A stretch of 64,000 nucleotides of DNA, taken from an uncultured Sellimonas sp. Lineage in GTDB: Bacteria; Bacillota; Clostridia; Lachnospirales; Lachnospiraceae. Where the stretch lies: assembly GCA_904393575.1 (NCBI GenBank), contig CAJFMZ010000001.1, positions 1,010 to 65,009 of the forward strand, read 5' to 3'. The notes beneath the pieces were generated by a model. It was not told where the DNA came from and searched no databases. It was given only the letters and a program-made list of their open reading frames with translations. A program made the translations under genes and the position numbers. Position 1 is the stretch's first letter. Each line of letters starts with the position of its first letter. Positions 1 to 64,000 of this stretch are shown here, piece after piece.

Positions 1-2
1 CT

Positions 3-167
3 GACGTCCCGTACGAAGAATTTACCGCCCTTTGCAACAAATACCAGCCAGTCCGCTTCATCACCGCCGGAAACGTCCATGACTTTGACCGGGATGAGGA
101 GGCTCCGGAGACAGCGCGGTTGCTGGAAGAGACTGTAAAATTTCTGGATACAGTCATAGAATCCTGA
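3..167 (+). CDS. 3' end of an unidentified protein-coding gene (start lies upstream of the window)
   Basis: The frame is open from the window edge to TGA at 165-167 (...FITAGNVHDFDRDEEAPETARLLEETVKFLDTVIES*). A hairpin plus T-run follows. The product cannot be recognised from 54 aa. Confidence 0.35.
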   Translation, partial: DVPYEEFTALCNKYQPVRFITAGNVHDFDRDEEAPETARLLEETVKFLDTVIES

Positions 168-178
168 ACATAAAAAGA

Positions 179-226
179 ATGCCGTGCAGCCCTTTGTTTC
201 AGGGGCCGCACGGCATCTTTTTTTCT
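179..226. terminator. Bidirectional intrinsic terminator between convergent genes
   Basis: atgccgtgc (179-187) pairs with gcacggcat (208-216). A T-run lies at 218-225 and an A-run upstream. Confidence 0.7.
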
Positions 227-234
227 CATTCCGG

Positions 235-1608
235 CTATTTGATTTTCTTTACGAATTCTCCAACGCCTTTTTGTGCTACGATCTTTCCGTCCTCTGCGAC
301 AACCGTTCCTCTGACGATTGTGCATACCGGAAGTCCTTTTCCTTTCATTCCTACAAAAGCAGAGATTTTGTTCACATAAAGCAGGGAATCCGCTGTGATT
401 TCCCATTCTTTTTCCGGATCAATAATGATCAGGTCTGCATCAAATCCTACCTGAATATCTCCTTTTCTGCCATAAATGCCGAATGCTTCCGCCGGTTTCT
501 TTGCCATGGCGTTTGCAAGGACGGTCGGGCAGACATTTCGTTTTACGCAACCTTCATAGAAACTGACCTGAACGCCGCTCTGGATTCCGCTGATACCGCC
601 CCATACGTCGAATACGTTCTCGATCTTTGTTCCAAGAATCTCGTTGTATTTTTCATCATAGGAGCAAGGGGAATGGTCGCTAGCGATACCGCTGAAGGTG
701 CCGTCTTCCACATAACTCCACAGCCGGTCCACTTCTTCCTGAGAGCGAAGCGGCGGTGCACATTTGAACAGCGGACCGTTTTTCAGAACATCCTGATCTG
801 TCATGCTTAAATAATGGGAGCATGTTTCAGCCGTGATGTCGTAGCCCTCCTGCTGTGCCTCTTTGATCTTCTGTGCCACATCCGGGCTGCTGACATGGCA
901 GATGTGAGCCTTACATCCTGTTGCTTTGGCCAGTTCAATAATATCCACTGTTGCCAGCATTTCCGCCGCAACCGGTCTGGAGTCCAGAAATCCCTGCCAG
1001 TCCAGACGTCCTTCTTCTTTCATTCGTTTCTCCAGCCATTTGATCGTGGAGAAGTCTTCGCAGTGGAATCCTGCTCTTCCGCCAAACTCTTTGATGATGT
1101 TCATGGCCTCGTAGGCCTGTCCGTATGTCAGCGGAGAATAATCCGGGGAAACCGGTCCGATGAAGGATTTAAATGCCACACATCCTTTTTCATCAAGGTC
1201 TTTGAGATCCTGGAAGTTGTCCGGAATCAGCCCGCCCCAGAAGCAGTAGTCCACATAGGCGTTCGGATCTACTTTTTCGATCTTCTTTTCCATGATTTCT
1301 CCTGTCGTCATGGCAGGTTCGTTCTGAAGAGGCATATCGATAATCGTTGTATATCCACCGACTGCCGCCGCTGCTGTACCATGTTCATAATCTTCACGCC
1401 ATTCATACCCCGGATCATTCAGATGGGCATGGGTATCGATGGCACCCGGAAATACATAGTTTCCCTTCGCATCCACAGTCTTTGCAGCCTCCGGTTCTTC
1501 ACCCGGCAGCAGGATCGCAGCGATTTTTCCATCCTTCACTGCGACATTTCCCTCATAGACAGCATCCGCAGTTACAATTTTTCCGTTCTTTACCAATAAA
1601 TCATACAT
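235..1608 (-). CDS. allB: Allantoinase-like cyclic amidohydrolase (allantoinase/dihydropyrimidinase/hydantoinase superfamily), paralog 1
   Basis: Metal-ligand motifs are present: DTHAH, AFKSF (carboxylated Lys), FHCE, ICHVSS, SDHSPC, and WGGISGIQ. It is collinear with remembered E. coli AllB. Start was moved to MYDLLVKNG (ATG 1608), which has AAGGAGG 8 nt upstream; the track start at 1629 is a 7-aa extension. Confidence 0.8.
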   Translation of the reverse strand: MYDLLVKNGKIVTADAVYEGNVAVKDGKIAAILLPGEEPEAAKTVDAKGNYVFPGAIDTHAHLNDPGYEWREDYEHGTAAAAVGGYTTIIDMPLQNEPAMTTGEIMEKKIEKVDPNAYVDYCFWGGLIPDNFQDLKDLDEKGCVAFKSFIGPVSPDYSPLTYGQAYEAMNIIKEFGGRAGFHCEDFSTIKWLEKRMKEEGRLDWQGFLDSRPVAAEMLATVDIIELAKATGCKAHICHVSSPDVAQKIKEAQQEGYDITAETCSHYLSMTDQDVLKNGPLFKCAPPLRSQEEVDRLWSYVEDGTFSGIASDHSPCSYDEKYNEILGTKIENVFDVWGGISGIQSGVQVSFYEGCVKRNVCPTVLANAMAKKPAEAFGIYGRKGDIQVGFDADLIIIDPEKEWEITADSLLYVNKISAFVGMKGKGLPVCTIVRGTVVAEDGKIVAQKGVGEFVKKIK

Positions 1609-1643
1609 GTCTGTTTCCTCCTTTTGCATAAGACCATGCTGTA

Positions 1644-2987
1644 TTAATTTGCCGCCTTGTTTTTATTCATCGTTTTATTCAGAATATAGTAGACCAGTCC
1701 CGCCGGCACAAGGCTGATAATCCAGGAAATATCCAGGAAAATAATGCCTACAACCGCTCCTACGACAACGCCGATAATGGCCGCCGGATTGACTCCTCTG
1801 TACGGTCCGTCCGGATCGTAGAAGTTCTTCAGATTGACTTTCTGTTTGTTGTTGATGTAGTATTCCACAACCAGAATCGCGAAGATCGGTCCAAGAACCG
1901 CTCCGGAAACAAGTACGAAGATGTTCAGCCCTGCTGCGGAAGAATCCTTCACCAGTTCCCAAGGGAAGGTCACATAGGCGAGCAGACCGATGATAATGGC
2001 GCATTTCTTTACCGGAAGTTTTGCAAGTTCCGCCAGAACATAGATCGGCGGCAGTGCGTTATTCAGCATATTAACGGTCACAACACCAAATACGATGCCT
2101 AACAGAGTAATCACGGTAATCACTTTATTCGGCATAATATAGGCAAAACCAACGATCGGGTTTGCGATTCCTGTTACGCTGGTAACAAGGAGACCGATGA
2201 TTCCCATAAATACAACCGATGGGACCATGGCAAATCCATATGCAGCGCAGCGGGTTCCGGCCCCGTATCCCGGTTTCAGCTCTCTAACGGAGTCCCCGAT
2301 ATTGACAAGCAGGGCACAGTTGGATCCGATGAAGGCCGTTATCGCTCCCCAGAACGGGAGTCCCCAGGAGCCTTTCTTATTCACTACTTCTGTTACCACA
2401 TCTCCATGCATGCTCAGAATGGTGATCAGGGCATAGATCAGGGCAAGGATGACAACGGCGCCGCCGATGTTGTTGATGATTTTGATTCCCTGGAATCCTT
2501 TTGCCGAAAGCACGATCTGAAGTGCCTGGAACAGAATAAACCATAATACGATATTGTCAAATCCACAGATAATCTTGCTGATTTCATTGATAGCTGATGC
2601 GCCGACCCAGCTCTGGAATCCATACCAGATTACCGCCGGAATGGCACGGCACAGAGATGGCAGCAGTGTGCCTTTATAACCAAATGCTCCCCTCAGCTGT
2701 ACTACATACGGAATTCCTGTCTTATAGCAGAGCTTGTCATTCAGCGCCATGCAGACTGCACAGATCAGTCCGCCCAGAGCGATGGCAATGATTGCCTGCA
2801 TCAGGTTCATTCCTCCTGACACCAGGTTGGACCCCAGAGTCAGGTTGGCAGTGGAGACACTGCCTCCGATCCAAACAAGCCAGTAGGAGAAAGCTCCCAT
2901 GGTCCGTTTTTCTTCCGGCACCGGACCGAGTCCATCTTTCCCGATCTCCACGCCAGTGTTTTCCGCTTCTTTTGTCTGTCCGCTCAT
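1644..2987 (-). CDS. NCS1-family nucleobase/allantoin/hydantoin:cation symporter
   Basis: 447-aa polytopic membrane protein resembling cytosine/allantoin permeases. AGGAGGAAG RBS. It sits between the two amidohydrolase paralogs. Confidence 0.8.
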   Translation of the reverse strand: MSGQTKEAENTGVEIGKDGLGPVPEEKRTMGAFSYWLVWIGGSVSTANLTLGSNLVSGGMNLMQAIIAIALGGLICAVCMALNDKLCYKTGIPYVVQLRGAFGYKGTLLPSLCRAIPAVIWYGFQSWVGASAINEISKIICGFDNIVLWFILFQALQIVLSAKGFQGIKIINNIGGAVVILALIYALITILSMHGDVVTEVVNKKGSWGLPFWGAITAFIGSNCALLVNIGDSVRELKPGYGAGTRCAAYGFAMVPSVVFMGIIGLLVTSVTGIANPIVGFAYIMPNKVITVITLLGIVFGVVTVNMLNNALPPIYVLAELAKLPVKKCAIIIGLLAYVTFPWELVKDSSAAGLNIFVLVSGAVLGPIFAILVVEYYINNKQKVNLKNFYDPDGPYRGVNPAAIIGVVVGAVVGIIFLDISWIISLVPAGLVYYILNKTMNKNKAAN

Positions 2988-3036
2988 TTTCTTCCTCCTG
3001 TCTTATGGTTCTCGCCTTACAAAAGGGAGACATCCT

Positions 3037-4443
3037 TTAGTTTTCTGTCGGTGTCACGTATTTTCCGTAACCGATCGCGTCTTCCTTATACATGCCGTCC
3101 TGTGCGACTACCTTTCCACGGATAATCGTGTAAACCGGTGCGCCCTTGCCTTCCAGTCCGTCAAAACAGGATACATGTCCTTTTGTCAGAAGCTCTTCCT
3201 GTCTGCATTTCCATGCTTTCTCCGGATCCACAATGACGATATCTCCGTCAAATTCAAGTTCAAAGGCACCTTTCTGTCCGTACAGGCCGAATACTTTCGC
3301 CGGATTGTAATCCATCACTTTGGCAATCAGGCTTGGGCTGAGACCTTTTTTGTGTACGACCATATCAAACATCATCGGAAGGAAGAACTGGATGGAGTTC
3401 AGTCCGCCCCATGCCTGCCAGATATCTCTCGTCTCATTGTCCTTTTCCTCATCTGCCGCCGGAGAATGGTCGCTTCCTACACAGGAAAGCGTGCCGTCCA
3501 GAACGTAGTCCCAGAGTTTCTCCATATCTTCCTTCTTTCTCATCGGAGGCGTACATTTTGCCGGGGCGCCTTTTTCAAATACAAAATCTTCGGTAAAGCC
3601 AAGATAATGCGGGCAGGTCTCTGCTGTAACCGGAAGTCCTTCATGGATGGCGTCTTTTACGACCTGTGCAACCATCGGATGGCTGACATGGCAGATATGG
3701 ACACGTCCGCCGGTTGCTCTGGCCATATCGATGATATTTTTCGTAGCCACATACTCGGTCCAGACATCATGCGCATCCAGGAACGCACGGATCTTTTCTT
3801 CTCTTGACAGTCCTTCTTTTGCCTTCGCTTCTTTTTCGCGCTCCAGTACCTGTCCATACTCTTCACAGTGGAAACCGCACAGCGCATTGTATGGTTTCAG
3901 AATTTCCAGTGCCTTTCTGACATTTCCCATATTGACAGTCGGGAACAGATCGCCGTTCGGGCAGGTAAAGCCTTTGAATGCAGCGACGCCGCATTTGTGA
4001 AGATCCACCAGATCATTCATGTTATTTTTGACTGAACCCGGCTGATCATCGTAATCCCCTACAATGCCTCCCCACAGTGCAAAATCTACTGCAGAATGCT
4101 TGCTGATTTTTCCCATTTTCAGATCAAAAATCTCTTTGTTCATCAAAGAAGGATCGTTGTTCAGCGGCATATCGATCAGGCAGGTACATCCTGCGGCCAC
4201 GGCTGCCCTGGATCCGGTCTCAAAATCTTCCCGGTACTCAAATCCAGGTTCATTCAAATGGGCATGACAGTCGATAATTCCCGGAAATACATAATTTCCG
4301 GCTGCATCAATCACTTCTTTTGCCTCTGCTTCGGTTCCTTTTTCCAGAAACGCAGCAAAGACACCATTTTTAACCGCGATATCCGCTTCGTAGATTCTGT
4401 CTGGTGTAACAAGTTTTCCGTTTCTTACAATTAGATCATACAT
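3037..4443 (-). CDS. Allantoinase-like cyclic amidohydrolase, paralog 2
   Basis: Same motif set as paralog 1: DCHAH, AFKGF, FHCE, ICHVSH, SDHSPA, WGGLNSIQ. Same N-terminus (MYDLIVRNGK). AGGAGG RBS. Confidence 0.8.
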   Translation of the reverse strand: MYDLIVRNGKLVTPDRIYEADIAVKNGVFAAFLEKGTEAEAKEVIDAAGNYVFPGIIDCHAHLNEPGFEYREDFETGSRAAVAAGCTCLIDMPLNNDPSLMNKEIFDLKMGKISKHSAVDFALWGGIVGDYDDQPGSVKNNMNDLVDLHKCGVAAFKGFTCPNGDLFPTVNMGNVRKALEILKPYNALCGFHCEEYGQVLEREKEAKAKEGLSREEKIRAFLDAHDVWTEYVATKNIIDMARATGGRVHICHVSHPMVAQVVKDAIHEGLPVTAETCPHYLGFTEDFVFEKGAPAKCTPPMRKKEDMEKLWDYVLDGTLSCVGSDHSPAADEEKDNETRDIWQAWGGLNSIQFFLPMMFDMVVHKKGLSPSLIAKVMDYNPAKVFGLYGQKGAFELEFDGDIVIVDPEKAWKCRQEELLTKGHVSCFDGLEGKGAPVYTIIRGKVVAQDGMYKEDAIGYGKYVTPTEN

Positions 4444-4535
4444 GGTGTGTACCTCCTGTTCTTTTGTTTCCCTGGTATATACTTACTGATTTTAAAGTAT
4501 AAAAAAAATCAACTACTATAACAAGTGTGTGAATT

Positions 4536-4550
4536 GGTGAAAATTTCACC
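4536..4550. promoter_or_regulatory. Perfect 15-bp palindrome in a divergent promoter region (candidate operator)
   Basis: GGTGAAAATTTCACC lies between amidohydrolase 2 (minus strand) and the DUF2877-like gene (plus strand). A 1-nt loop makes an RNA hairpin implausible, so a DNA site is more likely. Confidence 0.4.
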
Positions 4551-4663
4551 CTTTTTTATCTATTATGTATAATTTTTTTTCTGATTTTCGCTTTTTTTGT
4601 GCTTTTTATCCATCCTTTTCTGATGTATAATTCCCTTATCATGATAGAAAGGATCCTCTGTTT

Positions 4664-5533
4664 ATGAATATTCCAATCATTTTTACAGCTTCGTATGCCC
4701 TCTCTCTCCTGCAGAAAACGACATCTTTTCAGGTGCATTCGGTATACCGGAAGACGATCAATCTTTCCAGCGGCTCCACCCTGCTTTCCCTGCAGGCTTC
4801 CGGCTCCCCGGTCTCCCCGCTGAGTCTGGTCACCAGCCTGTCTCAGGCAGAACTGGAGGCGCTCGATGCAAAACCCGGCGCATCTGTTCTGACCGGTCCC
4901 GACTGCCTTGTACTCTCCGGCTCCGGTGCGGAAGCGGTCTTTCTGCTCTCTGACGCACAGATCGTGAATTCCCTTTTGCGTCCCGGACTGCCTGCCAATG
5001 CTTCCTGTCTCATCCGGGAGGTCCTTTCATCGGCTGACACTACCGGATTCCGGGTGTTGTTTTCTGAGTTGGAGGCAGGGCCGGCACCATCTGGCCAGTT
5101 TCTGATCAACGAGGCCGCACGGCGTCTCCTGGATCAGTGCACAGCGTCTATCCGGACAGAGGACTGGGAGACTGCCGCCGGTTTTCTGGCCCGTCTGACC
5201 GGACTTGGTATCGGTCTGACTCCCAGCGGCGATGATTTTCTATGCGGGGTTCTGGCCGGACTGATTCTCTCCGGCATGACCGGTCATCCCTTTTCTACGG
5301 CGCTGAACCGGGCAGTCCGCAGCCATCTGGATCAGACCAACGACATCAGCCGGGCTTTTCTCTCCTGCTCCCTTCTGGGACAGTTCAGCCAGGCTGTCTG
5401 CTCTCTTGCATTCCCCCGGCCTGCCAGTGAAATCCTTGCCTCTTTCCAGGCCATCGGACACTCATCGGGGACGGATACTCTGTGTGGAATCTACTATATT
5501 CTCACTTCTTTTCCAAAAGAGCCAACGGCATAA
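4664..5533 (+). CDS. Hypothetical protein, possibly DUF2877/AllH-like (oxamate carbamoyltransferase subunit family)
   Basis: 289 aa with a GLGIGLTPSGDDFLCG motif. The family assignment is from memory plus the ureide-catabolism context. Weak AAAGGA RBS. Confidence 0.4.
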   Translation: MNIPIIFTASYALSLLQKTTSFQVHSVYRKTINLSSGSTLLSLQASGSPVSPLSLVTSLSQAELEALDAKPGASVLTGPDCLVLSGSGAEAVFLLSDAQIVNSLLRPGLPANASCLIREVLSSADTTGFRVLFSELEAGPAPSGQFLINEAARRLLDQCTASIRTEDWETAAGFLARLTGLGIGLTPSGDDFLCGVLAGLILSGMTGHPFSTALNRAVRSHLDQTNDISRAFLSCSLLGQFSQAVCSLAFPRPASEILASFQAIGHSSGTDTLCGIYYILTSFPKEPTA

Positions 5534-5536
5534 AAA

Positions 5537-5590
5537 AGTGTGTACCGGCTGAATAAATATGAATTTCAGCTGATACACACTTTTACTTTT
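5537..5590. terminator. Bidirectional terminator hairpin
   Basis: agtgtgtaccggctgaa (5537-5553) pairs with ttcagctgatacacact (5565-5581) with 2 mismatches. It is flanked by an A-run and a T-run, between convergent genes. Confidence 0.6.
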
Positions 5591-5623
5591 TATGTACTGC
5601 CTGATCCGGCAAATGCGCATCTA

Positions 5624-6880
5624 TTATTGCTGGCTCTGATAAGAAACCTGTTTCTTATCGTTGTATACGTCATAGTCGAATTCTCCGATCTTGCATGCAA
5701 CCAGCATGGCAACCATAACGTCTACGTCTACGTTCATCAATGTACGGAACATTCCTGCGAACCAGTCGATACCGATCAGGACTGCAATACTGTCCATCGG
5801 AAGTCCAAGAGAGGACGCCAGGAATGTATAAACAATCACAGAACCTCCCGGTACGGAGATCGTTCCAAGGCACATCAGACAGGAGAGCAGGATTGCCATA
5901 CCCATCTGGTATGCGCTCAGTTCAATGCCTGTTGCCTGTGCCATAAAGAAAATCGCTACCACATAGCACTGAGCAGCACCACAGCTGTTCATCGCCATGG
6001 TAATCGGACCTGTGAAATCCGCAACCTTACGGCTGACACCGAACTTCTCCACTTCGTCTTCCATCTTTGTCGGGAGACAGATCGCACCGGATGTCGTTGT
6101 AATTGCCATCATGGACATCTTGGCAAATTTCTTCGGCATCTTAAACAGGTTGACCTTGCAAAGAGCCGCTGTAAGAGGTCCGAATACAAGGAACTGGATT
6201 GCATCGCCCACAAGCAGAATTCCGAGGAATTTTGCCATCGGGATGATAACTGCAAATCCTGTCTTTCCGGCAACATCGGCCAGCAGACAGAAGATACCAA
6301 TCGGCGCTACCTTCATAACGATCTTGATAATGTTTGTAATAACAGCATTCACGCCTACTACCAGGTCTGCAATATTTCTGTTTTTCGTCTGTTTCGTGTA
6401 CTGTCCCATAGCCACACCGAAGAACAGCGCAAACACGATACAAGGCACCATGGATCCTTCCGCCATGGACTGAATGATGTTGGTCGGCACAAATGCAGTG
6501 ATCGTGTCCTGAAGGGATGTGGATACTGCTGTTTCCGTAACTTCCTCCGCACTCGACAGGTCAATGCCAAGTCCTGGTTTTACAAGGATCGCCATCACCG
6601 CACCAAGTGCTGCGGAAAAGATCGTAAATCCGATGATCCATTTGAATGTATGGAAGCCCATTTTTCCTACATCCCGTCCGTCTCCTCCGCCGACAGCGCC
6701 TGCCACGGCAGACATAACCAGAAGCACAACTGACATCTGAATCAGGCGCAGAAAGATATCACCGATAAACTTCAGGTTGGATGCCCACGGTCCTACGATC
6801 GCTCCAAAAACCAGACCGCCGACCGTACCAATCAGGATCTGAGTTGTCAATGAGATTGACAGTTTCTTCTTTTTCTCCAT
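5624..6880 (-). CDS. Dicarboxylate/amino acid:cation symporter (DAACS family)
   Basis: 418-aa polytopic protein with typical GltP/SstT-like segments. GGAAGGAAAG RBS. Confidence 0.8.
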   Translation of the reverse strand: MEKKKKLSISLTTQILIGTVGGLVFGAIVGPWASNLKFIGDIFLRLIQMSVVLLVMSAVAGAVGGGDGRDVGKMGFHTFKWIIGFTIFSAALGAVMAILVKPGLGIDLSSAEEVTETAVSTSLQDTITAFVPTNIIQSMAEGSMVPCIVFALFFGVAMGQYTKQTKNRNIADLVVGVNAVITNIIKIVMKVAPIGIFCLLADVAGKTGFAVIIPMAKFLGILLVGDAIQFLVFGPLTAALCKVNLFKMPKKFAKMSMMAITTTSGAICLPTKMEDEVEKFGVSRKVADFTGPITMAMNSCGAAQCYVVAIFFMAQATGIELSAYQMGMAILLSCLMCLGTISVPGGSVIVYTFLASSLGLPMDSIAVLIGIDWFAGMFRTLMNVDVDVMVAMLVACKIGEFDYDVYNDKKQVSYQSQQ

Positions 6881-7064
6881 CCATCTTTCCTTCCTTTCTC
6901 AAAATTTGGTCTTGGTAAACCATAACCAAAAAAGATATATTCTTATTTTATAGGATCATTCGTCCAGATACAATGTAAAAAAGAAGAGAAAAAATCCTTC
7001 GTTTTTATCCAACTTGTATATTTTTTTTTATTTTTTTCTCTATTTATCGTCTTTTTGCCACATT

Positions 7065-8309
7065 TTATTCTGTCTGTGCTTTTGATGCTGCCTCATAAAC
7101 ATCCATCGCCGCATTGACTGCCTCGCCTGTGGATACCTTGACACCGTTTCTCTTCATGACCGCCTCCAGCGCACCGAGAAGGATCAGAATGTTTCTCTTC
7201 TGGCTGGAGTATCCCATATTTCCGATCCGCAGGATCTTGCCATCCAACGGTCCGAAGGAAGTTGCGATTTCGATTCCGAATTCATTTAACAGCATGCCGC
7301 GGATTGCTTTTCCATCTGCTCCTTCCGGAATGTTGATGGCGGTTACCACCGGCATTTTATGTTCCAGGTCTCCGAAAATAGTCAGTCCCATCGCCTTTAA
7401 TCCTGCTGTCAGCGCCTTGTCGTTCAGTGCATGTCTTGCAAACCGTACTTCCAGTGTCTCATCCACGATGCAGCGAAGTGCTTCGTGTACAGCATACTGC
7501 ATACTTGTCGCCTCTGTATGATGGTTCAGACGGCGCGGGCTCCAGTAATCTTCCAGCTGTCCCAGATCCAGATAATTGCTTGGGATTCCTGCAAGAGTAC
7601 CCGCCACGTCATCTGCGGTACGGATTCCTTTTTCTACCCGTTTTCTCGCCTTGACGATCTGCTCAATCTGCTCATTGTATGTGATCAGCGCAGAACCAGA
7701 CGGTGCGGAAATACACTTCTGCGTTCCGGAGATACAAGCAGAGAGTTTCCAGTCATCCACTTTGACTTCTGTTCCTCCAAGAGTTGCCACAGCGTCCACA
7801 ATGAGAAGCGCTCCATAGCGCTCACAGATCTCACCAATCTCCTCCAACGGCTGCATCATGGACGTAGAAGTTTCTCCGTGGATACATGCTACCGCTTTAT
7901 AACTGTCCTTTTTCAGGGCGTCTTCGATTTCCTGCGGGTCAAATACAGTTCCCCATTCCTTTTCCAGAAGGGTGATGTCCGCACCGCAGCGCTCCAGAAT
8001 CTCTGCCAGCAGATATCCGAAACGTCCGAATGCCGGAATCAGGACTTTGTCTCCAGGGCAGATAGCGCCAGTGAGTACCGTCTCCAGACCACCTCTGGAT
8101 GTCGTATCTACAAGATAAGTCTGACGGTTTTTCGTCTGGAACACATAGCGTTCCATCTCCATGGTCTCATTCATCAAAGCGGTAAATTCCGGGTCAAACT
8201 GTCCCAGAATATGTGCACTCATAGCACGCAGCACTCTCGGATCTGCCTCCACAGGTCCTGGTGTCATCAACATACGTGGTGATGGATTGATTTCCTTAAA
8301 TGTTTTCAT
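7065..8309 (-). CDS. Class-V PLP aminotransferase (alanine/serine-glyoxylate type; PucG-like ureidoglycine-glyoxylate aminotransferase candidate)
   Basis: 414 aa, with the length and layout of the AGXT/PucG family. Sits in a ureide-cluster context. AAGGAGAAAAG RBS. Confidence 0.7.
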   Translation of the reverse strand: MKTFKEINPSPRMLMTPGPVEADPRVLRAMSAHILGQFDPEFTALMNETMEMERYVFQTKNRQTYLVDTTSRGGLETVLTGAICPGDKVLIPAFGRFGYLLAEILERCGADITLLEKEWGTVFDPQEIEDALKKDSYKAVACIHGETSTSMMQPLEEIGEICERYGALLIVDAVATLGGTEVKVDDWKLSACISGTQKCISAPSGSALITYNEQIEQIVKARKRVEKGIRTADDVAGTLAGIPSNYLDLGQLEDYWSPRRLNHHTEATSMQYAVHEALRCIVDETLEVRFARHALNDKALTAGLKAMGLTIFGDLEHKMPVVTAINIPEGADGKAIRGMLLNEFGIEIATSFGPLDGKILRIGNMGYSSQKRNILILLGALEAVMKRNGVKVSTGEAVNAAMDVYEAASKAQTE

Positions 8310-8364
8310 GTCTCTTTTCTCCTTTTCCTACTTTTAATACCCTTTTCCTTTTGATGTGTTTTCC

Positions 8365-9609
8365 TTACGCTGTCCGGAAGTTTTCGGACTGGTAAGAAAG
8401 CACTGCCGCATTGACAGCTTTTTTCATAATGTCGATGGCTTCATCCACATGTTCTTTCTTCAAAATCAGCGGTGGGATCATACGATTGGTACTCTCTCCG
8501 ATGGCTGTGATCAGAAGCCGTCTCTTCATACATTCTGCCTTCACTTCGTGGGCAATCGGAATGTCAAATTCGCATCCTGTCAGAAGTCCTCTTCCTCTGA
8601 CTTCTTTGATATGCGGGAGTTCTTTCATCCGTTTCATAAAGTAATCGCCCATGATTTTGGCATTCTCACTCAGGTTCTGGTCGAGAATCTCAGATACCGC
8701 CGCATACGCAGCTGCACATGCCACCGGATGTCCTCCGTAAGTGGAGCCGTGGGTTCCGGCAGTCATCACCTTTGCAAGCTCTTTTGTCATACAGCAGGCT
8801 CCGATCGGCATTCCGCCGCCCATTGCCTTCGCCATCGTAACTGCATCCGGTTTTACATGGTATCCCATGAATGCCATGATATCTCCTGTCCGTCCCCATC
8901 CGGTCTGTACTTCATCCAGAAGCAGAAGCATGCCTCTCTCATCACAGAGCTTTCTGAGTCCATCCATAAACTCCTGCGTTGCCGGATGCACGCCGCCTTC
9001 ACCCTGTACCGGTTCAATCATAATGGCAATCGTATTCTCCGTGCATTTGCTCTTGAAATCTTCCAGATTGTTGAATTCCGCATAGGAGAATCCTGGAAGC
9101 ATCGGCTTGAATCCCATCTGGCAGCTATTGTCCGGCTGTCCTGTTGCGGAAAGCGCACCGTATGTACGTCCGTGGAATCCATTTTTTGCGGTTACAATAT
9201 GATAGTGTTCCGGTCCGTATGTTTCTGTTCCATATTTTCTTGCCATCTTGATCATACACTCATTGGCCTCGGTTCCGGAATTCTGATAAAAGATTTTGTC
9301 CATGCCGATGGTATCACAGATCTTCTTTGCAAGCAAGGCCTGTGGAATGGTATATGGATAGTTAAATGTATGAATGATATCATCCGTCTGGTCATGAATG
9401 GCCTCTACCACCTTCGGATTTCTGCTTCCTACGCTGTTTACCGCTACTCCGCCGTAAAAATCCAGATACGCATTTCCTTTCTCGTCATACAGATACATTC
9501 CTTCCGCACGCTCCGCGATAAACGGATAACGCTCGTATGTTTCTACCATATATTTGTTGACGATTTTTTTCAGTTTGTCTGCTGTCAGCCCTGCTTCCTT
9601 TAATCTCAT
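8365..9609 (-). CDS. Class-III PLP aminotransferase (ArgD/GabT-like)
   Basis: Motifs LDFYGGVAVNSVG, EPVQGEGGV and DEVQTGWGRTG. Start was moved to MRLKEAG (ATG 9609, GGAAGAGGAG RBS). The 51-aa track extension runs into the intergenic region. Confidence 0.85.
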   Translation of the reverse strand: MRLKEAGLTADKLKKIVNKYMVETYERYPFIAERAEGMYLYDEKGNAYLDFYGGVAVNSVGSRNPKVVEAIHDQTDDIIHTFNYPYTIPQALLAKKICDTIGMDKIFYQNSGTEANECMIKMARKYGTETYGPEHYHIVTAKNGFHGRTYGALSATGQPDNSCQMGFKPMLPGFSYAEFNNLEDFKSKCTENTIAIMIEPVQGEGGVHPATQEFMDGLRKLCDERGMLLLLDEVQTGWGRTGDIMAFMGYHVKPDAVTMAKAMGGGMPIGACCMTKELAKVMTAGTHGSTYGGHPVACAAAYAAVSEILDQNLSENAKIMGDYFMKRMKELPHIKEVRGRGLLTGCEFDIPIAHEVKAECMKRRLLITAIGESTNRMIPPLILKKEHVDEAIDIMKKAVNAAVLSYQSENFRTA

Positions 9610-9672
9610 GCTGCTCCTCTTCCTTTCCTTGATTCTTTTTTGCTTTATCACATTAAAGTTTGCAAACAAAAA

Positions 9673-9705
9673 AATGGTGTCAGACCCTATCGATCTGACA
9701 CCATT
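9673..9705 (-). terminator. Intrinsic terminator downstream of the beta-galactosidase gene
   Basis: 12-bp stem: aatggtgtcaga (9673-9684) pairs with tctgacaccatt (9694-9705). A T-run follows on the minus strand (A-run 9666-9672). Confidence 0.75.
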
Positions 9706-9770
9706 GTCACGCGATATGCATAGTTTACCCCGTTTTTTTGTTCCTGTCAAATATTTTTTCAAATTTTTTC

Positions 9771-12854
<3,084 letters not shown>

Positions 12855-12987
12855 TTATTCTTTTCAGAATCTGTTCTGCATCCAGTATAAAATCCGCCCT
12901 TTCTTTTTGCAAGATTCCGCAGGAAAAATATGTATTTTTATACATTCATGCGTTGCAGAATTCCGGCTCCCGTTTTATAATAAAAAG

Positions 12988-13001
12988 TGAAAACGTTATC
13001 T
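12988..13001. promoter_or_regulatory. cre-like (CcpA-type) element upstream of the first rpiB-like gene
   Basis: TGAAAACGTTATCT fits TGNAANCGNWNNCW. The 13-mer AAAACGTTATCTT recurs at 18929-18941 in the kdgT operon promoter. Confidence 0.45.
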
Positions 13002-13102
13002 TAATTCTTACCGTAACACGTTGACTTCTATTCATAATAAAGTACAGTTATTTTTTTCAGACGGACGAAACGACAGACAGGAACTCAAAGGAGGTACTTA
13101 CT

Positions 13103-13555
13103 ATGAAATTAGTTGTTGGCGGAGATCATGCAGGGTATGAATTAAAGCAGAAGATTCTTGCTTATCTGGAGGAGCAGGGACACGAGGTGCTTCATGTGGG
13201 AAGCTACACTCCAGAGATGGTGGACTTTCCTGATATTGCAGCAAAAGTATGCAGGGCGATTCTGGACGGCGAAGCAGAGCGTGGTATTATGGTCTGCGGC
13301 ACCGGAGTCGGAGCGGCGATTGCCTGCAATAAATATCCGGGAATCCGAGCTTCGGTAGTCCACGATATCTATACTGCCCACCAGTGTGTGGAGCATGACA
13401 ATGTACAGGTTATGGCAATCGGCGGACAGATCGTAGGTGATGTGGTCGCCAAAGAATTGATTCAGCTTTTCCTGAATGCAACCTTTTCCGAAAGCGAAGA
13501 ATTCCGCAATCGGGTAGCCAAGTTAGAAAAGCTTGACCAGATTCCTCGTTCCTAA
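13103..13555 (+). CDS. RpiB/LacA/LacB-family sugar-phosphate isomerase
   Basis: 150 aa: MKLVVGGDHAGYELK...CGTGVGAAIACNK. AAAGGAGG RBS. Confidence 0.85.
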   Translation: MKLVVGGDHAGYELKQKILAYLEEQGHEVLHVGSYTPEMVDFPDIAAKVCRAILDGEAERGIMVCGTGVGAAIACNKYPGIRASVVHDIYTAHQCVEHDNVQVMAIGGQIVGDVVAKELIQLFLNATFSESEEFRNRVAKLEKLDQIPRS

Positions 13556-13573
13556 GAAACCGAAAGCCGAAAA

Positions 13574-13623
13574 AACCATCCATCATGCAGTTTGGACAAT
13601 CGTCCTTCTGATGATGGATGGTT
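13574..13623. terminator. Bidirectional terminator
   Basis: 13-bp stem: aaccatccatcat (13574-13586) pairs with atgatggatggtt (13611-13623). Flanked by an A-run and a T-run, between convergent genes. Confidence 0.75.
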
Positions 13624-13625
13624 TT

Positions 13626-14270
13626 TTAATCCATGTAATAAAAATTTCTGCACAGGGCCTGATCATAATAAATTGTTTCCTTCTCTATAAATTCACTTTT
13701 CCCGTCCTGTACCCGGAGAATACTGACCGCACAGTTTACAGGCACACCTTCCTGCCAGAAATTATCCGGGTTTTCATATAAACGATTCAAAATGCCTCGC
13801 ATGGCACACCCATGGGTGGAAACCAGAATCGTCTTATCTTGGTACCATGTTGTGTGAATCAGATCCTGATACCACTCCCAGGTACGCTCACACACCTGGC
13901 GTATGGTCTCTCCGCCCGGTGCTCCCGGAAATGCAAAGGGATTCTCGTAAAACAATCTTAAGGTGTTTTGGATGGATGGATACCGGGGATCCCCAACACC
14001 GATCCCGTCCCAGTCGCCCCAGTTAATTTCGCGGATTCTGGAATCCAGAAGAATAGGGCAGGATCTCCTGCCGATCACAATCTGTGCTGTTTCCAGTGCT
14101 CTGGAGAGGGGACTGGATACAGCCAGGTCGAACGGGACTTCATCTAGTGCCCTGGCTGTAATCTGGGCCAGTTTTCTTCCATTCTCATTCAGAGGCACAT
14201 CGTGCTGTCCCTGAAGACGACGTGCCTGATTCCAGTCAGTTTCCCCATGCCGTATCATATATAGCAGCAT
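13626..14270 (-). CDS. Histidine phosphatase family protein (phosphoglycerate-mutase-like)
   Basis: N-terminal MIRHGETDWN catalytic motif. 214 aa. Last gene of the minus-strand acid-sugar operon. Confidence 0.8.
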   Translation of the reverse strand: MLLYMIRHGETDWNQARRLQGQHDVPLNENGRKLAQITARALDEVPFDLAVSSPLSRALETAQIVIGRRSCPILLDSRIREINWGDWDGIGVGDPRYPSIQNTLRLFYENPFAFPGAPGGETIRQVCERTWEWYQDLIHTTWYQDKTILVSTHGCAMRGILNRLYENPDNFWQEGVPVNCAVSILRVQDGKSEFIEKETIYYDQALCRNFYYMD

Positions 14271-14293
14271 TATTTTTTGTTTCCTTTCCTCTC

Positions 14294-14761
14294 TCAGGCT
14301 CCCGCCTTCTCATGGCGGCATCTTTCATCGAGTTCTTTGATCTTCTCTACCTTTCTTCCCGATGGACAGGCCGGGTCAAATCTGCATTCCAGCCAGATAT
14401 CCACCAGTTTTTTTGCTACGGCCTCTCCTACAGCCAGCGCCCCGAACGTCAGAATCTGGGCATCGTTACTTTTTATTGCCCGCTCTGCCGAGTAAGGATC
14501 CGTACACTGTGCTGCACGGATTCCCGGCACTTTATTGGCCACGATGGCCATGCCGATCCCGGTTCCGCAGATCAGGATTCCCCTGTCGTAGATCCCTTCG
14601 GCCACTTCCTCGGCCACCTTCCATGCAATATCCGGGTAGTCAACCGGATCTTCTGTATAGACACCGGCATCTGTAACCTCCACACCTTTGTTACGGATGT
14701 GATCAGCCAGTACATTTTTCAGTCCCAGGCCATTATGGTCTGCTCCAATCACAATTTTCAT
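14294..14761 (-). CDS. RpiB/LacA/LacB-family sugar-phosphate isomerase (second copy)
   Basis: MKIVIGADHNG...CGTGIGMAIVANK. Its ATG overlaps the stop of the upstream TIM-like gene (ATGA). Confidence 0.85.
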   Translation of the reverse strand: MKIVIGADHNGLGLKNVLADHIRNKGVEVTDAGVYTEDPVDYPDIAWKVAEEVAEGIYDRGILICGTGIGMAIVANKVPGIRAAQCTDPYSAERAIKSNDAQILTFGALAVGEAVAKKLVDIWLECRFDPACPSGRKVEKIKELDERCRHEKAGA

Positions 14762-15549
14762 TTGTTTCCCCCTTGTTGTCGTAACATCTCTGCCGTATCC
14801 CAGACCAGTCTGCTATAGAGATCCGCATAGATTCCACAGCCTGTCGTAAACAGTCCGTTTACATCCGGAAGCGCTGCGATATCAAGGCTTCGCTCCATTG
14901 TGATTCCGCCTCCGTACACAATATAAGCATGATCTGCCGTCTTATCGCCGTATCGTTCTTTTAATATGTTTCGGATACCACGATGAACCGTCTGAATATG
15001 GTCAAGCGGTACGGCATTTTTCTTTCCGATTCCCCATCTTGGCTCATACGCAAAGATGATTCCGGAAGCCTCTTCTGCGTCAACGCCTTCCAGAAGTTCA
15101 TCCAGCTGATGCCGGATAAAGTTCTGTACGTCCTCCTCGGTTCCTCTTTCTTCTTCCCCCATGCAGAGAAACGGAATCAGGCCGAGGCGCAGCGCCAGCT
15201 TAAGCTTTTTATTCGACATTTTGTTATCTTCGTGTAAATATTTTCTACGTTCCTGATGATTGATTTCCACATATTTACATCCGATTTCCAGGAGCATCTT
15301 TCCGGAAACTTCTCCCGTATAGGCGCCTTCCTCCTCCCAGAACATATCCTGTCCGCCGATTTTCAGCGCACTGTCGGCTGAAAGATGCCTGCATATTTCC
15401 GGGATAGCCGGAAAAGAAGGGAAGATCACGACCGGGAAGTCATGAAATCCCGCCAGTTTCTTTTCCAGATCCCTTGCAGTTTCAATGCTGTCCTGATATG
15501 TTTTTACCATTTTCCATCCGGAACCAACAATAAAATGTTTCATGTTCAT
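14758..15549 (-). CDS. Triose-phosphate-isomerase-family protein (TIM-like)
   Basis: Motifs GSGWKM, EINHQERR and YEPRWGIG are TIM-like. Start was moved to MNMKHF (15549; 15543 is also possible). The track's 51-aa extension overlaps the pdxA-like gene. Confidence 0.75.
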   Translation of the reverse strand: MNMKHFIVGSGWKMVKTYQDSIETARDLEKKLAGFHDFPVVIFPSFPAIPEICRHLSADSALKIGGQDMFWEEEGAYTGEVSGKMLLEIGCKYVEINHQERRKYLHEDNKMSNKKLKLALRLGLIPFLCMGEEERGTEEDVQNFIRHQLDELLEGVDAEEASGIIFAYEPRWGIGKKNAVPLDHIQTVHRGIRNILKERYGDKTADHAYIVYGGGITMERSLDIAALPDVNGLFTTGCGIYADLYSRLVWDTAEMLRQQGGNK

Positions 15550-15554
15550 CCTGC

Positions 15555-16529
15555 CTATCGATTCTTCATAAATTCTTCCGCAACAAGCATCGCCTGCTTC
15601 ATATTTTCTCCATCTGCCACGCCTTTTCCCGCAATATCGAAGGCTGTCCCGTGGTCTACCGAAGTCCGTATGATCGGAAGTCCAATGGTGCAGTTGACAC
15701 ACTGGCTCATCAGCTGAAGCTTCGCGGCGATGTGCCCCTGGTCATGATACATGGCCACTGCTGCATCATACACTCCATTGAGTGTCTTACTAAATACCGT
15801 ATCCGGTGGAATCGGACCTTCCACATAGATCCCTTCCTGTTTCGTCTCTTCGATCGCCGGGGTAATCTCTTGGATTTCTTCATCTCCAAACAGTCCATGT
15901 TCTCCGGCATGCGGATTCAAACCGGCCACCGCAATGTGCGGACGTTCTATTCCCGTCTGAATCAAGGCCTGGTTCAAAAGACGGATCACATCGGCAACTC
16001 TTTGCTTGGTTGCCCGGTTACATGCCTCACGCAGAGAACAGTGGGTAGAAACATGCATGATCTTCAGCGGACCGTAGAACATCATCGCATAGGTCTTTGT
16101 ACCTGTCAGAGTTGCAAAAATCTCAGTGTGACCGTCATAAAGATGTCCGCCCATGTGGAGAGCCTCCTTGTTGAGCGGTGCAGTGACCACTGCCGCAATT
16201 TTGCCATTCATTGCATCTTTAATGCTCCGTTCGATATATTTGTACGCCGCATCTCCGCATTTTGCAGAAAGTTGCCCGATCTCATAGTCCTTCATCACAA
16301 GGCCACAGCTGTCAATGACATTCACCGCTCCTTCTTCGTATTCTTCCGGATCCTGGATCTCTACAATCCGGCATCCAAGACCAAGCATATCATTATAGTG
16401 TTCCAGAATATCCACAGCACCGTATACTACATACTGGTGCTCATATACGTCTTTCAGGGCAAGTGCCTTCATGATGATCTCCGGACCGACTCCGGCCGGA
16501 TCGCCCATTGTAATACCTATCAAACTCAT
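15555..16529 (-). CDS. PdxA-family NAD-dependent dehydrogenase (PdxA2 / acid-sugar type)
   Basis: MSLIGITMGDPAGVGPEI, HTEIF and a HDQGHIA-like motif. 324 aa. Immediately follows the DUF1537 kinase gene. Confidence 0.85.
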   Translation of the reverse strand: MSLIGITMGDPAGVGPEIIMKALALKDVYEHQYVVYGAVDILEHYNDMLGLGCRIVEIQDPEEYEEGAVNVIDSCGLVMKDYEIGQLSAKCGDAAYKYIERSIKDAMNGKIAAVVTAPLNKEALHMGGHLYDGHTEIFATLTGTKTYAMMFYGPLKIMHVSTHCSLREACNRATKQRVADVIRLLNQALIQTGIERPHIAVAGLNPHAGEHGLFGDEEIQEITPAIEETKQEGIYVEGPIPPDTVFSKTLNGVYDAAVAMYHDQGHIAAKLQLMSQCVNCTIGLPIIRTSVDHGTAFDIAGKGVADGENMKQAMLVAEEFMKNR

Positions 16530-16530
16530 G

Positions 16531-17748
16531 TCAATGCCTCTTCCTTTCTTTCAAAAATCGTATAGACTCAGCCAGTGCATTCTCATCCCCGATAGATCCG
16601 CCTTTTACAATCAGCGGAAGACCCGGATAGTCACCGTCAACCGTTTCCAGAAGAGCAATAATGGGCAGGACCTCCTCCACCAGTTTTGCACCGTGAGCAT
16701 GGTTCTTTTCCATAAAACTGATGGCCGTATCCCCTCCTGTCAAAAAGATGCCACATACATTTGCCCTTTTCAATATGATCGTGGACAATTCACCAATTTT
16801 CTCCTGAGTGTATCTTGCCACATCACCGCGTTTCATTCCCATTTTCTTTCCGGTGTCCACTGCGTCCAGGTAGTCCTCATGTTCCTTTGCTGAAACGATC
16901 ACGACATCGTTTCCAAGAGCCAGACCATCCACCGCCTCTCCGGCTGTCTTTTCCAGGGTTCCTCCTTTTAGCAGCTCTGCCACATTCATCTCTACAACCT
17001 GCGCGCCCTGCTCTTTCGCTTTTCTCACCTGGTTTCTGGATGTGTCACTGATGCTCCCCACAAAAGACAATACCGGATACCGCGGACACAGTGCCGAGAA
17101 CAGCGCATTTGCCATCCCCGCAGATCCAACCCAGAGTACCTTTTTATTCTGGCTCAGGATATAACGCACCACCGCATCCATATCCTCATTTTCCAATACA
17201 TCAAAGGTGATCAGCTTTGAGCCATCCAGCTCAAATTTTCTGCTCCGGATCTGGGCCAATGTAAAATACTGTACCGGTTCTCCCATCTCCGTCTCAAGCA
17301 GCGTCTTCAGATTGTCCTCCTGAACAAGGCACAGCGGATCCCGCATAATCTCTGTCTCACAGATCCTCACACCGTTCATCATCAAAATCCCGTCTACAAC
17401 CGTACGGTTAGAATCCGGATTTCCCGGATTAAACACAGTCAGATCCGGTTTCAGTACTTCCCTTGCAGCCATCAGTTCCGCTTTGATATTTCCACGGATT
17501 GTCGAGTCAATTTTCTTGTAATAATAATCAAACTGATACTGCTCCATATCCTGATAGATTTTTTTCACCTTCCGGTAAGCTTCCTGGGCCGGAATATTCC
17601 TCGATTCCGAATCAATCACATAGGACTGATTCGGATCAATTTCCTCGGTATTAAAAGCAATCCGCGCTTCAATTCCGTTTTTCGACATCTGGACCCCTGC
17701 ATCTCCCGCTCCGGTAAAATCATCAGCGATCATCAAAAACTTTGCCAT
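16531..17748 (-). CDS. Four-carbon acid-sugar kinase family protein (DUF1537; OtnK/DtnK/OiaK-like)
   Basis: N-terminal IADDFTGAGDAG motif. 405 aa. Paired with the PdxA-family gene. Confidence 0.85.
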   Translation of the reverse strand: MAKFLMIADDFTGAGDAGVQMSKNGIEARIAFNTEEIDPNQSYVIDSESRNIPAQEAYRKVKKIYQDMEQYQFDYYYKKIDSTIRGNIKAELMAAREVLKPDLTVFNPGNPDSNRTVVDGILMMNGVRICETEIMRDPLCLVQEDNLKTLLETEMGEPVQYFTLAQIRSRKFELDGSKLITFDVLENEDMDAVVRYILSQNKKVLWVGSAGMANALFSALCPRYPVLSFVGSISDTSRNQVRKAKEQGAQVVEMNVAELLKGGTLEKTAGEAVDGLALGNDVVIVSAKEHEDYLDAVDTGKKMGMKRGDVARYTQEKIGELSTIILKRANVCGIFLTGGDTAISFMEKNHAHGAKLVEEVLPIIALLETVDGDYPGLPLIVKGGSIGDENALAESIRFLKERKRH

Positions 17749-17773
17749 GGTTTACCAAACCTCCATTTTACCG

Positions 17774-18751
17774 CTATTTTCCTGCCGCCGCCTCAGGCAC
17801 TGCTCCTTTCGGAAACTTCGGACAGCCAAATTTCTTCGCCCACCAGCTTACAATGAATGGAACCAGCAGAGCAGACAGCACGGTCGATGCCGCAACCTGT
17901 ACCGTCGCTGTACCTACAAAACTGGCCCATGCCGGATCCGCCGTTCCGATAACCGCCGGAACCGCAACCGCATTCCCCGCTGTCGTCGCCACTGCCCAGG
18001 CCGCATATCCAGGACGTCTTCCAATGTAGTGATCGCACAGATAAATAAACGCTCCTCCAATAAAAATAGTTGTAAGTCCAAGAAGAATACCGGATAATCC
18101 ACCTTCTACTACACTTGCAAGGTCAATTCCAGCACCAAGCGCAATTCCGGTAAATGGAATAATCGCATCCCCAACCGGTCCAAAGAACTCGGTCACTTTA
18201 TTGTCCAGGTTTCCAAGAATCATACCAGCAAGAATCGGAACCAGCGCTGCGACAAGACTCATAATCGGGATATCCGCCAGACCAGAAACACCAAGCGCAA
18301 GCAGTGTCAGGAACGGACCATCGTTAATAGCCAGAATCGGCATACATGCACAGTCAATATCATCCCCATATGTCTGCATCAGCGCATAGTAAACACTACC
18401 GTTACTGTTTGTAACCGCACAGATAATCGCCATACTGGAAATTCCAAAAATACCGGCCGGACCAAAGATACGCCCAACCACGATACCAAGAATTGCACCA
18501 ATGGCAAACTTGGAAATCAAAAGCAGTCCTCCACGTTTCAAAACCGCCGGCATCTCCTTCAGACGAAGCTTTGTCCCCATACAGAACAACAGAATACCAA
18601 GCGCACAGTTACTTCCGGCACTGGAAAACGTCGCCGTGGTAATTCCACCGATCTGTAACGCATCCGGAACAAACGTATTCAGCAAACACCCTATAAACAA
18701 CGGAACAACCATCATGCCCGCCGGCACTTTCCTCAAAAAATTCATAATCAT
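17774..18751 (-). CDS. kdgT: KdgT-family (2-keto-3-deoxygluconate-type) permease
   Basis: 325 aa, collinear with remembered KdgT (VPAGMMVVPLFIGCLLNTF...ILGNLD...). AGGAGG RBS. Confidence 0.8.
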   Translation of the reverse strand: MIMNFLRKVPAGMMVVPLFIGCLLNTFVPDALQIGGITTATFSSAGSNCALGILLFCMGTKLRLKEMPAVLKRGGLLLISKFAIGAILGIVVGRIFGPAGIFGISSMAIICAVTNSNGSVYYALMQTYGDDIDCACMPILAINDGPFLTLLALGVSGLADIPIMSLVAALVPILAGMILGNLDNKVTEFFGPVGDAIIPFTGIALGAGIDLASVVEGGLSGILLGLTTIFIGGAFIYLCDHYIGRRPGYAAWAVATTAGNAVAVPAVIGTADPAWASFVGTATVQVAASTVLSALLVPFIVSWWAKKFGCPKFPKGAVPEAAAGK

Positions 18752-18770
18752 ATGCGTTCTTACCTCCTGT

Positions 18771-18835
18771 CTCCTTCACATATGTAATCTCTCCACATCT
18801 TACATTTCGTCTCTTCCTTACATTGATCCTTACAT
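18771..18835 (-). repeat. Five-fold direct repeat in the 5' leader of the kdgT operon
   Basis: Forward copies: CTTCACAT (ends 18781), CTCCACAT (ends 18798), CTTACAT (ends 18805, 18823 and 18835). On the mRNA these read AUGU(A/G)(A/G)GGA-like. The three best copies read AUGUAAG. Confidence 0.5.
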
Positions 18836-18900
18836 ACCGGATTTTTGCCGCCCTCATGGCCACTCGGACTGCAAAAATCCCCCACAATCCCTCCTTTGCC

Positions 18901-18930
18901 ATTGTAAAAATGTACAATTATTTTTTTCAA
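18901..18930 (-). promoter_or_regulatory. Candidate sigma-A promoter of the kdgT-kinase-pdxA-TIM-rpiB operon
   Basis: On the minus strand: TTGAAA (18925-18930), 18-nt spacer, TACAAT (18901-18906). The -35 box overlaps the AAAACGTTATCTT motif at 18929-18941. Confidence 0.5.
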
Positions 18931-19050
18931 AACGTTATCTTTATATTCACATTGTATATCCACCCATCCGGTTTGCTAAGAATGAAAATTATTTGCTTCA
19001 CCAGCATACCGAAAAAACTTTCAAACCATACGCCACTGAAAAATTTTTAT

Positions 19051-19086
19051 CGGGGACGTGTACCGATGCATCGGTACACGTCCCCG
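19051..19086. terminator. Perfect 36-nt palindromic hairpin downstream of the SorC regulator gene
   Basis: cggggacgtgtaccgatg / catcggtacacgtccccg form an 18-bp stem, flanked by A/T-rich runs. Confidence 0.75.
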
Positions 19087-19112
19087 TTTATTAAAGTATT
19101 ATTTTTGTTGTT

Positions 19113-20120
19113 TTATTTTGTTTCTTCTCTGTGGAGTTTTAAGACAGTTTCGCCTAATTTGTTGTCTACGATCAGGACATCGATGAGCCCGCCTTTGAGT
19201 GCGGCGAGTACAGCGTGTGCTTTTTCTTTTCCTGATGCGAGTGTGATTTTGACTGGTATTTTTCTGAATTGTTCCAGACTGATGGAGATGGTTCGTTCTT
19301 TTAGTTCTGTGTCGCATTCATTGCCGTCTTTATCCAGAAATCGGAGTGCCACGTCGCCGATGACGTGGTGTTCTTTCAGCATGGCGACTTCGTCTGGCGA
19401 TAGGTAATATGGTTTTGCCAGAATGGAGGTTACTTTGGGATAGAATGCCCCGATTCCGTTAATTGCGATATTTACTTTATCAAACATATCCATAACCTGG
19501 GAGATGCTTTTTTCTTTTTTTAGCATCTTGACTGTTTCCGCTGAGTTCATCAGAGTGTCGGTTAACAGGATGTATTTCCGTCCGGAGAATGCTTTTGCCA
19601 TTCTGGAGACAAGTGTTCTGACGTCCCATTCTGTCACGCAGTTGCTTAGGCTTCCGTGGAGTGTAACGAAAGTGGTGTTTGCTTTTTGTGCCGGGTTGAG
19701 GTAGTTGATCATCTGATAGACCGTGCTTCCCCATGTCACTCCCAGTACATCGTTTTCTTTGATCACTCTCTGCAAATATCTTGCGCCTTCCAGTGCAACC
19801 AGCTTTTTCACCATTTCCGGATCTACGGAGGAATCGTCACCGTCTTCTTCCATGTTATCGATAACCGGGCTGATGATGACTTCTTTGAGTCCGAATTCCT
19901 TGCTGATTTCCTGACCGAGATTGAGACATTCTACATATGGATTGCGGATGACAAATTCGATAATCTTCTCGTCCCTGGCTCTTTTTAGCAATCTTGATAC
20001 GGTTGTGACTGAGACATCCAGTTCTTCTGCAATCTGGTTTTGGGACTTTTCAAGGATATAATACTGATATGCTGCCTTCAAAACCAAAAATACAGATTGA
20101 TCATACTTATCTAGTTTCAT
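19113..20120 (-). CDS. SorC/DeoR(Bsu)-family sugar-binding transcriptional regulator
   Basis: N-terminal HTH (QNQIAEELDVSVTTVSRLLKRA) plus a C-terminal sugar-phosphate-binding domain. 335 aa. Divergent from the RLP gene. Confidence 0.85.
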   Translation of the reverse strand: MKLDKYDQSVFLVLKAAYQYYILEKSQNQIAEELDVSVTTVSRLLKRARDEKIIEFVIRNPYVECLNLGQEISKEFGLKEVIISPVIDNMEEDGDDSSVDPEMVKKLVALEGARYLQRVIKENDVLGVTWGSTVYQMINYLNPAQKANTTFVTLHGSLSNCVTEWDVRTLVSRMAKAFSGRKYILLTDTLMNSAETVKMLKKEKSISQVMDMFDKVNIAINGIGAFYPKVTSILAKPYYLSPDEVAMLKEHHVIGDVALRFLDKDGNECDTELKERTISISLEQFRKIPVKITLASGKEKAHAVLAALKGGLIDVLIVDNKLGETVLKLHREETK

Positions 20121-20375
20121 CTTTTTTCTCCTTTCTTCCCAAACCTCTTTCGTTTTCTTTTCATTATACGGTTTTCTTTTTTATTTTGCAATTATTTTCA
20201 AATACTGGAAACTTTTTCCGAACGTAATCCTATATATGTCTCTTTTCCACATGTTCTGTCAGGATATCGTTTAGGTATATGGAAAATATTTTCACTATTG
20301 AAATTATTCTCACCTTGTTCTACATTTAGCTCAGAACAAGAACACAAATGTACCGTTGTAAGGAGGTAAACGATA

Positions 20376-21716
20376 ATGAAACAAAACAGGATGTTCAGTG
20401 ATCTGCTTAACCCATTATATGAAGGCTGTGATCTTAATAATCTGTGTGTGGCAACCTATCTGGTCGGCGCTGAGAAGGACGAGGGAATTGTAGTGAAAGC
20501 TCAGAGTATTGGTATTGAGCAGACAACCGGTTCCTGGGTAGATGTCCCGGCTGAGACGGATGAAGTGCGTGCAAAATACTGTTCCAAGGTGATTGGTATT
20601 TACGAAGTACCTGCTTATGAAAACCAGACGAATGTCAATCTTGCAGTAGGAAAGGATGATCTTCGGTTTTATGTCATCCGGATCGGCTACCCGGTAGACA
20701 ATATCCGGAACAATATTCCACTTCTAATTGCTTCGATTACCGGAAATATCATGTCCATGCCGTATCTGAAACTTCTGGACATTGATTTCCCGGAAAGTTT
20801 TGTGAAAGATTTCCAGGGTCCAAAATTCGGCATTCAGGGAATCCGGGATATTCTTCATGCTTATGATCGTCCGCTTCTCAACAATATGATCAAACCTTGT
20901 ACCGGATATACACCGGATGTAGGAGAGAAGCTGTTCTTTGAGGCAGCTGCAGGCGGAGTGGATATCATCAAGGACGATGAGCTCATCGGCGGCGACCGTG
21001 TATTTAATAAAATTGAAGACCGTGTCAAAGCAAACATGGCTGCTGCAAAGCGTGCGGAGGAAATCAAGGGTGAACCTACGTTGTATGCATGCAATATTAC
21101 AGACGATGTGACAAAATTAAAAGAAAATGCAATGAAGGTTATCAACAACGGTGGAAACTGTATCATGGTGGACGTACACGGCGTAGGATATTCCGCAGTC
21201 CGCGCTCTGGCGGAAGATCCGGACATTACAGTTCCGATTCTTGGACATTCCTGCTTCAACGGCGCATTTACAACGTCACCGTATCAGGGCATGAGCTCCA
21301 AGGTCGTTGCCAAACTTGCCCGTCTTTCCGGATGCGACATTTATCTGACACAGCCGCCTTATGGTAAATTTGACAATACATTTGACAACTATATCATCAA
21401 CCTGATTACATCCAAGGCGAAAATGTACGACATCAAACCGATGCTTCCATTTGTCGGCGGCGGTGTGGTAGCGGGTCTTGTCCCGAAATTCCTGGACGAT
21501 GCGGGAATTGACGTTCTCCTTGGAGTCGGCGCCGGAATCCATGCCCATCCAATGGGACCTCGTGCAGGAGCACAGGCATTCCGTGCCGCGATCGATGCAT
21601 GTATGAATGATGTACCGCTGCGTGAAAAGGCAAAAGAATGCGAAGCACTGCATGTTGCCCTGGAAAAATGGGGCGTATATGGTGAAGATCATTCGAAAGA
21701 CCTTTACGCAATCTGA
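20376..21716 (+). CDS. RuBisCO-like protein (form IV large-subunit homolog)
   Basis: DRPLLNNMIKPCTGYT...GGVDIIKDDELIG aligns to RuBisCO GRPLLGCTIKPKLGLS...GGLDFTKDDENVN. The KDDE motif is retained and the second Lys of KPK is Cys. AAGGAGG RBS. Confidence 0.85.
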   Translation: MKQNRMFSDLLNPLYEGCDLNNLCVATYLVGAEKDEGIVVKAQSIGIEQTTGSWVDVPAETDEVRAKYCSKVIGIYEVPAYENQTNVNLAVGKDDLRFYVIRIGYPVDNIRNNIPLLIASITGNIMSMPYLKLLDIDFPESFVKDFQGPKFGIQGIRDILHAYDRPLLNNMIKPCTGYTPDVGEKLFFEAAAGGVDIIKDDELIGGDRVFNKIEDRVKANMAAAKRAEEIKGEPTLYACNITDDVTKLKENAMKVINNGGNCIMVDVHGVGYSAVRALAEDPDITVPILGHSCFNGAFTTSPYQGMSSKVVAKLARLSGCDIYLTQPPYGKFDNTFDNYIINLITSKAKMYDIKPMLPFVGGGVVAGLVPKFLDDAGIDVLLGVGAGIHAHPMGPRAGAQAFRAAIDACMNDVPLREKAKECEALHVALEKWGVYGEDHSKDLYAI

Positions 21717-21751
21717 TTTTTACAATAGACGCCATAATACCCTCTTAAATC

Positions 21752-21793
21752 CGGGAGCCGGACTCCTGCCCCAGGGCAGAATTCCGGCTCCCG
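21752..21793. terminator. Bidirectional terminator between the RLP gene and the GH20 gene
   Basis: cgggagccgga (21752-21762) pairs with tccggctcccg (21783-21793). The right arm is part of the 18-nt repeat also found at 12955-12972. Confidence 0.7.
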
Positions 21794-21804
21794 ACCTTTT
21801 CTTT

Positions 21805-23679
21805 TTACAATTCGTTAATATTAGACGCACTTACAATCTGTTCCCACCGGTTAAAGGAATAAATTCTTCCTTCATCCGGCCAGAAGCAGACGCGCCGTTC
21901 TTCCAGTTCTTCAAATGGCTCTTCCGGATGGGCCAGCCATCTGGAGATCCTGTTTCTTGCGGATTCCAAACGGTTTCTTACCCCGCCCAGCCGGATGTCA
22001 AGGACCTCATATCCCTGAGGTCTGCATTCTTCCATCCAGAGCGCTTCTCTTCGTTCCCGCAGCTCTTCCAGCATTTCCAGACACTCTGGAATCCTCTTGT
22101 CGGCCCATTGACGGAGCCGTTCCTGATCTTCGTTATCATAATCGGACTTGATTTCCAGTCCCATTTCCGCTTTCTCCGCCAGAAATGCCGCCAGCTTCTG
22201 ATAGTAGGCAAGCAGATTCCCGGTCCTCTTTGGCATTTCTTTTTTCAGGCAGACTTCCAGTTTGTCCGCCAGCTCCCGGTAATGTTCCCGGAGTCCTTTC
22301 CCGGCGAACTGCCCGTCAAAAATTCCCAGAAGCGGATCCTGATAAAGTGCCAGTTTGGACGGATTGGCGGACTTGAGATTGTGCGGATCCTCCGGCTGGA
22401 AATTGTCAAACTGATCCAGAAGCATCAGATCATCACTTTCGCTTCCAAACAGCTCTTTCATCCGATCATGAAGACGCTCCATCGTCACTTCTTTTTCGTA
22501 GGCACACTCTGCAAAATACGTCAGCGGCAGCAGGCACGTCTCCATTGGCGTCTCCGCCCCGTCATCCTGCCAGAGCGTACAGAACCACTTGTCCGCACCT
22601 TCCTCTTTCATGACTTTTGTGCCGACTCTTGTCGTCTCCAGTGCCCGTGCGTAATTCGGCGCAATGCCATTCCACGTCCAGCCTCCACCTGCAAAGTACA
22701 TGTGCCCGGAAAGCTTTTTATGGAGATGCACCATCTTCCGGTATACATCCGGGGACGCATTATAGTAATCCCAGTATACGAGATTTATTTCCGGATCCGG
22801 CCGGTCTTCTTCTTTCCACTCATAATCCTCCGGCACATTGTAGTATCTTCCGTCTTCGGCCGCCAGCATAAAGTACATATCGCTCCAGATCATCGGGTCG
22901 AAGTCATACTTTCTGCAGATTTCGCAGACGCGGTCCAGATGTTTTTTCATAATTCCGGTACGGTCCTGATAGCCGTTTTTCCTCAGATAATTTCCAAGTC
23001 CCAGCTGAAATGCCTCGTCCATCCCGATGTGGATCCGTTTCCCGGAAAAGGATGCCCGTACAGACCGGATCATAGCCTCCAGAAAATCGTAGACTTTCTC
23101 TTCTCCCACAAGAAGAATATCCGAATTGTCCCGCATCGGCTCTGTCACCGGCCATCTCAGAAAGGTCCGCAGATGAGCAAGCGTCTGGATGCATGGAACC
23201 AGCTCAATGCCGAATTTTGCGGCGTACCGCTCGATCTCCCGGATGTCCTCTTTGGAATAACGGCCTCTCATCGCTCCAAAATGAGGGTATTTTGGGATTT
23301 CATAGGTATCTTCCGTATAAAGCAGAAGATCATTCATTCCAAGAAGCGCCAGATATTCAATATATCGCTTGACGGTCTCTACTCTCAGCACTCCATTTCT
23401 GGAGCAGTCAAACATTGCCCCAAGCCTGCTTGTGCAGGCAGTCTCAGCGCTTGAAAAATCCTCGGACACATGTCCGAATACCATACCAAGCGCCCGGTAA
23501 TACTGAACCTCCTGGTGATACTGGATTTTGACATTTGTTCCATATTTCAGCACTTTCAGCCCTGATTTTTCCGTATATTCCGGGTAAATCTCCAGCTCCT
23601 CCTCCGGCATGCCGGCAAAATGCTTCAGCAGAATCTCTGAAGCCTCCTGAAATTTTGAATCCTTTACGATCAGTTTCAT
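21805..23679 (-). CDS. Glycoside hydrolase family 20-like beta-N-acetylhexosaminidase
   Basis: GAMFDCSRNGV and IHIGMDEA correspond to the GH20 (R-x-x-x-D-x-S/R and H-x-G-x-D-E) blocks. 624 aa. AGGAGG RBS. Confidence 0.65.
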   Translation of the reverse strand: MKLIVKDSKFQEASEILLKHFAGMPEEELEIYPEYTEKSGLKVLKYGTNVKIQYHQEVQYYRALGMVFGHVSEDFSSAETACTSRLGAMFDCSRNGVLRVETVKRYIEYLALLGMNDLLLYTEDTYEIPKYPHFGAMRGRYSKEDIREIERYAAKFGIELVPCIQTLAHLRTFLRWPVTEPMRDNSDILLVGEEKVYDFLEAMIRSVRASFSGKRIHIGMDEAFQLGLGNYLRKNGYQDRTGIMKKHLDRVCEICRKYDFDPMIWSDMYFMLAAEDGRYYNVPEDYEWKEEDRPDPEINLVYWDYYNASPDVYRKMVHLHKKLSGHMYFAGGGWTWNGIAPNYARALETTRVGTKVMKEEGADKWFCTLWQDDGAETPMETCLLPLTYFAECAYEKEVTMERLHDRMKELFGSESDDLMLLDQFDNFQPEDPHNLKSANPSKLALYQDPLLGIFDGQFAGKGLREHYRELADKLEVCLKKEMPKRTGNLLAYYQKLAAFLAEKAEMGLEIKSDYDNEDQERLRQWADKRIPECLEMLEELRERREALWMEECRPQGYEVLDIRLGGVRNRLESARNRISRWLAHPEEPFEELEERRVCFWPDEGRIYSFNRWEQIVSASNINEL

Positions 23680-23691
23680 CTCGTCCTCCTG

Positions 23692-24534
23692 TTATCCTTT
23701 TACCCCTCCGAGAGCAATTCCCTGAACAAACTGCTTCTGGAGGAAAATATACAATATAAATGGGAAAAGAAATGTAATCAATGAACCCGCCATAATCAGC
23801 CCATAGTTGACAGAATACTGTGTTTTTAAAACAGACAGAGCTACAATCAGTGTATAATGCTCTGTCTCTGTCGCTGCAATTAACGGCCACAGGAAATCAT
23901 TCCATGCGGAAATAAAGGTAAAGACCACAAGGGTCACAATGACCGGTTTCAAAAGCGGCATGACGATCTGGATGAAGATCCGGTACTCCGGACATCCGTC
24001 CACCTGGGCAGATTCAATCAGCTCATCCGGAACTCCGTTCATGAACTGTTTGACAAGGAATACGGAAAATGCCCCGATCATCGTAATGACAAGAGCCGTC
24101 CGTGTATTCAAAAGTCCCAGATTTTTCATGATCACAAAAAGCGGGATCATCGTAACCTGTCCCGGAATCATCAGAGAAATCATATAAATCTGGAAAATAA
24201 ATTTCCGTCCCGGAAACAGCTTCTTTTCAAATCCATATGCCGCCATACACGATACTATCACATTCAGAATACAGGACGCAATGACTACAACCACACTGTT
24301 GAAAAAGGCCTGTAAAAATCCGCTGTTCTTGAAGATATAGATAAAGTTTTCCAGATTGGTAAAGTCTACATCTGACAGGTGCAGTTTCAGTGTCCTTGAC
24401 TCTGTAAAGGACATCAGAAACATGTAAATAAACGGGAATACTGCAATCACCGTCACAAGGATCGTACAAAGCAGGCCAAAAATTCCAAGGGGAGTCCAGT
24501 GTTCTCTTTTTTTCGTTCTTATTTTCTGTGCCAT
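23692..24534 (-). CDS. Carbohydrate ABC transporter permease (MalG-like)
   Basis: 6-TM permease with an EAA-type loop (ESAQVDGCPEYRIF). Start was moved to MAQKIRTKK (24534, GAGGTG RBS). Confidence 0.85.
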   Translation of the reverse strand: MAQKIRTKKREHWTPLGIFGLLCTILVTVIAVFPFIYMFLMSFTESRTLKLHLSDVDFTNLENFIYIFKNSGFLQAFFNSVVVVIASCILNVIVSCMAAYGFEKKLFPGRKFIFQIYMISLMIPGQVTMIPLFVIMKNLGLLNTRTALVITMIGAFSVFLVKQFMNGVPDELIESAQVDGCPEYRIFIQIVMPLLKPVIVTLVVFTFISAWNDFLWPLIAATETEHYTLIVALSVLKTQYSVNYGLIMAGSLITFLFPFILYIFLQKQFVQGIALGGVKG

Positions 24535-24538
24535 CTTA

Positions 24539-25402
24539 TCACCTCGCCGCCTCATTTTTCTCTTTAAAGAATACATTCTCCACGATATTGATAATCAGAA
24601 TAATGATCAGGAGCAGAATCGCCATCGCACAGGCATATCCCATCCGGTATTCTTTAAATGCCGCATTGTAAATTCCCATGACAAGGGTAACGGTCGACCG
24701 GCCCGGTCCACCGTTCGTCATCGTGTAAGAAAGGTCAAACACCTGGAATGACCAGATAATTCCCAGTGTAATTACCAGATAATTGATCGGTTTTAAAAGC
24801 GGCATGGTAATCTTGAAAAAGGACTGGATAGATGTGGCTCCATCCACCTTGGCCGCTTCAAACAGCTCCGGGGAAAGTCCCATAATACCGGCGTAATAGA
24901 TGACAAGGAAATACCCTACATTTTTCCATATCGCCACCACGCAGACACAGATCAGCGCCGTCTTTGAACTTCCCAGCCAGTTTAACGGCGCAATTCCGAA
25001 TACTCCAAGGATGGTATTGATGATACCGCCGTCCGTCCCGAAAATCGTTCTCCAGATTGCACCTGCCGTAACCGAGGATGCAATTACCGGAATGAACATG
25101 GCGCTCCGCAGGAAATTACCGGCTATATTCTGCATTTTATCCGCCAGAAACGCTGCAAACACCAGCGCCAGGAAAGTCTGAACCGGAACCGTCACAATAA
25201 CATAAATCAATGTATTTTTCAGTGCATCCACAACATATTTATCTGAGAATACTTTTTTATAATTTTCCAGTCCGATGAAATCCGCTTTTGTCATGATATC
25301 GTAGTCTGTCAAGCTGAAATAGGTTGACATAAAAATCGGCAGCAGACAAAAGCACACCATGAAAAACAGACTTGGAAGAATATAAATGTATCCTTGTATC
25401 AT
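24539..25402 (-). CDS. Carbohydrate ABC transporter permease (MalF-like)
   Basis: EAAKVDGATSIQSFFKITMPLL loop. Start was moved to MIQGYIYILPSL (25402). The track extension runs into the hairpin at 25446-25481. Confidence 0.85.
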   Translation of the reverse strand: MIQGYIYILPSLFFMVCFCLLPIFMSTYFSLTDYDIMTKADFIGLENYKKVFSDKYVVDALKNTLIYVIVTVPVQTFLALVFAAFLADKMQNIAGNFLRSAMFIPVIASSVTAGAIWRTIFGTDGGIINTILGVFGIAPLNWLGSSKTALICVCVVAIWKNVGYFLVIYYAGIMGLSPELFEAAKVDGATSIQSFFKITMPLLKPINYLVITLGIIWSFQVFDLSYTMTNGGPGRSTVTLVMGIYNAAFKEYRMGYACAMAILLLIIILIINIVENVFFKEKNEAAR

Positions 25403-25445
25403 TTCTCTTCTTCTTCTTTTCAACTGTCTCACCTCAACTACATTG

Positions 25446-25481
25446 ATACGAACCGGCAGCAACCTTCCCGCCGGTTCGTAT
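25446..25481 (-). promoter_or_regulatory. Intra-operon stem-loop after the solute-binding-protein gene
   Basis: 12-bp stem: atacgaaccggc pairs with gccggttcgtat. No U-run follows on the minus strand. It lies between the SBP stop and the first permease start. Confidence 0.55.
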
Positions 25482-25492
25482 CCTTGATTTCC

Positions 25493-26758
25493 TTATTCTG
25501 CTGCCAGGTTTTCGTTATAGTAATCCTGAGCGTTCTTCAGAACTTCATCCGGTTCCATCTCGCCCATCATCATAGACTGCAGATTTTCATTGACTTTCGT
25601 CAGCAGAGAAACTGCACTGTTAAACGGAGTGATGGTCTTGAAGTTGTCATTTTCTACCGTATAGAGCTCCTTAAACCGTTCGTCGCCTGTATATTCCTCA
25701 TCTTTTGTGATCGGCGGCTGTTCTGTGATCTGCTGATGGAATGCGGACATTACATCTGCACTGGAAAGCAGCTTGATCGCTTTCATTGCCAGATCTTTAT
25801 CCTTGCATTTATCAAACAGTACAAGGGAGTCTGCCGCGAAGAATGTCTTTGCCTCTCCTCCCGGTCCCGCAAGCGCTGTTGTCCAATCCCAGTCTACTCC
25901 TTCCAGATTCAGACAGTTGCTTGTCGCAAGAACCATAAATCCGGTCTTTCCTGCCTCAAAATCCGGGCGGGCATCATCATTTGATGTCGCTGCTTCATCG
26001 ATAAAATTGTATTTAAATCTCAGGTCATAAAGGAACTGAATTGCTTCCCTTCCTTCTTCCGAATCGATTGTGACATTTCCATCTTCATCTGTCAGCTCTC
26101 CGCCTGCACTCCAGAAGAACGGCAGGAAGTTTTCATCCACATTTCCCCATGCTCCGCCAAGCGCCATGTCAAACGGCTTAACTCCCGGACAGTTGTCCTG
26201 AATCGCCTGGCATGCATTGATAAATTCATCCCATGTCGTCGGCATCTGGGAAACGCCTGCTTTCTGTAAGATTTCCTTATTTGCAATCAGAACACGTGCA
26301 TTCCCCGCAATAAACGGAAGTCCGTACTGTTTTCCCTGAATCGTTCCATAATCCCAGTAGAGATAATTATCTTTCTCTTCATCTGTAAAATAAGAATCCA
26401 TATCTGTAAGAAGATCCTTGGAAATATAATCTCCCATCTGCTCCATGGACATATATCCAATGTCCGGTCCGTCTCCAGAAGTCACACCGGACAGATATTT
26501 CTCTTCGTAATTGGACCACGGCAGAATCTGCACATCAAACTCGCAGTTTTCTTCCTTTTCAAGCGGTTTCAGCTGTTCTTCCCAAAACTCCTTATCTGAT
26601 ACTTCCGCATCTGTGCCCGCATACGCCGGAAACCAGATCGAAAGCTTCTTCTTTCCTCCGTCAGAAGAATCCGAGTTTCCTCCGCAGCCCGCAAGCAATC
26701 CCACGCACATCACTGCTGCCAGTCCTGCGGCACCTAATTTCATCCATCGTTTACGCAT
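25493..26758 (-). CDS. ABC transporter extracellular sugar-binding lipoprotein
   Basis: Signal peptide with lipobox LLAGCGG. 421 aa. AAGGGAGG RBS. First gene of the ABC operon. Confidence 0.85.
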   Translation of the reverse strand: MRKRWMKLGAAGLAAVMCVGLLAGCGGNSDSSDGGKKKLSIWFPAYAGTDAEVSDKEFWEEQLKPLEKEENCEFDVQILPWSNYEEKYLSGVTSGDGPDIGYMSMEQMGDYISKDLLTDMDSYFTDEEKDNYLYWDYGTIQGKQYGLPFIAGNARVLIANKEILQKAGVSQMPTTWDEFINACQAIQDNCPGVKPFDMALGGAWGNVDENFLPFFWSAGGELTDEDGNVTIDSEEGREAIQFLYDLRFKYNFIDEAATSNDDARPDFEAGKTGFMVLATSNCLNLEGVDWDWTTALAGPGGEAKTFFAADSLVLFDKCKDKDLAMKAIKLLSSADVMSAFHQQITEQPPITKDEEYTGDERFKELYTVENDNFKTITPFNSAVSLLTKVNENLQSMMMGEMEPDEVLKNAQDYYNENLAAE

Positions 26759-26812
26759 AAAATCCTCCCTTTTTCTGCTCTTGTCATTTTGTACTCCTGG
26801 CCAGATAACACC

Positions 26813-26845
26813 ATTTTACCCCCCCCCCCGGTATAATTTTGTCAA
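26813..26845 (-). promoter_or_regulatory. Candidate promoter of the sugar ABC operon with a homopolymer in the spacer
   Basis: On the minus strand: TTGACA (26840-26845), 21-nt spacer containing G11, then TAAAAT (26813-18). It is about 55 nt upstream of the SBP start codon. Confidence 0.55.
26819..26829. repeat. Homopolymeric C11 (G11 on the minus strand) tract
   Basis: Read directly: ...cattttacc ccccccccc gg tataat... It is the longest G/C homopolymer I noticed in the window. Confidence 0.9.
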
Positions 26846-26953
26846 GCTGTAACAAAATTATCTTAAAAGCAGGAATTATTTTATTAATTTTGACAATTTG
26901 TCACTGCATTCCGTGCTATACTATTCATACATAAAGAGGAGGGATATGAGAGG

Positions 26954-27829
26954 ATGAATGTAATCTGGTCCAACTATATTCAGGGAACAAAAACTTTATA
27001 TTACTCTCGGAAACTGCGGTTTCACGATCTGTTTGCCGGGCAGTATCAGACACTGTTTCACTTAAACAAAGAGAAAAATCTCCAAATCCTGGAAGTGGGA
27101 TGCGGTCCCGGAGCACTCTCCGGCGCCCTTCACCGATGGTATCCGAATGCAGAAATTACAGGACTGGACCGGGACAGCGCATTTATTCAGTTTGCCAGAG
27201 AACAGGAGTCCGGAGTCACATTTATGGAAGGGGATGCCACAAATCTTCCTTTCCCGGATCAGAGTTTCGATGTCACGATTTCCAATACCGTCAGCGAACA
27301 CGTCGAACCTTCCGCATTTTACCAGGAACAGCTTCGTGTTCTGAAACCAGGCGGAGTCTGTCTCGTACTTTCTTCCCGCAGAGGAATTACCGTCCAGTCT
27401 TCCGCGGTCTCCTGTTGCTGTGATTACGAGCAGCAGTTCTGGGACAAGGCCTCACAATACGACCACAGCAGAGATCGCTACGGTATCTGCCGATATCCAA
27501 TGAACGAGGCCGAACTGCCATTGGCAATGGAGTCTTATGGGTTTCAAAATGTCCACACCGGATTCGTCACTGTCAATCTGACCCCCGACAACCCACAGAT
27601 TCCATCTTCCCTGGCTCATGAGATGATTGACGCATCCAGACAGACCGCACTGGATGCCATTGATTCTGTATTTCGTTCCTGTCCGGGATATATTTCTGCC
27701 GAAGAAACGTCAGAAATGAAACGACTGACTACTCAGAAATATGATATAAGAATTGCTCAGTATGACCGAGGTGAAAAACAGTGGGATACGGAAGTCTCCC
27801 TCATCATGGTCGTGCGCGGAGTAAAATAA
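26954..27829 (+). CDS. Class I SAM-dependent methyltransferase
   Basis: Motif I ILEVGCGPGALS and FDVTISN. 291 aa. Confidence 0.8.
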   Translation: MNVIWSNYIQGTKTLYYSRKLRFHDLFAGQYQTLFHLNKEKNLQILEVGCGPGALSGALHRWYPNAEITGLDRDSAFIQFAREQESGVTFMEGDATNLPFPDQSFDVTISNTVSEHVEPSAFYQEQLRVLKPGGVCLVLSSRRGITVQSSAVSCCCDYEQQFWDKASQYDHSRDRYGICRYPMNEAELPLAMESYGFQNVHTGFVTVNLTPDNPQIPSSLAHEMIDASRQTALDAIDSVFRSCPGYISAEETSEMKRLTTQKYDIRIAQYDRGEKQWDTEVSLIMVVRGVK

Positions 27830-27850
27830 AATCAATATCTCCCATTAAAA

Positions 27851-27898
27851 AATCCTGCAAGTTGTTCTGATCTCATGAATCAGACTCCCTGCAGGATT
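27851..27898. terminator. Bidirectional terminator
   Basis: aatcctgca (27851-59) pairs with tgcaggatt (27890-98). Flanked by an A-run and a T-run, between convergent genes. Confidence 0.65.
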
Positions 27899-27923
27899 TT
27901 TCTCTCTATTAATTTCTCGCTAT

Positions 27924-28856
27924 TTATACTGTTTCCCTGTGCTTTTCCAGCCAGCTTTCGATTTCTTCGAAGACTTCCAGCCGATCTTTTTCGTGTAGAA
28001 TCTCGTGCCGGTCTTCCGGAAATAGCCGGATCGTCACATCCGTCATCCCGGCGTCCCGGAACTGTTCATACACCTTCCACACTCCGGCTCCGAAATCTCC
28101 CACCGGATCCTGAGATCCGGATACAAAGAGCACCGGCAGATCTTTTGGAATCTTTTTGACGCCTTTTTTTGTCAGTGTCCGCATGCCGCGGAACATCTGA
28201 CGGTAACCGCCAACCGTAAACAGAAAACCGCAGAGCGGATCCGCCTCGTAACAGGATACATTTTCCTCTTCCGCGGAAAGCCATTCCCGCCCGGTCTTTC
28301 CCGGCTCAAATTTTTTATTATAGCTTCCGAAGGCCATACCATCTACCAGACGGCTCCGGTAATGGCTGCCGCGGACTTTTCCGATCACACCGCACAGAAG
28401 CTCCCCTGCAAGCAGAAGTGGATAAGGCTGGTATCCGGTTCCCATGATGACCGCTCCATCGAGTTCGTTTCCATATTTTTGGATGTACTGTCTCAGGAGA
28501 AAGGATCCCATACTATGTCCCATCATAAAATACGGGCAGTCCGGATAGTTCTTTCTCGTTGCCAGGAACAGCTTCCGAATATCTCCGATGACACATTCAT
28601 TTCCTTTTTGATCTGGGAAATAGCCGTAGTCCTCTTCGGAACGTACCGACTTTCCATGTCCCAGATGATCATGACCGTTCACATAATACCCTTTCTGTGA
28701 AAGCCAGATGGCAAACTCCTCATACCGGTCGATATATTCTGCCATTCCATGACAGATCTGGACAACTGCCCTGACCTTCTGCCCTTCCGGTTTCCATGCG
28801 ACAGCATGAATCCTGGTCTTTTTATCACAGGATAAGTAAAAGCCTTCCTTTTTCAT
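27924..28856 (-). CDS. Alpha/beta hydrolase (lysophospholipase/monoacylglycerol-lipase-like)
   Basis: Nucleophile elbow GHSMGS and an HG oxyanion motif (CHGMAEY). 310 aa. Confidence 0.8.
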   Translation of the reverse strand: MKKEGFYLSCDKKTRIHAVAWKPEGQKVRAVVQICHGMAEYIDRYEEFAIWLSQKGYYVNGHDHLGHGKSVRSEEDYGYFPDQKGNECVIGDIRKLFLATRKNYPDCPYFMMGHSMGSFLLRQYIQKYGNELDGAVIMGTGYQPYPLLLAGELLCGVIGKVRGSHYRSRLVDGMAFGSYNKKFEPGKTGREWLSAEEENVSCYEADPLCGFLFTVGGYRQMFRGMRTLTKKGVKKIPKDLPVLFVSGSQDPVGDFGAGVWKVYEQFRDAGMTDVTIRLFPEDRHEILHEKDRLEVFEEIESWLEKHRETV

Positions 28857-28862
28857 CTCTAT

Positions 28863-30233
28863 CTACCTGTCTTCCAGTTTGACATATTCCTTATGTCCAG
28901 CCAGCGCCTTGTAAGCCGGACGGATAATCTTATCCACATTTTTCAGCTCTTCCAGCCGGTGTGCGCTCCATCCCACAATACGGGCCGCCGCAAAGATCGG
29001 TGTGTAGAGTGCCGGCGGAAGTCCAAGCATACTGTATACCAGCCCGCTGTAGAAGTCCACGTTGGCATTGACGCCTTTATAGATCTTTCTCTTCTCCCCG
29101 ATGATCTGAGGCCCGAGACGCTCCACCATCTCATAGAGCGCATATTCTTTCTCGTATCCTTTTTCTTTGGCAAGCTTCTCCACAAACACTTTGAAGATTT
29201 CCGCTCTTGGATCCGAAATGGAATAAACCGCATGCCCCATTCCGTAGATCAGTCCCTTTTTGTCAAAGGCCTGTTTGTCCAGAAGCTTCTCCAGATAATC
29301 GCGCACTGCATCTTCATCCGTCCAGTCTGACAGGTTTGCTTTCATATCATCAAACATCTGCACTACCTTGATATTGGCTCCGCCGTGCTTTGGTCCTTTC
29401 AGGGATGCCATCGCAGCCGCCATGGTGGAGTATGTATCTGTTCCAGAAGAGGTGACCACATGAGTCGTAAAGGTAGAGTTATTTCCTCCGCCATGGTCCA
29501 TATGAAGCACAAGGGCCATATCCAGAATTCTCGCTTCCAGCTCTGTGTACTTCCGATCCTCCCGAAGCATCATCAGGATATTTTCCGCTGTGGAAAGCTC
29601 CGGCTTCGGTGCGTAGATGAAGAGGTCCTCTCCCATCTTATAATTATATGCATGGTATCCATACACCATCAGCATCGGGAACTGACTGATCAGATTCAGA
29701 CATTGTCTGAGCACATTCGGAATACTCGTGTCGTCCGCCTTGTCATCATAAGAATACAGCTGCAGAATACTTCTGGAAATGCTGTTCATCATATCCGGGC
29801 TGGATGCTTTCATGATCACATCCCGCACAAAGTTTGGCGGAAGTGTTCTTCTCTCCACCAGAAGCTCATGAAACTCATCCAGCTGTTTTTCTGTCGGAAG
29901 CTCTCCGAACAGAAGAAGGTAGGCAATCTCTTCAAAGCCATAGTGGTGAGAGGCCAGAAACCCATTGACCAGGTCCTTGATATCATAGCCCCGATAGTAA
30001 AGTCTGCCTGGACACGGCACTTCTTTTCCATCTACAATCTCTTTTGCGTGAACGTCCGAAACATTGGTCAGTCCTGCAAGAACTCCCTTCCCGTTTAAGT
30101 CACGCAGTCCTCTCTTGACTTCGTATTTTGTAAAAAGCTCTTTGTCGATCGCATTGTTCTTCTCGCTTAAATCGGCAAGCTCCTGAATCTTCGGTGTAAT
30201 GTCAAATAAAGCTTCCTCTACGTTTTTGGCCAT
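28863..30233 (-). CDS. Citrate synthase family protein
   Basis: 456 aa with citrate-synthase blocks: LHMDHGGGNNSTF, GPKHGGAN, GMGHAVY. Confidence 0.85.
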   Translation of the reverse strand: MAKNVEEALFDITPKIQELADLSEKNNAIDKELFTKYEVKRGLRDLNGKGVLAGLTNVSDVHAKEIVDGKEVPCPGRLYYRGYDIKDLVNGFLASHHYGFEEIAYLLLFGELPTEKQLDEFHELLVERRTLPPNFVRDVIMKASSPDMMNSISRSILQLYSYDDKADDTSIPNVLRQCLNLISQFPMLMVYGYHAYNYKMGEDLFIYAPKPELSTAENILMMLREDRKYTELEARILDMALVLHMDHGGGNNSTFTTHVVTSSGTDTYSTMAAAMASLKGPKHGGANIKVVQMFDDMKANLSDWTDEDAVRDYLEKLLDKQAFDKKGLIYGMGHAVYSISDPRAEIFKVFVEKLAKEKGYEKEYALYEMVERLGPQIIGEKRKIYKGVNANVDFYSGLVYSMLGLPPALYTPIFAAARIVGWSAHRLEELKNVDKIIRPAYKALAGHKEYVKLEDR

Positions 30234-30274
30234 AAGCAGTTCCTCCTTTTCTGTCTTCGTGTTCTGTCAGATCC

Positions 30275-30955
30275 TTATTTCGATGACGGGAAATACGGTC
30301 TCAGCACACCTGCCACGTTGCTAAGAGGCATCGTCTGAAGCCATACATGTCCCGGTCCTGTAATGACAGTGTTAAACAGTCCCTCTCCACCGAATACCAT
30401 GTTTTTAATTCCAGGGACTGTCTGGATTTCAATTCCGCAGGACGCTGACATGGCTGCCAGATATCCGGTATCCACTACGATCTGCTGGTCCGCCCGGAGC
30501 TCGTACTCTACCACATGTCCGTCAAACTCGGCAAATACAATCCCCTGTCCGGATACTTTCTGCATGATAAATCCCTCGCCTCCGAACAGTCCGGAAGCTA
30601 TCTTCTTCTGGAAAAATACACTCAGATCCACGCCTGCCTCCGAGGCAAGAAACGCGCTCTTCTGAAGGACATACTCCTGTCCCGGTCCTACCTCAAACGC
30701 CTTGATCGATCCCGGAAAACTGGATGCAAACGCAATCATTCCATTTCCCCGCTCCGCCGTGTACACATTCTGGAAAATCGAGTCACCGGAAAACATCCTT
30801 CCAAACGCTTTCCCGATCCCTCCACGGGCTCCGGACTCCATCTTCATGTTTGGTGACATCCAGCTCATGGCACCTCTCTCTGTCACCATCTGTTCTCCAT
30901 CTTCAAGGTGGCAGATTACCACCGGAAGTGTTTCTCCTTTAATTTCGTAACGCAT
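30275..30955 (-). CDS. AIM24/TIGR00266-family protein (DUF124)
   Basis: 226 aa; MRYEIKGETLPVV...GAMSWMSPNMKME is typical of the family as remembered. Confidence 0.65.
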   Translation of the reverse strand: MRYEIKGETLPVVICHLEDGEQMVTERGAMSWMSPNMKMESGARGGIGKAFGRMFSGDSIFQNVYTAERGNGMIAFASSFPGSIKAFEVGPGQEYVLQKSAFLASEAGVDLSVFFQKKIASGLFGGEGFIMQKVSGQGIVFAEFDGHVVEYELRADQQIVVDTGYLAAMSASCGIEIQTVPGIKNMVFGGEGLFNTVITGPGHVWLQTMPLSNVAGVLRPYFPSSK

Positions 30956-30981
30956 TTCACTACCTCCTTTATCGAATTTTC

Positions 30982-31860
30982 CTATGATAACCGGATCTCA
31001 TGGATCCTGTTACTAAGCCTGGCGAATTCCTCCAGAGTCAGAGCCTCTCCTCTGACACCTGCACCTTTCCCAAGACTCTCGACTGCTTCCGTGATCTGCT
31101 CCTTGCTAAGCACAATCTCCGGCGAATTATTCAGGCCGTTGACCAGCGTCTTTCTCCGCTGGTTAAAGGACGCCCGGATAATCTGAAACAGGAGCTTCTC
31201 ATCCTCCACCTGTACCGGAGGCACTTCATGTCTCGTCAGACGGATCACCGCTGACCCCACATTCGGCCTTGGCATAAAGCAGTTCGGCGGCACATTGGCC
31301 GCAATATACGGCTCGGCATAGTACTGTACCGCCAGGGACAATGCACCGTAATCTTTGCTTCCCGGTCCTGCCTGCATCCGCTCCGCCACTTCTTTTTGCA
31401 CCATGACCGTGACCGAATCAAGGGGCACCTGGCTCTCAAACAGATTCATAATAATCGGCGTCGTAATATAATAAGGCAGATTTGCCACGACCTTAATGGG
31501 ACGGCCATCATTTCTCTCTCTGGCAAGTCCTGCAATATCCACCTTCAGGATATCATCCTGTATTACTTCTGCATTTGGGAATCCGGAAAGGGTATCCTCC
31601 AGAATGGGAATCAACGCTTTGTCAATCTCTACCGCCACGACCTCTCTTGCCGCCTTTGCAAGATACTGTGTCATCGTGCCGATACCAGGACCGATCTCCA
31701 GTACAAAGTCATCCTTTGTAATTCCGGCCGCACGTATAATTTTATCGAGGACATGGGTATCAATCAGAAAATTCTGCCCGAACTTTTTCTGAAAATTGAA
31801 ATGATATTTCTGCAGAACCGCGATCGTATTCTGCGGATTTCCTAAAAAAGGCTCTGTCAT
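30982..31860 (-). CDS. rsmA: 16S rRNA (adenine1518/1519-N6)-dimethyltransferase
   Basis: KKFGQNFLID and VLEIGPGIGTMT motifs. 292 aa. Confidence 0.9.
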   Translation of the reverse strand: MTEPFLGNPQNTIAVLQKYHFNFQKKFGQNFLIDTHVLDKIIRAAGITKDDFVLEIGPGIGTMTQYLAKAAREVVAVEIDKALIPILEDTLSGFPNAEVIQDDILKVDIAGLARERNDGRPIKVVANLPYYITTPIIMNLFESQVPLDSVTVMVQKEVAERMQAGPGSKDYGALSLAVQYYAEPYIAANVPPNCFMPRPNVGSAVIRLTRHEVPPVQVEDEKLLFQIIRASFNQRRKTLVNGLNNSPEIVLSKEQITEAVESLGKGAGVRGEALTLEEFARLSNRIHEIRLS

Positions 31861-31918
31861 AAATTTCCCTCACTTTCTCTAAGTATATCATATTTCATCA
31901 CTGCACGTTGTTAAAATA

Positions 31919-32680
31919 TTATGAAAAATATATTAATTTCGCATTATTTTCAGTCTGTTCTATCACTTTCTCTTTAGTGACATTCTTTAATTCGGCAATC
32001 TTCTCCGCCACATAATGAATATTACGGGAATCATTTCTCTTTCCCCGGTTCGGCTCCGGCGCCATATACGGGCAGTCCGTCTCCAGCACAATCTTTTCCA
32101 GCGGGAGATTTGCCACGATTTCTTTTAGTTTCCTTCCGTTTTTAAAGGTGACTACCCCGCCGACTCCGATGGAAAATCCCATCTTCACATATTCCTGCGC
32201 CATTTCCAAAGAGTAGGAAAAACAGTGGATAATCCCCCCAAGTCCTCTTCCGTACTCCTTCATAATCGTCATGGTATCCTCCGCCGCGTCCCGGCTGTGG
32301 ATGTTGACCGGAAGCCCCATCTCCCTGGCAAGCTGAAGCTGCCGGATAAACCAGTGCTTCTGCACTTCTCTTGGCTCTGTATCCCAGTGATAGTCCAGGC
32401 CGATCTCTCCGACTGCCACCACCTTCTCATGGCCGCACATCGTCTTCAGCTCCTCAAATGTCTCCTCGTTCAATTCCCCCACATTGTCCGGATGAACCCC
32501 GACGGCCGCATAGATAAAGGGATACTGCTCCGCCAGACGGACCGCATTCCGGCTGGACTCCATGGACGCTCCGATCTCCACGATCGTGCCCACTCCGGCG
32601 TCCGCCATCCCTCCCAGAAGCTCCCCTCTGTCCTCGTCAAACTGCTCATCATCATAGTGTGCATGTGTATCAAAAATCAT
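31919..32680 (-). CDS. tatD: TatD-family metal-dependent hydrolase/DNase
   Basis: MIFDTHAHYDD, AVGEIGLDYHW, NIHSRDA and ETDCPYM motifs. Confidence 0.9.
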   Translation of the reverse strand: MIFDTHAHYDDEQFDEDRGELLGGMADAGVGTIVEIGASMESSRNAVRLAEQYPFIYAAVGVHPDNVGELNEETFEELKTMCGHEKVVAVGEIGLDYHWDTEPREVQKHWFIRQLQLAREMGLPVNIHSRDAAEDTMTIMKEYGRGLGGIIHCFSYSLEMAQEYVKMGFSIGVGGVVTFKNGRKLKEIVANLPLEKIVLETDCPYMAPEPNRGKRNDSRNIHYVAEKIAELKNVTKEKVIEQTENNAKLIYFS

Positions 32681-32773
32681 GTTTTTCTACTCCTTAAATT
32701 CCAACAAGATGGTTGTATTATAATTTAAAACATACTATAATTCAAATAGAATATCAATAGGAGGGACACGACA

Positions 32774-33067
32774 ATGCAGGTATACGACAAGGTAAACAAA
32801 ACCGAGCTGACCGCTGATACAGACGAGCTTATCAAACTGATGGCTCCGGGCGGACGTCAGGTTGACTTATATCTGAAAGAGAAAAAATCCGACGAGGACG
32901 GATACATGACATGGGACGTAGAACACTGGTCCAGCGTAGACGGAAGACGTTTCATCCGCTGCTACTCTCTGGAGGGCCGCGTATTAAGCGAATCCACCGG
33001 ACACAATATCTACGACCTGAGAAACGAATTCAAGCCGGAAGAGGCAGAACGAGTAGAACTCAGCTAA
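32774..33067 (+). CDS. Hypothetical acidic 97-aa protein
   Basis: Strong AGGAGGG RBS and a terminator hairpin directly downstream. No recognisable family. Confidence 0.55.
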   Translation: MQVYDKVNKTELTADTDELIKLMAPGGRQVDLYLKEKKSDEDGYMTWDVEHWSSVDGRRFIRCYSLEGRVLSESTGHNIYDLRNEFKPEEAERVELS

Positions 33068-33088
33068 AAGTTGCTCAGCAGACATATC

Positions 33089-33120
33089 GGCGCACCGGGA
33101 GACTTACTCCCCGGTGCGCC
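33089..33120. terminator. Bidirectional terminator overlapping the 3' end of the polyferredoxin gene
   Basis: ggcgcaccggg (33089-99) pairs with cccggtgcgcc (33110-20). Confidence 0.65.
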
Positions 33121-33955
33121 GGTTTGATTTTTCCGAAACAGGATTCCTGAATGTTTTCCACACAACGGCCTGTTCCTGACATATGTTTCTACATTCTCCA
33201 CACTGGATACATTCTCTGTCCCCAGGCATTTGAACATCCATTTTACAAAACTTCACGCAGGCCCTGCAGGATGTGCAGCGGTTCTTGTCTACCTCCACAC
33301 CCAGACAGGCGATTTTGTGAAACAAAGAATAGAATGCTCCCAGAGGACACAAAAATCTGCAAAAACTGCGAAAGATCAACACTGCAGACACCAGGACCAC
33401 AGCCAGGACTGCTGTTTTCCATGTAAACAGCACACCTGTCAGCCTTCTCAGTGCAAAATTGACGGCTGTCAGCGGAAGTCCCGCCTCCAGTGTTCCAGCC
33501 GGACAGAGATATTTGCAAAATCCCGGAGCTGCAAACAGAATCGGAAAGAGGACTACAAATCCAATCAGAATACCATATTTTAACAGACTAAGCCTTCTGC
33601 TCCATCTCCCTTTCCTGATTTTCGGAGAAGGAATCCGATACAAAAGCTCCTGCAGCAGTCCAAAGGGACAAAGGTATCCACAGATCACCCGTCCAAAAAT
33701 CACTCCTGCCAGCAGTAAAAGCCCGACAATGTAACAGGGAATCTTATATCTGGCGGAGACAAGCGCCGTCTGTAAACTGCCCACCGGGCAGGAAGCCACT
33801 GCCCCAGGGCAGGAATAACAGTTCAGGCCTGGGACACAAATGGACTTCGAAGCGCCCTGATAGATTCTTCCATGAAAAAATCCCGGCAGATGGCAATTAT
33901 AGACAAGCGCACACGCCACCTGCAAAATCCGTCTTTTTCGTTCCTTGAACTTCAT
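33104..33955 (-). CDS. Membrane-bound 4Fe-4S polyferredoxin (NapH/MauN/YccM-like)
   Basis: Repeated CPxG motifs (CYSCPGAVASCPVGSLQ, LCPFGLLQ, LCPAGTLE, LCPLGAFY) plus two ferredoxin CxxCxxCxxxC clusters. Start was moved to MKFKERK (ATG 33955); the track start is a GTG six codons upstream. Confidence 0.8.
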   Translation of the reverse strand: MKFKERKRRILQVACALVYNCHLPGFFHGRIYQGASKSICVPGLNCYSCPGAVASCPVGSLQTALVSARYKIPCYIVGLLLLAGVIFGRVICGYLCPFGLLQELLYRIPSPKIRKGRWSRRLSLLKYGILIGFVVLFPILFAAPGFCKYLCPAGTLEAGLPLTAVNFALRRLTGVLFTWKTAVLAVVLVSAVLIFRSFCRFLCPLGAFYSLFHKIACLGVEVDKNRCTSCRACVKFCKMDVQMPGDRECIQCGECRNICQEQAVVWKTFRNPVSEKSNRRTGE

Positions 33956-34092
33956 CACCCTATACCAATACACTCATAGCAGATCCGGACCGCCTTATTC
34001 ATGACATCCACGGCATCATGTCTGAAAAGCCCTGCAAGGATCAAAATCACCGCCGCTGCTATCAGTCCCTTTCTCACCCATTTTATTTTCAC
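33955..34092 (-). CDS. Unlisted 45-aa membrane-anchored CxxC micro-protein
   Basis: Translated codon by codon: (M)KIKWVRKGLIAAAVILILAGLFRHDAVDVMNKAVRICYECIGIG*. The GTG start overlaps the TlpA-like stop (GTGA). Its TGA overlaps the polyferredoxin ATG (TGATG). GGAGG lies 10 nt upstream. Confidence 0.65.
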   Translation of the reverse strand: MKIKWVRKGLIAAAVILILAGLFRHDAVDVMNKAVRICYECIGIG

Positions 34093-34610
34093 TGTGCGAC
34101 CGCCTCCTTCAGCGCTCTCCGGTACATCTTATACTGCGCTTCCGCTCCCATCGAGCCTGTAAAGGTCTCGGTCACTTTTCCGTCTTTCCCTATGATTAAA
34201 GTGTAGGGAATCCCGTCCGACGGATACTTTGCGCTGACTTCATTGTTCTCATCATAAGCTACCGGAAAACTGTAATCCTTCTCTTTCAGGAAGCGGTCTA
34301 CCACCGCTTTTTCTTCTCCACAGTCTACGGCCAGGACCTCAATCTGTTCTCCATATTCCTGATAAATCTTTTCCAGCGCAGGCATTTCCTCTACGCATGG
34401 AGAGCACCAGGTAGCCCAGAAATTCAGAAGAACCACTTTGCCCTGAGCATCGGACAAGGTAAAGCTTTCTCCACCAGACAGCTTCACAGTAAAATCCGGC
34501 GCCGTGCTCTCCTGCCCCAGTTCCTGATGTACCCCTCCACATCCTGACAGCCAGATCAGACAAAGCACGGCCAGAAAGCACAGCCCCGGTTTGCGGATCC
34601 TTTTTTTCAT
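34089..34610 (-). CDS. TlpA/ResA-like thiol-disulfide oxidoreductase lipoprotein
   Basis: Lipobox LSGCGG and thioredoxin motif FWATWCSPC. Start was moved to MKKRIRKPG (34610). Confidence 0.85.
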   Translation of the reverse strand: MKKRIRKPGLCFLAVLCLIWLSGCGGVHQELGQESTAPDFTVKLSGGESFTLSDAQGKVVLLNFWATWCSPCVEEMPALEKIYQEYGEQIEVLAVDCGEEKAVVDRFLKEKDYSFPVAYDENNEVSAKYPSDGIPYTLIIGKDGKVTETFTGSMGAEAQYKMYRRALKEAVAQ

Positions 34611-34635
34611 GTATTCATTCCTCTCTTTCTGCTGC

Positions 34636-34678
34636 GCAAAAGACCTTCTATGAAATGTGCTCATAAAAGGTCTTCTGC
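34636..34678. other. 18-bp stem-loop between the 516-aa lipoprotein gene and the TlpA-like gene
   Basis: gcaaaagaccttctatga (34636-53) pairs with tcataaaaggtcttctgc (34661-78), with two mismatched positions that become G-U wobble pairs in the minus-strand (operon-sense) RNA. The T-run (34679-85) follows on the plus strand, which is the antisense orientation. Confidence 0.6.
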
Positions 34679-34698
34679 TTTTTTCTTCTCTGTTCTGT

Positions 34699-36219
34699 TT
34701 ACTGAATATCCTGAACCTCAATTCCGGTATGTTCTGCATAACTCTGCAATACCGTCATGATACTTTCTTTACATGCAGTCCGGTTTTTCTCCGTGTTGAT
34801 ACAGTATCTCATTTCCGGATTCTGCACATAAGGCAGTTCACAGTATGCCATAACAGGCGCAATAAATCCATCTTCATCCTGTGCATCCTTATTATATGCA
34901 AACAGATACGGTACCTGAATCAGCGGATCACCATTTTCCATGGAATGTCCTGCCTCCAGATTGGTCAGATATTTGTCGAGCAGCTCCGTGTACATCCCGC
35001 TGAGAATCGAATCCTCATCCAGGATGCTGGTTGTCTGAGTGTAGCCCCACTGATCTGTCGTATATCCTCCGTCTACTCTGATATCATACATATAGATTCT
35101 CAGATTATTCTTGACCGCATACTCGTTCAGAATCGGCGCAACCGCCCGTGTTCCTTCACTGGACGGGCCTCCGAACAGAATCAGTGCATTGCCGTCCTGT
35201 CCCATGAGCCATCCCGCTTCGCGATAGGTAATCGGATAAAGATTGATCTGCGTGTCTGCCCCGAAAATTTCCTGACCATAAGCATTAAACGCTTCCCGCA
35301 TATAATCTGCTTTGCTGTAGGTAGAAATCTGAATATTATTATTTTTGATGTAATCAAAAATCACTTTCAGACGTTCATTGAACTCATCTGTGATGTAAGT
35401 CCTTACCGGATTTCCATCTTTATCCAGCACATCATTGCCTTCGTCATCTTTTTCTTTGACGTAGATCCCTTTTGCATCACGTTCCACCATTTCTTCAAAA
35501 GCATAGACAATCGGACATGCCTTGCTTCCGTTTCCAGAACCGCTGTTGTCTACCGTATTATCCTTGTTATAAAGGAACAAAAACGGCTGCTGGAGTTTTG
35601 CCACCGTCACCTCTTTCCCTTCCGCATTTGTATAGGAAAGTGCGGAATCGGAATCGGCCGGATATGCAACCCAGTCATTTAAATTGGTCAGATAACGGGA
35701 GACCATCTCTCCATACATATAGTTCAACTTCGTTCCCGGTGTATCTGTTCCATTTGTCATCCGGACAAACAACGATCCGTCATCAGCATTATTGATGTTG
35801 AAATCATAAGTATAGATTGTATCCACTCCATATTCCTTCGCGAATTCATTCACTGAAGGGCTCATGGCTCTACTGTTATGGCACCAGGATCCGGTAAGCT
35901 GAATCATATAATTTCCTTCCTGCTGCAGCAGGTACATCAGCTGGTCGTAGCTGATATCCTGGTAAACAATGTCTGTATCTTCAAACGTATCGATTCCGCC
36001 CTGACGCTCCATGTCATTGTTGGAATGTGCGTTGAAATCTCCGAATGTATATTCTTTTTCAAATTCGTAGTCCGGAGAAGAAAGCTGTGCTTTCGTATCG
36101 CCAAGCGTTTCTTTTTCCGTGGCTTTGCTGCTGTTGCTGTCTTTACTGTCTCCGCAGCCTGTCATCATTCCAACTGCCATCGCAGCGACAAGAACAGCCG
36201 AAAGAATTTTTCTCTTCAT
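34699..36219 (-). CDS. Exported lipoprotein with two tandem thioredoxin-like repeats (first carries CxxS)
   Basis: Lipobox MTGCGD. There is an internal duplication: QLTGSWCHNSRAMSPSVNEFAKEYGVDTIYTYD vs ILFGGPSSEGTRAVAPILNEYAVKNNLRIYMYD, and MYGEMVSRYLTNL vs MYTELLDKYLTNL. Start was moved to MKRKILS (36219). Confidence 0.75.
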   Translation of the reverse strand: MKRKILSAVLVAAMAVGMMTGCGDSKDSNSSKATEKETLGDTKAQLSSPDYEFEKEYTFGDFNAHSNNDMERQGGIDTFEDTDIVYQDISYDQLMYLLQQEGNYMIQLTGSWCHNSRAMSPSVNEFAKEYGVDTIYTYDFNINNADDGSLFVRMTNGTDTPGTKLNYMYGEMVSRYLTNLNDWVAYPADSDSALSYTNAEGKEVTVAKLQQPFLFLYNKDNTVDNSGSGNGSKACPIVYAFEEMVERDAKGIYVKEKDDEGNDVLDKDGNPVRTYITDEFNERLKVIFDYIKNNNIQISTYSKADYMREAFNAYGQEIFGADTQINLYPITYREAGWLMGQDGNALILFGGPSSEGTRAVAPILNEYAVKNNLRIYMYDIRVDGGYTTDQWGYTQTTSILDEDSILSGMYTELLDKYLTNLEAGHSMENGDPLIQVPYLFAYNKDAQDEDGFIAPVMAYCELPYVQNPEMRYCINTEKNRTACKESIMTVLQSYAEHTGIEVQDIQ

Positions 36220-36242
36220 TCTGATTCTCCTTCCTGTTTCTG

Positions 36243-36737
36243 TTAGCACATTGGAATAGATACCTCTTCACTGTCCGAAGCACTGCCCGAACCGCCATTC
36301 GATGAATATTCGGATTCCAATGCTGTTAAATCCGCATAGTTTTCTACAAGACTGTACTGATCCTCTGTCAGATAGGATTCCAGCACTTCTCTTGCATCTG
36401 TCACATATTTCTGCACGTCCGCAGAGGAATATCCTTCTGCTTCTTTTCTGTCGTCCGCTACCTTTGCAGCTTTGATCGCCAGACGCGCATACTCTATCTT
36501 ATCTGTCTCAAACTCATCGTCATTGGTAATCTGATCCTGAAGCTTTAAGTTTTTATCCAGATCATTGTAATAGGAAACCGCACGATCAATTCTTTCTTTA
36601 CACTCATCCGTGTAGGTAACTTCTCCGATTTCCGAGATCGCATGGATCGTTCTGGACACAGACGCCTTTGCAGAAACTACTGAAAGTCCGAGGCAGACAA
36701 CAGTCGCCGCAATTAACACAATCGTTGATTTTTTCAT
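36243..36737 (-). CDS. Hypothetical exported/anchored 164-aa protein ending in a C-terminal Cys
   Basis: N-terminal signal/anchor (IVLIAATVVCLGLSVVSA), helical acidic body, C-terminus ...EEVSIPMC*. Its ATG overlaps the symporter stop (ATGA). Confidence 0.65.
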   Translation of the reverse strand: MKKSTIVLIAATVVCLGLSVVSAKASVSRTIHAISEIGEVTYTDECKERIDRAVSYYNDLDKNLKLQDQITNDDEFETDKIEYARLAIKAAKVADDRKEAEGYSSADVQKYVTDAREVLESYLTEDQYSLVENYADLTALESEYSSNGGSGSASDSEEVSIPMC

Positions 36738-38112
36738 GACCGTTCCTCCTTCTTTTCCTCTGCATTAAAAATACTGTCATCCAGAAGATCCGTCTTCCTT
36801 GCAACCACTGCCGCTGTTACATTGGCTGTCACAACGTTGGTCAATGTTCTGACCATATCTGTGATATTGTTAATCGGAATCAGCAAAATCACCGCGGCCA
36901 CCGGAAGGTTGATCGCACTGAACATGGAAACCGCAGTTACAACTCCGATTCCAGGGACACCCGCACTTCCCATGGAAAGGACAAGTGCCATAAACGCAAG
37001 AATCAGATAGTCCCCTACCGTCCATTGAATTCCTGTTGCGTTCACATAGAACATCGCCAGCAGAATCGTCCACACACAGGTGCATCCCGGCATACCGATT
37101 GTTGTTCCAAGCGGCGCCGTAAAATTGGCAACTTCCTCATCCACACCAACCTTCTGAGTCAGCCTGCTGATGGTAATCGGAAGAGAACCCACACTGCTCT
37201 GTGTGGTAAAGGCTGTTGCCTGTGCATCAAATGTTTTCCGGAAAAATTTCAACGGACTGAGTTTGGTACAGAACTTCAGGAGAACCGCATTGAATCCGTA
37301 GGTGTGAATCAGACACACAATATAAATCATGACAACCAGAAGCGCCAGCTGTACGAGCGCATCTCTGTCGCTGAAAAGCTGACTTGCTGATCCTGCAACA
37401 AGACACAGTACCGCATACGGCGTCAAATCGATCACATACGCAAGAATCCTGAAGATAATCTTCTTGAGTGCTTCCACCAGGTTTTTAAAAGACTTTACCT
37501 TGTCTTCTCCTTCTTCTGAAGCAACCCCGACATAAGAAACCGCAATCGCAACCGCAATGACAATAATAGCCACGACATTATCAGCTGCAAGATCCCCTAC
37601 AATATTGGTCGGAGCCAGATTTAAAAGAATCTGGTCAAAGGAAGTATTCATCTCCTCATATGCGCTCAGCGCGGAATCCGTCACACTGGAGATATCCGCA
37701 AACACGGCTCCCCCGCCTGTACCGATCCGGGTCACAAGACCAAAAACCAGACTGATCACAATTGCTCCTGCCGAAGAAAGCATCAGCCAGAATACAGACT
37801 TTACACCGATTTTCTTCATTTTTTCCATATCATTTAAGGTGATGAACCCTGAAATGACCGAAATCAGGACAACCGGCGCTACCAAAGCTGTAATAATGTT
37901 GACATAGACATCTCCAATCAGATCCAGCCATGTCAGGTACGAATTATTTTCGGATGAAATACGATACCTATCACTGCCCCCATGACCATACTGATCAGAA
38001 TCACGAATGTCCAGTTGACTCTGTACGCAATCCAGTTCAGCGCTTTAAAAAGCAGCAGAGTGATACACAGTACCAGTAATGCAATCCAGTTTACACTTAA
38101 CAGTGCATCCAT
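36734..38112 (-). pseudogene. tcyP: TcyP-like L-cystine/dicarboxylate:cation symporter (DAACS family) split by a frameshift
   Basis: The N-terminal 59 codons (ATG 38112, stop 37933-35) end ...GAVIGIVFHPKIIRT*. The body continues in another frame as ENNSYLTWLDLIGDVYVNIITALVAPVVLISVISG..., collinear with remembered B. subtilis TcyP. The track gives the body only a TTG start. Confidence 0.7.
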
Positions 38113-38249
38113 TCTGAATCCCTTCTTTCTAATTTGTTTATTTTTCAAAAACAATACGGTCAATATTTTATTATTTAGAAACAACTTATTCAAATTGTTT
38201 TTCTCTATACATATATTCAAAAAATTTATAACTCTTTCATACAAAAAAA

Positions 38250-38302
38250 GAAGACGATCCAAACACGAACTGCTTCTTCAGCCTGTCCCTGACATCGTCT
38301 TC
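38250..38302 (-). terminator. Terminator downstream of the ABC exporter pair
   Basis: gaagacgat (38250-58) pairs with atcgtcttc (38294-302), with a long loop. A U7 run follows on the minus strand (A-run 38243-49). Confidence 0.55.
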
Positions 38303-38362
38303 TCTGTTTGTGCTGTTTTCTACATAGCACAGATTCAAATCAAAACCGCTCCGGTAAAGGTT

Positions 38363-39970
38363 CTATTTACACAAATACCCTGTCTTTAATTCTTGTACTT
38401 GTTCTGCATATTTTAATAGCTTTTTGTCATGCGTTACAATAATTAATAACTTCTCTTCTTTTAGTTTTTCTAACACTTCCCCCATTTTTTGTTTATTTTC
38501 TTCATCCAGAGATGCTGTTGGCTCATCCATGATAAGAACAGGAGAATTTTTATATAGCGCCCTTGCAATCGACAATCTCTGCCGCTGCCCCCCGGACATT
38601 TCCAACACTTCACTATTCAAAATGTGATCCAGACCGCCATCTATACTTGATATCCAATCATTAAGATTCAATTTTTGAAAGAGTTGTTCCACTTTGTTTC
38701 GATCCGGTACCTCTTCATAGCCTGTAATATTTTCTAAAATTGTACCTTCCAGCAAAATATTATTTTGATCAACATATGCCGTGTTCTGTCTCAGATCGAC
38801 ATTTCTCTGCCTTTCTGAATCAAAATAAATTTCTCCCGTCTGGGGAATCAATAAGCCGCATAAAATTTTTATTAATGTTGTTTTGCCTGCCCCATTTTCT
38901 CCTATCACAACATTAATTTTATTTTTTTCAAATGAGCATGAAAGTTTCCTTAGGCCACCGCCATTTTCATATTGAAAACTCAAATTTTCAATCCGGATCT
39001 TCCCTACTTTATGCTGTTTTATAGGTAATTCTGTTGTTTCTGTTTCATTTTCCAGTAGTTTTATCAGACGTTCAATAGAGGTACTGCACTCTGTACTTTT
39101 TACCCGATAATTCCCCAGTTCTCTGGCAACCTCGCTAAAAAAGCTTGTCATATTTAATGTGGCAATAACCATGCCGATATTCATATTTGCATAAAGGCTT
39201 CCATAAAAAATAACGATCAACTCTCTAACGATATTGCATAAATACGATATCGCATCAAAGAGCAGCAACATTTTTTGCTTTTTTAATTCCTGCTTTGAAC
39301 ATGCATGTATCGTTTTCCTATGCTGTTCTAACAAACGCCGGCTAAATTTGTGAAAATTCAAAATTTCTATCATCCTGAACAATTCTAAAAAAGATTTATT
39401 TTCTTCGTCCACCTTTACTAAACGTTCTTTTTCACACGATTCAATCTTTTTCGCATAAATGTAAGATGAGGCTGAAATTACCGAACATATCAATATGCAA
39501 AAAAACAATACCCTGTCAAGATGTAAAACAATGCCACCCATAATCATAGAAATTACAATAGACTCAATCAGTTCAGACAACTGATTTTCAATGAAATCAA
39601 CGATCTTATTTTTGTCTTCTGTAATCATGGAAATCAATTTCCCATCATAATCTGATTCAAGAATACTCTGCTCTAAAAACTGTTCAAAAATTTTTTCTTC
39701 GATTTTTTCTCTAATCCGTACTAATTTTGTAAGTGTAATTTTTCGCAATAAACCTATTAAACAAAAACTGGCGCAAAAAGCACCAATCAATACTTTTAAA
39801 TTATGTGTGTCAATATTTTTCTCATAAACAATCAGATTTACCAAAATTGCCGCTATCATAGAAGCAGAATAGGCTGCCATGCCAATCAACGATGCTGTCA
39901 CTAACAATAAAACGATAATATTCCATTTATCTTTCCCACAAACCATTCTCCAATTATATTTCTTTCTCAT
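38363..39970 (-). CDS. ABC exporter, fused permease/ATP-binding protein (type I exporter half-transporter)
   Basis: About 300-aa TMD plus an NBD. Walker A GENGAGKTT, signature MSGGQRQR, Walker B LIMDEPTASLD, H-loop VTHD. Strongly AT-rich codon usage. Confidence 0.85.
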   Translation of the reverse strand: MRKKYNWRMVCGKDKWNIIVLLLVTASLIGMAAYSASMIAAILVNLIVYEKNIDTHNLKVLIGAFCASFCLIGLLRKITLTKLVRIREKIEEKIFEQFLEQSILESDYDGKLISMITEDKNKIVDFIENQLSELIESIVISMIMGGIVLHLDRVLFFCILICSVISASSYIYAKKIESCEKERLVKVDEENKSFLELFRMIEILNFHKFSRRLLEQHRKTIHACSKQELKKQKMLLLFDAISYLCNIVRELIVIFYGSLYANMNIGMVIATLNMTSFFSEVARELGNYRVKSTECSTSIERLIKLLENETETTELPIKQHKVGKIRIENLSFQYENGGGLRKLSCSFEKNKINVVIGENGAGKTTLIKILCGLLIPQTGEIYFDSERQRNVDLRQNTAYVDQNNILLEGTILENITGYEEVPDRNKVEQLFQKLNLNDWISSIDGGLDHILNSEVLEMSGGQRQRLSIARALYKNSPVLIMDEPTASLDEENKQKMGEVLEKLKEEKLLIIVTHDKKLLKYAEQVQELKTGYLCK

Positions 39971-40000
39971 AACTCCACCATTTATTAGCTTTTTATGTTC

Positions 40001-41572
40001 CTAATGTAAAAGATAAATATGATCTGCATATTCATCCATATCTGTTTCATGCATTGCTATAACAACGCATTTCTGTTTCGCTATTTCTAATATCATTTTT
40101 TCTATCTTATCTTTTACTTTTTGTTCTAAAGCAGAAAACGGTTCATCCAAGAGAAGCCAATTCGCATCACTGGCAGCCCCTCTAAGAACCTGAATGATTT
40201 TTTTCTCGCCTCCAGAAAGCATTTCACATCGTATCTTTTCCTTCATTTTTTTTGCCAGTTTTAAATCAAAACACTTTATGAAACTAATAATTTCTTCATC
40301 GCTAAGTTCATTGTTTACTATTTTAAAATTCTCTTTCATATCACTGCATAATACCGGATCCTGCGGTTCATATACACAAATCCGAAATAATTCTTCTCTT
40401 TCAATTTTTGTACTATTTAGATAAAACTCCCCATCTTTTACTTGAAGCAGACCAGACATACATTTAAGTAGCGTACTTTTCCCTTTTCCACTTTCTCCTT
40501 TTACTAGAATCAACCCCTTATCAGGTAAGATGATATCATATGATTTAAGAACTTCTGTATCCCCATAGGCATAACTCAAATTAATACCTTTTAATTCTGA
40601 AACTCTATCCTTATACCCTGTACTCAGATCTTTCAGAGTATTCAGGCTATAAAATTGTTCCAAAAATTCCATATCTGCTTTCTGTTCCTGCAACTTTCCT
40701 ATCCGTCCGGCAACCTCCATCATATGTCCCAGTAAATAGAAAAAGATAACGGATGACGATAAAATCCCGTCTTGTATCAGATTCATTTTTTTTGACAAAA
40801 GAGCCGTTATAACAGGAATGAGAATCATAATTAAGCATCTTCCGATTTGCATATATATTTCAACAATAGATTGATATATCTTTTTATTTTGTTCAATCCT
40901 TGACAAAAAATGAATTTTTTCTTGAAATTTCAATGTTACTTTGTTTTCCAGAAAATAACATTTTATAATCGACAGCCCTCTTATCATATTTTTTATTAAC
41001 AGTAAGCTCTGTTTTTCTATTTCATTCATTTCCTGTTGCTTCTTTTCAATTGGTTTACCTAAAATCATCGTTCCCAGCGGAATACATATCATCAAGATTA
41101 CAAAGAACAGATATCTGACATCCATGTAAACACAAATATAAACACTTAAAATAATCAGCATGCCCGCAGATATTCCTATACTCAAATAACTATCGACTAA
41201 CTCGCTACAGGATTTTATCTTTGTTACAAGTATTAAGTATTTTGCTTCTCCGCTCTGACATAATTCATAAGGTTCTATCTTCCATAAATATTCCCCCAAA
41301 TCTATTTTCAGTTTCTCATTCATATCTATATAATATTTATTCTTTTTCCCTTCAGATAGAAAATAAAAACTAACTGTTATTATCACAAATCCCGTCGTAA
41401 ACAACATAAAAGACAATTCTATTCCTTGTTCTCTATAAAAAAGCCTGTTCTCTAAACCGTTTATAAAAGGAATATATAAAAAAGCCAAAAAAGTATTTAT
41501 AATATTGAGCAACAGCATAATACAGAAATCTTTTTTGGTATTATCAATATAATAAATTACTTTCCTTTTCAT
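40001..41572 (-). CDS. ABC exporter, fused permease/ATP-binding protein with a divergent NBD (partner half-transporter)
   Basis: Walker A GESGKGKST, atypical signature LSGGEKKI, Walker B LLLDEPFSALE. AAGGAG RBS. AT-rich. Confidence 0.8.
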   Translation of the reverse strand: MKRKVIYYIDNTKKDFCIMLLLNIINTFLAFLYIPFINGLENRLFYREQGIELSFMLFTTGFVIITVSFYFLSEGKKNKYYIDMNEKLKIDLGEYLWKIEPYELCQSGEAKYLILVTKIKSCSELVDSYLSIGISAGMLIILSVYICVYMDVRYLFFVILMICIPLGTMILGKPIEKKQQEMNEIEKQSLLLIKNMIRGLSIIKCYFLENKVTLKFQEKIHFLSRIEQNKKIYQSIVEIYMQIGRCLIMILIPVITALLSKKMNLIQDGILSSSVIFFYLLGHMMEVAGRIGKLQEQKADMEFLEQFYSLNTLKDLSTGYKDRVSELKGINLSYAYGDTEVLKSYDIILPDKGLILVKGESGKGKSTLLKCMSGLLQVKDGEFYLNSTKIEREELFRICVYEPQDPVLCSDMKENFKIVNNELSDEEIISFIKCFDLKLAKKMKEKIRCEMLSGGEKKIIQVLRGAASDANWLLLDEPFSALEQKVKDKIEKMILEIAKQKCVVIAMHETDMDEYADHIYLLH

Positions 41573-41723
41573 TTTTTCTCCTTTAGATTTGTTTCAATGC
41601 ACAATATTTAAATCTATTTTATACTTTTACTTTATATTAATATCGTATAATACTTCAATCAATTTTGCATTCTTTTTCCGTCCATTTTTATTGTCATATT
41701 ATCTTTTTGCTTATATTCTCAAA

Positions 41724-41771
41724 CAAAAAAAGATATATATCTCCCCTCCAGAAAATACATATCTTTTCATT
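41724..41771 (-). repeat. Hairpin element copy A (terminator-like) downstream of the lipoprotein gene
   Basis: caaaaaaagatatatatctcccctccagaaaatacatatcttttcatt. It shares the 13-nt arm caaaaaaagatat and the 15-nt arm aaatacatatctttt with copy B at 44172-44223, in the same orientation. Confidence 0.65.
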
Positions 41772-41806
41772 GTAGAATCATTCTCCAACCAATTATCTAT
41801 AATCTT

Positions 41807-42334
41807 TTATAATATATTCTCAATCGCCGTCATAAGTTCATCATCTGCAAAATAGAAGTAATCCACCTTTCCATCTTCAAATGCCGTATCAATTTCCTGA
41901 TGAACTGTATCTCCGTTTACACGGATTTCCGCTTCATATCTTTCCGTATTCTCCTGATCCCCTGATGCATCTGATTTCCGGATCTTCTCAAAGGAAATCT
42001 CGCAGTCCTTCTCCTGTGCCGCATAATACAGGTTCAACGGAAATCCGCTCCGGTAAAAGTTCTGAAGTCCGGATTCCGTAAAATAGTCTCCGTAAGCCTC
42101 CTGAATCGTCTGACTCAGACCGCCGGACTGTGCTTCCGTATCTGTACCCGAAGAATCATCCTGCGCCGCCGCCAGGATCTGATCCGCACTCCCACCCGGA
42201 AATGTGAACAATTCCTCGCACAGTGCACACAGCTGCTGTGTGTCCGGGTCCTGACCGGCACAACCCGACAGCAGCATCGCAGCTATCATCAAAATTCCCA
42301 GGAGGAGGCGTCCTCTCTTTTTTATAATCTTCAT
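41807..42334 (-). CDS. Hypothetical lipoprotein
   Basis: Lipobox LLSGCAG. 175 aa. AAGGAG RBS. Its ATG overlaps the AAA-ATPase stop (ATGA at 42331-34). Confidence 0.7.
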   Translation of the reverse strand: MKIIKKRGRLLLGILMIAAMLLSGCAGQDPDTQQLCALCEELFTFPGGSADQILAAAQDDSSGTDTEAQSGGLSQTIQEAYGDYFTESGLQNFYRSGFPLNLYYAAQEKDCEISFEKIRKSDASGDQENTERYEAEIRVNGDTVHQEIDTAFEDGKVDYFYFADDELMTAIENIL

Positions 42335-44058
42335 ATCGTATCGTCTCCTTCTTTCTCCATCTCAATCCGACACCGCTTCCGGTAACATGCCACCCCGTAT
42401 TTCAGAATTGTATGCATCCCATCCTCAAGCAACATATCCGTGTAACGTCTCTCATTGATTTGGTGCAGCGCTTCCCGGCATCCGGTCTCCAGAGCGCCTT
42501 CTTCCGCATATTTTACTTCGATGACAATGCCAATCTTTTTCTCATCAATCTCAATCAAAATATCACTGTATCCATCTCCGGATTCCCGGTTGGATGTGAC
42601 ATACCAGTTTTCCTTATAACTCAGTAATCCCAGAAGAAGTCCATGAAAATAATTCTCTTTCATTTCCTTTCTCACAGCAGTGTCTCGAATACTGATCGTA
42701 CGGTTCAGATATGCATTCAGTTTTTGCTGTGCGTCTTCTGCATCTCCATTTGCAAATGCTTCGCAAAAGGCATTCAGCGCTTCTCCATCTCTGCGTGCCG
42801 TATCCTGAAACCATCTGGAAATCTGCTCTTCAAAAATATTCTGGATCTCTTTATTCGGAATTGCAAGCCGCATCTTGTTTCCATCGGACGCTCCCCTCTG
42901 TGTCAGGTATCCGGTTGTAAACAGCAGACTCCAGATATTGTCCTCCGAATCATACATATCCTTGTATGTCAACTCCTGCCGTATTGTTTTTACGATACTC
43001 TCACCGGAAATCAGGCGGCCGATTTCCTGCTTCGTGATAGAACGTGCATGCTCCAGAAATCTCCGAATGACAACGTTACTGCTCGTATTGGACCAAAATG
43101 CTTCCGGCTGTGCATTTGGATTCAGTCTCAATCTGCTGCAGTAGGAGATCACATCCCATGGGCAGTAGATTTCCAGATTCCCGAACTGATAGCCGTCATA
43201 CCATTCTTTTACCACATCGTAATATTCCAAAAGATCATAGTAATCCAGCATCTTTCTCACTTCTGTATCTGTAAAGCCGAAGTATTCCTCAAATCCCACC
43301 TCCGCAGCTGACAGAACATTAAAGTTATTCAATCCGGTAAAGATACTCTCTTTTGCCACCCGCAGACAGCCTGTCATCACCGCAAAATAAAGATTTTCAT
43401 TTGTCTTCAACGCGCGTTCAAACATATTGCGGATCAGCATAACCATCTGATCATAATATCCATTCTCATTTGCTTTTGCCAGAGGTACATCATACTCATC
43501 AATCAGAATCAATACCCGGCTGTCATAATGAATTCTCAATAATTCCGACAATGTATGAAGGCTGCTCATCAGAACGTCATCTGCCATTATGAACATGCCT
43601 TCATCTCCGCTTCCCAGACAGATCAGCTGGGCATACATTTCTTTCTCTCTGTCTGTCAGTCTTTCACTGTCAAGCAGAAACTGAAACCGCATGGCTTCCC
43701 GCCCAATCACAGAGCAGAGCATAGAACGGGCCGTTTCATAATCATTTCCATTTACACTTTTCAGGCTGATGGATATCACAGGAAATCTTCCCATATATTT
43801 CTTACAAAGTTCTGTATCCTCCGAAATAGACAGTCCGTCAAACAGTTCCTTCCGGCATCCTGTCTCAAAGAAATATTTCAGCATACTCATATTCAGAGAT
43901 TTCCCGAATCTCCTTGGGCGGGTAAACAAATTTACCTTTCCCCAGTTATAAAGCAGGTCCCGGATCATTCCGGTCTTATCAATATAATAAAAGTCCTCCG
44001 TCACAATCTCCTGAAAATCTTCAATTCCCACCGGAAGCTTCTTTTTTCTTTCCTTCAT
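42331..44058 (-). CDS. AAA-ATPase-like protein with a C-terminal PD-(D/E)XK nuclease-like domain (PF09820 + PF08011 architecture as remembered)
   Basis: The N-terminus KLPVGIEDFQEIVTEDFYYIDKTGMIRDLL...FTRPRRFGKSLNMSML is the hallmark of this family. C-terminal ...GDGYSDILIEIDEKKIGIVIEVKY resembles a nuclease core. Confidence 0.8.
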   Translation of the reverse strand: MKERKKKLPVGIEDFQEIVTEDFYYIDKTGMIRDLLYNWGKVNLFTRPRRFGKSLNMSMLKYFFETGCRKELFDGLSISEDTELCKKYMGRFPVISISLKSVNGNDYETARSMLCSVIGREAMRFQFLLDSERLTDREKEMYAQLICLGSGDEGMFIMADDVLMSSLHTLSELLRIHYDSRVLILIDEYDVPLAKANENGYYDQMVMLIRNMFERALKTNENLYFAVMTGCLRVAKESIFTGLNNFNVLSAAEVGFEEYFGFTDTEVRKMLDYYDLLEYYDVVKEWYDGYQFGNLEIYCPWDVISYCSRLRLNPNAQPEAFWSNTSSNVVIRRFLEHARSITKQEIGRLISGESIVKTIRQELTYKDMYDSEDNIWSLLFTTGYLTQRGASDGNKMRLAIPNKEIQNIFEEQISRWFQDTARRDGEALNAFCEAFANGDAEDAQQKLNAYLNRTISIRDTAVRKEMKENYFHGLLLGLLSYKENWYVTSNRESGDGYSDILIEIDEKKIGIVIEVKYAEEGALETGCREALHQINERRYTDMLLEDGMHTILKYGVACYRKRCRIEMEKEGDDTI

Positions 44059-44110
44059 TTTTCTTGGCTCCTCTCTGAAGATTGTGGATTATTTCTTTAT
44101 CATACTGCTT

Positions 44111-44139
44111 ATTTTACCATCCCGATTGCTCCTGAGCAA
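44111..44139 (-). promoter_or_regulatory. Candidate promoter of the AAA-ATPase gene, with a palindrome over the -35 box
   Basis: On the minus strand: TTGCTC, 17-nt spacer, TAAAAT (44111-16). The palindrome TTGCTCCTGAGCAA (44126-44139) covers the -35 box. Confidence 0.45.
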
Positions 44140-44171
44140 GGCAGTTTACGGTATTCACTTTTCTCTCCGGG

Positions 44172-44223
44172 CAAAAAAAGATATGTACCTCCGTATTCCC
44201 GGAAATACATATCTTTTTTCATT
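44172..44223 (-). repeat. Hairpin element copy B (terminator of pepP)
   Basis: caaaaaaagatatgtacctccgtattcccggaaatacatatcttttttcatt. Stem gatatgta/tacatatc with an inner tccg/cgga pairing, followed by a U-run on the minus strand. Confidence 0.7.
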
Positions 44224-44230
44224 TCTTTTT

Positions 44231-45472
44231 CTAATTCATCACTGCTTCAATGTCTTCCACTGTTCTTGGAATATCCTTTGACAGGTTTCTGCAGCCGTCT
44301 TCTGTGATGAGGCAGTTGTCTTCGAGACGGAATCCGATGCCCCATTCTTCGTGGTAGATTCCGATGTCTACGCAGAATACCATACCAGGCTGGATGATGG
44401 CGTCTTTTGCAGATACCACATCGTGGGTGTCAAATCCGACATGATGTGCTCCGCCGTGCCACATATAGGTTCCAATATCATCGAAGCTCTTACAGATGCC
44501 TGCTTCTTTGAGCTGTTCGAAGCAGTAGCGGCGGATTTCCGCATCTACCTCTTTCATCGGAATGCCCGGTTTCAGTGTGGAGAACATGTGCTCGGATGTC
44601 TTGTACTGACATTCAAAGATCAGTTTCTGTCTGGAGGAATATTTGCCGTTGCAAGGCCATCCTCTGGATACGTCCGTCAGCTCGTTGTCCCAGCGCACGC
44701 CTACATCGTTGAGCACGATATCTCCATCCATAGCCTGTCCGCGGTATCCATAATAATGGATACAGAAATTGTTCTTTCCGGCGCTGATGATGGACGGGAA
44801 TCCTGCTTCCAGCACGCCATGCTGTGCCAGTGCGTAATCATACTCTGCCTTGTACTGGTATTCATACATACCCGGTCTGGAATGTGTCATCATTGCAAGA
44901 ATACCTGCTTTTGTAACTTCCTGAGCCTTCTCCATCGCGCGGATTTCACAAGGTTTCTTGATAAGACGGAGCATCTTCATGATCGGCAGGGAGTTTTCGA
45001 TCGGCATGGACGGATATTCCTGCTTCAGGAATGCTTCCATACTGTCTGCCCCGCTGACTACCACCTGTCCGTCCATCCGGTCGATATCCAGATACACTTT
45101 CTGAATCCGTCCGGAAGTCAGTACCTTTTTCAGTTCTTCTTCAAATGTATCTCTATAAGCAAAGCTGGAAATCATGGAGACCGCTTCGATCTCTTCCGGT
45201 TTCATTCTCGTTCCGGTCCATCTCTCCTCAAAGGCATTTGGCGGAAGGATAAACAGTGTCTCCCGGTATCCTGATGCATCCTTCTCCAGCATCAGAATCG
45301 TGTCTTTCTGCTCCATTCCAGTCAGATAAACAAAGTTCCGGTTGGCAAAATATCCATAGTCTTCATCTGCTGTCTTGCGGACCGGATTGCCGCTGAAAAA
45401 CAGGGCCAGACTGCCCGGCTCCAGCTTTTCCATAAACGCATCTCTGTTTCCCTTGTAAAATTGTGGTTCCAT
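44231..45472 (-). CDS. pepP: Xaa-Pro aminopeptidase (M24B family)
   Basis: 413 aa with an N-terminal creatinase-like domain and pita-bread metal-ligand blocks (DVGVRWDNELTDVSR, HGGAHHVGFDTHD, IEDNCLIT). Confidence 0.85.
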   Translation of the reverse strand: MEPQFYKGNRDAFMEKLEPGSLALFFSGNPVRKTADEDYGYFANRNFVYLTGMEQKDTILMLEKDASGYRETLFILPPNAFEERWTGTRMKPEEIEAVSMISSFAYRDTFEEELKKVLTSGRIQKVYLDIDRMDGQVVVSGADSMEAFLKQEYPSMPIENSLPIMKMLRLIKKPCEIRAMEKAQEVTKAGILAMMTHSRPGMYEYQYKAEYDYALAQHGVLEAGFPSIISAGKNNFCIHYYGYRGQAMDGDIVLNDVGVRWDNELTDVSRGWPCNGKYSSRQKLIFECQYKTSEHMFSTLKPGIPMKEVDAEIRRYCFEQLKEAGICKSFDDIGTYMWHGGAHHVGFDTHDVVSAKDAIIQPGMVFCVDIGIYHEEWGIGFRLEDNCLITEDGCRNLSKDIPRTVEDIEAVMN

Positions 45473-45590
45473 TGATCGTTTCCCTCCATTTCATTTGTAC
45501 TTTAGTCTAGTACCATTTTAGCACAAACAATCGACAGAATCACTGGTTTTCTCCATTATTATTCCTTTATTTTTATAAATATTCAGAATC

Positions 45591-46808
45591 TTATGCCTGT
45601 TCCTGACCGTGGAGCCAGTCCAGTCCTGCTTTCACATAGGCCGCGGCCCCCAGATAAAGATATTCATCATTAAAATCCGCTTTCGGATGATGCCCGATGT
45701 ACCGATAACCGTTTCTCGAATCCCCGATAAAGAACCACCCTACCGCAGAAGGTACTTTTTCCGCAATGTAGGAAAAATCTTCGGAGCTGGAAGCTTTGCT
45801 GAATGCACCACCCCATACAGTCCGCATATCATAGGTGTTTTCCTCCCCTAACAGTTCCTGCATCGATTTCAGGAAAGAGGCATGGACCTGTTTATCCACC
45901 ATCACAGCCGGACAGTTGCTTCCAAATGTCACTTTTGCAGTCACGCCTTTGGCTTTTGCCGTATATTCGGTCATGGTGCAGAGATCTTCTTTTAATTTTG
46001 TCCGGACTTTTTCATCGAATGTGCGGATGGTTCCTCTCATAAAAGCAGAATCTGCAATGATATTTCCGGTATCTCCGCCATGCATTTCTCCTACCGTCAT
46101 CACACAGTTATCGGAAGGTGCCCGGTGCTCCGCCATGATTTCATGGATGCCCTGATGAATCGCGCACATTGCTCCCAACGGGTTGTGTGTGTAATTCGGC
46201 ATTGCTCCATGCCCTCCTTTTCCCTGAATATCAATCCGGAACCAGTCCGAGGATGAGTAGGAAGCACCTGGTCCGAATACGCCCATAGTTCCTTCCTTCA
46301 CTGGTGTCCCGGCAACTACATGGATCATCATGGCTGCATCCACATGAGGATTCTCCAGTACGCCTGCCTCTACCATTTCTTTGGCTCCGTCCAGAATCTC
46401 TTCACCTGGTTGAAACAGAAGTTTGATGGTGCCTTGGATCTCCTCCTCGTGCCTTTTCAGAAGCCATGCAGCGCCGAGAAGCATGGCCGTATGGTTGTCG
46501 TGCCCGCAGGCATGCATACAGCCATCCTTTTTCGATGCATACGGTGCCCCGGTCTCTTCCTGAATCGGCAGCGCATCCATATCCGCCCGCATCAGAAATC
46601 CTTTGCCCGGCCTTTTTCCTCCGGCCAGTGCGACAATACCGGAATCTCCATATTCCTCCGGCTCGTATCCATATCTTTTCAGCTGCTCGATCACATACGC
46701 CTTGGTATTCGGAAGATGCAGCCCGATCTCCGGATTTTCATGCAGATATCTCCTGTGACGGATCAGTTCCTCTTTGATCTCCTTTGCTTCTTCTTTATAA
46801 TCATACAT
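45591..46808 (-). CDS. M20-family amidohydrolase (N-acyl-L-amino-acid amidohydrolase/hippurate-hydrolase-like)
   Basis: Motifs RADMDALP, HACGHD and QPGEE. 405 aa. Confidence 0.85.
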   Translation of the reverse strand: MYDYKEEAKEIKEELIRHRRYLHENPEIGLHLPNTKAYVIEQLKRYGYEPEEYGDSGIVALAGGKRPGKGFLMRADMDALPIQEETGAPYASKKDGCMHACGHDNHTAMLLGAAWLLKRHEEEIQGTIKLLFQPGEEILDGAKEMVEAGVLENPHVDAAMMIHVVAGTPVKEGTMGVFGPGASYSSSDWFRIDIQGKGGHGAMPNYTHNPLGAMCAIHQGIHEIMAEHRAPSDNCVMTVGEMHGGDTGNIIADSAFMRGTIRTFDEKVRTKLKEDLCTMTEYTAKAKGVTAKVTFGSNCPAVMVDKQVHASFLKSMQELLGEENTYDMRTVWGGAFSKASSSEDFSYIAEKVPSAVGWFFIGDSRNGYRYIGHHPKADFNDEYLYLGAAAYVKAGLDWLHGQEQA

Positions 46809-46826
46809 AGCTTTTCCCTCCTGATT

Positions 46827-48089
46827 CTATTGTGCTTCCCGTTTTTGTCCCATATTGACGCAGACAAACATTACGATAATTGTCAACACCGTCAGTGCCG
46901 CCAGAATGACAAGTGCCGGAATATAAGATCCGGTCAGATCATAAATCAATCCGATGATCGGACTGCCGATGGCACTTCCCGTCATGGTAAACATACAGAT
47001 AAATCCATATAGTTCACTGTAGTTTTTCGGGCCGAATACATCTGTCGTCATAATTGGCACGGCAACGGTTGCCGTACAGGTTCCAAATCCATACAGCACG
47101 GCTGCCAGATACAGCATAAACGAATTCCCCTGTACCAGAATAAAGCATACCAGAAACAGGAAAAAGGTTCCACATCCAAACAGAATTCCGGCCTTTGCTC
47201 CAAACTGGTCAAAAACCTTTCCAAGTACCAGCTTTCCGACCAGCGCGACAATCGAATAAACGGAAATATAGCTGGCGACAGAAGCCGCGCTAAAGCCCGT
47301 GCCTTGCAGATAATAACTCATATGGCCCAAAATACCGGCTGTAAAATAGATCAAAAACGACCCAAGCGCAAACAGCCAGAGAATCGGGGTCTTCTTTGCC
47401 TCGGCAAGCGTTGCGTTCCATCTGCTTACGGCAGCGGTTTTTGTCTTTTTCTCTTTGACTTCCGTCTCACTTCCATGACCATACGGAAGGAGTCCTGCCT
47501 CTTCCGGTGTCCGTTTTACTACAAACAGCCCGATCGGTACGAGAACAATCAAGCTGACCGCTCCCAGAATAAAGTAGGCGTTTCTCCATCCCCATCTGGA
47601 AATCGTCCAGGAAATTGCAGGACTTAATACTGTCCCGCCAATGCTGATCCCCATCATGGCCACACTGATCATCAGTCCTCTGTTCTTTTCAAACCAGTTG
47701 GTGATCAGCACCGTAACCGGAATCGTACATGCCCCCATGGCGAAAAAGCCTTGCAGCGCGCCGACCAGGTAGAACTGCCACAGCTCATGACAGAGTCCAT
47801 AGCAGGAATAAAATCCCATTGTTCCGATACAGCTGATCACAAACGTAACCTTCATATACTTCCCGCGGAGCAGTTTCCCGGCAATCGGTCCGGTAAATAC
47901 ACAGATGATGCTGGCAATCGTCGAACTCAGAAAATACGCACTTGTGGCAAATCCGGTTTCTTTGAGAATCTCTGTTGTAAACAACTGTGCCAGCCCAAAC
48001 CTGGTGGAGTAGTCAAACATCAGAATGAGAATACAGCTTACCAGAATGACCCAGTGATACATGCTGTGGCTTTTGTTTTTTGCTTCCAT
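46827..48089 (-). CDS. MFS transporter
   Basis: 420 aa, about 12 TM segments. Divergent from the LysR regulator gene. Confidence 0.8.
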   Translation of the reverse strand: MEAKNKSHSMYHWVILVSCILILMFDYSTRFGLAQLFTTEILKETGFATSAYFLSSTIASIICVFTGPIAGKLLRGKYMKVTFVISCIGTMGFYSCYGLCHELWQFYLVGALQGFFAMGACTIPVTVLITNWFEKNRGLMISVAMMGISIGGTVLSPAISWTISRWGWRNAYFILGAVSLIVLVPIGLFVVKRTPEEAGLLPYGHGSETEVKEKKTKTAAVSRWNATLAEAKKTPILWLFALGSFLIYFTAGILGHMSYYLQGTGFSAASVASYISVYSIVALVGKLVLGKVFDQFGAKAGILFGCGTFFLFLVCFILVQGNSFMLYLAAVLYGFGTCTATVAVPIMTTDVFGPKNYSELYGFICMFTMTGSAIGSPIIGLIYDLTGSYIPALVILAALTVLTIIVMFVCVNMGQKREAQ

Positions 48090-48273
48090 TTCCGTTTCCT
48101 CCTTTTCGTTCTCTTCCTTCTTTCTTGAAAAATTTACAACAAAATGTTATACTTCTTTCAAGTTTTTATTACGTTTATACAATTTTACCATGGGGTTTTC
48201 TATGGAAGATATCCTCAAATAGATATATGCTATAACTTCTCGGTTATATCCATCCTATGAAAGGAGATCGTTT

Positions 48274-49155
48274 ATGGACTTAAAAGATTTGCAGTATATG
48301 CTGGTTATCGCCAGATATCATTCTATTAACCGGGCCGCAAAGGAGCTCTATCTGTCGCAGCCTTATCTGAGCAGCAAATTAAAATCTCTGGAGAAGGAGC
48401 TCGGTATCCAGATTTTCCACCGTACATCCAGCGGAATTTTGCCTACCTCTTTGGGAAAAACCTTTCTAAGCAGCGCCGCAAAGATCTGTGCGGAAGTGGA
48501 CCATATCCTCACGCTGAAAGATCAGTCTCTTCCCCTGCTGAATGTTGTTTCTTATTATGGTCCTTTCTTTTTTAACTGTTATCTGCAGTTTCAGAAAGAA
48601 TACCCTTCCGAGGGGCGGGAAAGCTTTAAAGAGATGTCTCTGAAAGAATGTTTACGCGCTTTAAATAATGGAACCGCACAGCTTGCTCTTGTCTGCCATG
48701 CCAGCGACAGCCATGACTATTATGAAAAGCTGGCTCAGTCTTATCACTGTATTTTAAGGGAACTCTTTCCCCATGTCCCCCTCTCCGTCATTATGAGAAA
48801 AGGGCATCCTCTTTCCGGGCGCACTTCCATAACGCCGGAAGCCATGTCTTCCTATCCTCTTGTCTGTTACAATGACTCTCTCCCGTTTTTTCAACACATT
48901 GGATTTTCAGAAAAGCAGGATATCTTATCTGTGAGCGACCGGGGCAGTATGTTTGACTCCGTAGAAAACAGTGATTCTCTCGGAGTCATTGCTGTTCTTG
49001 GAGAGGAACCGGTCAAACAGGAAATCGCCTACGTCCCACTGGAGGCTGAACAAAGTACACTGGATTTTGTATATGCTACATCCGCAGACTACCAGCTCAA
49101 TACAAGGGAACGGAGTTTTCTGAATTTTATCCGGCAATCTTTCCGCAACGGATAA
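48274..49155 (+). CDS. LysR-family transcriptional regulator
   Basis: N-terminal HTH (MDLKDLQYMLVIARYHSINRAAKELYLSQPYLSSKLKSLE). 293 aa. AAAGGAG RBS. Confidence 0.9.
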   Translation: MDLKDLQYMLVIARYHSINRAAKELYLSQPYLSSKLKSLEKELGIQIFHRTSSGILPTSLGKTFLSSAAKICAEVDHILTLKDQSLPLLNVVSYYGPFFFNCYLQFQKEYPSEGRESFKEMSLKECLRALNNGTAQLALVCHASDSHDYYEKLAQSYHCILRELFPHVPLSVIMRKGHPLSGRTSITPEAMSSYPLVCYNDSLPFFQHIGFSEKQDILSVSDRGSMFDSVENSDSLGVIAVLGEEPVKQEIAYVPLEAEQSTLDFVYATSADYQLNTRERSFLNFIRQSFRNG

Positions 49156-49160
49156 AAGAA

Positions 49161-49203
49161 TCCCACAGAATGCAAGTCCTTCTCCGCCCTGCATTCTGTG
49201 GGA
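49161..49203. terminator. Bidirectional terminator between the LysR gene and metG
   Basis: 14-bp stem: tcccacagaatgca (49161-74) pairs with tgcattctgtggga (49190-203), followed by a T-run. Confidence 0.8.
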
Positions 49204-49226
49204 TCTTTTTCATTTTTCTTCTATTT

Positions 49227-51149
49227 TTAGCAGATTTCCGCTCCTGCCGGAACCTCTTTTTCCGGCTGCATCAGAACGACATTTCCCTTCTCGTCTTCCG
49301 CGCAGAGAATCATTCCTTCGGAAAGTACGCCTGCCAGTTTCGCTGGTTTCAGGTTGACAAGAACCATGACTTTCTTTCCGACCATCTCTTCCGGTGAGTA
49401 CCATTTCTTGATACCGGATACGATCTGTTTGACCTGGCTGCCGATCTTCACCTGAGAGCAGAGAAGCTTTTTGGATTTTGGCACTTCCTCGCATTTGATG
49501 ATCTCGCCTACCTGGAACTGCATCTTTGCGAAATCGTCGTAGGAGATTTCCGGTTTTGCCTCGATGTCAATCACCGGCCCCTCTTCTTTCTGAGGTGCTT
49601 CTTCCGGCTGAGTCGGGTGAAGTTTTTCTACTTCCTCCATTACTTCCTTGAGATCTCTTCTCGCAAAAAGAATTTCCGGTTTATCGGTCACATGTCCGCC
49701 GCCAAGCTGAGCGAGGATCTTCTCGGATGTCTCCGGCATATATGGAGCGAGCAGTTTTGCCCCCTCGGAGATGCTGGAAATCAGATTGTAAAGTACGGTC
49801 TCCAGACGGTCTTTCTTATCCTCTTCCTTTGCAAGCGCCCACGGCATCGTCTCGTCAATGTATTTGTTGCAGCGTTTGAAGAGATTGAAAATCTCTGTGA
49901 TGGCGTCCGCCACTCTTAAGTCCGCCATCTTGGCGTCCACTTTTCCGGATGTCTCCTCTGTCACACGTTTCAGGTCTGCATCCACTTCTTCTGTCACACC
50001 TTTATCTGTCACTGTTCCGCCAAAATATTTGTTTGTCATGGAAACGGTTCTGTTTACAAGGTTTCCTAATGTATTGGCAAGATCGGAGTTCATTCTCTCT
50101 ACCATCAGTTCCCATGTGATGACACCATCATTGTCAAATGGCATCTCATGAAGCACGAAATAGCGCACTGCATCCACACCGAACAGGTTGACCAGCTCAT
50201 CCGCATAGATCACATTTCCCTTGGATTTGCTCATCTTTCCGTCTCCCTGCAGAAGCCACGGATGACCAAATACCTGTTTCGGAAGCGGGAGATCCAGAGC
50301 CATCAGGAAAATCGGCCAGTAAATCGTGTGGAAACGGATAATATCCTTTCCAATCAGGTGCAGATCTGCCGGCCAGTTCTTCTTGAAGAGGTCGGAGCTG
50401 TTTCCGTCTGCGTCATATCCGATTCCGGTAATATAGTTGGTCAGAGCATCCAGCCATACATAGACCACATGCTTCGGGTCAAAATCTACTGGAATCCCCC
50501 ATTTGAAGGATGTACGGGAAACGCACAGATCCTGAAGTCCCGGAAGGAGAAAATTGTTCATCATCTCATTTTTACGGGCAACCGGCTGAATAAACTCCGG
50601 ATGCTCATTGATATATGCAATCAGACGGTCTGCATATTTGCTCATTTTGAAGAAATATGCCTCTTCCTTTGCCGGTGTACACGGACGTCCGCAGTCCGGA
50701 CATTTGCCGTCTACAAGCTGGGACTCGGTAAAGAAGGACTCACACGGAGTACAGTACATTCCTTCGTAGTATCCTTTATAAATGTCTCCCTGATCGTACA
50801 GCTTCTTAAAGATCTTCTGCACCTGTTTCTCGTGGTAGTCATCTGTTGTACGGATAAAGTGATCGTAAGATGTATTCATCATATCCGCGATCTCCTTCAC
50901 CTGGGCAGCCACCTTGTCCACGTACTCCTTCGGAGTGACACCTGCTTCTTCCGCTTTCAGCTCAATCTTCTGGCCATGCTCGTCTGTTCCGGTCTGGAAA
51001 TAGACATCATAGCCCTTGCTTCTTTTATATCTTGCGATCGCATCCGCAAGCACAAATTCATAGGTGTTACCGATATGCGGCTTGCCGGATGTATAGGCAA
51101 TCGCTGTGGTGATATAATACTTTTCTTTCTCATTACAATTACTGCACAT
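49227..51149 (-). CDS. metG: Methionine--tRNA ligase with a C-terminal tRNA-binding (EMAP-like) domain
   Basis: HIGN (class I HIGH) and KMSKS motifs. Zn knuckle CPDCGRPC. 640 aa. Confidence 0.95.
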   Translation of the reverse strand: MCSNCNEKEKYYITTAIAYTSGKPHIGNTYEFVLADAIARYKRSKGYDVYFQTGTDEHGQKIELKAEEAGVTPKEYVDKVAAQVKEIADMMNTSYDHFIRTTDDYHEKQVQKIFKKLYDQGDIYKGYYEGMYCTPCESFFTESQLVDGKCPDCGRPCTPAKEEAYFFKMSKYADRLIAYINEHPEFIQPVARKNEMMNNFLLPGLQDLCVSRTSFKWGIPVDFDPKHVVYVWLDALTNYITGIGYDADGNSSDLFKKNWPADLHLIGKDIIRFHTIYWPIFLMALDLPLPKQVFGHPWLLQGDGKMSKSKGNVIYADELVNLFGVDAVRYFVLHEMPFDNDGVITWELMVERMNSDLANTLGNLVNRTVSMTNKYFGGTVTDKGVTEEVDADLKRVTEETSGKVDAKMADLRVADAITEIFNLFKRCNKYIDETMPWALAKEEDKKDRLETVLYNLISSISEGAKLLAPYMPETSEKILAQLGGGHVTDKPEILFARRDLKEVMEEVEKLHPTQPEEAPQKEEGPVIDIEAKPEISYDDFAKMQFQVGEIIKCEEVPKSKKLLCSQVKIGSQVKQIVSGIKKWYSPEEMVGKKVMVLVNLKPAKLAGVLSEGMILCAEDEKGNVVLMQPEKEVPAGAEIC

Positions 51150-51164
51150 AAAATTCTCTCTCCT

Positions 51165-51425
51165 TCTCCATTACTAAAAAAACCTTCCGGGGATATTTCC
51201 CCGGAAGGCGAATCCGCGTTACCACTTCCGTTTATCTGCCCCTCGCAGGACAGACCTCTGTGAGTGCCGGACGGCACCCTCCGCTGTAACGGGCGGAACC
51301 CATCATGAATTATCACGGTCATCCGTGTTCATCCATACCGCTCCAAAGCCATCTTCCACATTCCTTTCACCATCCCTCTCAGCATCCGGGAATTCTCTGT
51401 AAGATTCCAGAACATGTACTCTCTT
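51165..51425 (-). promoter_or_regulatory. T-box leader (Met specifier) with a terminator/antiterminator
   Basis: Minus-strand elements: GAAGAGAGTAC, distal GGTGAAAGG, and GAAGATGGC (AUG codon candidate). The T-box sequence AAGTGGTAACGCGG (forward 51211-27) is followed immediately by the terminator CCTTCCGGGG-aaatat-CCCCGGAAGG-T7 (51176-51208). Possible promoter TTGACT-17-TACCAT at 51454-82. Confidence 0.8.
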
Positions 51426-51488
51426 CTTCCACGCGTTTTCTTATGTAGTAAAAATGGTAGCATAGAAATTTTTGAAAGTCAAGACCGC

Positions 51489-52361
51489 TTATTCCGTCAC
51501 TTCCCCTCCATAGTACACCAGTCCTACGACTCCCGGTCCTGCATGTGTGCCGATGCTTGGGCTGACGTCATTGATCACGACGTTTTCAAAGCCGAGATCG
51601 TTTACCATCTTTTTGACGGAAAGGGCGTCCTCCATGCAGTCTCCATGGAGGATGCATACCAGGCGGTCCTTCCCGTAGTGTTCCAGATCCAGAGATTTTT
51701 CCATATTGGTTACAAGTGTCTTCAGTGCTTTCTTTCGTCCACGGACGGTACCATCGGACTTGAGTTCTCCGGAAGCGGTGACCCGCAGCAATGGCTTGAT
51801 GTTGATCATGCTTCCGACGATCGCTGTGGTCTTGGATACGCGGCCTCCTCTCTGGAGATGATGCAGATCATCTACGGTAAACCAGACGTTGACATGGTCC
51901 CGCTCCTTCATCAGCACATCGTAGACTTCTTCCATGGTCTTTCCCTGCTCTTTCAGACTGGCGGCCCGATATACCGATACCCCCTCGCCCAATGAGGCGT
52001 TCAGGGAATCAAAAACTTCAATCTTCCGGCCCGGATATTCTTCCAGCAGTTCCCTGGCCGTCATCCGCACGTTGTTGCAGCTTCCGCTTAATGCGCTGGA
52101 AAATGCAATGTGAAGAATATCCTGCCCTTCTTTTAAGACCGCTTCAAATTTTTCCCGGATGACCGCCGGATTGTTGGCCATGGATTTCGGCAGTTCGCCT
52201 TTTCTCATTGTTTCATAAAATTCATGCGGGGACATGTTTTTTTCATCTCCGTAAACCACGTCTCCAAACGCATAGTACTGTGGAATTACCGGGATTCCGT
52301 ATTTCTCCAGGACTGCTGCCGGCACATCCGAATTTGAGTCCGTTGTAATCACATAACCCAT
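51489..52361 (-). CDS. DegV-family fatty-acid-binding protein
   Basis: 290 aa: MGYVITTDSNSDVP...; typical DegV layout. Confidence 0.85.
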   Translation of the reverse strand: MGYVITTDSNSDVPAAVLEKYGIPVIPQYYAFGDVVYGDEKNMSPHEFYETMRKGELPKSMANNPAVIREKFEAVLKEGQDILHIAFSSALSGSCNNVRMTARELLEEYPGRKIEVFDSLNASLGEGVSVYRAASLKEQGKTMEEVYDVLMKERDHVNVWFTVDDLHHLQRGGRVSKTTAIVGSMINIKPLLRVTASGELKSDGTVRGRKKALKTLVTNMEKSLDLEHYGKDRLVCILHGDCMEDALSVKKMVNDLGFENVVINDVSPSIGTHAGPGVVGLVYYGGEVTE

Positions 52362-52391
52362 CGTTCTGTCTCCTCATTTCCTTTCTGTTTT

Positions 52392-53018
52392 CTATCCTTG
52401 TTTTCTCCGCTTGATCACTTTCAACCGTGTAAATTCTTCCCGGTCTTTTTCCTCCAGCGCATTGCTGATGCTGGATACAAGCTGTGTGTACATTGGAATG
52501 GTGATATTCTGCAGCGCATTGGCACGCTTCTGTGTTTTCTTGATGTTGGAAGCAAGCCGGTATGCTGCATTTTCCACCATGGAAAGCTTGACCGTCAGGT
52601 CTTTGACTTTCCGAAACGCTTCCGCCGCCCGGTCCGCAGATTCTTTGGTCGTACTGAACGCATAGGTCGGCACCGGCGTCTTTGGTGTATATTTGACATG
52701 GGGAATTTCCGTCCCCATAATGCTTCTTGTCTGGATCACGATCGAATCCTCGATCGGAACTGTATAGGCGATCTGTGAGATCGTATTAATCCCGTTTTCA
52801 ATATTTGCTTTCTGAAGACATTGATACGCATAAGTGAATGTGCTGTCAATCTCCTCCTGAATGGTGCGGGCCTGATCGATCAGATCCATCAGTTCCCGGA
52901 TCAGAATATTTCGCTTTTTATCCATCAGTTCGTATCCCTGCTTTGCAAGCGCAAGAGAATTCTTCGCAAGCATCAGGTTTCCTTTTGTCGGAAATGTCCG
53001 TGGATCCAACAGCCTCAC
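52392..53018 (-). CDS. ntpD: V-type ATP synthase subunit D
   Basis: 208-aa coiled-coil protein (PTKGNLMLAKNSLALAKQGYELMDKKRNIL). Last gene of the V-ATPase operon. Confidence 0.9.
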   Translation of the reverse strand: MRLLDPRTFPTKGNLMLAKNSLALAKQGYELMDKKRNILIRELMDLIDQARTIQEEIDSTFTYAYQCLQKANIENGINTISQIAYTVPIEDSIVIQTRSIMGTEIPHVKYTPKTPVPTYAFSTTKESADRAAEAFRKVKDLTVKLSMVENAAYRLASNIKKTQKRANALQNITIPMYTQLVSSISNALEEKDREEFTRLKVIKRRKQG

Positions 53019-53022
53019 CCCT

Positions 53023-54459
53023 TTACATTTCTTTATTTGCTACTGAGCCGGGACTTGCGCTTGTGGTCACGCCATCGTCCCGTTTGGTAGGATGATAATA
53101 TTTGTCCAGAATCTTTGTATCAACACGGTCCAGTTCTTCTCTCGGAAGTCTTCCAAGCAGCTCCCAGCCAAGATCCAGCGTCTCTTCGATGGTCCGGTTT
53201 TCTTCCGTCCCCTGACCGATATATTTTTCTTCAAATTCTTTTCCGAAGGCCAGATATTCTTTATCGATCGGTGAAAGCTCATCCTCTCCGATCACTGACG
53301 CCAGATTCCTTGCATCTCCCACCTTTGCGTAGGCAGAGAACAGCTGGTTTGCCAGATCCTGGTGATCTTCCCTTGTATATCCTTCTCCGATACCGTCTTT
53401 CATCAGACGGGACAGGGACGGCAGGACACTGATTGGCGGATAGATAGACTGTCCGTTCAGATTCCGGTCCAGCACAATCTGTCCTTCTGTAATATAGCCT
53501 GTCAGATCCGGAATCGGATGGGTAATGTCATCATTTGGCATAGTCAGAATCGGAATCTGCGTTACCGACCCATTGACTCCCTCCACAATACCCGCCCGCT
53601 CATAGATGGCAGCCAGTTCACTGTACAGGTAGCCCGGAAAGCCTTTCCGGCTTGGGATCTCTCCTTTCGAGGAGGAGACTTCACGCATGGCCTCGGCAAA
53701 GGACGTCATATCCGTCAAAATAACAAGGATATGCATATTCTGTTCAAACGCCAGATATTCCGCCACAGTCAGCGCCACCTTCGGCGTGATCAGACGCTCT
53801 ACCACCGGATCGTTTGCCAGGTTCAGAAACATGGCCACATGGTCGGCCACACCGCTCTCTTCAAAAGTCCTCCGGAAGAAATCCGCCACATCGTGCTTGA
53901 CGCCCATGGCCGCAAAGACAATGGCAAATTCTTCATCCGAGTCCTCTCCCAAGGACGCCTGCTTGACGATCTGAGCCGCCAGCTGGTCGTGGGGCAGTCC
54001 GTTTCCGGAGAAAATAGGAAGCTTCTGACCACGGATCAAGGTAGTCAGACCGTCAATCGCCGAGATTCCTGTCCGGATGTAATTCCGCGGATATTCCCGC
54101 TTCACCGGATTCAGCGGCAGTCCGTTGACATCCCGTCTGACTCTTGCGGCAATCGGTCCCAGATCATCAATGGGCTGTCCGATTCCGTTGAATGTTCTTC
54201 CCAGCATTTCCTTGGACAGCCCGATTTCCATCGGATGCCCGGTCAGCCTTGTGTGGGTATTGACAAGTGACATGCCTTCTGATCCTTCAAAGACCTGAAT
54301 CACTGCCTTGTCTTCATAGAGCTCAATGATCCTTCCGATCCGCTTTTCCTTCCCTCCTACAATAAATTCTACAATCTCGTCATAAAATGCATCCTGGACC
54401 CCTTCCAGTACAATCAGGGGACCGTTGATGCTGCTCAGTCCAAGATATTCTATTGGCAT
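53023..54459 (-). CDS. ntpB: V-type ATP synthase subunit B
   Basis: 478 aa with conserved B-subunit blocks ([23 protein letters not shown]). Confidence 0.95.
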
Positions 54460-54477
54460 ACTTGCGTTTCCCCCTTT

Positions 54478-56250
54478 TTATGCATTCTTCTCCAGTACAT
54501 TCTGATAGAATGTATCGATGTCCCGCTTATACTGGGCAAACATCTCCAGCCTGTCATTTGGTACATCATACTTGATGGCAATGACACGCTCAAAAATATT
54601 TTCCGATTTCAACACGGACATCGGATGGCCCATCGTCACAAGAGCCCGTGCCTGCTTGTACAGATATAAAATCGTGTCCATCATCAGGAACTGTTTTTCC
54701 ATGGATACGCAGGTATCGTCCTTATGAAAGGCGTTCTGCTGCAGGAATCCCAGGCGGATGACTCTTGCGATCTCAAGAATCAGTTTCTGGTCATCCGGCA
54801 GGACGTCGCTTCCAATCAGCTTGACGATCTCCAAAAGGCTGCTCTCCTGATTCAGAAGGGCCATCAGCCGGTTCCGGTAATCGACAAACTTCGGGGACAC
54901 ATTGTCCTGATACCAGTGCGACAGATCCTGCAGATACTCGCTGTAGCTGGACAGCCAGTGGATCGCCGGGAAATGTCTGGAGTAGGCAAGGCTCTTGTCC
55001 AGTCCCCAGAAGCACCGTACAAACCGCTTCGTATTCTGTGTGACCGGCTCAGAAAAATCGCCGCCCTGAGGGGATACTGCCCCAATGATGCTGACTGATC
55101 CTTTCGTACCGTTTAAATTCTGCATCATGCCGGCCCTCTCATAAAAGGCCGACAGCCTGGATGCCAGGTAGGCCGGGAACCCTTCTTCCGCAGGCATCTC
55201 CTCCAGACGTCCGGACAGCTCACGCAGGGCCTCCGCCCATCTGGATGTGGAATCCGCCATAATTGCCACATCATACCCCATATCCCGGTAATATTCCGCC
55301 AGGGTAAGACCCGTGTAGATACTGGCCTCACGGGCGGCCACCGGCATGTTGGATGTGTTTGCAATCAAGGTCGTCCGGTCCATCAACGGATTGCCCGTCC
55401 GCGGATCTGTCAGCTCTCCGAACTCTTCCAGCACCTGCGTCATCTCGTTTCCACGCTCTCCGCACCCGATATAGATAATGATATCTGCATCAGACCATTT
55501 GGCGATCTGATGCTGCATCATGGTTTTTCCGGTTCCAAATCCTCCCGGAATGGCGGCCGTTCCGCCTTTTGCGATGGGAAACATCGTATCGATAATCCGC
55601 TGTCCCGTCACAAGCGGAACCGAAGCTGCAAACCGCTGGCTCACCGGGCGCGGCGTCCGGATCGGCCACTTCTGGGCCATAGGAATCTCCACGGTCCCTC
55701 CTGTTCCGGTATCCAGAATCAGGAGCGGCTCTTCAATCGTATACTCTCCATCCTCTTTTACGGATACAACTGTTCCGTGAAGATCCGGCGGAATCATACA
55801 TTTATGGACAATCGCCCTCGTCTCAGGCACCTCCGCAAAGATATCTCCGCCGTTGACATAATCGCCCTTTTTCACTGTAAAATGGGTGTCCCACTTCTTC
55901 TGCCGGTCCAGGGAATCCACCGAAACTCCTCTGGTGATGAATGCACCGCCCTTCTCGGAAATCTTTTCCAGCGGACGCTCGATTCCATCAAAAATATTAT
56001 TCAGGATTCCAGGCGCAAGGGTTACGGATACGGCATTTCCTGAGGCAGTCACTTCCTCCCCCGGCCGCAGCCCCGATGTCTCCTCATACACCTGGATGGT
56101 AGTCCGGTCCTTATCCAGGGCAATGACCTCGCCGACCAGCTGATCCTTTCCTACATAGACCATCTCAGACATTCCGAACCCGGTGTTTCCTTTCAGATAG
56201 ATCACCGGTCCGTTAATGCCGTAGATCTTACCAGTCTTAAGCAACTCCAT
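54478..56250 (-). CDS. ntpA: V-type ATP synthase catalytic subunit A
   Basis: Walker A GGFGTGKT. About 590 aa. The start is uncertain: ATG 56250 (MELLKTGKIYGINGPV) is preferred over the track ATG 56277, and a TTG at 56244 is also possible. Confidence 0.9.
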   Translation of the reverse strand: MELLKTGKIYGINGPVIYLKGNTGFGMSEMVYVGKDQLVGEVIALDKDRTTIQVYEETSGLRPGEEVTASGNAVSVTLAPGILNNIFDGIERPLEKISEKGGAFITRGVSVDSLDRQKKWDTHFTVKKGDYVNGGDIFAEVPETRAIVHKCMIPPDLHGTVVSVKEDGEYTIEEPLLILDTGTGGTVEIPMAQKWPIRTPRPVSQRFAASVPLVTGQRIIDTMFPIAKGGTAAIPGGFGTGKTMMQHQIAKWSDADIIIYIGCGERGNEMTQVLEEFGELTDPRTGNPLMDRTTLIANTSNMPVAAREASIYTGLTLAEYYRDMGYDVAIMADSTSRWAEALRELSGRLEEMPAEEGFPAYLASRLSAFYERAGMMQNLNGTKGSVSIIGAVSPQGGDFSEPVTQNTKRFVRCFWGLDKSLAYSRHFPAIHWLSSYSEYLQDLSHWYQDNVSPKFVDYRNRLMALLNQESSLLEIVKLIGSDVLPDDQKLILEIARVIRLGFLQQNAFHKDDTCVSMEKQFLMMDTILYLYKQARALVTMGHPMSVLKSENIFERVIAIKYDVPNDRLEMFAQYKRDIDTFYQNVLEKNA

Positions 56251-56824
56251 CACCTCCCTGGAATACAAATTCGTCATACTCCGTTCTCAGAGCTGTCCGA
56301 AACGAATGATCGATCAGGACATTTCTTCCCCGGATCACCGCCCGGATTCCCCCGATAAAGTCTTCCCTGCTGATCGTAAGCATCGTACCGGATTTCAGCT
56401 CCAGCTCCTCTTTCATCTCCTGGTCTGAAGGATTTATATAGATGGTAAGTTCCTCTCCACCCGCAAATTCCACCGACTTCTCGATGCAGCGCAGAAGAAA
56501 CTCTTGATATTCCTCTGTTTTCATATAATGTTCCACCAGTTCCATGACTTCCTGGAACACCTTGTCCTTCAGCTCTTTCTGTACTCTGCCTTCCTGCCTT
56601 TTCAGGTCCAGCTGAGCCTTTGCCATGGCCTGGTTCTTCTGCTGCCTGGCATTGACCGTCTCCGCCTTGACCCTTGTTTCCACCTGGCGCAGCGCCTCCT
56701 GTTTATGATCCTCAAACACCTTGTCAAGAGCTGCCCGGTAGCTTTCTATAATCTCATTCCCTTCCGATCTGGCCGCCTCCATGGAGGAGGTCTGGATCCT
56801 GGCAATTTTCTCTTCTAAAGTCAA
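56237..56824 (-). CDS. V-type ATP synthase subunit E
   Basis: 195-aa charged helical N-terminus plus a globular C-terminus. Position in the operon fits. Confidence 0.8.
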   Translation of the reverse strand: MTLEEKIARIQTSSMEAARSEGNEIIESYRAALDKVFEDHKQEALRQVETRVKAETVNARQQKNQAMAKAQLDLKRQEGRVQKELKDKVFQEVMELVEHYMKTEEYQEFLLRCIEKSVEFAGGEELTIYINPSDQEMKEELELKSGTMLTISREDFIGGIRAVIRGRNVLIDHSFRTALRTEYDEFVFQGGDGVA

Positions 56825-56839
56825 AAGGAATCCCTCCTT

Positions 56840-57148
56840 TTATAATTTCAGTCCGATTGCTTCGGTAATATAAGATGTGATAAAGTCTTTCTTCCGTCCG
56901 GTTCCGTGTCTGTCAGGAATCTCCACCAGCAGAGGCATCTTCCGCTCCAGCCGGAATTCATCGATGATATCCGGAAATTCTTTTCCGAACTTCTCCGTCA
57001 ACAGTACAATCCCGACCGTCTTGTCTTTCAGCACGTTCTGAAGCGCCTCGTAGAGTTCTCCTCTTTCGTGGACCACAACGCCGTCCACGCCTGCAAGCCG
57101 CATTCCTGTATATGTATCGACATTATCACTGATCAGAAACATTTTCAT
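56840..57148 (-). CDS. V-type ATP synthase subunit F
   Basis: 102 aa: MKMFLISDNVDTYTGMRLAGVDGVVV, typical of subunit F. Confidence 0.85.
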   Translation of the reverse strand: MKMFLISDNVDTYTGMRLAGVDGVVVHERGELYEALQNVLKDKTVGIVLLTEKFGKEFPDIIDEFRLERKMPLLVEIPDRHGTGRKKDFITSYITEAIGLKL

Positions 57149-57149
57149 C

Positions 57150-57581
57150 TTATAACTGTCCCAGGATCATGAAGGAGATGATCAGCCCGTACAGACAGAC
57201 ACCTTCTGCAAGTCCTACGAAAATCAGCGATTTACCAAGGATACTGGAATCCTCGCTGATGGCCCCAAGCGCTGCGCTGGCAGCACTTGCTACGGCAATA
57301 CCGCCGCCGATACAGGATAAACCGGTAACCAGAGCGGCCGCGATATAGCCAAGTCCTGTTGCTGTGGAAGCAGACGCCGCTGCGTCCGCCGCCTGTACGC
57401 TCGGTCCTCCAAACATCATGATGGACGCCACAAGACAGGCTCCGAAAAAGAAAAATACGTTCACTCCAAGGGCACATTTATACCGCCCTTTATTTTTCTC
57501 CCCAATTAGATAATATCCGAACGGAAGAATAATACTTAAAATCAATGCTGCAATTAAAATCAGTCTGGCTGCAAGAGTCAT
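57150..57581 (-). CDS. ntpK: V-type ATP synthase subunit K (proteolipid)
   Basis: 143-aa, Gly/Ala-rich 4-TM protein with a conserved Glu in GLAEG. Confidence 0.85.
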   Translation of the reverse strand: MTLAARLILIAALILSIILPFGYYLIGEKNKGRYKCALGVNVFFFFGACLVASIMMFGGPSVQAADAAASASTATGLGYIAAALVTGLSCIGGGIAVASAASAALGAISEDSSILGKSLIFVGLAEGVCLYGLIISFMILGQL

Positions 57582-57595
57582 AATACGTTCCTCCT

Positions 57596-59536
57596 TTATC
57601 TTTCACTTTTTCTGTTCTTGTTATATGGCTCAAATTTTCGTCCGCTTCCTTTATAGAACCGGCTGAACATTTCATAGTATTCCAGACGAAGTACCTGGAT
57701 TCCGACTACCAGTCCTTCCATCAGGCAGACAAACAGGTTTCCGATCACAATGACGGCCCAGTTCGTATTGCCGCTCTCTACGCCGGCCAGCATCAGGACG
57801 ACTTCCATCATGGCCGCATGGCTGACTGCGAATGCCCCGATACGGACGAAGGACAGGGTATTTGAGAAATAGCTCAGAAGCATTTCGAACAATTCAAAGA
57901 ATCCTTCCACCAGGAACATCACCGGTCCTTCTGAGATCTTTTCCTTCTTTTTCTTGATCTTGTTGGTCAAAGGCTCTTTAAACAGGATCAGAAGCAGCGG
58001 AACCCCGAACATTACCAGCATGACGATTCCTGCCGGTGTTCTGTGTCCGGTCATAAACAGTACGATGACCGCCACAATGGATCCGTAAAATACAAGTCCT
58101 GCCACTCCGTTTGGATCGAACCACGTGCCTTGGGTATCGTGAGCCCGTATGGCATTTACAATGTGGAGTACCATCGCCAGCAGAATCAGCCCCATTCCAA
58201 AGGCAATCGATACGATAAATACGGTATTGAGCTTTCCGACAAACGGAAGCGTCGTCATATGGTCGATCGGTCTCAGCCACAATGGCTTTATGACATCCTC
58301 AAATCCGAAAACGCTTCCAAACATCAATCCAAAGATCGTCGAGAACACGCCGGCCGTGGCGATAATTCCCGCCAGCGGCAGCTTTTTAAAGTGATAGATC
58401 AGTGCTCCCACAATCACAAGCAGAAGCCCCTGCCCCACATCTCCAAACATCACTCCAAAAATAAAGGAGTAGGTGATGCCGACAAACAGTGTCGGATCCA
58501 TCTCATTGTGAGCCGGAAGTCCGTACATCCCTACAAACATCTCAAAAGGCTTCAGAAGCTTTGGGTTCTCCAGCTTGGTCGGAGGCTCTCCAAAGTAATT
58601 GTCATGGTCGTCCTCCACAACGACAAAGACTTTATCGTCATTCTCCGCTTCCGCCATAAACTTCTTTACATCGTCCTCGGCCATCCAGCCGCAGAGAATA
58701 TAATAATCTTCTTTTTTATCTTCCACTCTGGCCGCCATCTTCCTGACGTCAAAGTTGTGGGCCAGCTCCTCCAGGCGCTGCTTCGCCCACACAAGCTGCG
58801 GCGCCTTGTCTTCCAGCATTTTTGCCGTCTCTTTATCGATTTCATCGATTTTCTGCTGGATATCGTACATTTCCCGAAGCAGCTTCTGGCTGGCCTCCTC
58901 CGGCGATCCTTCATACTCCGCCGGAATCTCGATCCGCTCAAAGTGCAGAGAACGGAAAACCGCGTCTGTCTTCTGCATGTCCGCCGGTGCCGCAAAGTAC
59001 GCTCCATAGACCGCCTGATCATCCTGCACGCCCTTAACAAAGACTGCATTGAGATCACTCAAAAGATATTTCTCCAGCTTCTGATACTGTTCCAGGGGCA
59101 TCTTCCCGAACCGGTAAGAGATGTATTTATAATGCAGAACCTTCCCCAGATCTCCGCCAAGGGGCCGGAAAGGCTCGATGACTTTCTGCTTTGCCGCGAT
59201 CTCTTCCTTTTTCTTTTTCCACTTGTCCTGCTGCGTCTGCAGCTTTAAGTATTCCTCGTTGGTCGTCCGGATCAGCTCGAAGATATCGTTAAGCCCCATC
59301 TTCGTATCCGGTTCGACCCCGTCCGGATCTTCCAGAAATCCGGTAAACTGCACTGCTTTTAAAAGTGCGTCCCTGTATGGATTCATCTCCACAAAGGGCC
59401 GTAAATTGTCCACTGTCTTCAGTTCCGACAGTGCAGATTCCAGTTGGATCTCATACCTTGACAGATACAGATCCATCACACGGTCAATATCACTGCGGGG
59501 TCCTGAGATATTGACAAATTTCATTTTTACAATCAT
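57596..59536 (-). CDS. ntpI: V-type ATP synthase subunit I
   Basis: About 646 aa: cytoplasmic N-terminal half plus a polytopic C-terminal half. Start was moved to MIVKMKF (ATG 59536), which overlaps the subunit C stop (ATGA). Confidence 0.9.
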   Translation of the reverse strand: MIVKMKFVNISGPRSDIDRVMDLYLSRYEIQLESALSELKTVDNLRPFVEMNPYRDALLKAVQFTGFLEDPDGVEPDTKMGLNDIFELIRTTNEEYLKLQTQQDKWKKKKEEIAAKQKVIEPFRPLGGDLGKVLHYKYISYRFGKMPLEQYQKLEKYLLSDLNAVFVKGVQDDQAVYGAYFAAPADMQKTDAVFRSLHFERIEIPAEYEGSPEEASQKLLREMYDIQQKIDEIDKETAKMLEDKAPQLVWAKQRLEELAHNFDVRKMAARVEDKKEDYYILCGWMAEDDVKKFMAEAENDDKVFVVVEDDHDNYFGEPPTKLENPKLLKPFEMFVGMYGLPAHNEMDPTLFVGITYSFIFGVMFGDVGQGLLLVIVGALIYHFKKLPLAGIIATAGVFSTIFGLMFGSVFGFEDVIKPLWLRPIDHMTTLPFVGKLNTVFIVSIAFGMGLILLAMVLHIVNAIRAHDTQGTWFDPNGVAGLVFYGSIVAVIVLFMTGHRTPAGIVMLVMFGVPLLLILFKEPLTNKIKKKKEKISEGPVMFLVEGFFELFEMLLSYFSNTLSFVRIGAFAVSHAAMMEVVLMLAGVESGNTNWAVIVIGNLFVCLMEGLVVGIQVLRLEYYEMFSRFYKGSGRKFEPYNKNRKSER

Positions 59537-60579
59537 GTCTTCTGCCCTCCTGTATACTCCATGATCTCGTCCGGCGATACACCATAGCGTACACATTCCA
59601 TCACGGTCGTCAGTTTTTTGATCTCTTCCTCTTTTAGAAAGAGATAAGTATTAATCGATGCGATAGAGTACGGATTTCTCCTCCGGTCTGTCGTGTAAAG
59701 ATAGTACAGATAGTCCGTATACATCTTTTCCACTGTCAGGTTCTGTCCGAAATCGTAATGTCTGGCATAGGAAGTCTTCTCCACTGCCTTCTGAAAGGTC
59801 TCCAGATCCGGGGCTTCCACCATCTCTTTCATCAGCTCGGTACGCATTTTGTACTGGACCGGAATCAAAAGCGCATAAATATCCGGTGGTGAAAGGCTGA
59901 AGTACTTCTTCGCCCTGTAGATCCACTGAATGTTCAGCATATTGATTTGGGTCCCGTAATCCCGTTCAAACAGCTCCAGCTCCTTATCCTTCAGAATTTT
60001 TTTGTGTCCCTTCCACATGGAAGTAAAATAGTAAAGATTCAATGCCAGGTCATAGTCAAACAGCGTTGCCTTGCCTCCGTCCCGAAGCTTCTTTAACGTC
60101 CCGTAGTATTCCGTCCCTTTCAGATTTTCAATCAACTCATCTGTTGTCCTTGCATGGATCAGCTTATCGACGGAAATCTGGGAATACCGGTCGAAAAACG
60201 CCTTCTTATGGTTCAGATCAAAGGGCTCCTGGTAATGATTGATCACGATCCTGAGACAGTAGTTGATCAGCTCCACCTCGTGCCGCTTCAGATACAGCCG
60301 CAGGATTTTTCTCTGATCCAGAGTGCAGAACCGGTAGATCTTCGTATAATCCCCGTACAGAGACAAAATGAGAAGCTTCTCGATATTGCCTCTGTGTACA
60401 AGGGACGGATCCAGATTCTCCAGAATCTCCCTGTAAACGGTATTCTGTATCAGATAGGTGACGACCTCCGGTACGCTTCCCATCCCCATGATCTCGTCAA
60501 ACTGCTCCTTTGTAAGAAGCTTTGCCTCCATTGCCCGGACCTTTGTGACAATGCCGCTGTAGGCAAGTAAATTTCCCAT
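59533..60579 (-). CDS. ntpC: V-type ATP synthase subunit C (d-type)
   Basis: 348-aa helical protein. Position and size match bacterial NtpC. Confidence 0.8.
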   Translation of the reverse strand: MGNLLAYSGIVTKVRAMEAKLLTKEQFDEIMGMGSVPEVVTYLIQNTVYREILENLDPSLVHRGNIEKLLILSLYGDYTKIYRFCTLDQRKILRLYLKRHEVELINYCLRIVINHYQEPFDLNHKKAFFDRYSQISVDKLIHARTTDELIENLKGTEYYGTLKKLRDGGKATLFDYDLALNLYYFTSMWKGHKKILKDKELELFERDYGTQINMLNIQWIYRAKKYFSLSPPDIYALLIPVQYKMRTELMKEMVEAPDLETFQKAVEKTSYARHYDFGQNLTVEKMYTDYLYYLYTTDRRRNPYSIASINTYLFLKEEEIKKLTTVMECVRYGVSPDEIMEYTGGQKT

Positions 60580-60582
60580 ACG

Positions 60583-60894
60583 CTACACCTCTGTGATCCG
60601 TTTTAAAATATCCTCGGCATACATCGTATGCTTTTCTTCATACTCCTTCTGCAGGGATTCGATGAGCGCCCGGCTTGTTTCTTCCTGTCCTGTCAGAAGA
60701 GTCTTTTTGTCCGATTCCAGTCCATCCTGGATCCTGGCAATCCGGGCCAGTGTCTTTTCTTCCAGCTCTTCATCAAAGACACGCCTACGCTCTTCGTACT
60801 CTCTGTCGAGTTTCTCTTTCTCTTCCTCTGCATGTGCTACAATGGCCGATGCAGTCTGCTCAATTTCCGTCAATTTGTTGATTACAGAGTCCAT
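60583..60894 (-). CDS. Small coiled-coil V-ATPase stalk subunit (G/H-like)
   Basis: 103-aa charged helical protein. First gene of the operon. Start was moved to MDSVINKL (60894, AAGGGGG RBS). Confidence 0.6.
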   Translation of the reverse strand: MDSVINKLTEIEQTASAIVAHAEEEKEKLDREYEERRRVFDEELEEKTLARIARIQDGLESDKKTLLTGQEETSRALIESLQKEYEEKHTMYAEDILKRITEV

Positions 60895-61037
60895 AGAAAG
60901 CCCCCTTTTTGTATAAATTGCAATTATTCTATTATCATACAACTTTTAAAAGAAAATGCAATGGGTATTTGAAAAGTTTAACATTTGAATGCAATTTTGC
61001 TCATATAATAAGGTAAATTGTATATGGAGTCTGAATT

Positions 61038-62825
61038 ATGCGGATTTTTTCTACAATTTTTCCGTTATTTCGCAAAAGAAAGCACCGTATCCTTTTCGCC
61101 GTAGCAGTCGTGCTGACTGTACTGATTCTTCTGATCTATTCCATCCTTCCACCCTCGGCAGATCCGGACGCCTTCTTTTCCAGAGCACTTACATCCAGCA
61201 GTACAGATGAACAGTTCGCATCTTTTCTTCATACCCTGTTCTGCCGGGAGGTGTCCGGAGATTCCATCAGTCTGCACTTTTCCCTGCAGGATCCGGAGGC
61301 CTACGGCATTCTGGATGCTCCAGTGACGTTCGGCACCTTCGTGTCCTCTCCCGATGTCGCCGGGGCCTCCCTGGAAAATACGCTGGCTGCCCTGAAGCGG
61401 TTCTCCCCCAAAAAGCTCTCCGACAACCATCAGCTCACCTGGCATGTCCTGGAGTCCTACCTGCAGACCGCCCTGGACTGTTCGGAGTATCTGCTCTACG
61501 AGGAGCCCTTAAGTCCGCTCACCGGAATCCAGTCACAGCTTCCGGTCCTTTTGTCCGAATTCTCCTTTGATACGTCGGAAGACATTGATACTTATCTTTC
61601 TCTCCTTTCCACTATGCCGGAGTACTTCCAGTCCCTGCTGGACTTTGAGCAGGCAAAATCAGAGGCCGGACTGTTCATGTCCGAAGAGGGGACGGATGCC
61701 GTGATTGAGGAATGCCAAGACTTTATCTCCATGGGAGAAGACCACTATCTTCTCTCCTCCTTTGAAGAACGGGTGGAAGGGATGGATACGCTCTCTGAGA
61801 GCGAACGGCTTCTCTACACCGAAAAAAATAAAGATCTGCTGACCGCCCAGGTCTTTCCTGCCTACCAGCTTCTGATCGACGGGCTCACCGGGCTTAAGGG
61901 AACCGGAACTTCCAATGAGGGACTGTGCAGCCTGCCGGACGGCAGACAATGCTATGAGGCCTTTCTCCGGCGGGAGATCGGCACAGAACGGTCGGTCAGG
62001 GAGCTGGAAACGCTTGCAGCCTCCCAGATTCTTTCCGACATGAAAGAAATGAAAGCGGCTCTCCCGGCTTCCGGCACCCTTCAGGATGTCGTCCTCCAGG
62101 AATCCTCTCCGGAATCTATTTTGCTGGATCTCCGGCAGAAGATGGAGACCTCTTTTCCGGATATTCCCAACGTATCGTTTACCGTCAAGCAGGTTCCAAA
62201 GTCCACCCAGGAATACTTAAGTCCGGCCTTTTACCTGATCCCGCCTCTTGACAACAGCACAGAAAATACTATCTACATCAATCCGAAGCATGAGATGACC
62301 GGATTAAATCTTTTCACCACACTGGCCCACGAAGGCTATCCCGGCCACCTCTATCAGACGACCTACTTCCTGTCCCGGAATCCGGACCCAATCCGCACCG
62401 TTTTGAATTTTGGCGGTTATGTGGAAGGCTGGGCTACCTATGCAGAGATGATGTCCTATTACCTGGCCCCCATCTCCAAAGAGGAGGCCATGATCCAGCA
62501 GAAAAATGCCTCCATCATCCTTGGGCTCTATGCCCTGGCGGATATAGGAATCCACGACAAAGGCTGGTCCGAAGAAGATACCCTGGAATTTTTCTCCCGG
62601 TACGGTATCGGAGATTCCGAGAGTATATCGGAAATCTATCAGCTGATCCTGGGTGATCCGGGCAACTATGCAAAATACTATTTTGGTTATCTGGAATTTC
62701 TGGAGTTAAAAAAAGAGGCCATGGCACAGTGGGGAGAAGATTTCTCCCAGAAACGGTTTCACAAATTTGTGCTGGATATCGGGCCAGCTCCATTTGACCT
62801 GATTCACGAAAAGCTTACATCCTGA
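61038..62825 (+). CDS. DUF885-family protein (metallopeptidase-like), membrane-anchored
   Basis: N-terminal TM segment (ILFAVAVVLTVLILLIYSIL) and an HExxH-like motif, LAHEGYPGHLYQ. 595 aa. Confidence 0.7.
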   Translation: MRIFSTIFPLFRKRKHRILFAVAVVLTVLILLIYSILPPSADPDAFFSRALTSSSTDEQFASFLHTLFCREVSGDSISLHFSLQDPEAYGILDAPVTFGTFVSSPDVAGASLENTLAALKRFSPKKLSDNHQLTWHVLESYLQTALDCSEYLLYEEPLSPLTGIQSQLPVLLSEFSFDTSEDIDTYLSLLSTMPEYFQSLLDFEQAKSEAGLFMSEEGTDAVIEECQDFISMGEDHYLLSSFEERVEGMDTLSESERLLYTEKNKDLLTAQVFPAYQLLIDGLTGLKGTGTSNEGLCSLPDGRQCYEAFLRREIGTERSVRELETLAASQILSDMKEMKAALPASGTLQDVVLQESSPESILLDLRQKMETSFPDIPNVSFTVKQVPKSTQEYLSPAFYLIPPLDNSTENTIYINPKHEMTGLNLFTTLAHEGYPGHLYQTTYFLSRNPDPIRTVLNFGGYVEGWATYAEMMSYYLAPISKEEAMIQQKNASIILGLYALADIGIHDKGWSEEDTLEFFSRYGIGDSESISEIYQLILGDPGNYAKYYFGYLEFLELKKEAMAQWGEDFSQKRFHKFVLDIGPAPFDLIHEKLTS

Positions 62826-62835
62826 TAAAAAAAGC

Positions 62836-62882
62836 TCCCCCGCAGGCGGCCGGATGTCTGACATCCCGCTTCCCGTGGGGGA
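62836..62882. terminator. Bidirectional terminator with a nested hairpin
   Basis: tccccc (62836-41) pairs with ggggga (62877-82). Inner hairpin ggatgtc-t-gacatcc lies at 62852-66. Between convergent genes. Confidence 0.5.
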
Positions 62883-62896
62883 ACTCTGTACTATTC

Positions 62897-63058
62897 TTAT
62901 TCTTCTGGTACGAATACTTCTTTTCCCATTCCGCAAACCGGGCAAACCCAGTCTTCCGGAAGATCTTCAAATGCTGTTCCCGGTGCGATTCCGTTATCCG
63001 GATCACCAACTTCCGGGTCATATACATATCCGCATGGTTCACAAACATATTTCTGCAT
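62897..63058 (-). CDS. rd: Rubredoxin
   Basis: 53 aa: [15 protein letters not shown]...DWVCPVCG (two CxxCG knuckles). AAGGAG RBS. The track ORF has a 9-aa extension. Confidence 0.95.
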
Positions 63059-63173
63059 TTTGTATTCTCCTTTCTTCCTATGCAAATAGTAAGAATTACT
63101 ATTTTTATTTATGGATAGTATAATCCATATTGTCTTGAAAATCTATCCCTAAATGCATTTTTTAATAAATTAT

Positions 63174-63698
63174 TTACATTTTCCCTGCAAGCCATACACT
63201 GGCCGCCAGTCCTGCCGCCGTTGCCAGAAGCGCTCCGGCCAGCGTATATCTGGTTTTTTTAACCTTTGCTGTCATAAAATAGACAGACATCGTATAAAAA
63301 ATCGTCTCCGTACAGGCCATGGAGATCGAGGCAATCCGCCCTATGTAGGAATCCGTCCCGTATTCCTTGTAAAGATCCGTCAGAAGGCCGGTTGCCGCCG
63401 AGGAGGAAAACATCTTGACTACCGAAAGAGGTACCAGCTCCCCAGGAAAACCGATCTTCTCCGTCCACTGCCCCAGAATCCCGGAAAGGAATTCCAGAAA
63501 TCCGGAGGACCGCAGCACTCCCACCGCAACCATCAGTCCCACCAGTGTCGGCATGATCTTCAGTACCGTAACAAATCCGTCCTTCGCCCCTTTGATAAAG
63601 GTTTCATAGACCTGTACCCGCTCCAGTATCCCGGTCACCACGATCACAAAAATCAAAAAAGGGACGATGTACTGAGACAGAAATAACACAAACCCCAT
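63174..63698 (-). CDS. spmB: Spore maturation protein B / nucleoside-recognition-domain membrane protein
   Basis: 174 aa, collinear with remembered B. subtilis SpmB (GAKDGF...IMPTLVGLMVAVGVLRSSG...YGTDSYIGRIAS). Confidence 0.75.
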   Translation of the reverse strand: MGFVLFLSQYIVPFLIFVIVVTGILERVQVYETFIKGAKDGFVTVLKIMPTLVGLMVAVGVLRSSGFLEFLSGILGQWTEKIGFPGELVPLSVVKMFSSSAATGLLTDLYKEYGTDSYIGRIASISMACTETIFYTMSVYFMTAKVKKTRYTLAGALLATAAGLAASVWLAGKM

Positions 63699-63757
63699 TT
63701 TCTGTGCTCCTTCGCATATCGTCCCTTTATTATACGCAGTCCGCCAGGTTTTATGAG

Positions 63758-64000
63758 TCAGGCCGACGGATTCTGATCAAGGCTTTTCATAATTTTGAAA
63801 TACATAATCAAGAGCAGGCCTCCCGCAAGAATCCATGCCATCGGACTTGCCAGACAGGTCCCCACATAGCTTTTCTGCCGGGCAGCAATGACTGCCACAA
63901 CACCCCTGCCCACAAGCTCGGCGATCCCCGCTGTCATTGGAAGCAGACCGTATCCCATCCCCTGGATGCCGTTCCGGTACAGATTGACCACCGTAAGCGG
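63758..64000 (-). CDS. MATE-family efflux transporter, 3' end only (gene continues beyond the window)
   Basis: The C-terminal TM segments ...GIQGMGYGLLPMTAGIAELVGRGVV... are typical of MATE. The frame is open to the window edge. Confidence 0.65.
   Translation of the reverse strand, partial: PLTVVNLYRNGIQGMGYGLLPMTAGIAELVGRGVVAVIAARQKSYVGTCLASPMAWILAGGLLLIMYFKIMKSLDQNPSA

What the first reader, a model, noticed from the sequence alone, without database searches (positions are those of the whole stretch)
13103..21716. RuBisCO-like protein embedded in a DUF1537-kinase / PdxA / TIM-like / 2x RpiB-like / KdgT cluster: a variant branched or four-carbon acid-sugar pathway
Seen in the sequence:
- A form-IV RLP that retains the KDDE carbamylation/metal motif but has IKPCTG where RuBisCO has IKPKLG.
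- It is divergently transcribed from a SorC regulator.
- It sits next to an operon encoding a KdgT-type permease, a four-carbon acid-sugar kinase (IADDFTGAGDAG), a PdxA-family dehydrogenase, a TIM-like protein, an RpiB-like protein and a histidine phosphatase.
- A second RpiB-like gene lies on the plus strand.

Established knowledge, as I recall it:
- DUF1537 kinases with PdxA2 act in D-threonate/D-erythronate catabolism (Gerlt laboratory, 2016).
- RLPs act as 3-oxo-isoapionate-4-phosphate decarboxylase or transcarboxylase/hydrolase in D-apionate catabolism, together with a DUF1537 kinase and an oxidoisomerase (same laboratory, 2018).
- TIM-like and RpiB-like isomerases convert erythrulose phosphates to erythrose-4-phosphate in erythritol catabolism (Brucella EryH/EryI, 2014).

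Inference: this cluster combines all three toolkits. An acid sugar would be imported by KdgT rather than by an ABC or TRAP system, oxidised, phosphorylated, (trans)decarboxylated by the RLP, and the tetrulose phosphate isomerised to erythrose-4-P. The exact substrate, and the roles of the phosphatase and the duplicated RpiB, are open.
Basis: partly seen in the sequence, partly recalled or inferred. Interest (0 to 1): 0.65.

Follow-up and report, generated by a model that had tools for sequence, protein, structure and literature searches.

The report
Uncharacterised RuBisCO-like enzyme regulon, acid-sugar version
A gut Lachnospiraceae genome carries a RuBisCO-like enzyme from a large unstudied subfamily that shares a repressor and operator with an acid-sugar import, kinase and dehydrogenase operon; in most other bacteria the same enzyme sits with an unusual glycerol-kinase-like polyol module, so its reaction is probably new.

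Summary
The functional link is supported. The same cluster recurs in related gut Firmicutes. A palindrome, GAAAATATTTTC, marks the promoters of the RLP, SorC and kdgT-operon genes about 25 times more densely than other intergenic DNA.

The RLP is not an apionate-type OiaX, not MtnW and not a RuBisCO. It belongs to a distinct clade with invariant IKPCTG. The clade keeps E60, N123, K175, K201, D203, E204, H294 and K334 but has lost the second phosphate site.

Most clade members sit with polyol modules, not acid-sugar genes:
- SorC, a non-canonical GlpK-like kinase and a G3P-dehydrogenase-type complex.
- PTS plus dehydrogenase.

The acid-sugar context is a derived version inside one gut subclade. 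There, all 33 catalytic or pocket positions checked are identical between acid-context and polyol-context RLPs, so both feeders probably supply the same keto-phosphate.

The TIM-like and RpiB-like genes resemble EryH and EryI.

Best reading: the RLP enolises a short 2-keto-1-phosphate, a tetrulose-1-P or DHAP type, at the point where the feeders converge. The exact reaction is unproven. This is a new variant of RLP-dependent sugar catabolism and worth biochemical study.

The parts
20376..21716 (+). RuBisCO-like protein (446 aa) of the 'IKPCTG' clade; monocistronic
   Evidence: Pfam RuBisCO_large and RuBisCO_large_N. Below every NCBIfam equivalog cut-off: MtnW 320 of 409, OiaX 193 of 700. Residue pattern. 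AF2 model pLDDT 89.7 with TM 0.83-0.88 to RLPs and form III. Terminator hairpin at 21752-21793.
20121..20375 (.). Divergent sorC / RLP control region with the exact operator palindrome GAAAATATTTTC at 20282-20293 and degenerate copies at 20188 and 20300
   Evidence: The same palindrome lies upstream of RLP and SorC in orthologous loci.
19113..20120 (-). SorC/DeoR-type sugar-phosphate-binding repressor, own transcription unit
   Evidence: PF04198 at 210 bits plus an HTH. It is 53-61% identical to the SorC of polyol-type RLP loci and 26% identical to Rhizobium EryD. Hairpin at 19051-19086 downstream.
18752..19050 (-). kdgT operon leader and promoter (-35/-10 at 18930-18901), with operator-like sites near 19011 and about 18975 and a cre-like box at 18929-18941
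   Evidence: Copies with at most 1 mismatch lie upstream of kdgT in L002, L004 and L017.
17774..18751 (-). KdgT-family permease (acid-sugar importer)
   Evidence: PF03812 at 378 bits. Scores 224 against the KdgT equivalog cut-off of 454, so it is not KdgT itself.
16531..17748 (-). DUF1537 four-carbon acid-sugar kinase family, DtnK-like
   Evidence: SBD_N + NBD_C. Best NCBIfam model is D-threonate kinase, 256 against a cut-off of 450; OtnK 85, OiaK 46. Homologs at 60% identity or more always lie next to KdgT, PdxA, SorC and RLP.
15555..16529 (-). PdxA-family NAD-dependent (oxidatively decarboxylating) dehydrogenase, PdxA2-like
   Evidence: PF04166 at 344 bits. TIGR00557 352 (cut-off 290). D-threonate-4-P dehydrogenase model 333 of 583.
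14758..15543 (-). Non-canonical TIM paralog, EryH/LerI-like
   Evidence: PF00121. Scores 177 against the TIM equivalog cut-off of 293. Asn11 is Gly, loop 6 reads IGKK, Ser211 is Gly. Rhizobium EryH has Asn11 as Ser and loop 6 IGEK.
14294..14761 (-). RpiB-family isomerase, EryI/DerI-like, translationally coupled to the TIM-like gene
   Evidence: 46% identical to Rhizobium EryI, against 35% for rpiB2. DerI model 171 of 240.
13626..14270 (-). Histidine phosphatase (branch 1), last gene of the operon
   Evidence: PF00300 at 158 bits, below all equivalog cut-offs. A phosphatase (HisPhos, HAD or PHP) accompanies 9 of 11 acid-type and 14 of 32 glycerol-type RLP loci.
13103..13555 (+). Second RpiB-family gene, probably co-repressed but not a conserved cluster member
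   Evidence: PF02502. Found only in the window and L001. Its promoter shares a 41-nt segment with the kdgT promoter (families D4 and D11). Bidirectional terminator at 13570-13627.

Best explanation
The RLP and its SorC repressor form the constant core of a regulon. Different bacteria plug in different 'phosphorylate then oxidise' feeder modules.

In this genome the proposed steps are:
1. A KdgT-type permease imports a small acid sugar. It is most simply a threonate- or erythronate-like tetronate, or a C2-branched or C5 relative.
2. The DtnK-like DUF1537 kinase phosphorylates its terminal hydroxyl.
3. The PdxA2-like dehydrogenase oxidises the carbon next to the CH2-O-P, with loss of CO2. The product is a short 2-keto-1-phosphate of the form P-O-CH2-CO-CHOH-R.
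4. The RLP binds this through its intact first phosphate site and its Mg2+/carbamyl-lysine centre. It forms the 2,3-enediolate and re-protonates it. This is an epimerase or carbonyl-shift isomerase reaction of the EryC / R. rubrum RLP type.
5. The EryH-like TIM paralog and the EryI-like RpiB carry the tetrulose phosphate on to erythrose-4-phosphate.
6. The histidine phosphatase trims a surplus or wrong sugar phosphate.

What is shown:
- Gene identities.
- Conserved linkage.
- The shared operator.
- The clade's residue pattern.
- Identity of the pocket in acid-type and polyol-type contexts.

What is inferred:
- The substrate.
- That the RLP step is a proton transfer rather than a C-C reaction.
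- The order of the isomerases.
For: Linkage:
- The window-type cluster recurs in 7 further loci anchored on the RLP.
- It recurs in 3 of 3 loci anchored on kinase homologs of 60% identity or more.

Co-regulation: GAAAATATTTTC with at most 1 mismatch occurs
- 82 times in 51.7 kb upstream of RLP, SorC, kdgT, kinase and Fng genes,
- 9 times in 141 kb of other intergenic DNA,
- 23 times in 1.22 Mb of coding DNA.
It is exact at 20282 in the window.

Residues:
- All 81 clade members keep E60, W66, N123, K175, K201, D203, E204, H294, K334, G381 and G403.
- K177 is replaced by C.
- R295, H298 and H327 are lost.
The substrate is therefore a monophosphate with a RuBP-like C1-C3 end.

Common node: 12 acid-context and 11 polyol-context RLPs of the gut subclade are identical at 33 of 33 catalytic or pocket positions.

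C4 hints:
- TIM-like and RpiB1 resemble EryH and EryI.
- The regulator is of the same family as EryD.
- All 36 RLP-linked GlpK-like kinases have GTAG[V/C/T] in place of the canonical GTG(G/C)F. By my recollection of the E. coli structure, that Phe, Phe270, contacts glycerol.
- Canonical GlpK loci never carry an RLP, 0 of 47.
- SDR, FGGY and AP_endonuc_2 (the EryC family) genes occur in the same regulon.

Two near-invariant Cys residues (C175 in 81 of 81, C293 in 74 of 81) flank the catalytic Lys and His. This fits a two-base proton-transfer enzyme.
Against: - No assay or expression data exist. No usable RNA run was found.
- Known DtnK/PdxA2 chemistry on plain tetronates gives DHAP, not a tetrulose phosphate. 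The KdgT-kinase-PdxA trio also exists without an RLP in Thermoanaerobacterium. The trio may therefore be self-sufficient.
- A tetrulose-1-P from the acid route needs an unusual branched acid.
- K334, E60 and N123 serve carboxylation in RuBisCO. K334 is also kept in the OiaX decarboxylase but not in MtnW. This points to carboxyl chemistry rather than simple proton transfer.
- The RLP-linked kinases still pass the GlpK equivalog cut-offs. In some phyla they come with GlpF, GlpP and GlpABC, so glycerol and DHAP cannot be excluded.
- Phosphatases recur next to the RLP, which a route to erythrose-4-P does not need.
Confidence: 0.4

Rival explanations
1. OiaX-like beta-keto-acid decarboxylase. The PdxA homolog only oxidises the 4-phospho-tetronate (or a branched relative) to the 3-oxo acid. 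The RLP then decarboxylates it through the Mg-enediolate to DHAP or erythrulose-1-P. This is essentially the first reader's proposal.
For: - The pairing of an RLP with a DUF1537 kinase and a dehydrogenase mirrors OiaK/OiaX.
- K334 is kept here and in OiaX but not in MtnW.
- A second, independent DtnK-like/PdxA pair, with a TRAP transporter, also sits next to this RLP in L003 and L019.
- A Haloarcula RLP is followed by a DUF1537 kinase.
Against: - Most clade members sit in polyol or PTS modules that have no carboxylate.
- Pocket residues are identical between acid and polyol contexts.
- By my recollection of Zhang et al. 2016, PdxA2-type enzymes decarboxylate by themselves.
- The trio works without an RLP in Thermoanaerobacterium.
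- OiaX model 193 of 700, 28-30% identity.
Confidence: 0.2
2. DHAP node. Both feeder types make DHAP: glycerol through a variant GlpK plus FngABC or GlpABC, and tetronates through DtnK-like plus PdxA2-like. The RLP acts on DHAP or its enediolate. One possibility is a RuBisCO-like carboxylation and hydrolysis; another is a reaction that pulls DHAP away.
For: - DHAP is the only compound that the known chemistry of both modules yields.
- The RLP pockets are identical in both contexts.
- The kinases keep the residues at the positions I recall as glycerol H-bonding in E. coli GlpK, and score as GlpK.
- GlpF, GlpP and GlpABC occur in Sporomusa, Desulfosporosinus and Desulfovibrionaceae loci.
- The RuBisCO carboxylation residues E60, N123, K334 and H294 are all kept, and only the P2 site is lost.
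Against: - An RLP is never found with canonical GlpK operons, 0 of 47, although these also use FngABC.
- The Phe270 position is always replaced in RLP-linked kinases.
- This reading gives no role to the EryH/EryI-like genes.
- No formate-related or C1-related genes recur in the loci.
Confidence: 0.15
3. MtnW/MtnX-like enolase-phosphatase logic. A second oxidation gives a 2,3-diketo-1-phosphate. The RLP enolises it. The adjacent phosphatase (HisPhos here; HAD or PHP elsewhere) removes the phosphate, and a small cupin processes the reductone.
For: - MtnW is the closest characterised relative: 34% identity, best PDB and NCBIfam hits.
- Three unrelated phosphatase families recur beside the RLP.
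- Cupin_2 genes and an SDR are frequent neighbours.
Against: - No phosphatase is present in the PTS-type loci, and phosphatases are found in only about half of the glycerol-type loci.
- The clade keeps E60, N123 and K334, which MtnW lacks.
- These are anaerobes, so an ARD-type dioxygenase step is implausible.
- The window has no SDR or cupin.
Confidence: 0.1
4. The adjacency is incidental. The KdgT-kinase-PdxA(-TIM-RpiB) operon is a complete acid-sugar route, and the SorC-RLP pair beside it serves another pathway encoded elsewhere.
For: - The trio is autonomous in Thermoanaerobacterium.
- The RLP and sorC are separate transcription units.
- The whole 8.8-kb block looks inserted into a glycan locus (repeat D6).
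Against: - The operator is shared by the RLP, SorC and kdgT promoters across species.
- 3 of 3 kinase-anchored loci carry the RLP.
- The association arose at least three times in the tree.
- No polyol module is present elsewhere in the 64-kb window.
Confidence: 0.07

Closest known systems
OiaK / OiaX (and OiaT) module of oxidative D-apionate catabolism (Carter et al. 2018; summarised in PMC13753588)
   Same: - An RLP is combined with a DUF1537 kinase and an NAD-dependent dehydrogenase acting on a small acid sugar.
- EryH/EryI-type isomerases lie downstream in some apionate routes.
- K175, K201, D203, E204, H294 and K334 are kept.
   Different: - 28-30% identity, and OiaX model 193 of 700.
- Different clade in the tree.
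- No ApnO.
- The kinase is DtnK-like, not OiaK-like (46 of 700).
- A PdxA-type dehydrogenase is used.
- R295 is lost here and kept in OiaX.
- Most relatives of this RLP are in polyol loci, not acid-sugar loci.
DtnK / PdxA2 D-threonate (and D-erythronate) pathway (Zhang et al. 2016, from memory; NCBIfam NF047819, NF002891)
   Same: An adjacent DUF1537 kinase and PdxA-family dehydrogenase, following the order phosphorylate, then oxidise and decarboxylate. Both best-scoring NCBIfam models are the DtnK and PdxA families.
   Different: - Both proteins score far below the equivalog cut-offs (256 of 450; 333 of 583).
- The importer is a KdgT-family permease.
- An RLP, an EryH-like TIM, an EryI-like RpiB, a phosphatase and a SorC repressor are added.
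Erythritol catabolism of Brucella and Rhizobium (eryABCD plus eryH/tpiA2 and eryI/rpiB; locus L085 on pRL12)
   Same: - A SorC-family regulator.
- Kinase plus FAD G3P-dehydrogenase-like oxidation of a polyol phosphate to a 2-keto-1-phosphate, in the polyol-type RLP loci.
- A non-canonical TIM lacking Asn11 next to an RpiB-family isomerase, in the window.
   Different: - The window has no EryA or EryB. It uses an acid-sugar kinase and PdxA instead.
- An RLP stands where EryC would act.
- Identities are low: EryH 32%, EryI 46%, EryD 26%.
- The polyol-type kinases are GlpK-like, not EryA-like.
MtnW / YkrW 2,3-diketo-5-methylthiopentyl-1-phosphate enolase (PDB 2oek, 2zvi, 4nas)
   Same: - Closest characterised relative by sequence (34-37% identity) and fold.
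- A monophosphate substrate, with the P2 site lost.
- K175, K201, D203, E204 and H294 are kept.
   Different: - Below the MtnW cut-offs.
- A separate clade.
- Keeps E60, N123 and K334, which MtnW lacks.
- No methionine-salvage genes in any of the 80 loci.

Membership tests
MtnW/YkrW enolase | Score above the curated equivalog cut-offs (TIGR03332 513.6; NF007095 409) | tested here: not met
   279.4 and 320.3 bits.
MtnW/YkrW enolase | Groups inside the MtnW clade | tested here: not met
   The three MtnW structures group with distant sequences (L068b and others). The window RLP lies in a separate 75-row clade with SH-aLRT 98.
MtnW/YkrW enolase | Neighbourhood of methionine-salvage genes (mtnK, mtnA, mtnB, mtnX, mtnD) | tested here: not met
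   None in the window cluster or in the conserved gene families of the 80 related loci. The whole genome could not be searched because the genome search was shut.
OiaX 3-oxo-isoapionate-4-phosphate decarboxylase | Score above the NF042437 cut-off (700) | tested here: not met
   192.6 bits. 28-30% identity to annotated OiaX proteins.
OiaX 3-oxo-isoapionate-4-phosphate decarboxylase | Partnered with ApnO oxidoisomerase and OiaK kinase | tested here: not met
   No KARI-like ApnO gene is present. The kinase scores 45.8 against the OiaK cut-off of 700.
OiaX 3-oxo-isoapionate-4-phosphate decarboxylase | Decarboxylase activity on a 3-oxo-4-phospho acid | not testable with these tools
   Needs an enzyme assay.
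Bona fide RuBisCO (forms I-III) | Complete set of catalytic and both phosphate-site residues | tested here: not met
   K177 is C, R295 is S, H298 is N, H327 is L, S379 is G. E60, N123, K175, K201, D203, E204, H294 and K334 are kept.
DtnK/PdxA2 D-threonate module | Kinase and dehydrogenase above the equivalog cut-offs (NF047819 450; NF002891 583) | tested here: not met
   256.3 and 333 bits. Only the generic PdxA model TIGR00557 is passed (352 of 290).
DtnK/PdxA2 D-threonate module | Adjacent, co-oriented DUF1537 kinase and PdxA-family genes | tested here: met
   16531-17748 and 15555-16529, 1 nt apart. The pairing is conserved in all window-type loci.
EryH/EryI tetrulose-phosphate isomerase pair | Non-canonical TIM (Asn11 lost, altered loop 6) next to an RpiB-family gene closer to EryI/DerI than to housekeeping RpiB | tested here: inconclusive
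   - Asn11 is Gly here and Ser in EryH; loop 6 reads IGKK here and IGEK in EryH.
- RpiB1 is 46% identical to EryI, against 35% for RpiB2.
- However, the TIM-like protein is only 32% identical to EryH, against about 40% to T. maritima TIM.
- The DerI model scores 171 of 240.
SorC/DeoR-type sugar-phosphate repressor | N-terminal HTH plus PF04198 sugar-binding domain; operator in its own and its target promoters | tested here: met
   PF04198 at 210 bits. The palindrome is enriched about 25-fold upstream of regulon genes, and only in loci that encode the SorC. Binding itself was not tested.

The most novel reading that the evidence does not exclude
The 'IKPCTG' RLP clade may be a half-substrate RuBisCO. 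It has lost only the distal phosphate site and Lys177. It keeps every residue RuBisCO uses for enolisation, CO2 addition (E60, N123, K334), hydration (H294) and final protonation (K175).

It could therefore be a genuine CO2-using carboxylase/hydrolase, or an OiaT-like transcarboxylase, acting on a short 2-keto-1-phosphate in strict anaerobes. Two candidate reactions:
- erythrulose-1-P + CO2 -> 3-phosphoglycerate + glycolate.
- DHAP + CO2 -> 3-phosphoglycerate + formate.

A new family of erythritol- or threitol-type GlpK-like kinases, or acid-sugar kinase plus PdxA modules, would feed it.
Probability: 0.08. Interest if true: 0.95.

Novelty: new variant of a known kind. Interest (0 to 1): 0.68.

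Why it matters
RuBisCO-like proteins have repeatedly revealed unexpected chemistry: an enolase, a 1,3-isomerase, a decarboxylase and a transcarboxylase.

This clade is large. The species-representative genome collection gave 421 confirmed relatives, spread over Firmicutes, Acidobacteria, Chloroflexi, Actinobacteria, Desulfovibrionaceae and common human-gut Lachnospiraceae. It has no assigned function.

The work here gives a concrete, testable frame:
- A defined operator and repressor.
- Interchangeable feeder modules that narrow the substrate to a short 2-keto-1-phosphate.
- A previously unnoticed GlpK-like kinase subfamily, with GTAG[V/C/T] in place of GTG(G/C)F, that occurs with the RLP and not in ordinary glycerol operons.

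Solving it would add a reaction to the RuBisCO superfamily. It would also explain how gut anaerobes use tetronates, which are breakdown products of vitamin C, and small polyols.

Tried and rejected
- RNA evidence for co-expression: the look-up of sequencing runs returned only an unlabelled contig set holding the stretch, plus unrelated runs. Not used.
- Whole-genome questions (a second glpK, mtn genes, a polyol module elsewhere): the genome search and the fetch from genomes were shut. Only the 64-kb window could be scanned, and it has no polyol-module genes.
- Literature: no paper links an RLP to glycerol kinase, DUF1667, erythritol or threonate. Zhang 2016, Carter 2018 and Tabita 2007 are not held, so their content is cited from memory or through PMC13753588.
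- Rejected, 'ordinary glycerol operon plus RLP': canonical GlpK loci never carry the RLP (0 of 47).
- Rejected, 'RLP is MtnW': scores, tree, residues and context all argue against it.
- Rejected, 'rpiB2 is a core member': it occurs only in the window and L001.
- Fold search added nothing beyond confirming the RuBisCO large-subunit fold.
- The 18-nt flank repeat is absent from the S. intestinalis BR72 locus. The island idea was not pursued further.

Full report
**Observation**

ORF listing and profile searches confirm nine genes at the stated coordinates. The parts list gives their positions. The RLP reads NNMIKPCTG and IIKDDE as quoted.

The minus-strand genes kdgT, kinase, pdxA-like, TIM-like, rpiB1 and hisP are spaced by -4 to 25 nt, so they form one operon.
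- sorC is separate. A perfect 18+18 hairpin at 19051-19086 follows it.
- The kdgT operon has its own promoter-like site at 18930-18901.
- The RLP is monocistronic, with a hairpin at 21752-21793.

The block sits between a GH2 beta-galactosidase and a GH20/ABC glycan locus. The organism is close to Sellimonas intestinalis; the RLP is 96% identical to strain BR72.

**What the RLP is not**

- It fails every NCBIfam equivalog cut-off: MtnW 320 of 409 and 279 of 514, form III 273 of 497, OiaX 193 of 700.
- Its best solved relatives are MtnW enolases at 34-37% identity.
- I aligned it with a form I RuBisCO, a form II RuBisCO, an annotated OiaX and three MtnW sequences.
  - All 81 clade members keep E60, T/S65, W66, N123, K175, K201, D203, E204, H294, K334, G381 and G403.
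  - K177 is always Cys. R295, H298 and H327, which form the distal phosphate site, are lost. S379 is lost too.
  - MtnW lacks E60, N123 and K334. OiaX keeps K334 and R295.
- An AlphaFold model (pLDDT 89.7) has the RuBisCO large-subunit fold.

**Where its relatives live**

A scan of species-representative genomes gave 421 confirmed relatives, and 80 loci were fetched. Synteny by tblastn, ORF clustering and Pfam shows these contexts:
- The window-type acid context (KdgT, DtnK-like kinase, PdxA-like) occurs only in a few gut Firmicutes.
- A second acid context uses a different DtnK-like/PdxA pair with a TRAP transporter (L003, L019).
- The commonest context is SorC, a GlpK-like kinase, FngA/FngB/FngC, sometimes a cupin or HAD, then the RLP. 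FngABC is the G3P-dehydrogenase-type electron-bifurcating complex of PMC13689815.
- Sporomusa, Desulfosporosinus and Desulfovibrionaceae have GlpA, RLP, kinase, GlpF, GlpB, GlpC, HAD and GlpP.
- Other lineages have PTS components with a Zn-ADH or an SDR.

In the tree the acid contexts are nested in one gut subclade of 26 rows with support 100. Its deeper relatives are polyol-type. Acid and polyol contexts are interleaved, with at least three switches. Pseudoramibacter alactolyticus carries one RLP copy of each kind.

**Regulon**

Upstream regions of orthologous loci share the palindrome GAAAATATTTTC. Allowing one mismatch, it occurs:
- 82 times in 51.7 kb of intergenic DNA upstream of RLP, SorC, kdgT, kinase, Fng, FGGY or HAD genes;
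- 9 times in 141 kb of other intergenic DNA from the same loci;
- 23 times in 1.22 Mb of coding DNA.

It appears only in loci that encode the SorC. In the window the exact copy lies at 20282-20293, and degenerate copies lie at 20188, 20300 and 19011. The RLP and the acid-sugar operon are therefore very probably co-repressed. The same repressor and operator system (SorC 53-61% identical) governs the polyol modules elsewhere.

**Same pocket in both contexts**

Within the gut subclade, 12 acid-context and 11 polyol-context RLPs are identical at all 33 catalytic, phosphate-site and loop-6 positions checked. The 13 positions that separate the two contexts lie elsewhere. The two feeder types therefore most probably deliver the same compound, or compounds sharing the P-O-CH2-CO-CHOH end.

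**The polyol feeder is not an ordinary glycerol operon**

- All 36 GlpK-like kinases next to an RLP read GTAG(V/C/T) where canonical GlpK reads GTG(G/C/A)F. From memory of the E. coli structure, that Phe is Phe270, which contacts the glycerol backbone.
- Among the 120 closest database homologs, the 44 nearest have the variant and the other 76 have the canonical motif.
- Starting from the kinase, 4 of 4 variant kinases are followed by FngABC and an RLP.
- Two canonical kinases sit in GlpP-GlpF-GlpK-FngABC operons without an RLP.
- A metagenome scan gave 0 of 47 canonical loci with an RLP, against 6 of 8 non-canonical loci (6 of the 7 with the GTAG motif).
- One A. woodii variant locus has a class II aldolase and a PHP phosphatase in place of the RLP.

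**The acid feeder**

- Kinase homologs of 60% identity or more are always found with KdgT, PdxA, SorC and the RLP.
- A 43% homolog in Thermoanaerobacterium has KdgT-kinase-PdxA without an RLP or SorC. The trio can therefore stand alone.
- The TIM-like protein has lost Asn11 (Gly), the IGTG loop (IGKK) and Ser211. This pattern is conserved in all its orthologs.
- Rhizobium EryH, fetched from the pRL12 erythritol locus, shows parallel changes (Ser, IGEK).
- RpiB1 is 46% identical to EryI, against 35% for RpiB2.
- TIM-like and rpiB1 overlap by 4 nt.

**Reading**

The constant core is SorC plus the RLP, often with a phosphatase. The variable part phosphorylates and then oxidises a small polyol or acid sugar. 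The RLP therefore acts on a short 2-keto-1-phosphate.

I favour an enolisation-based isomerase or epimerase step at a tetrulose-phosphate node, followed here by EryH-like and EryI-like isomerases. The reasons:
- The EryH/EryI-like genes.
- The enlarged-pocket kinases.
- The EryC-family, SDR and FGGY genes in the same regulon.
- The two conserved cysteines beside the catalytic Lys and His.

The reading is uncertain. Plain tetronates with DtnK/PdxA2 chemistry give DHAP. The kept K334, E60 and N123 point to carboxyl chemistry. The recurring phosphatases are unexplained. The rivals are therefore an OiaX-like decarboxylase, a DHAP-centred reaction, and MtnW/MtnX-like logic.

**Novelty**

I found no description of this clade, its regulon or the variant GlpK subfamily in the searchable literature. 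It is best classed as a new variant of RLP-dependent sugar catabolism with an unknown reaction.

Noticed in passing
L006, L025 and 34 other loci (kinase genes); proteins P0002-P0042, P0110: A discrete GlpK-like kinase subfamily has GTAG(V/C/T) in place of the canonical GTG(G/C/A)F. By my recollection this is the Phe270 glycerol contact. Every RLP-linked GlpK-like kinase has the variant. The RLP accompanied 6 of the 7 variant-kinase loci reached independently of the RLP search, and 0 of 47 canonical loci. The kinase may act on a larger polyol.
   Followed up: partly
L099:13896-15761: In an Acetobacterium woodii MAG the variant kinase and FngABC are followed by a class II (FBA/tagatose-bisP type) aldolase and a PHP phosphoesterase where other genomes have the RLP. 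This may be a non-orthologous replacement. Transketolase, transaldolase and FBA genes lie upstream.
   Followed up: no
window 12955-12972 and 21776-21793: An exact 18-nt direct repeat brackets the whole 8.8-kb cluster. The right copy is one arm of the hairpin at 21752-21793. The block separates a GH2 gene from a GH20/ABC glycan locus, which suggests insertion. The 18-mer is absent from the S. intestinalis BR72 locus.
   Followed up: partly
window 12990-13059 and 18905-18944: The promoters of the plus-strand rpiB2 and of the kdgT operon share about 41 nt. The shared segment includes a cre-like box, TGAAAACGTTATCT or TCAAAACGTTATCT, so catabolite repression of both units is likely.
   Followed up: no
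L095:133-2563 and 13959-17206: In Drancourtella massiliensis the same SorC-RLP / KdgT-kinase-PdxA-HisP block lies between TIR/SIR2 defence-type genes and serine recombinases. RLPs about 78-80% identical also occur in an Eggerthellaceae genome (L011) and in MAGs labelled Bacteroidaceae. The block appears to move horizontally.
   Followed up: no
L084:286-1836: A Haloarcula plasmid encodes an RLP that groups with OiaX and keeps E60, N123, R295, H327 and K334. A DUF1537 kinase gene overlaps its end.
   Followed up: no
L068, L070-L072 (both strands around 200-11300): Chloroflexi loci carry two divergent RLPs, 34-37% identical to each other, both with KPCTG. They flank a PTS (EIIC-GAT, IIB, IIA, HPr, EI), an aminotransferase and a PRD regulator. 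The second RLP groups with MtnW in the tree.
   Followed up: no
window 38000-42000: G+C drops to 0.31-0.34, against about 0.48 elsewhere, over two long minus-strand ORFs (38363-39970 and 40001-41572). This is probably foreign DNA.
   Followed up: no
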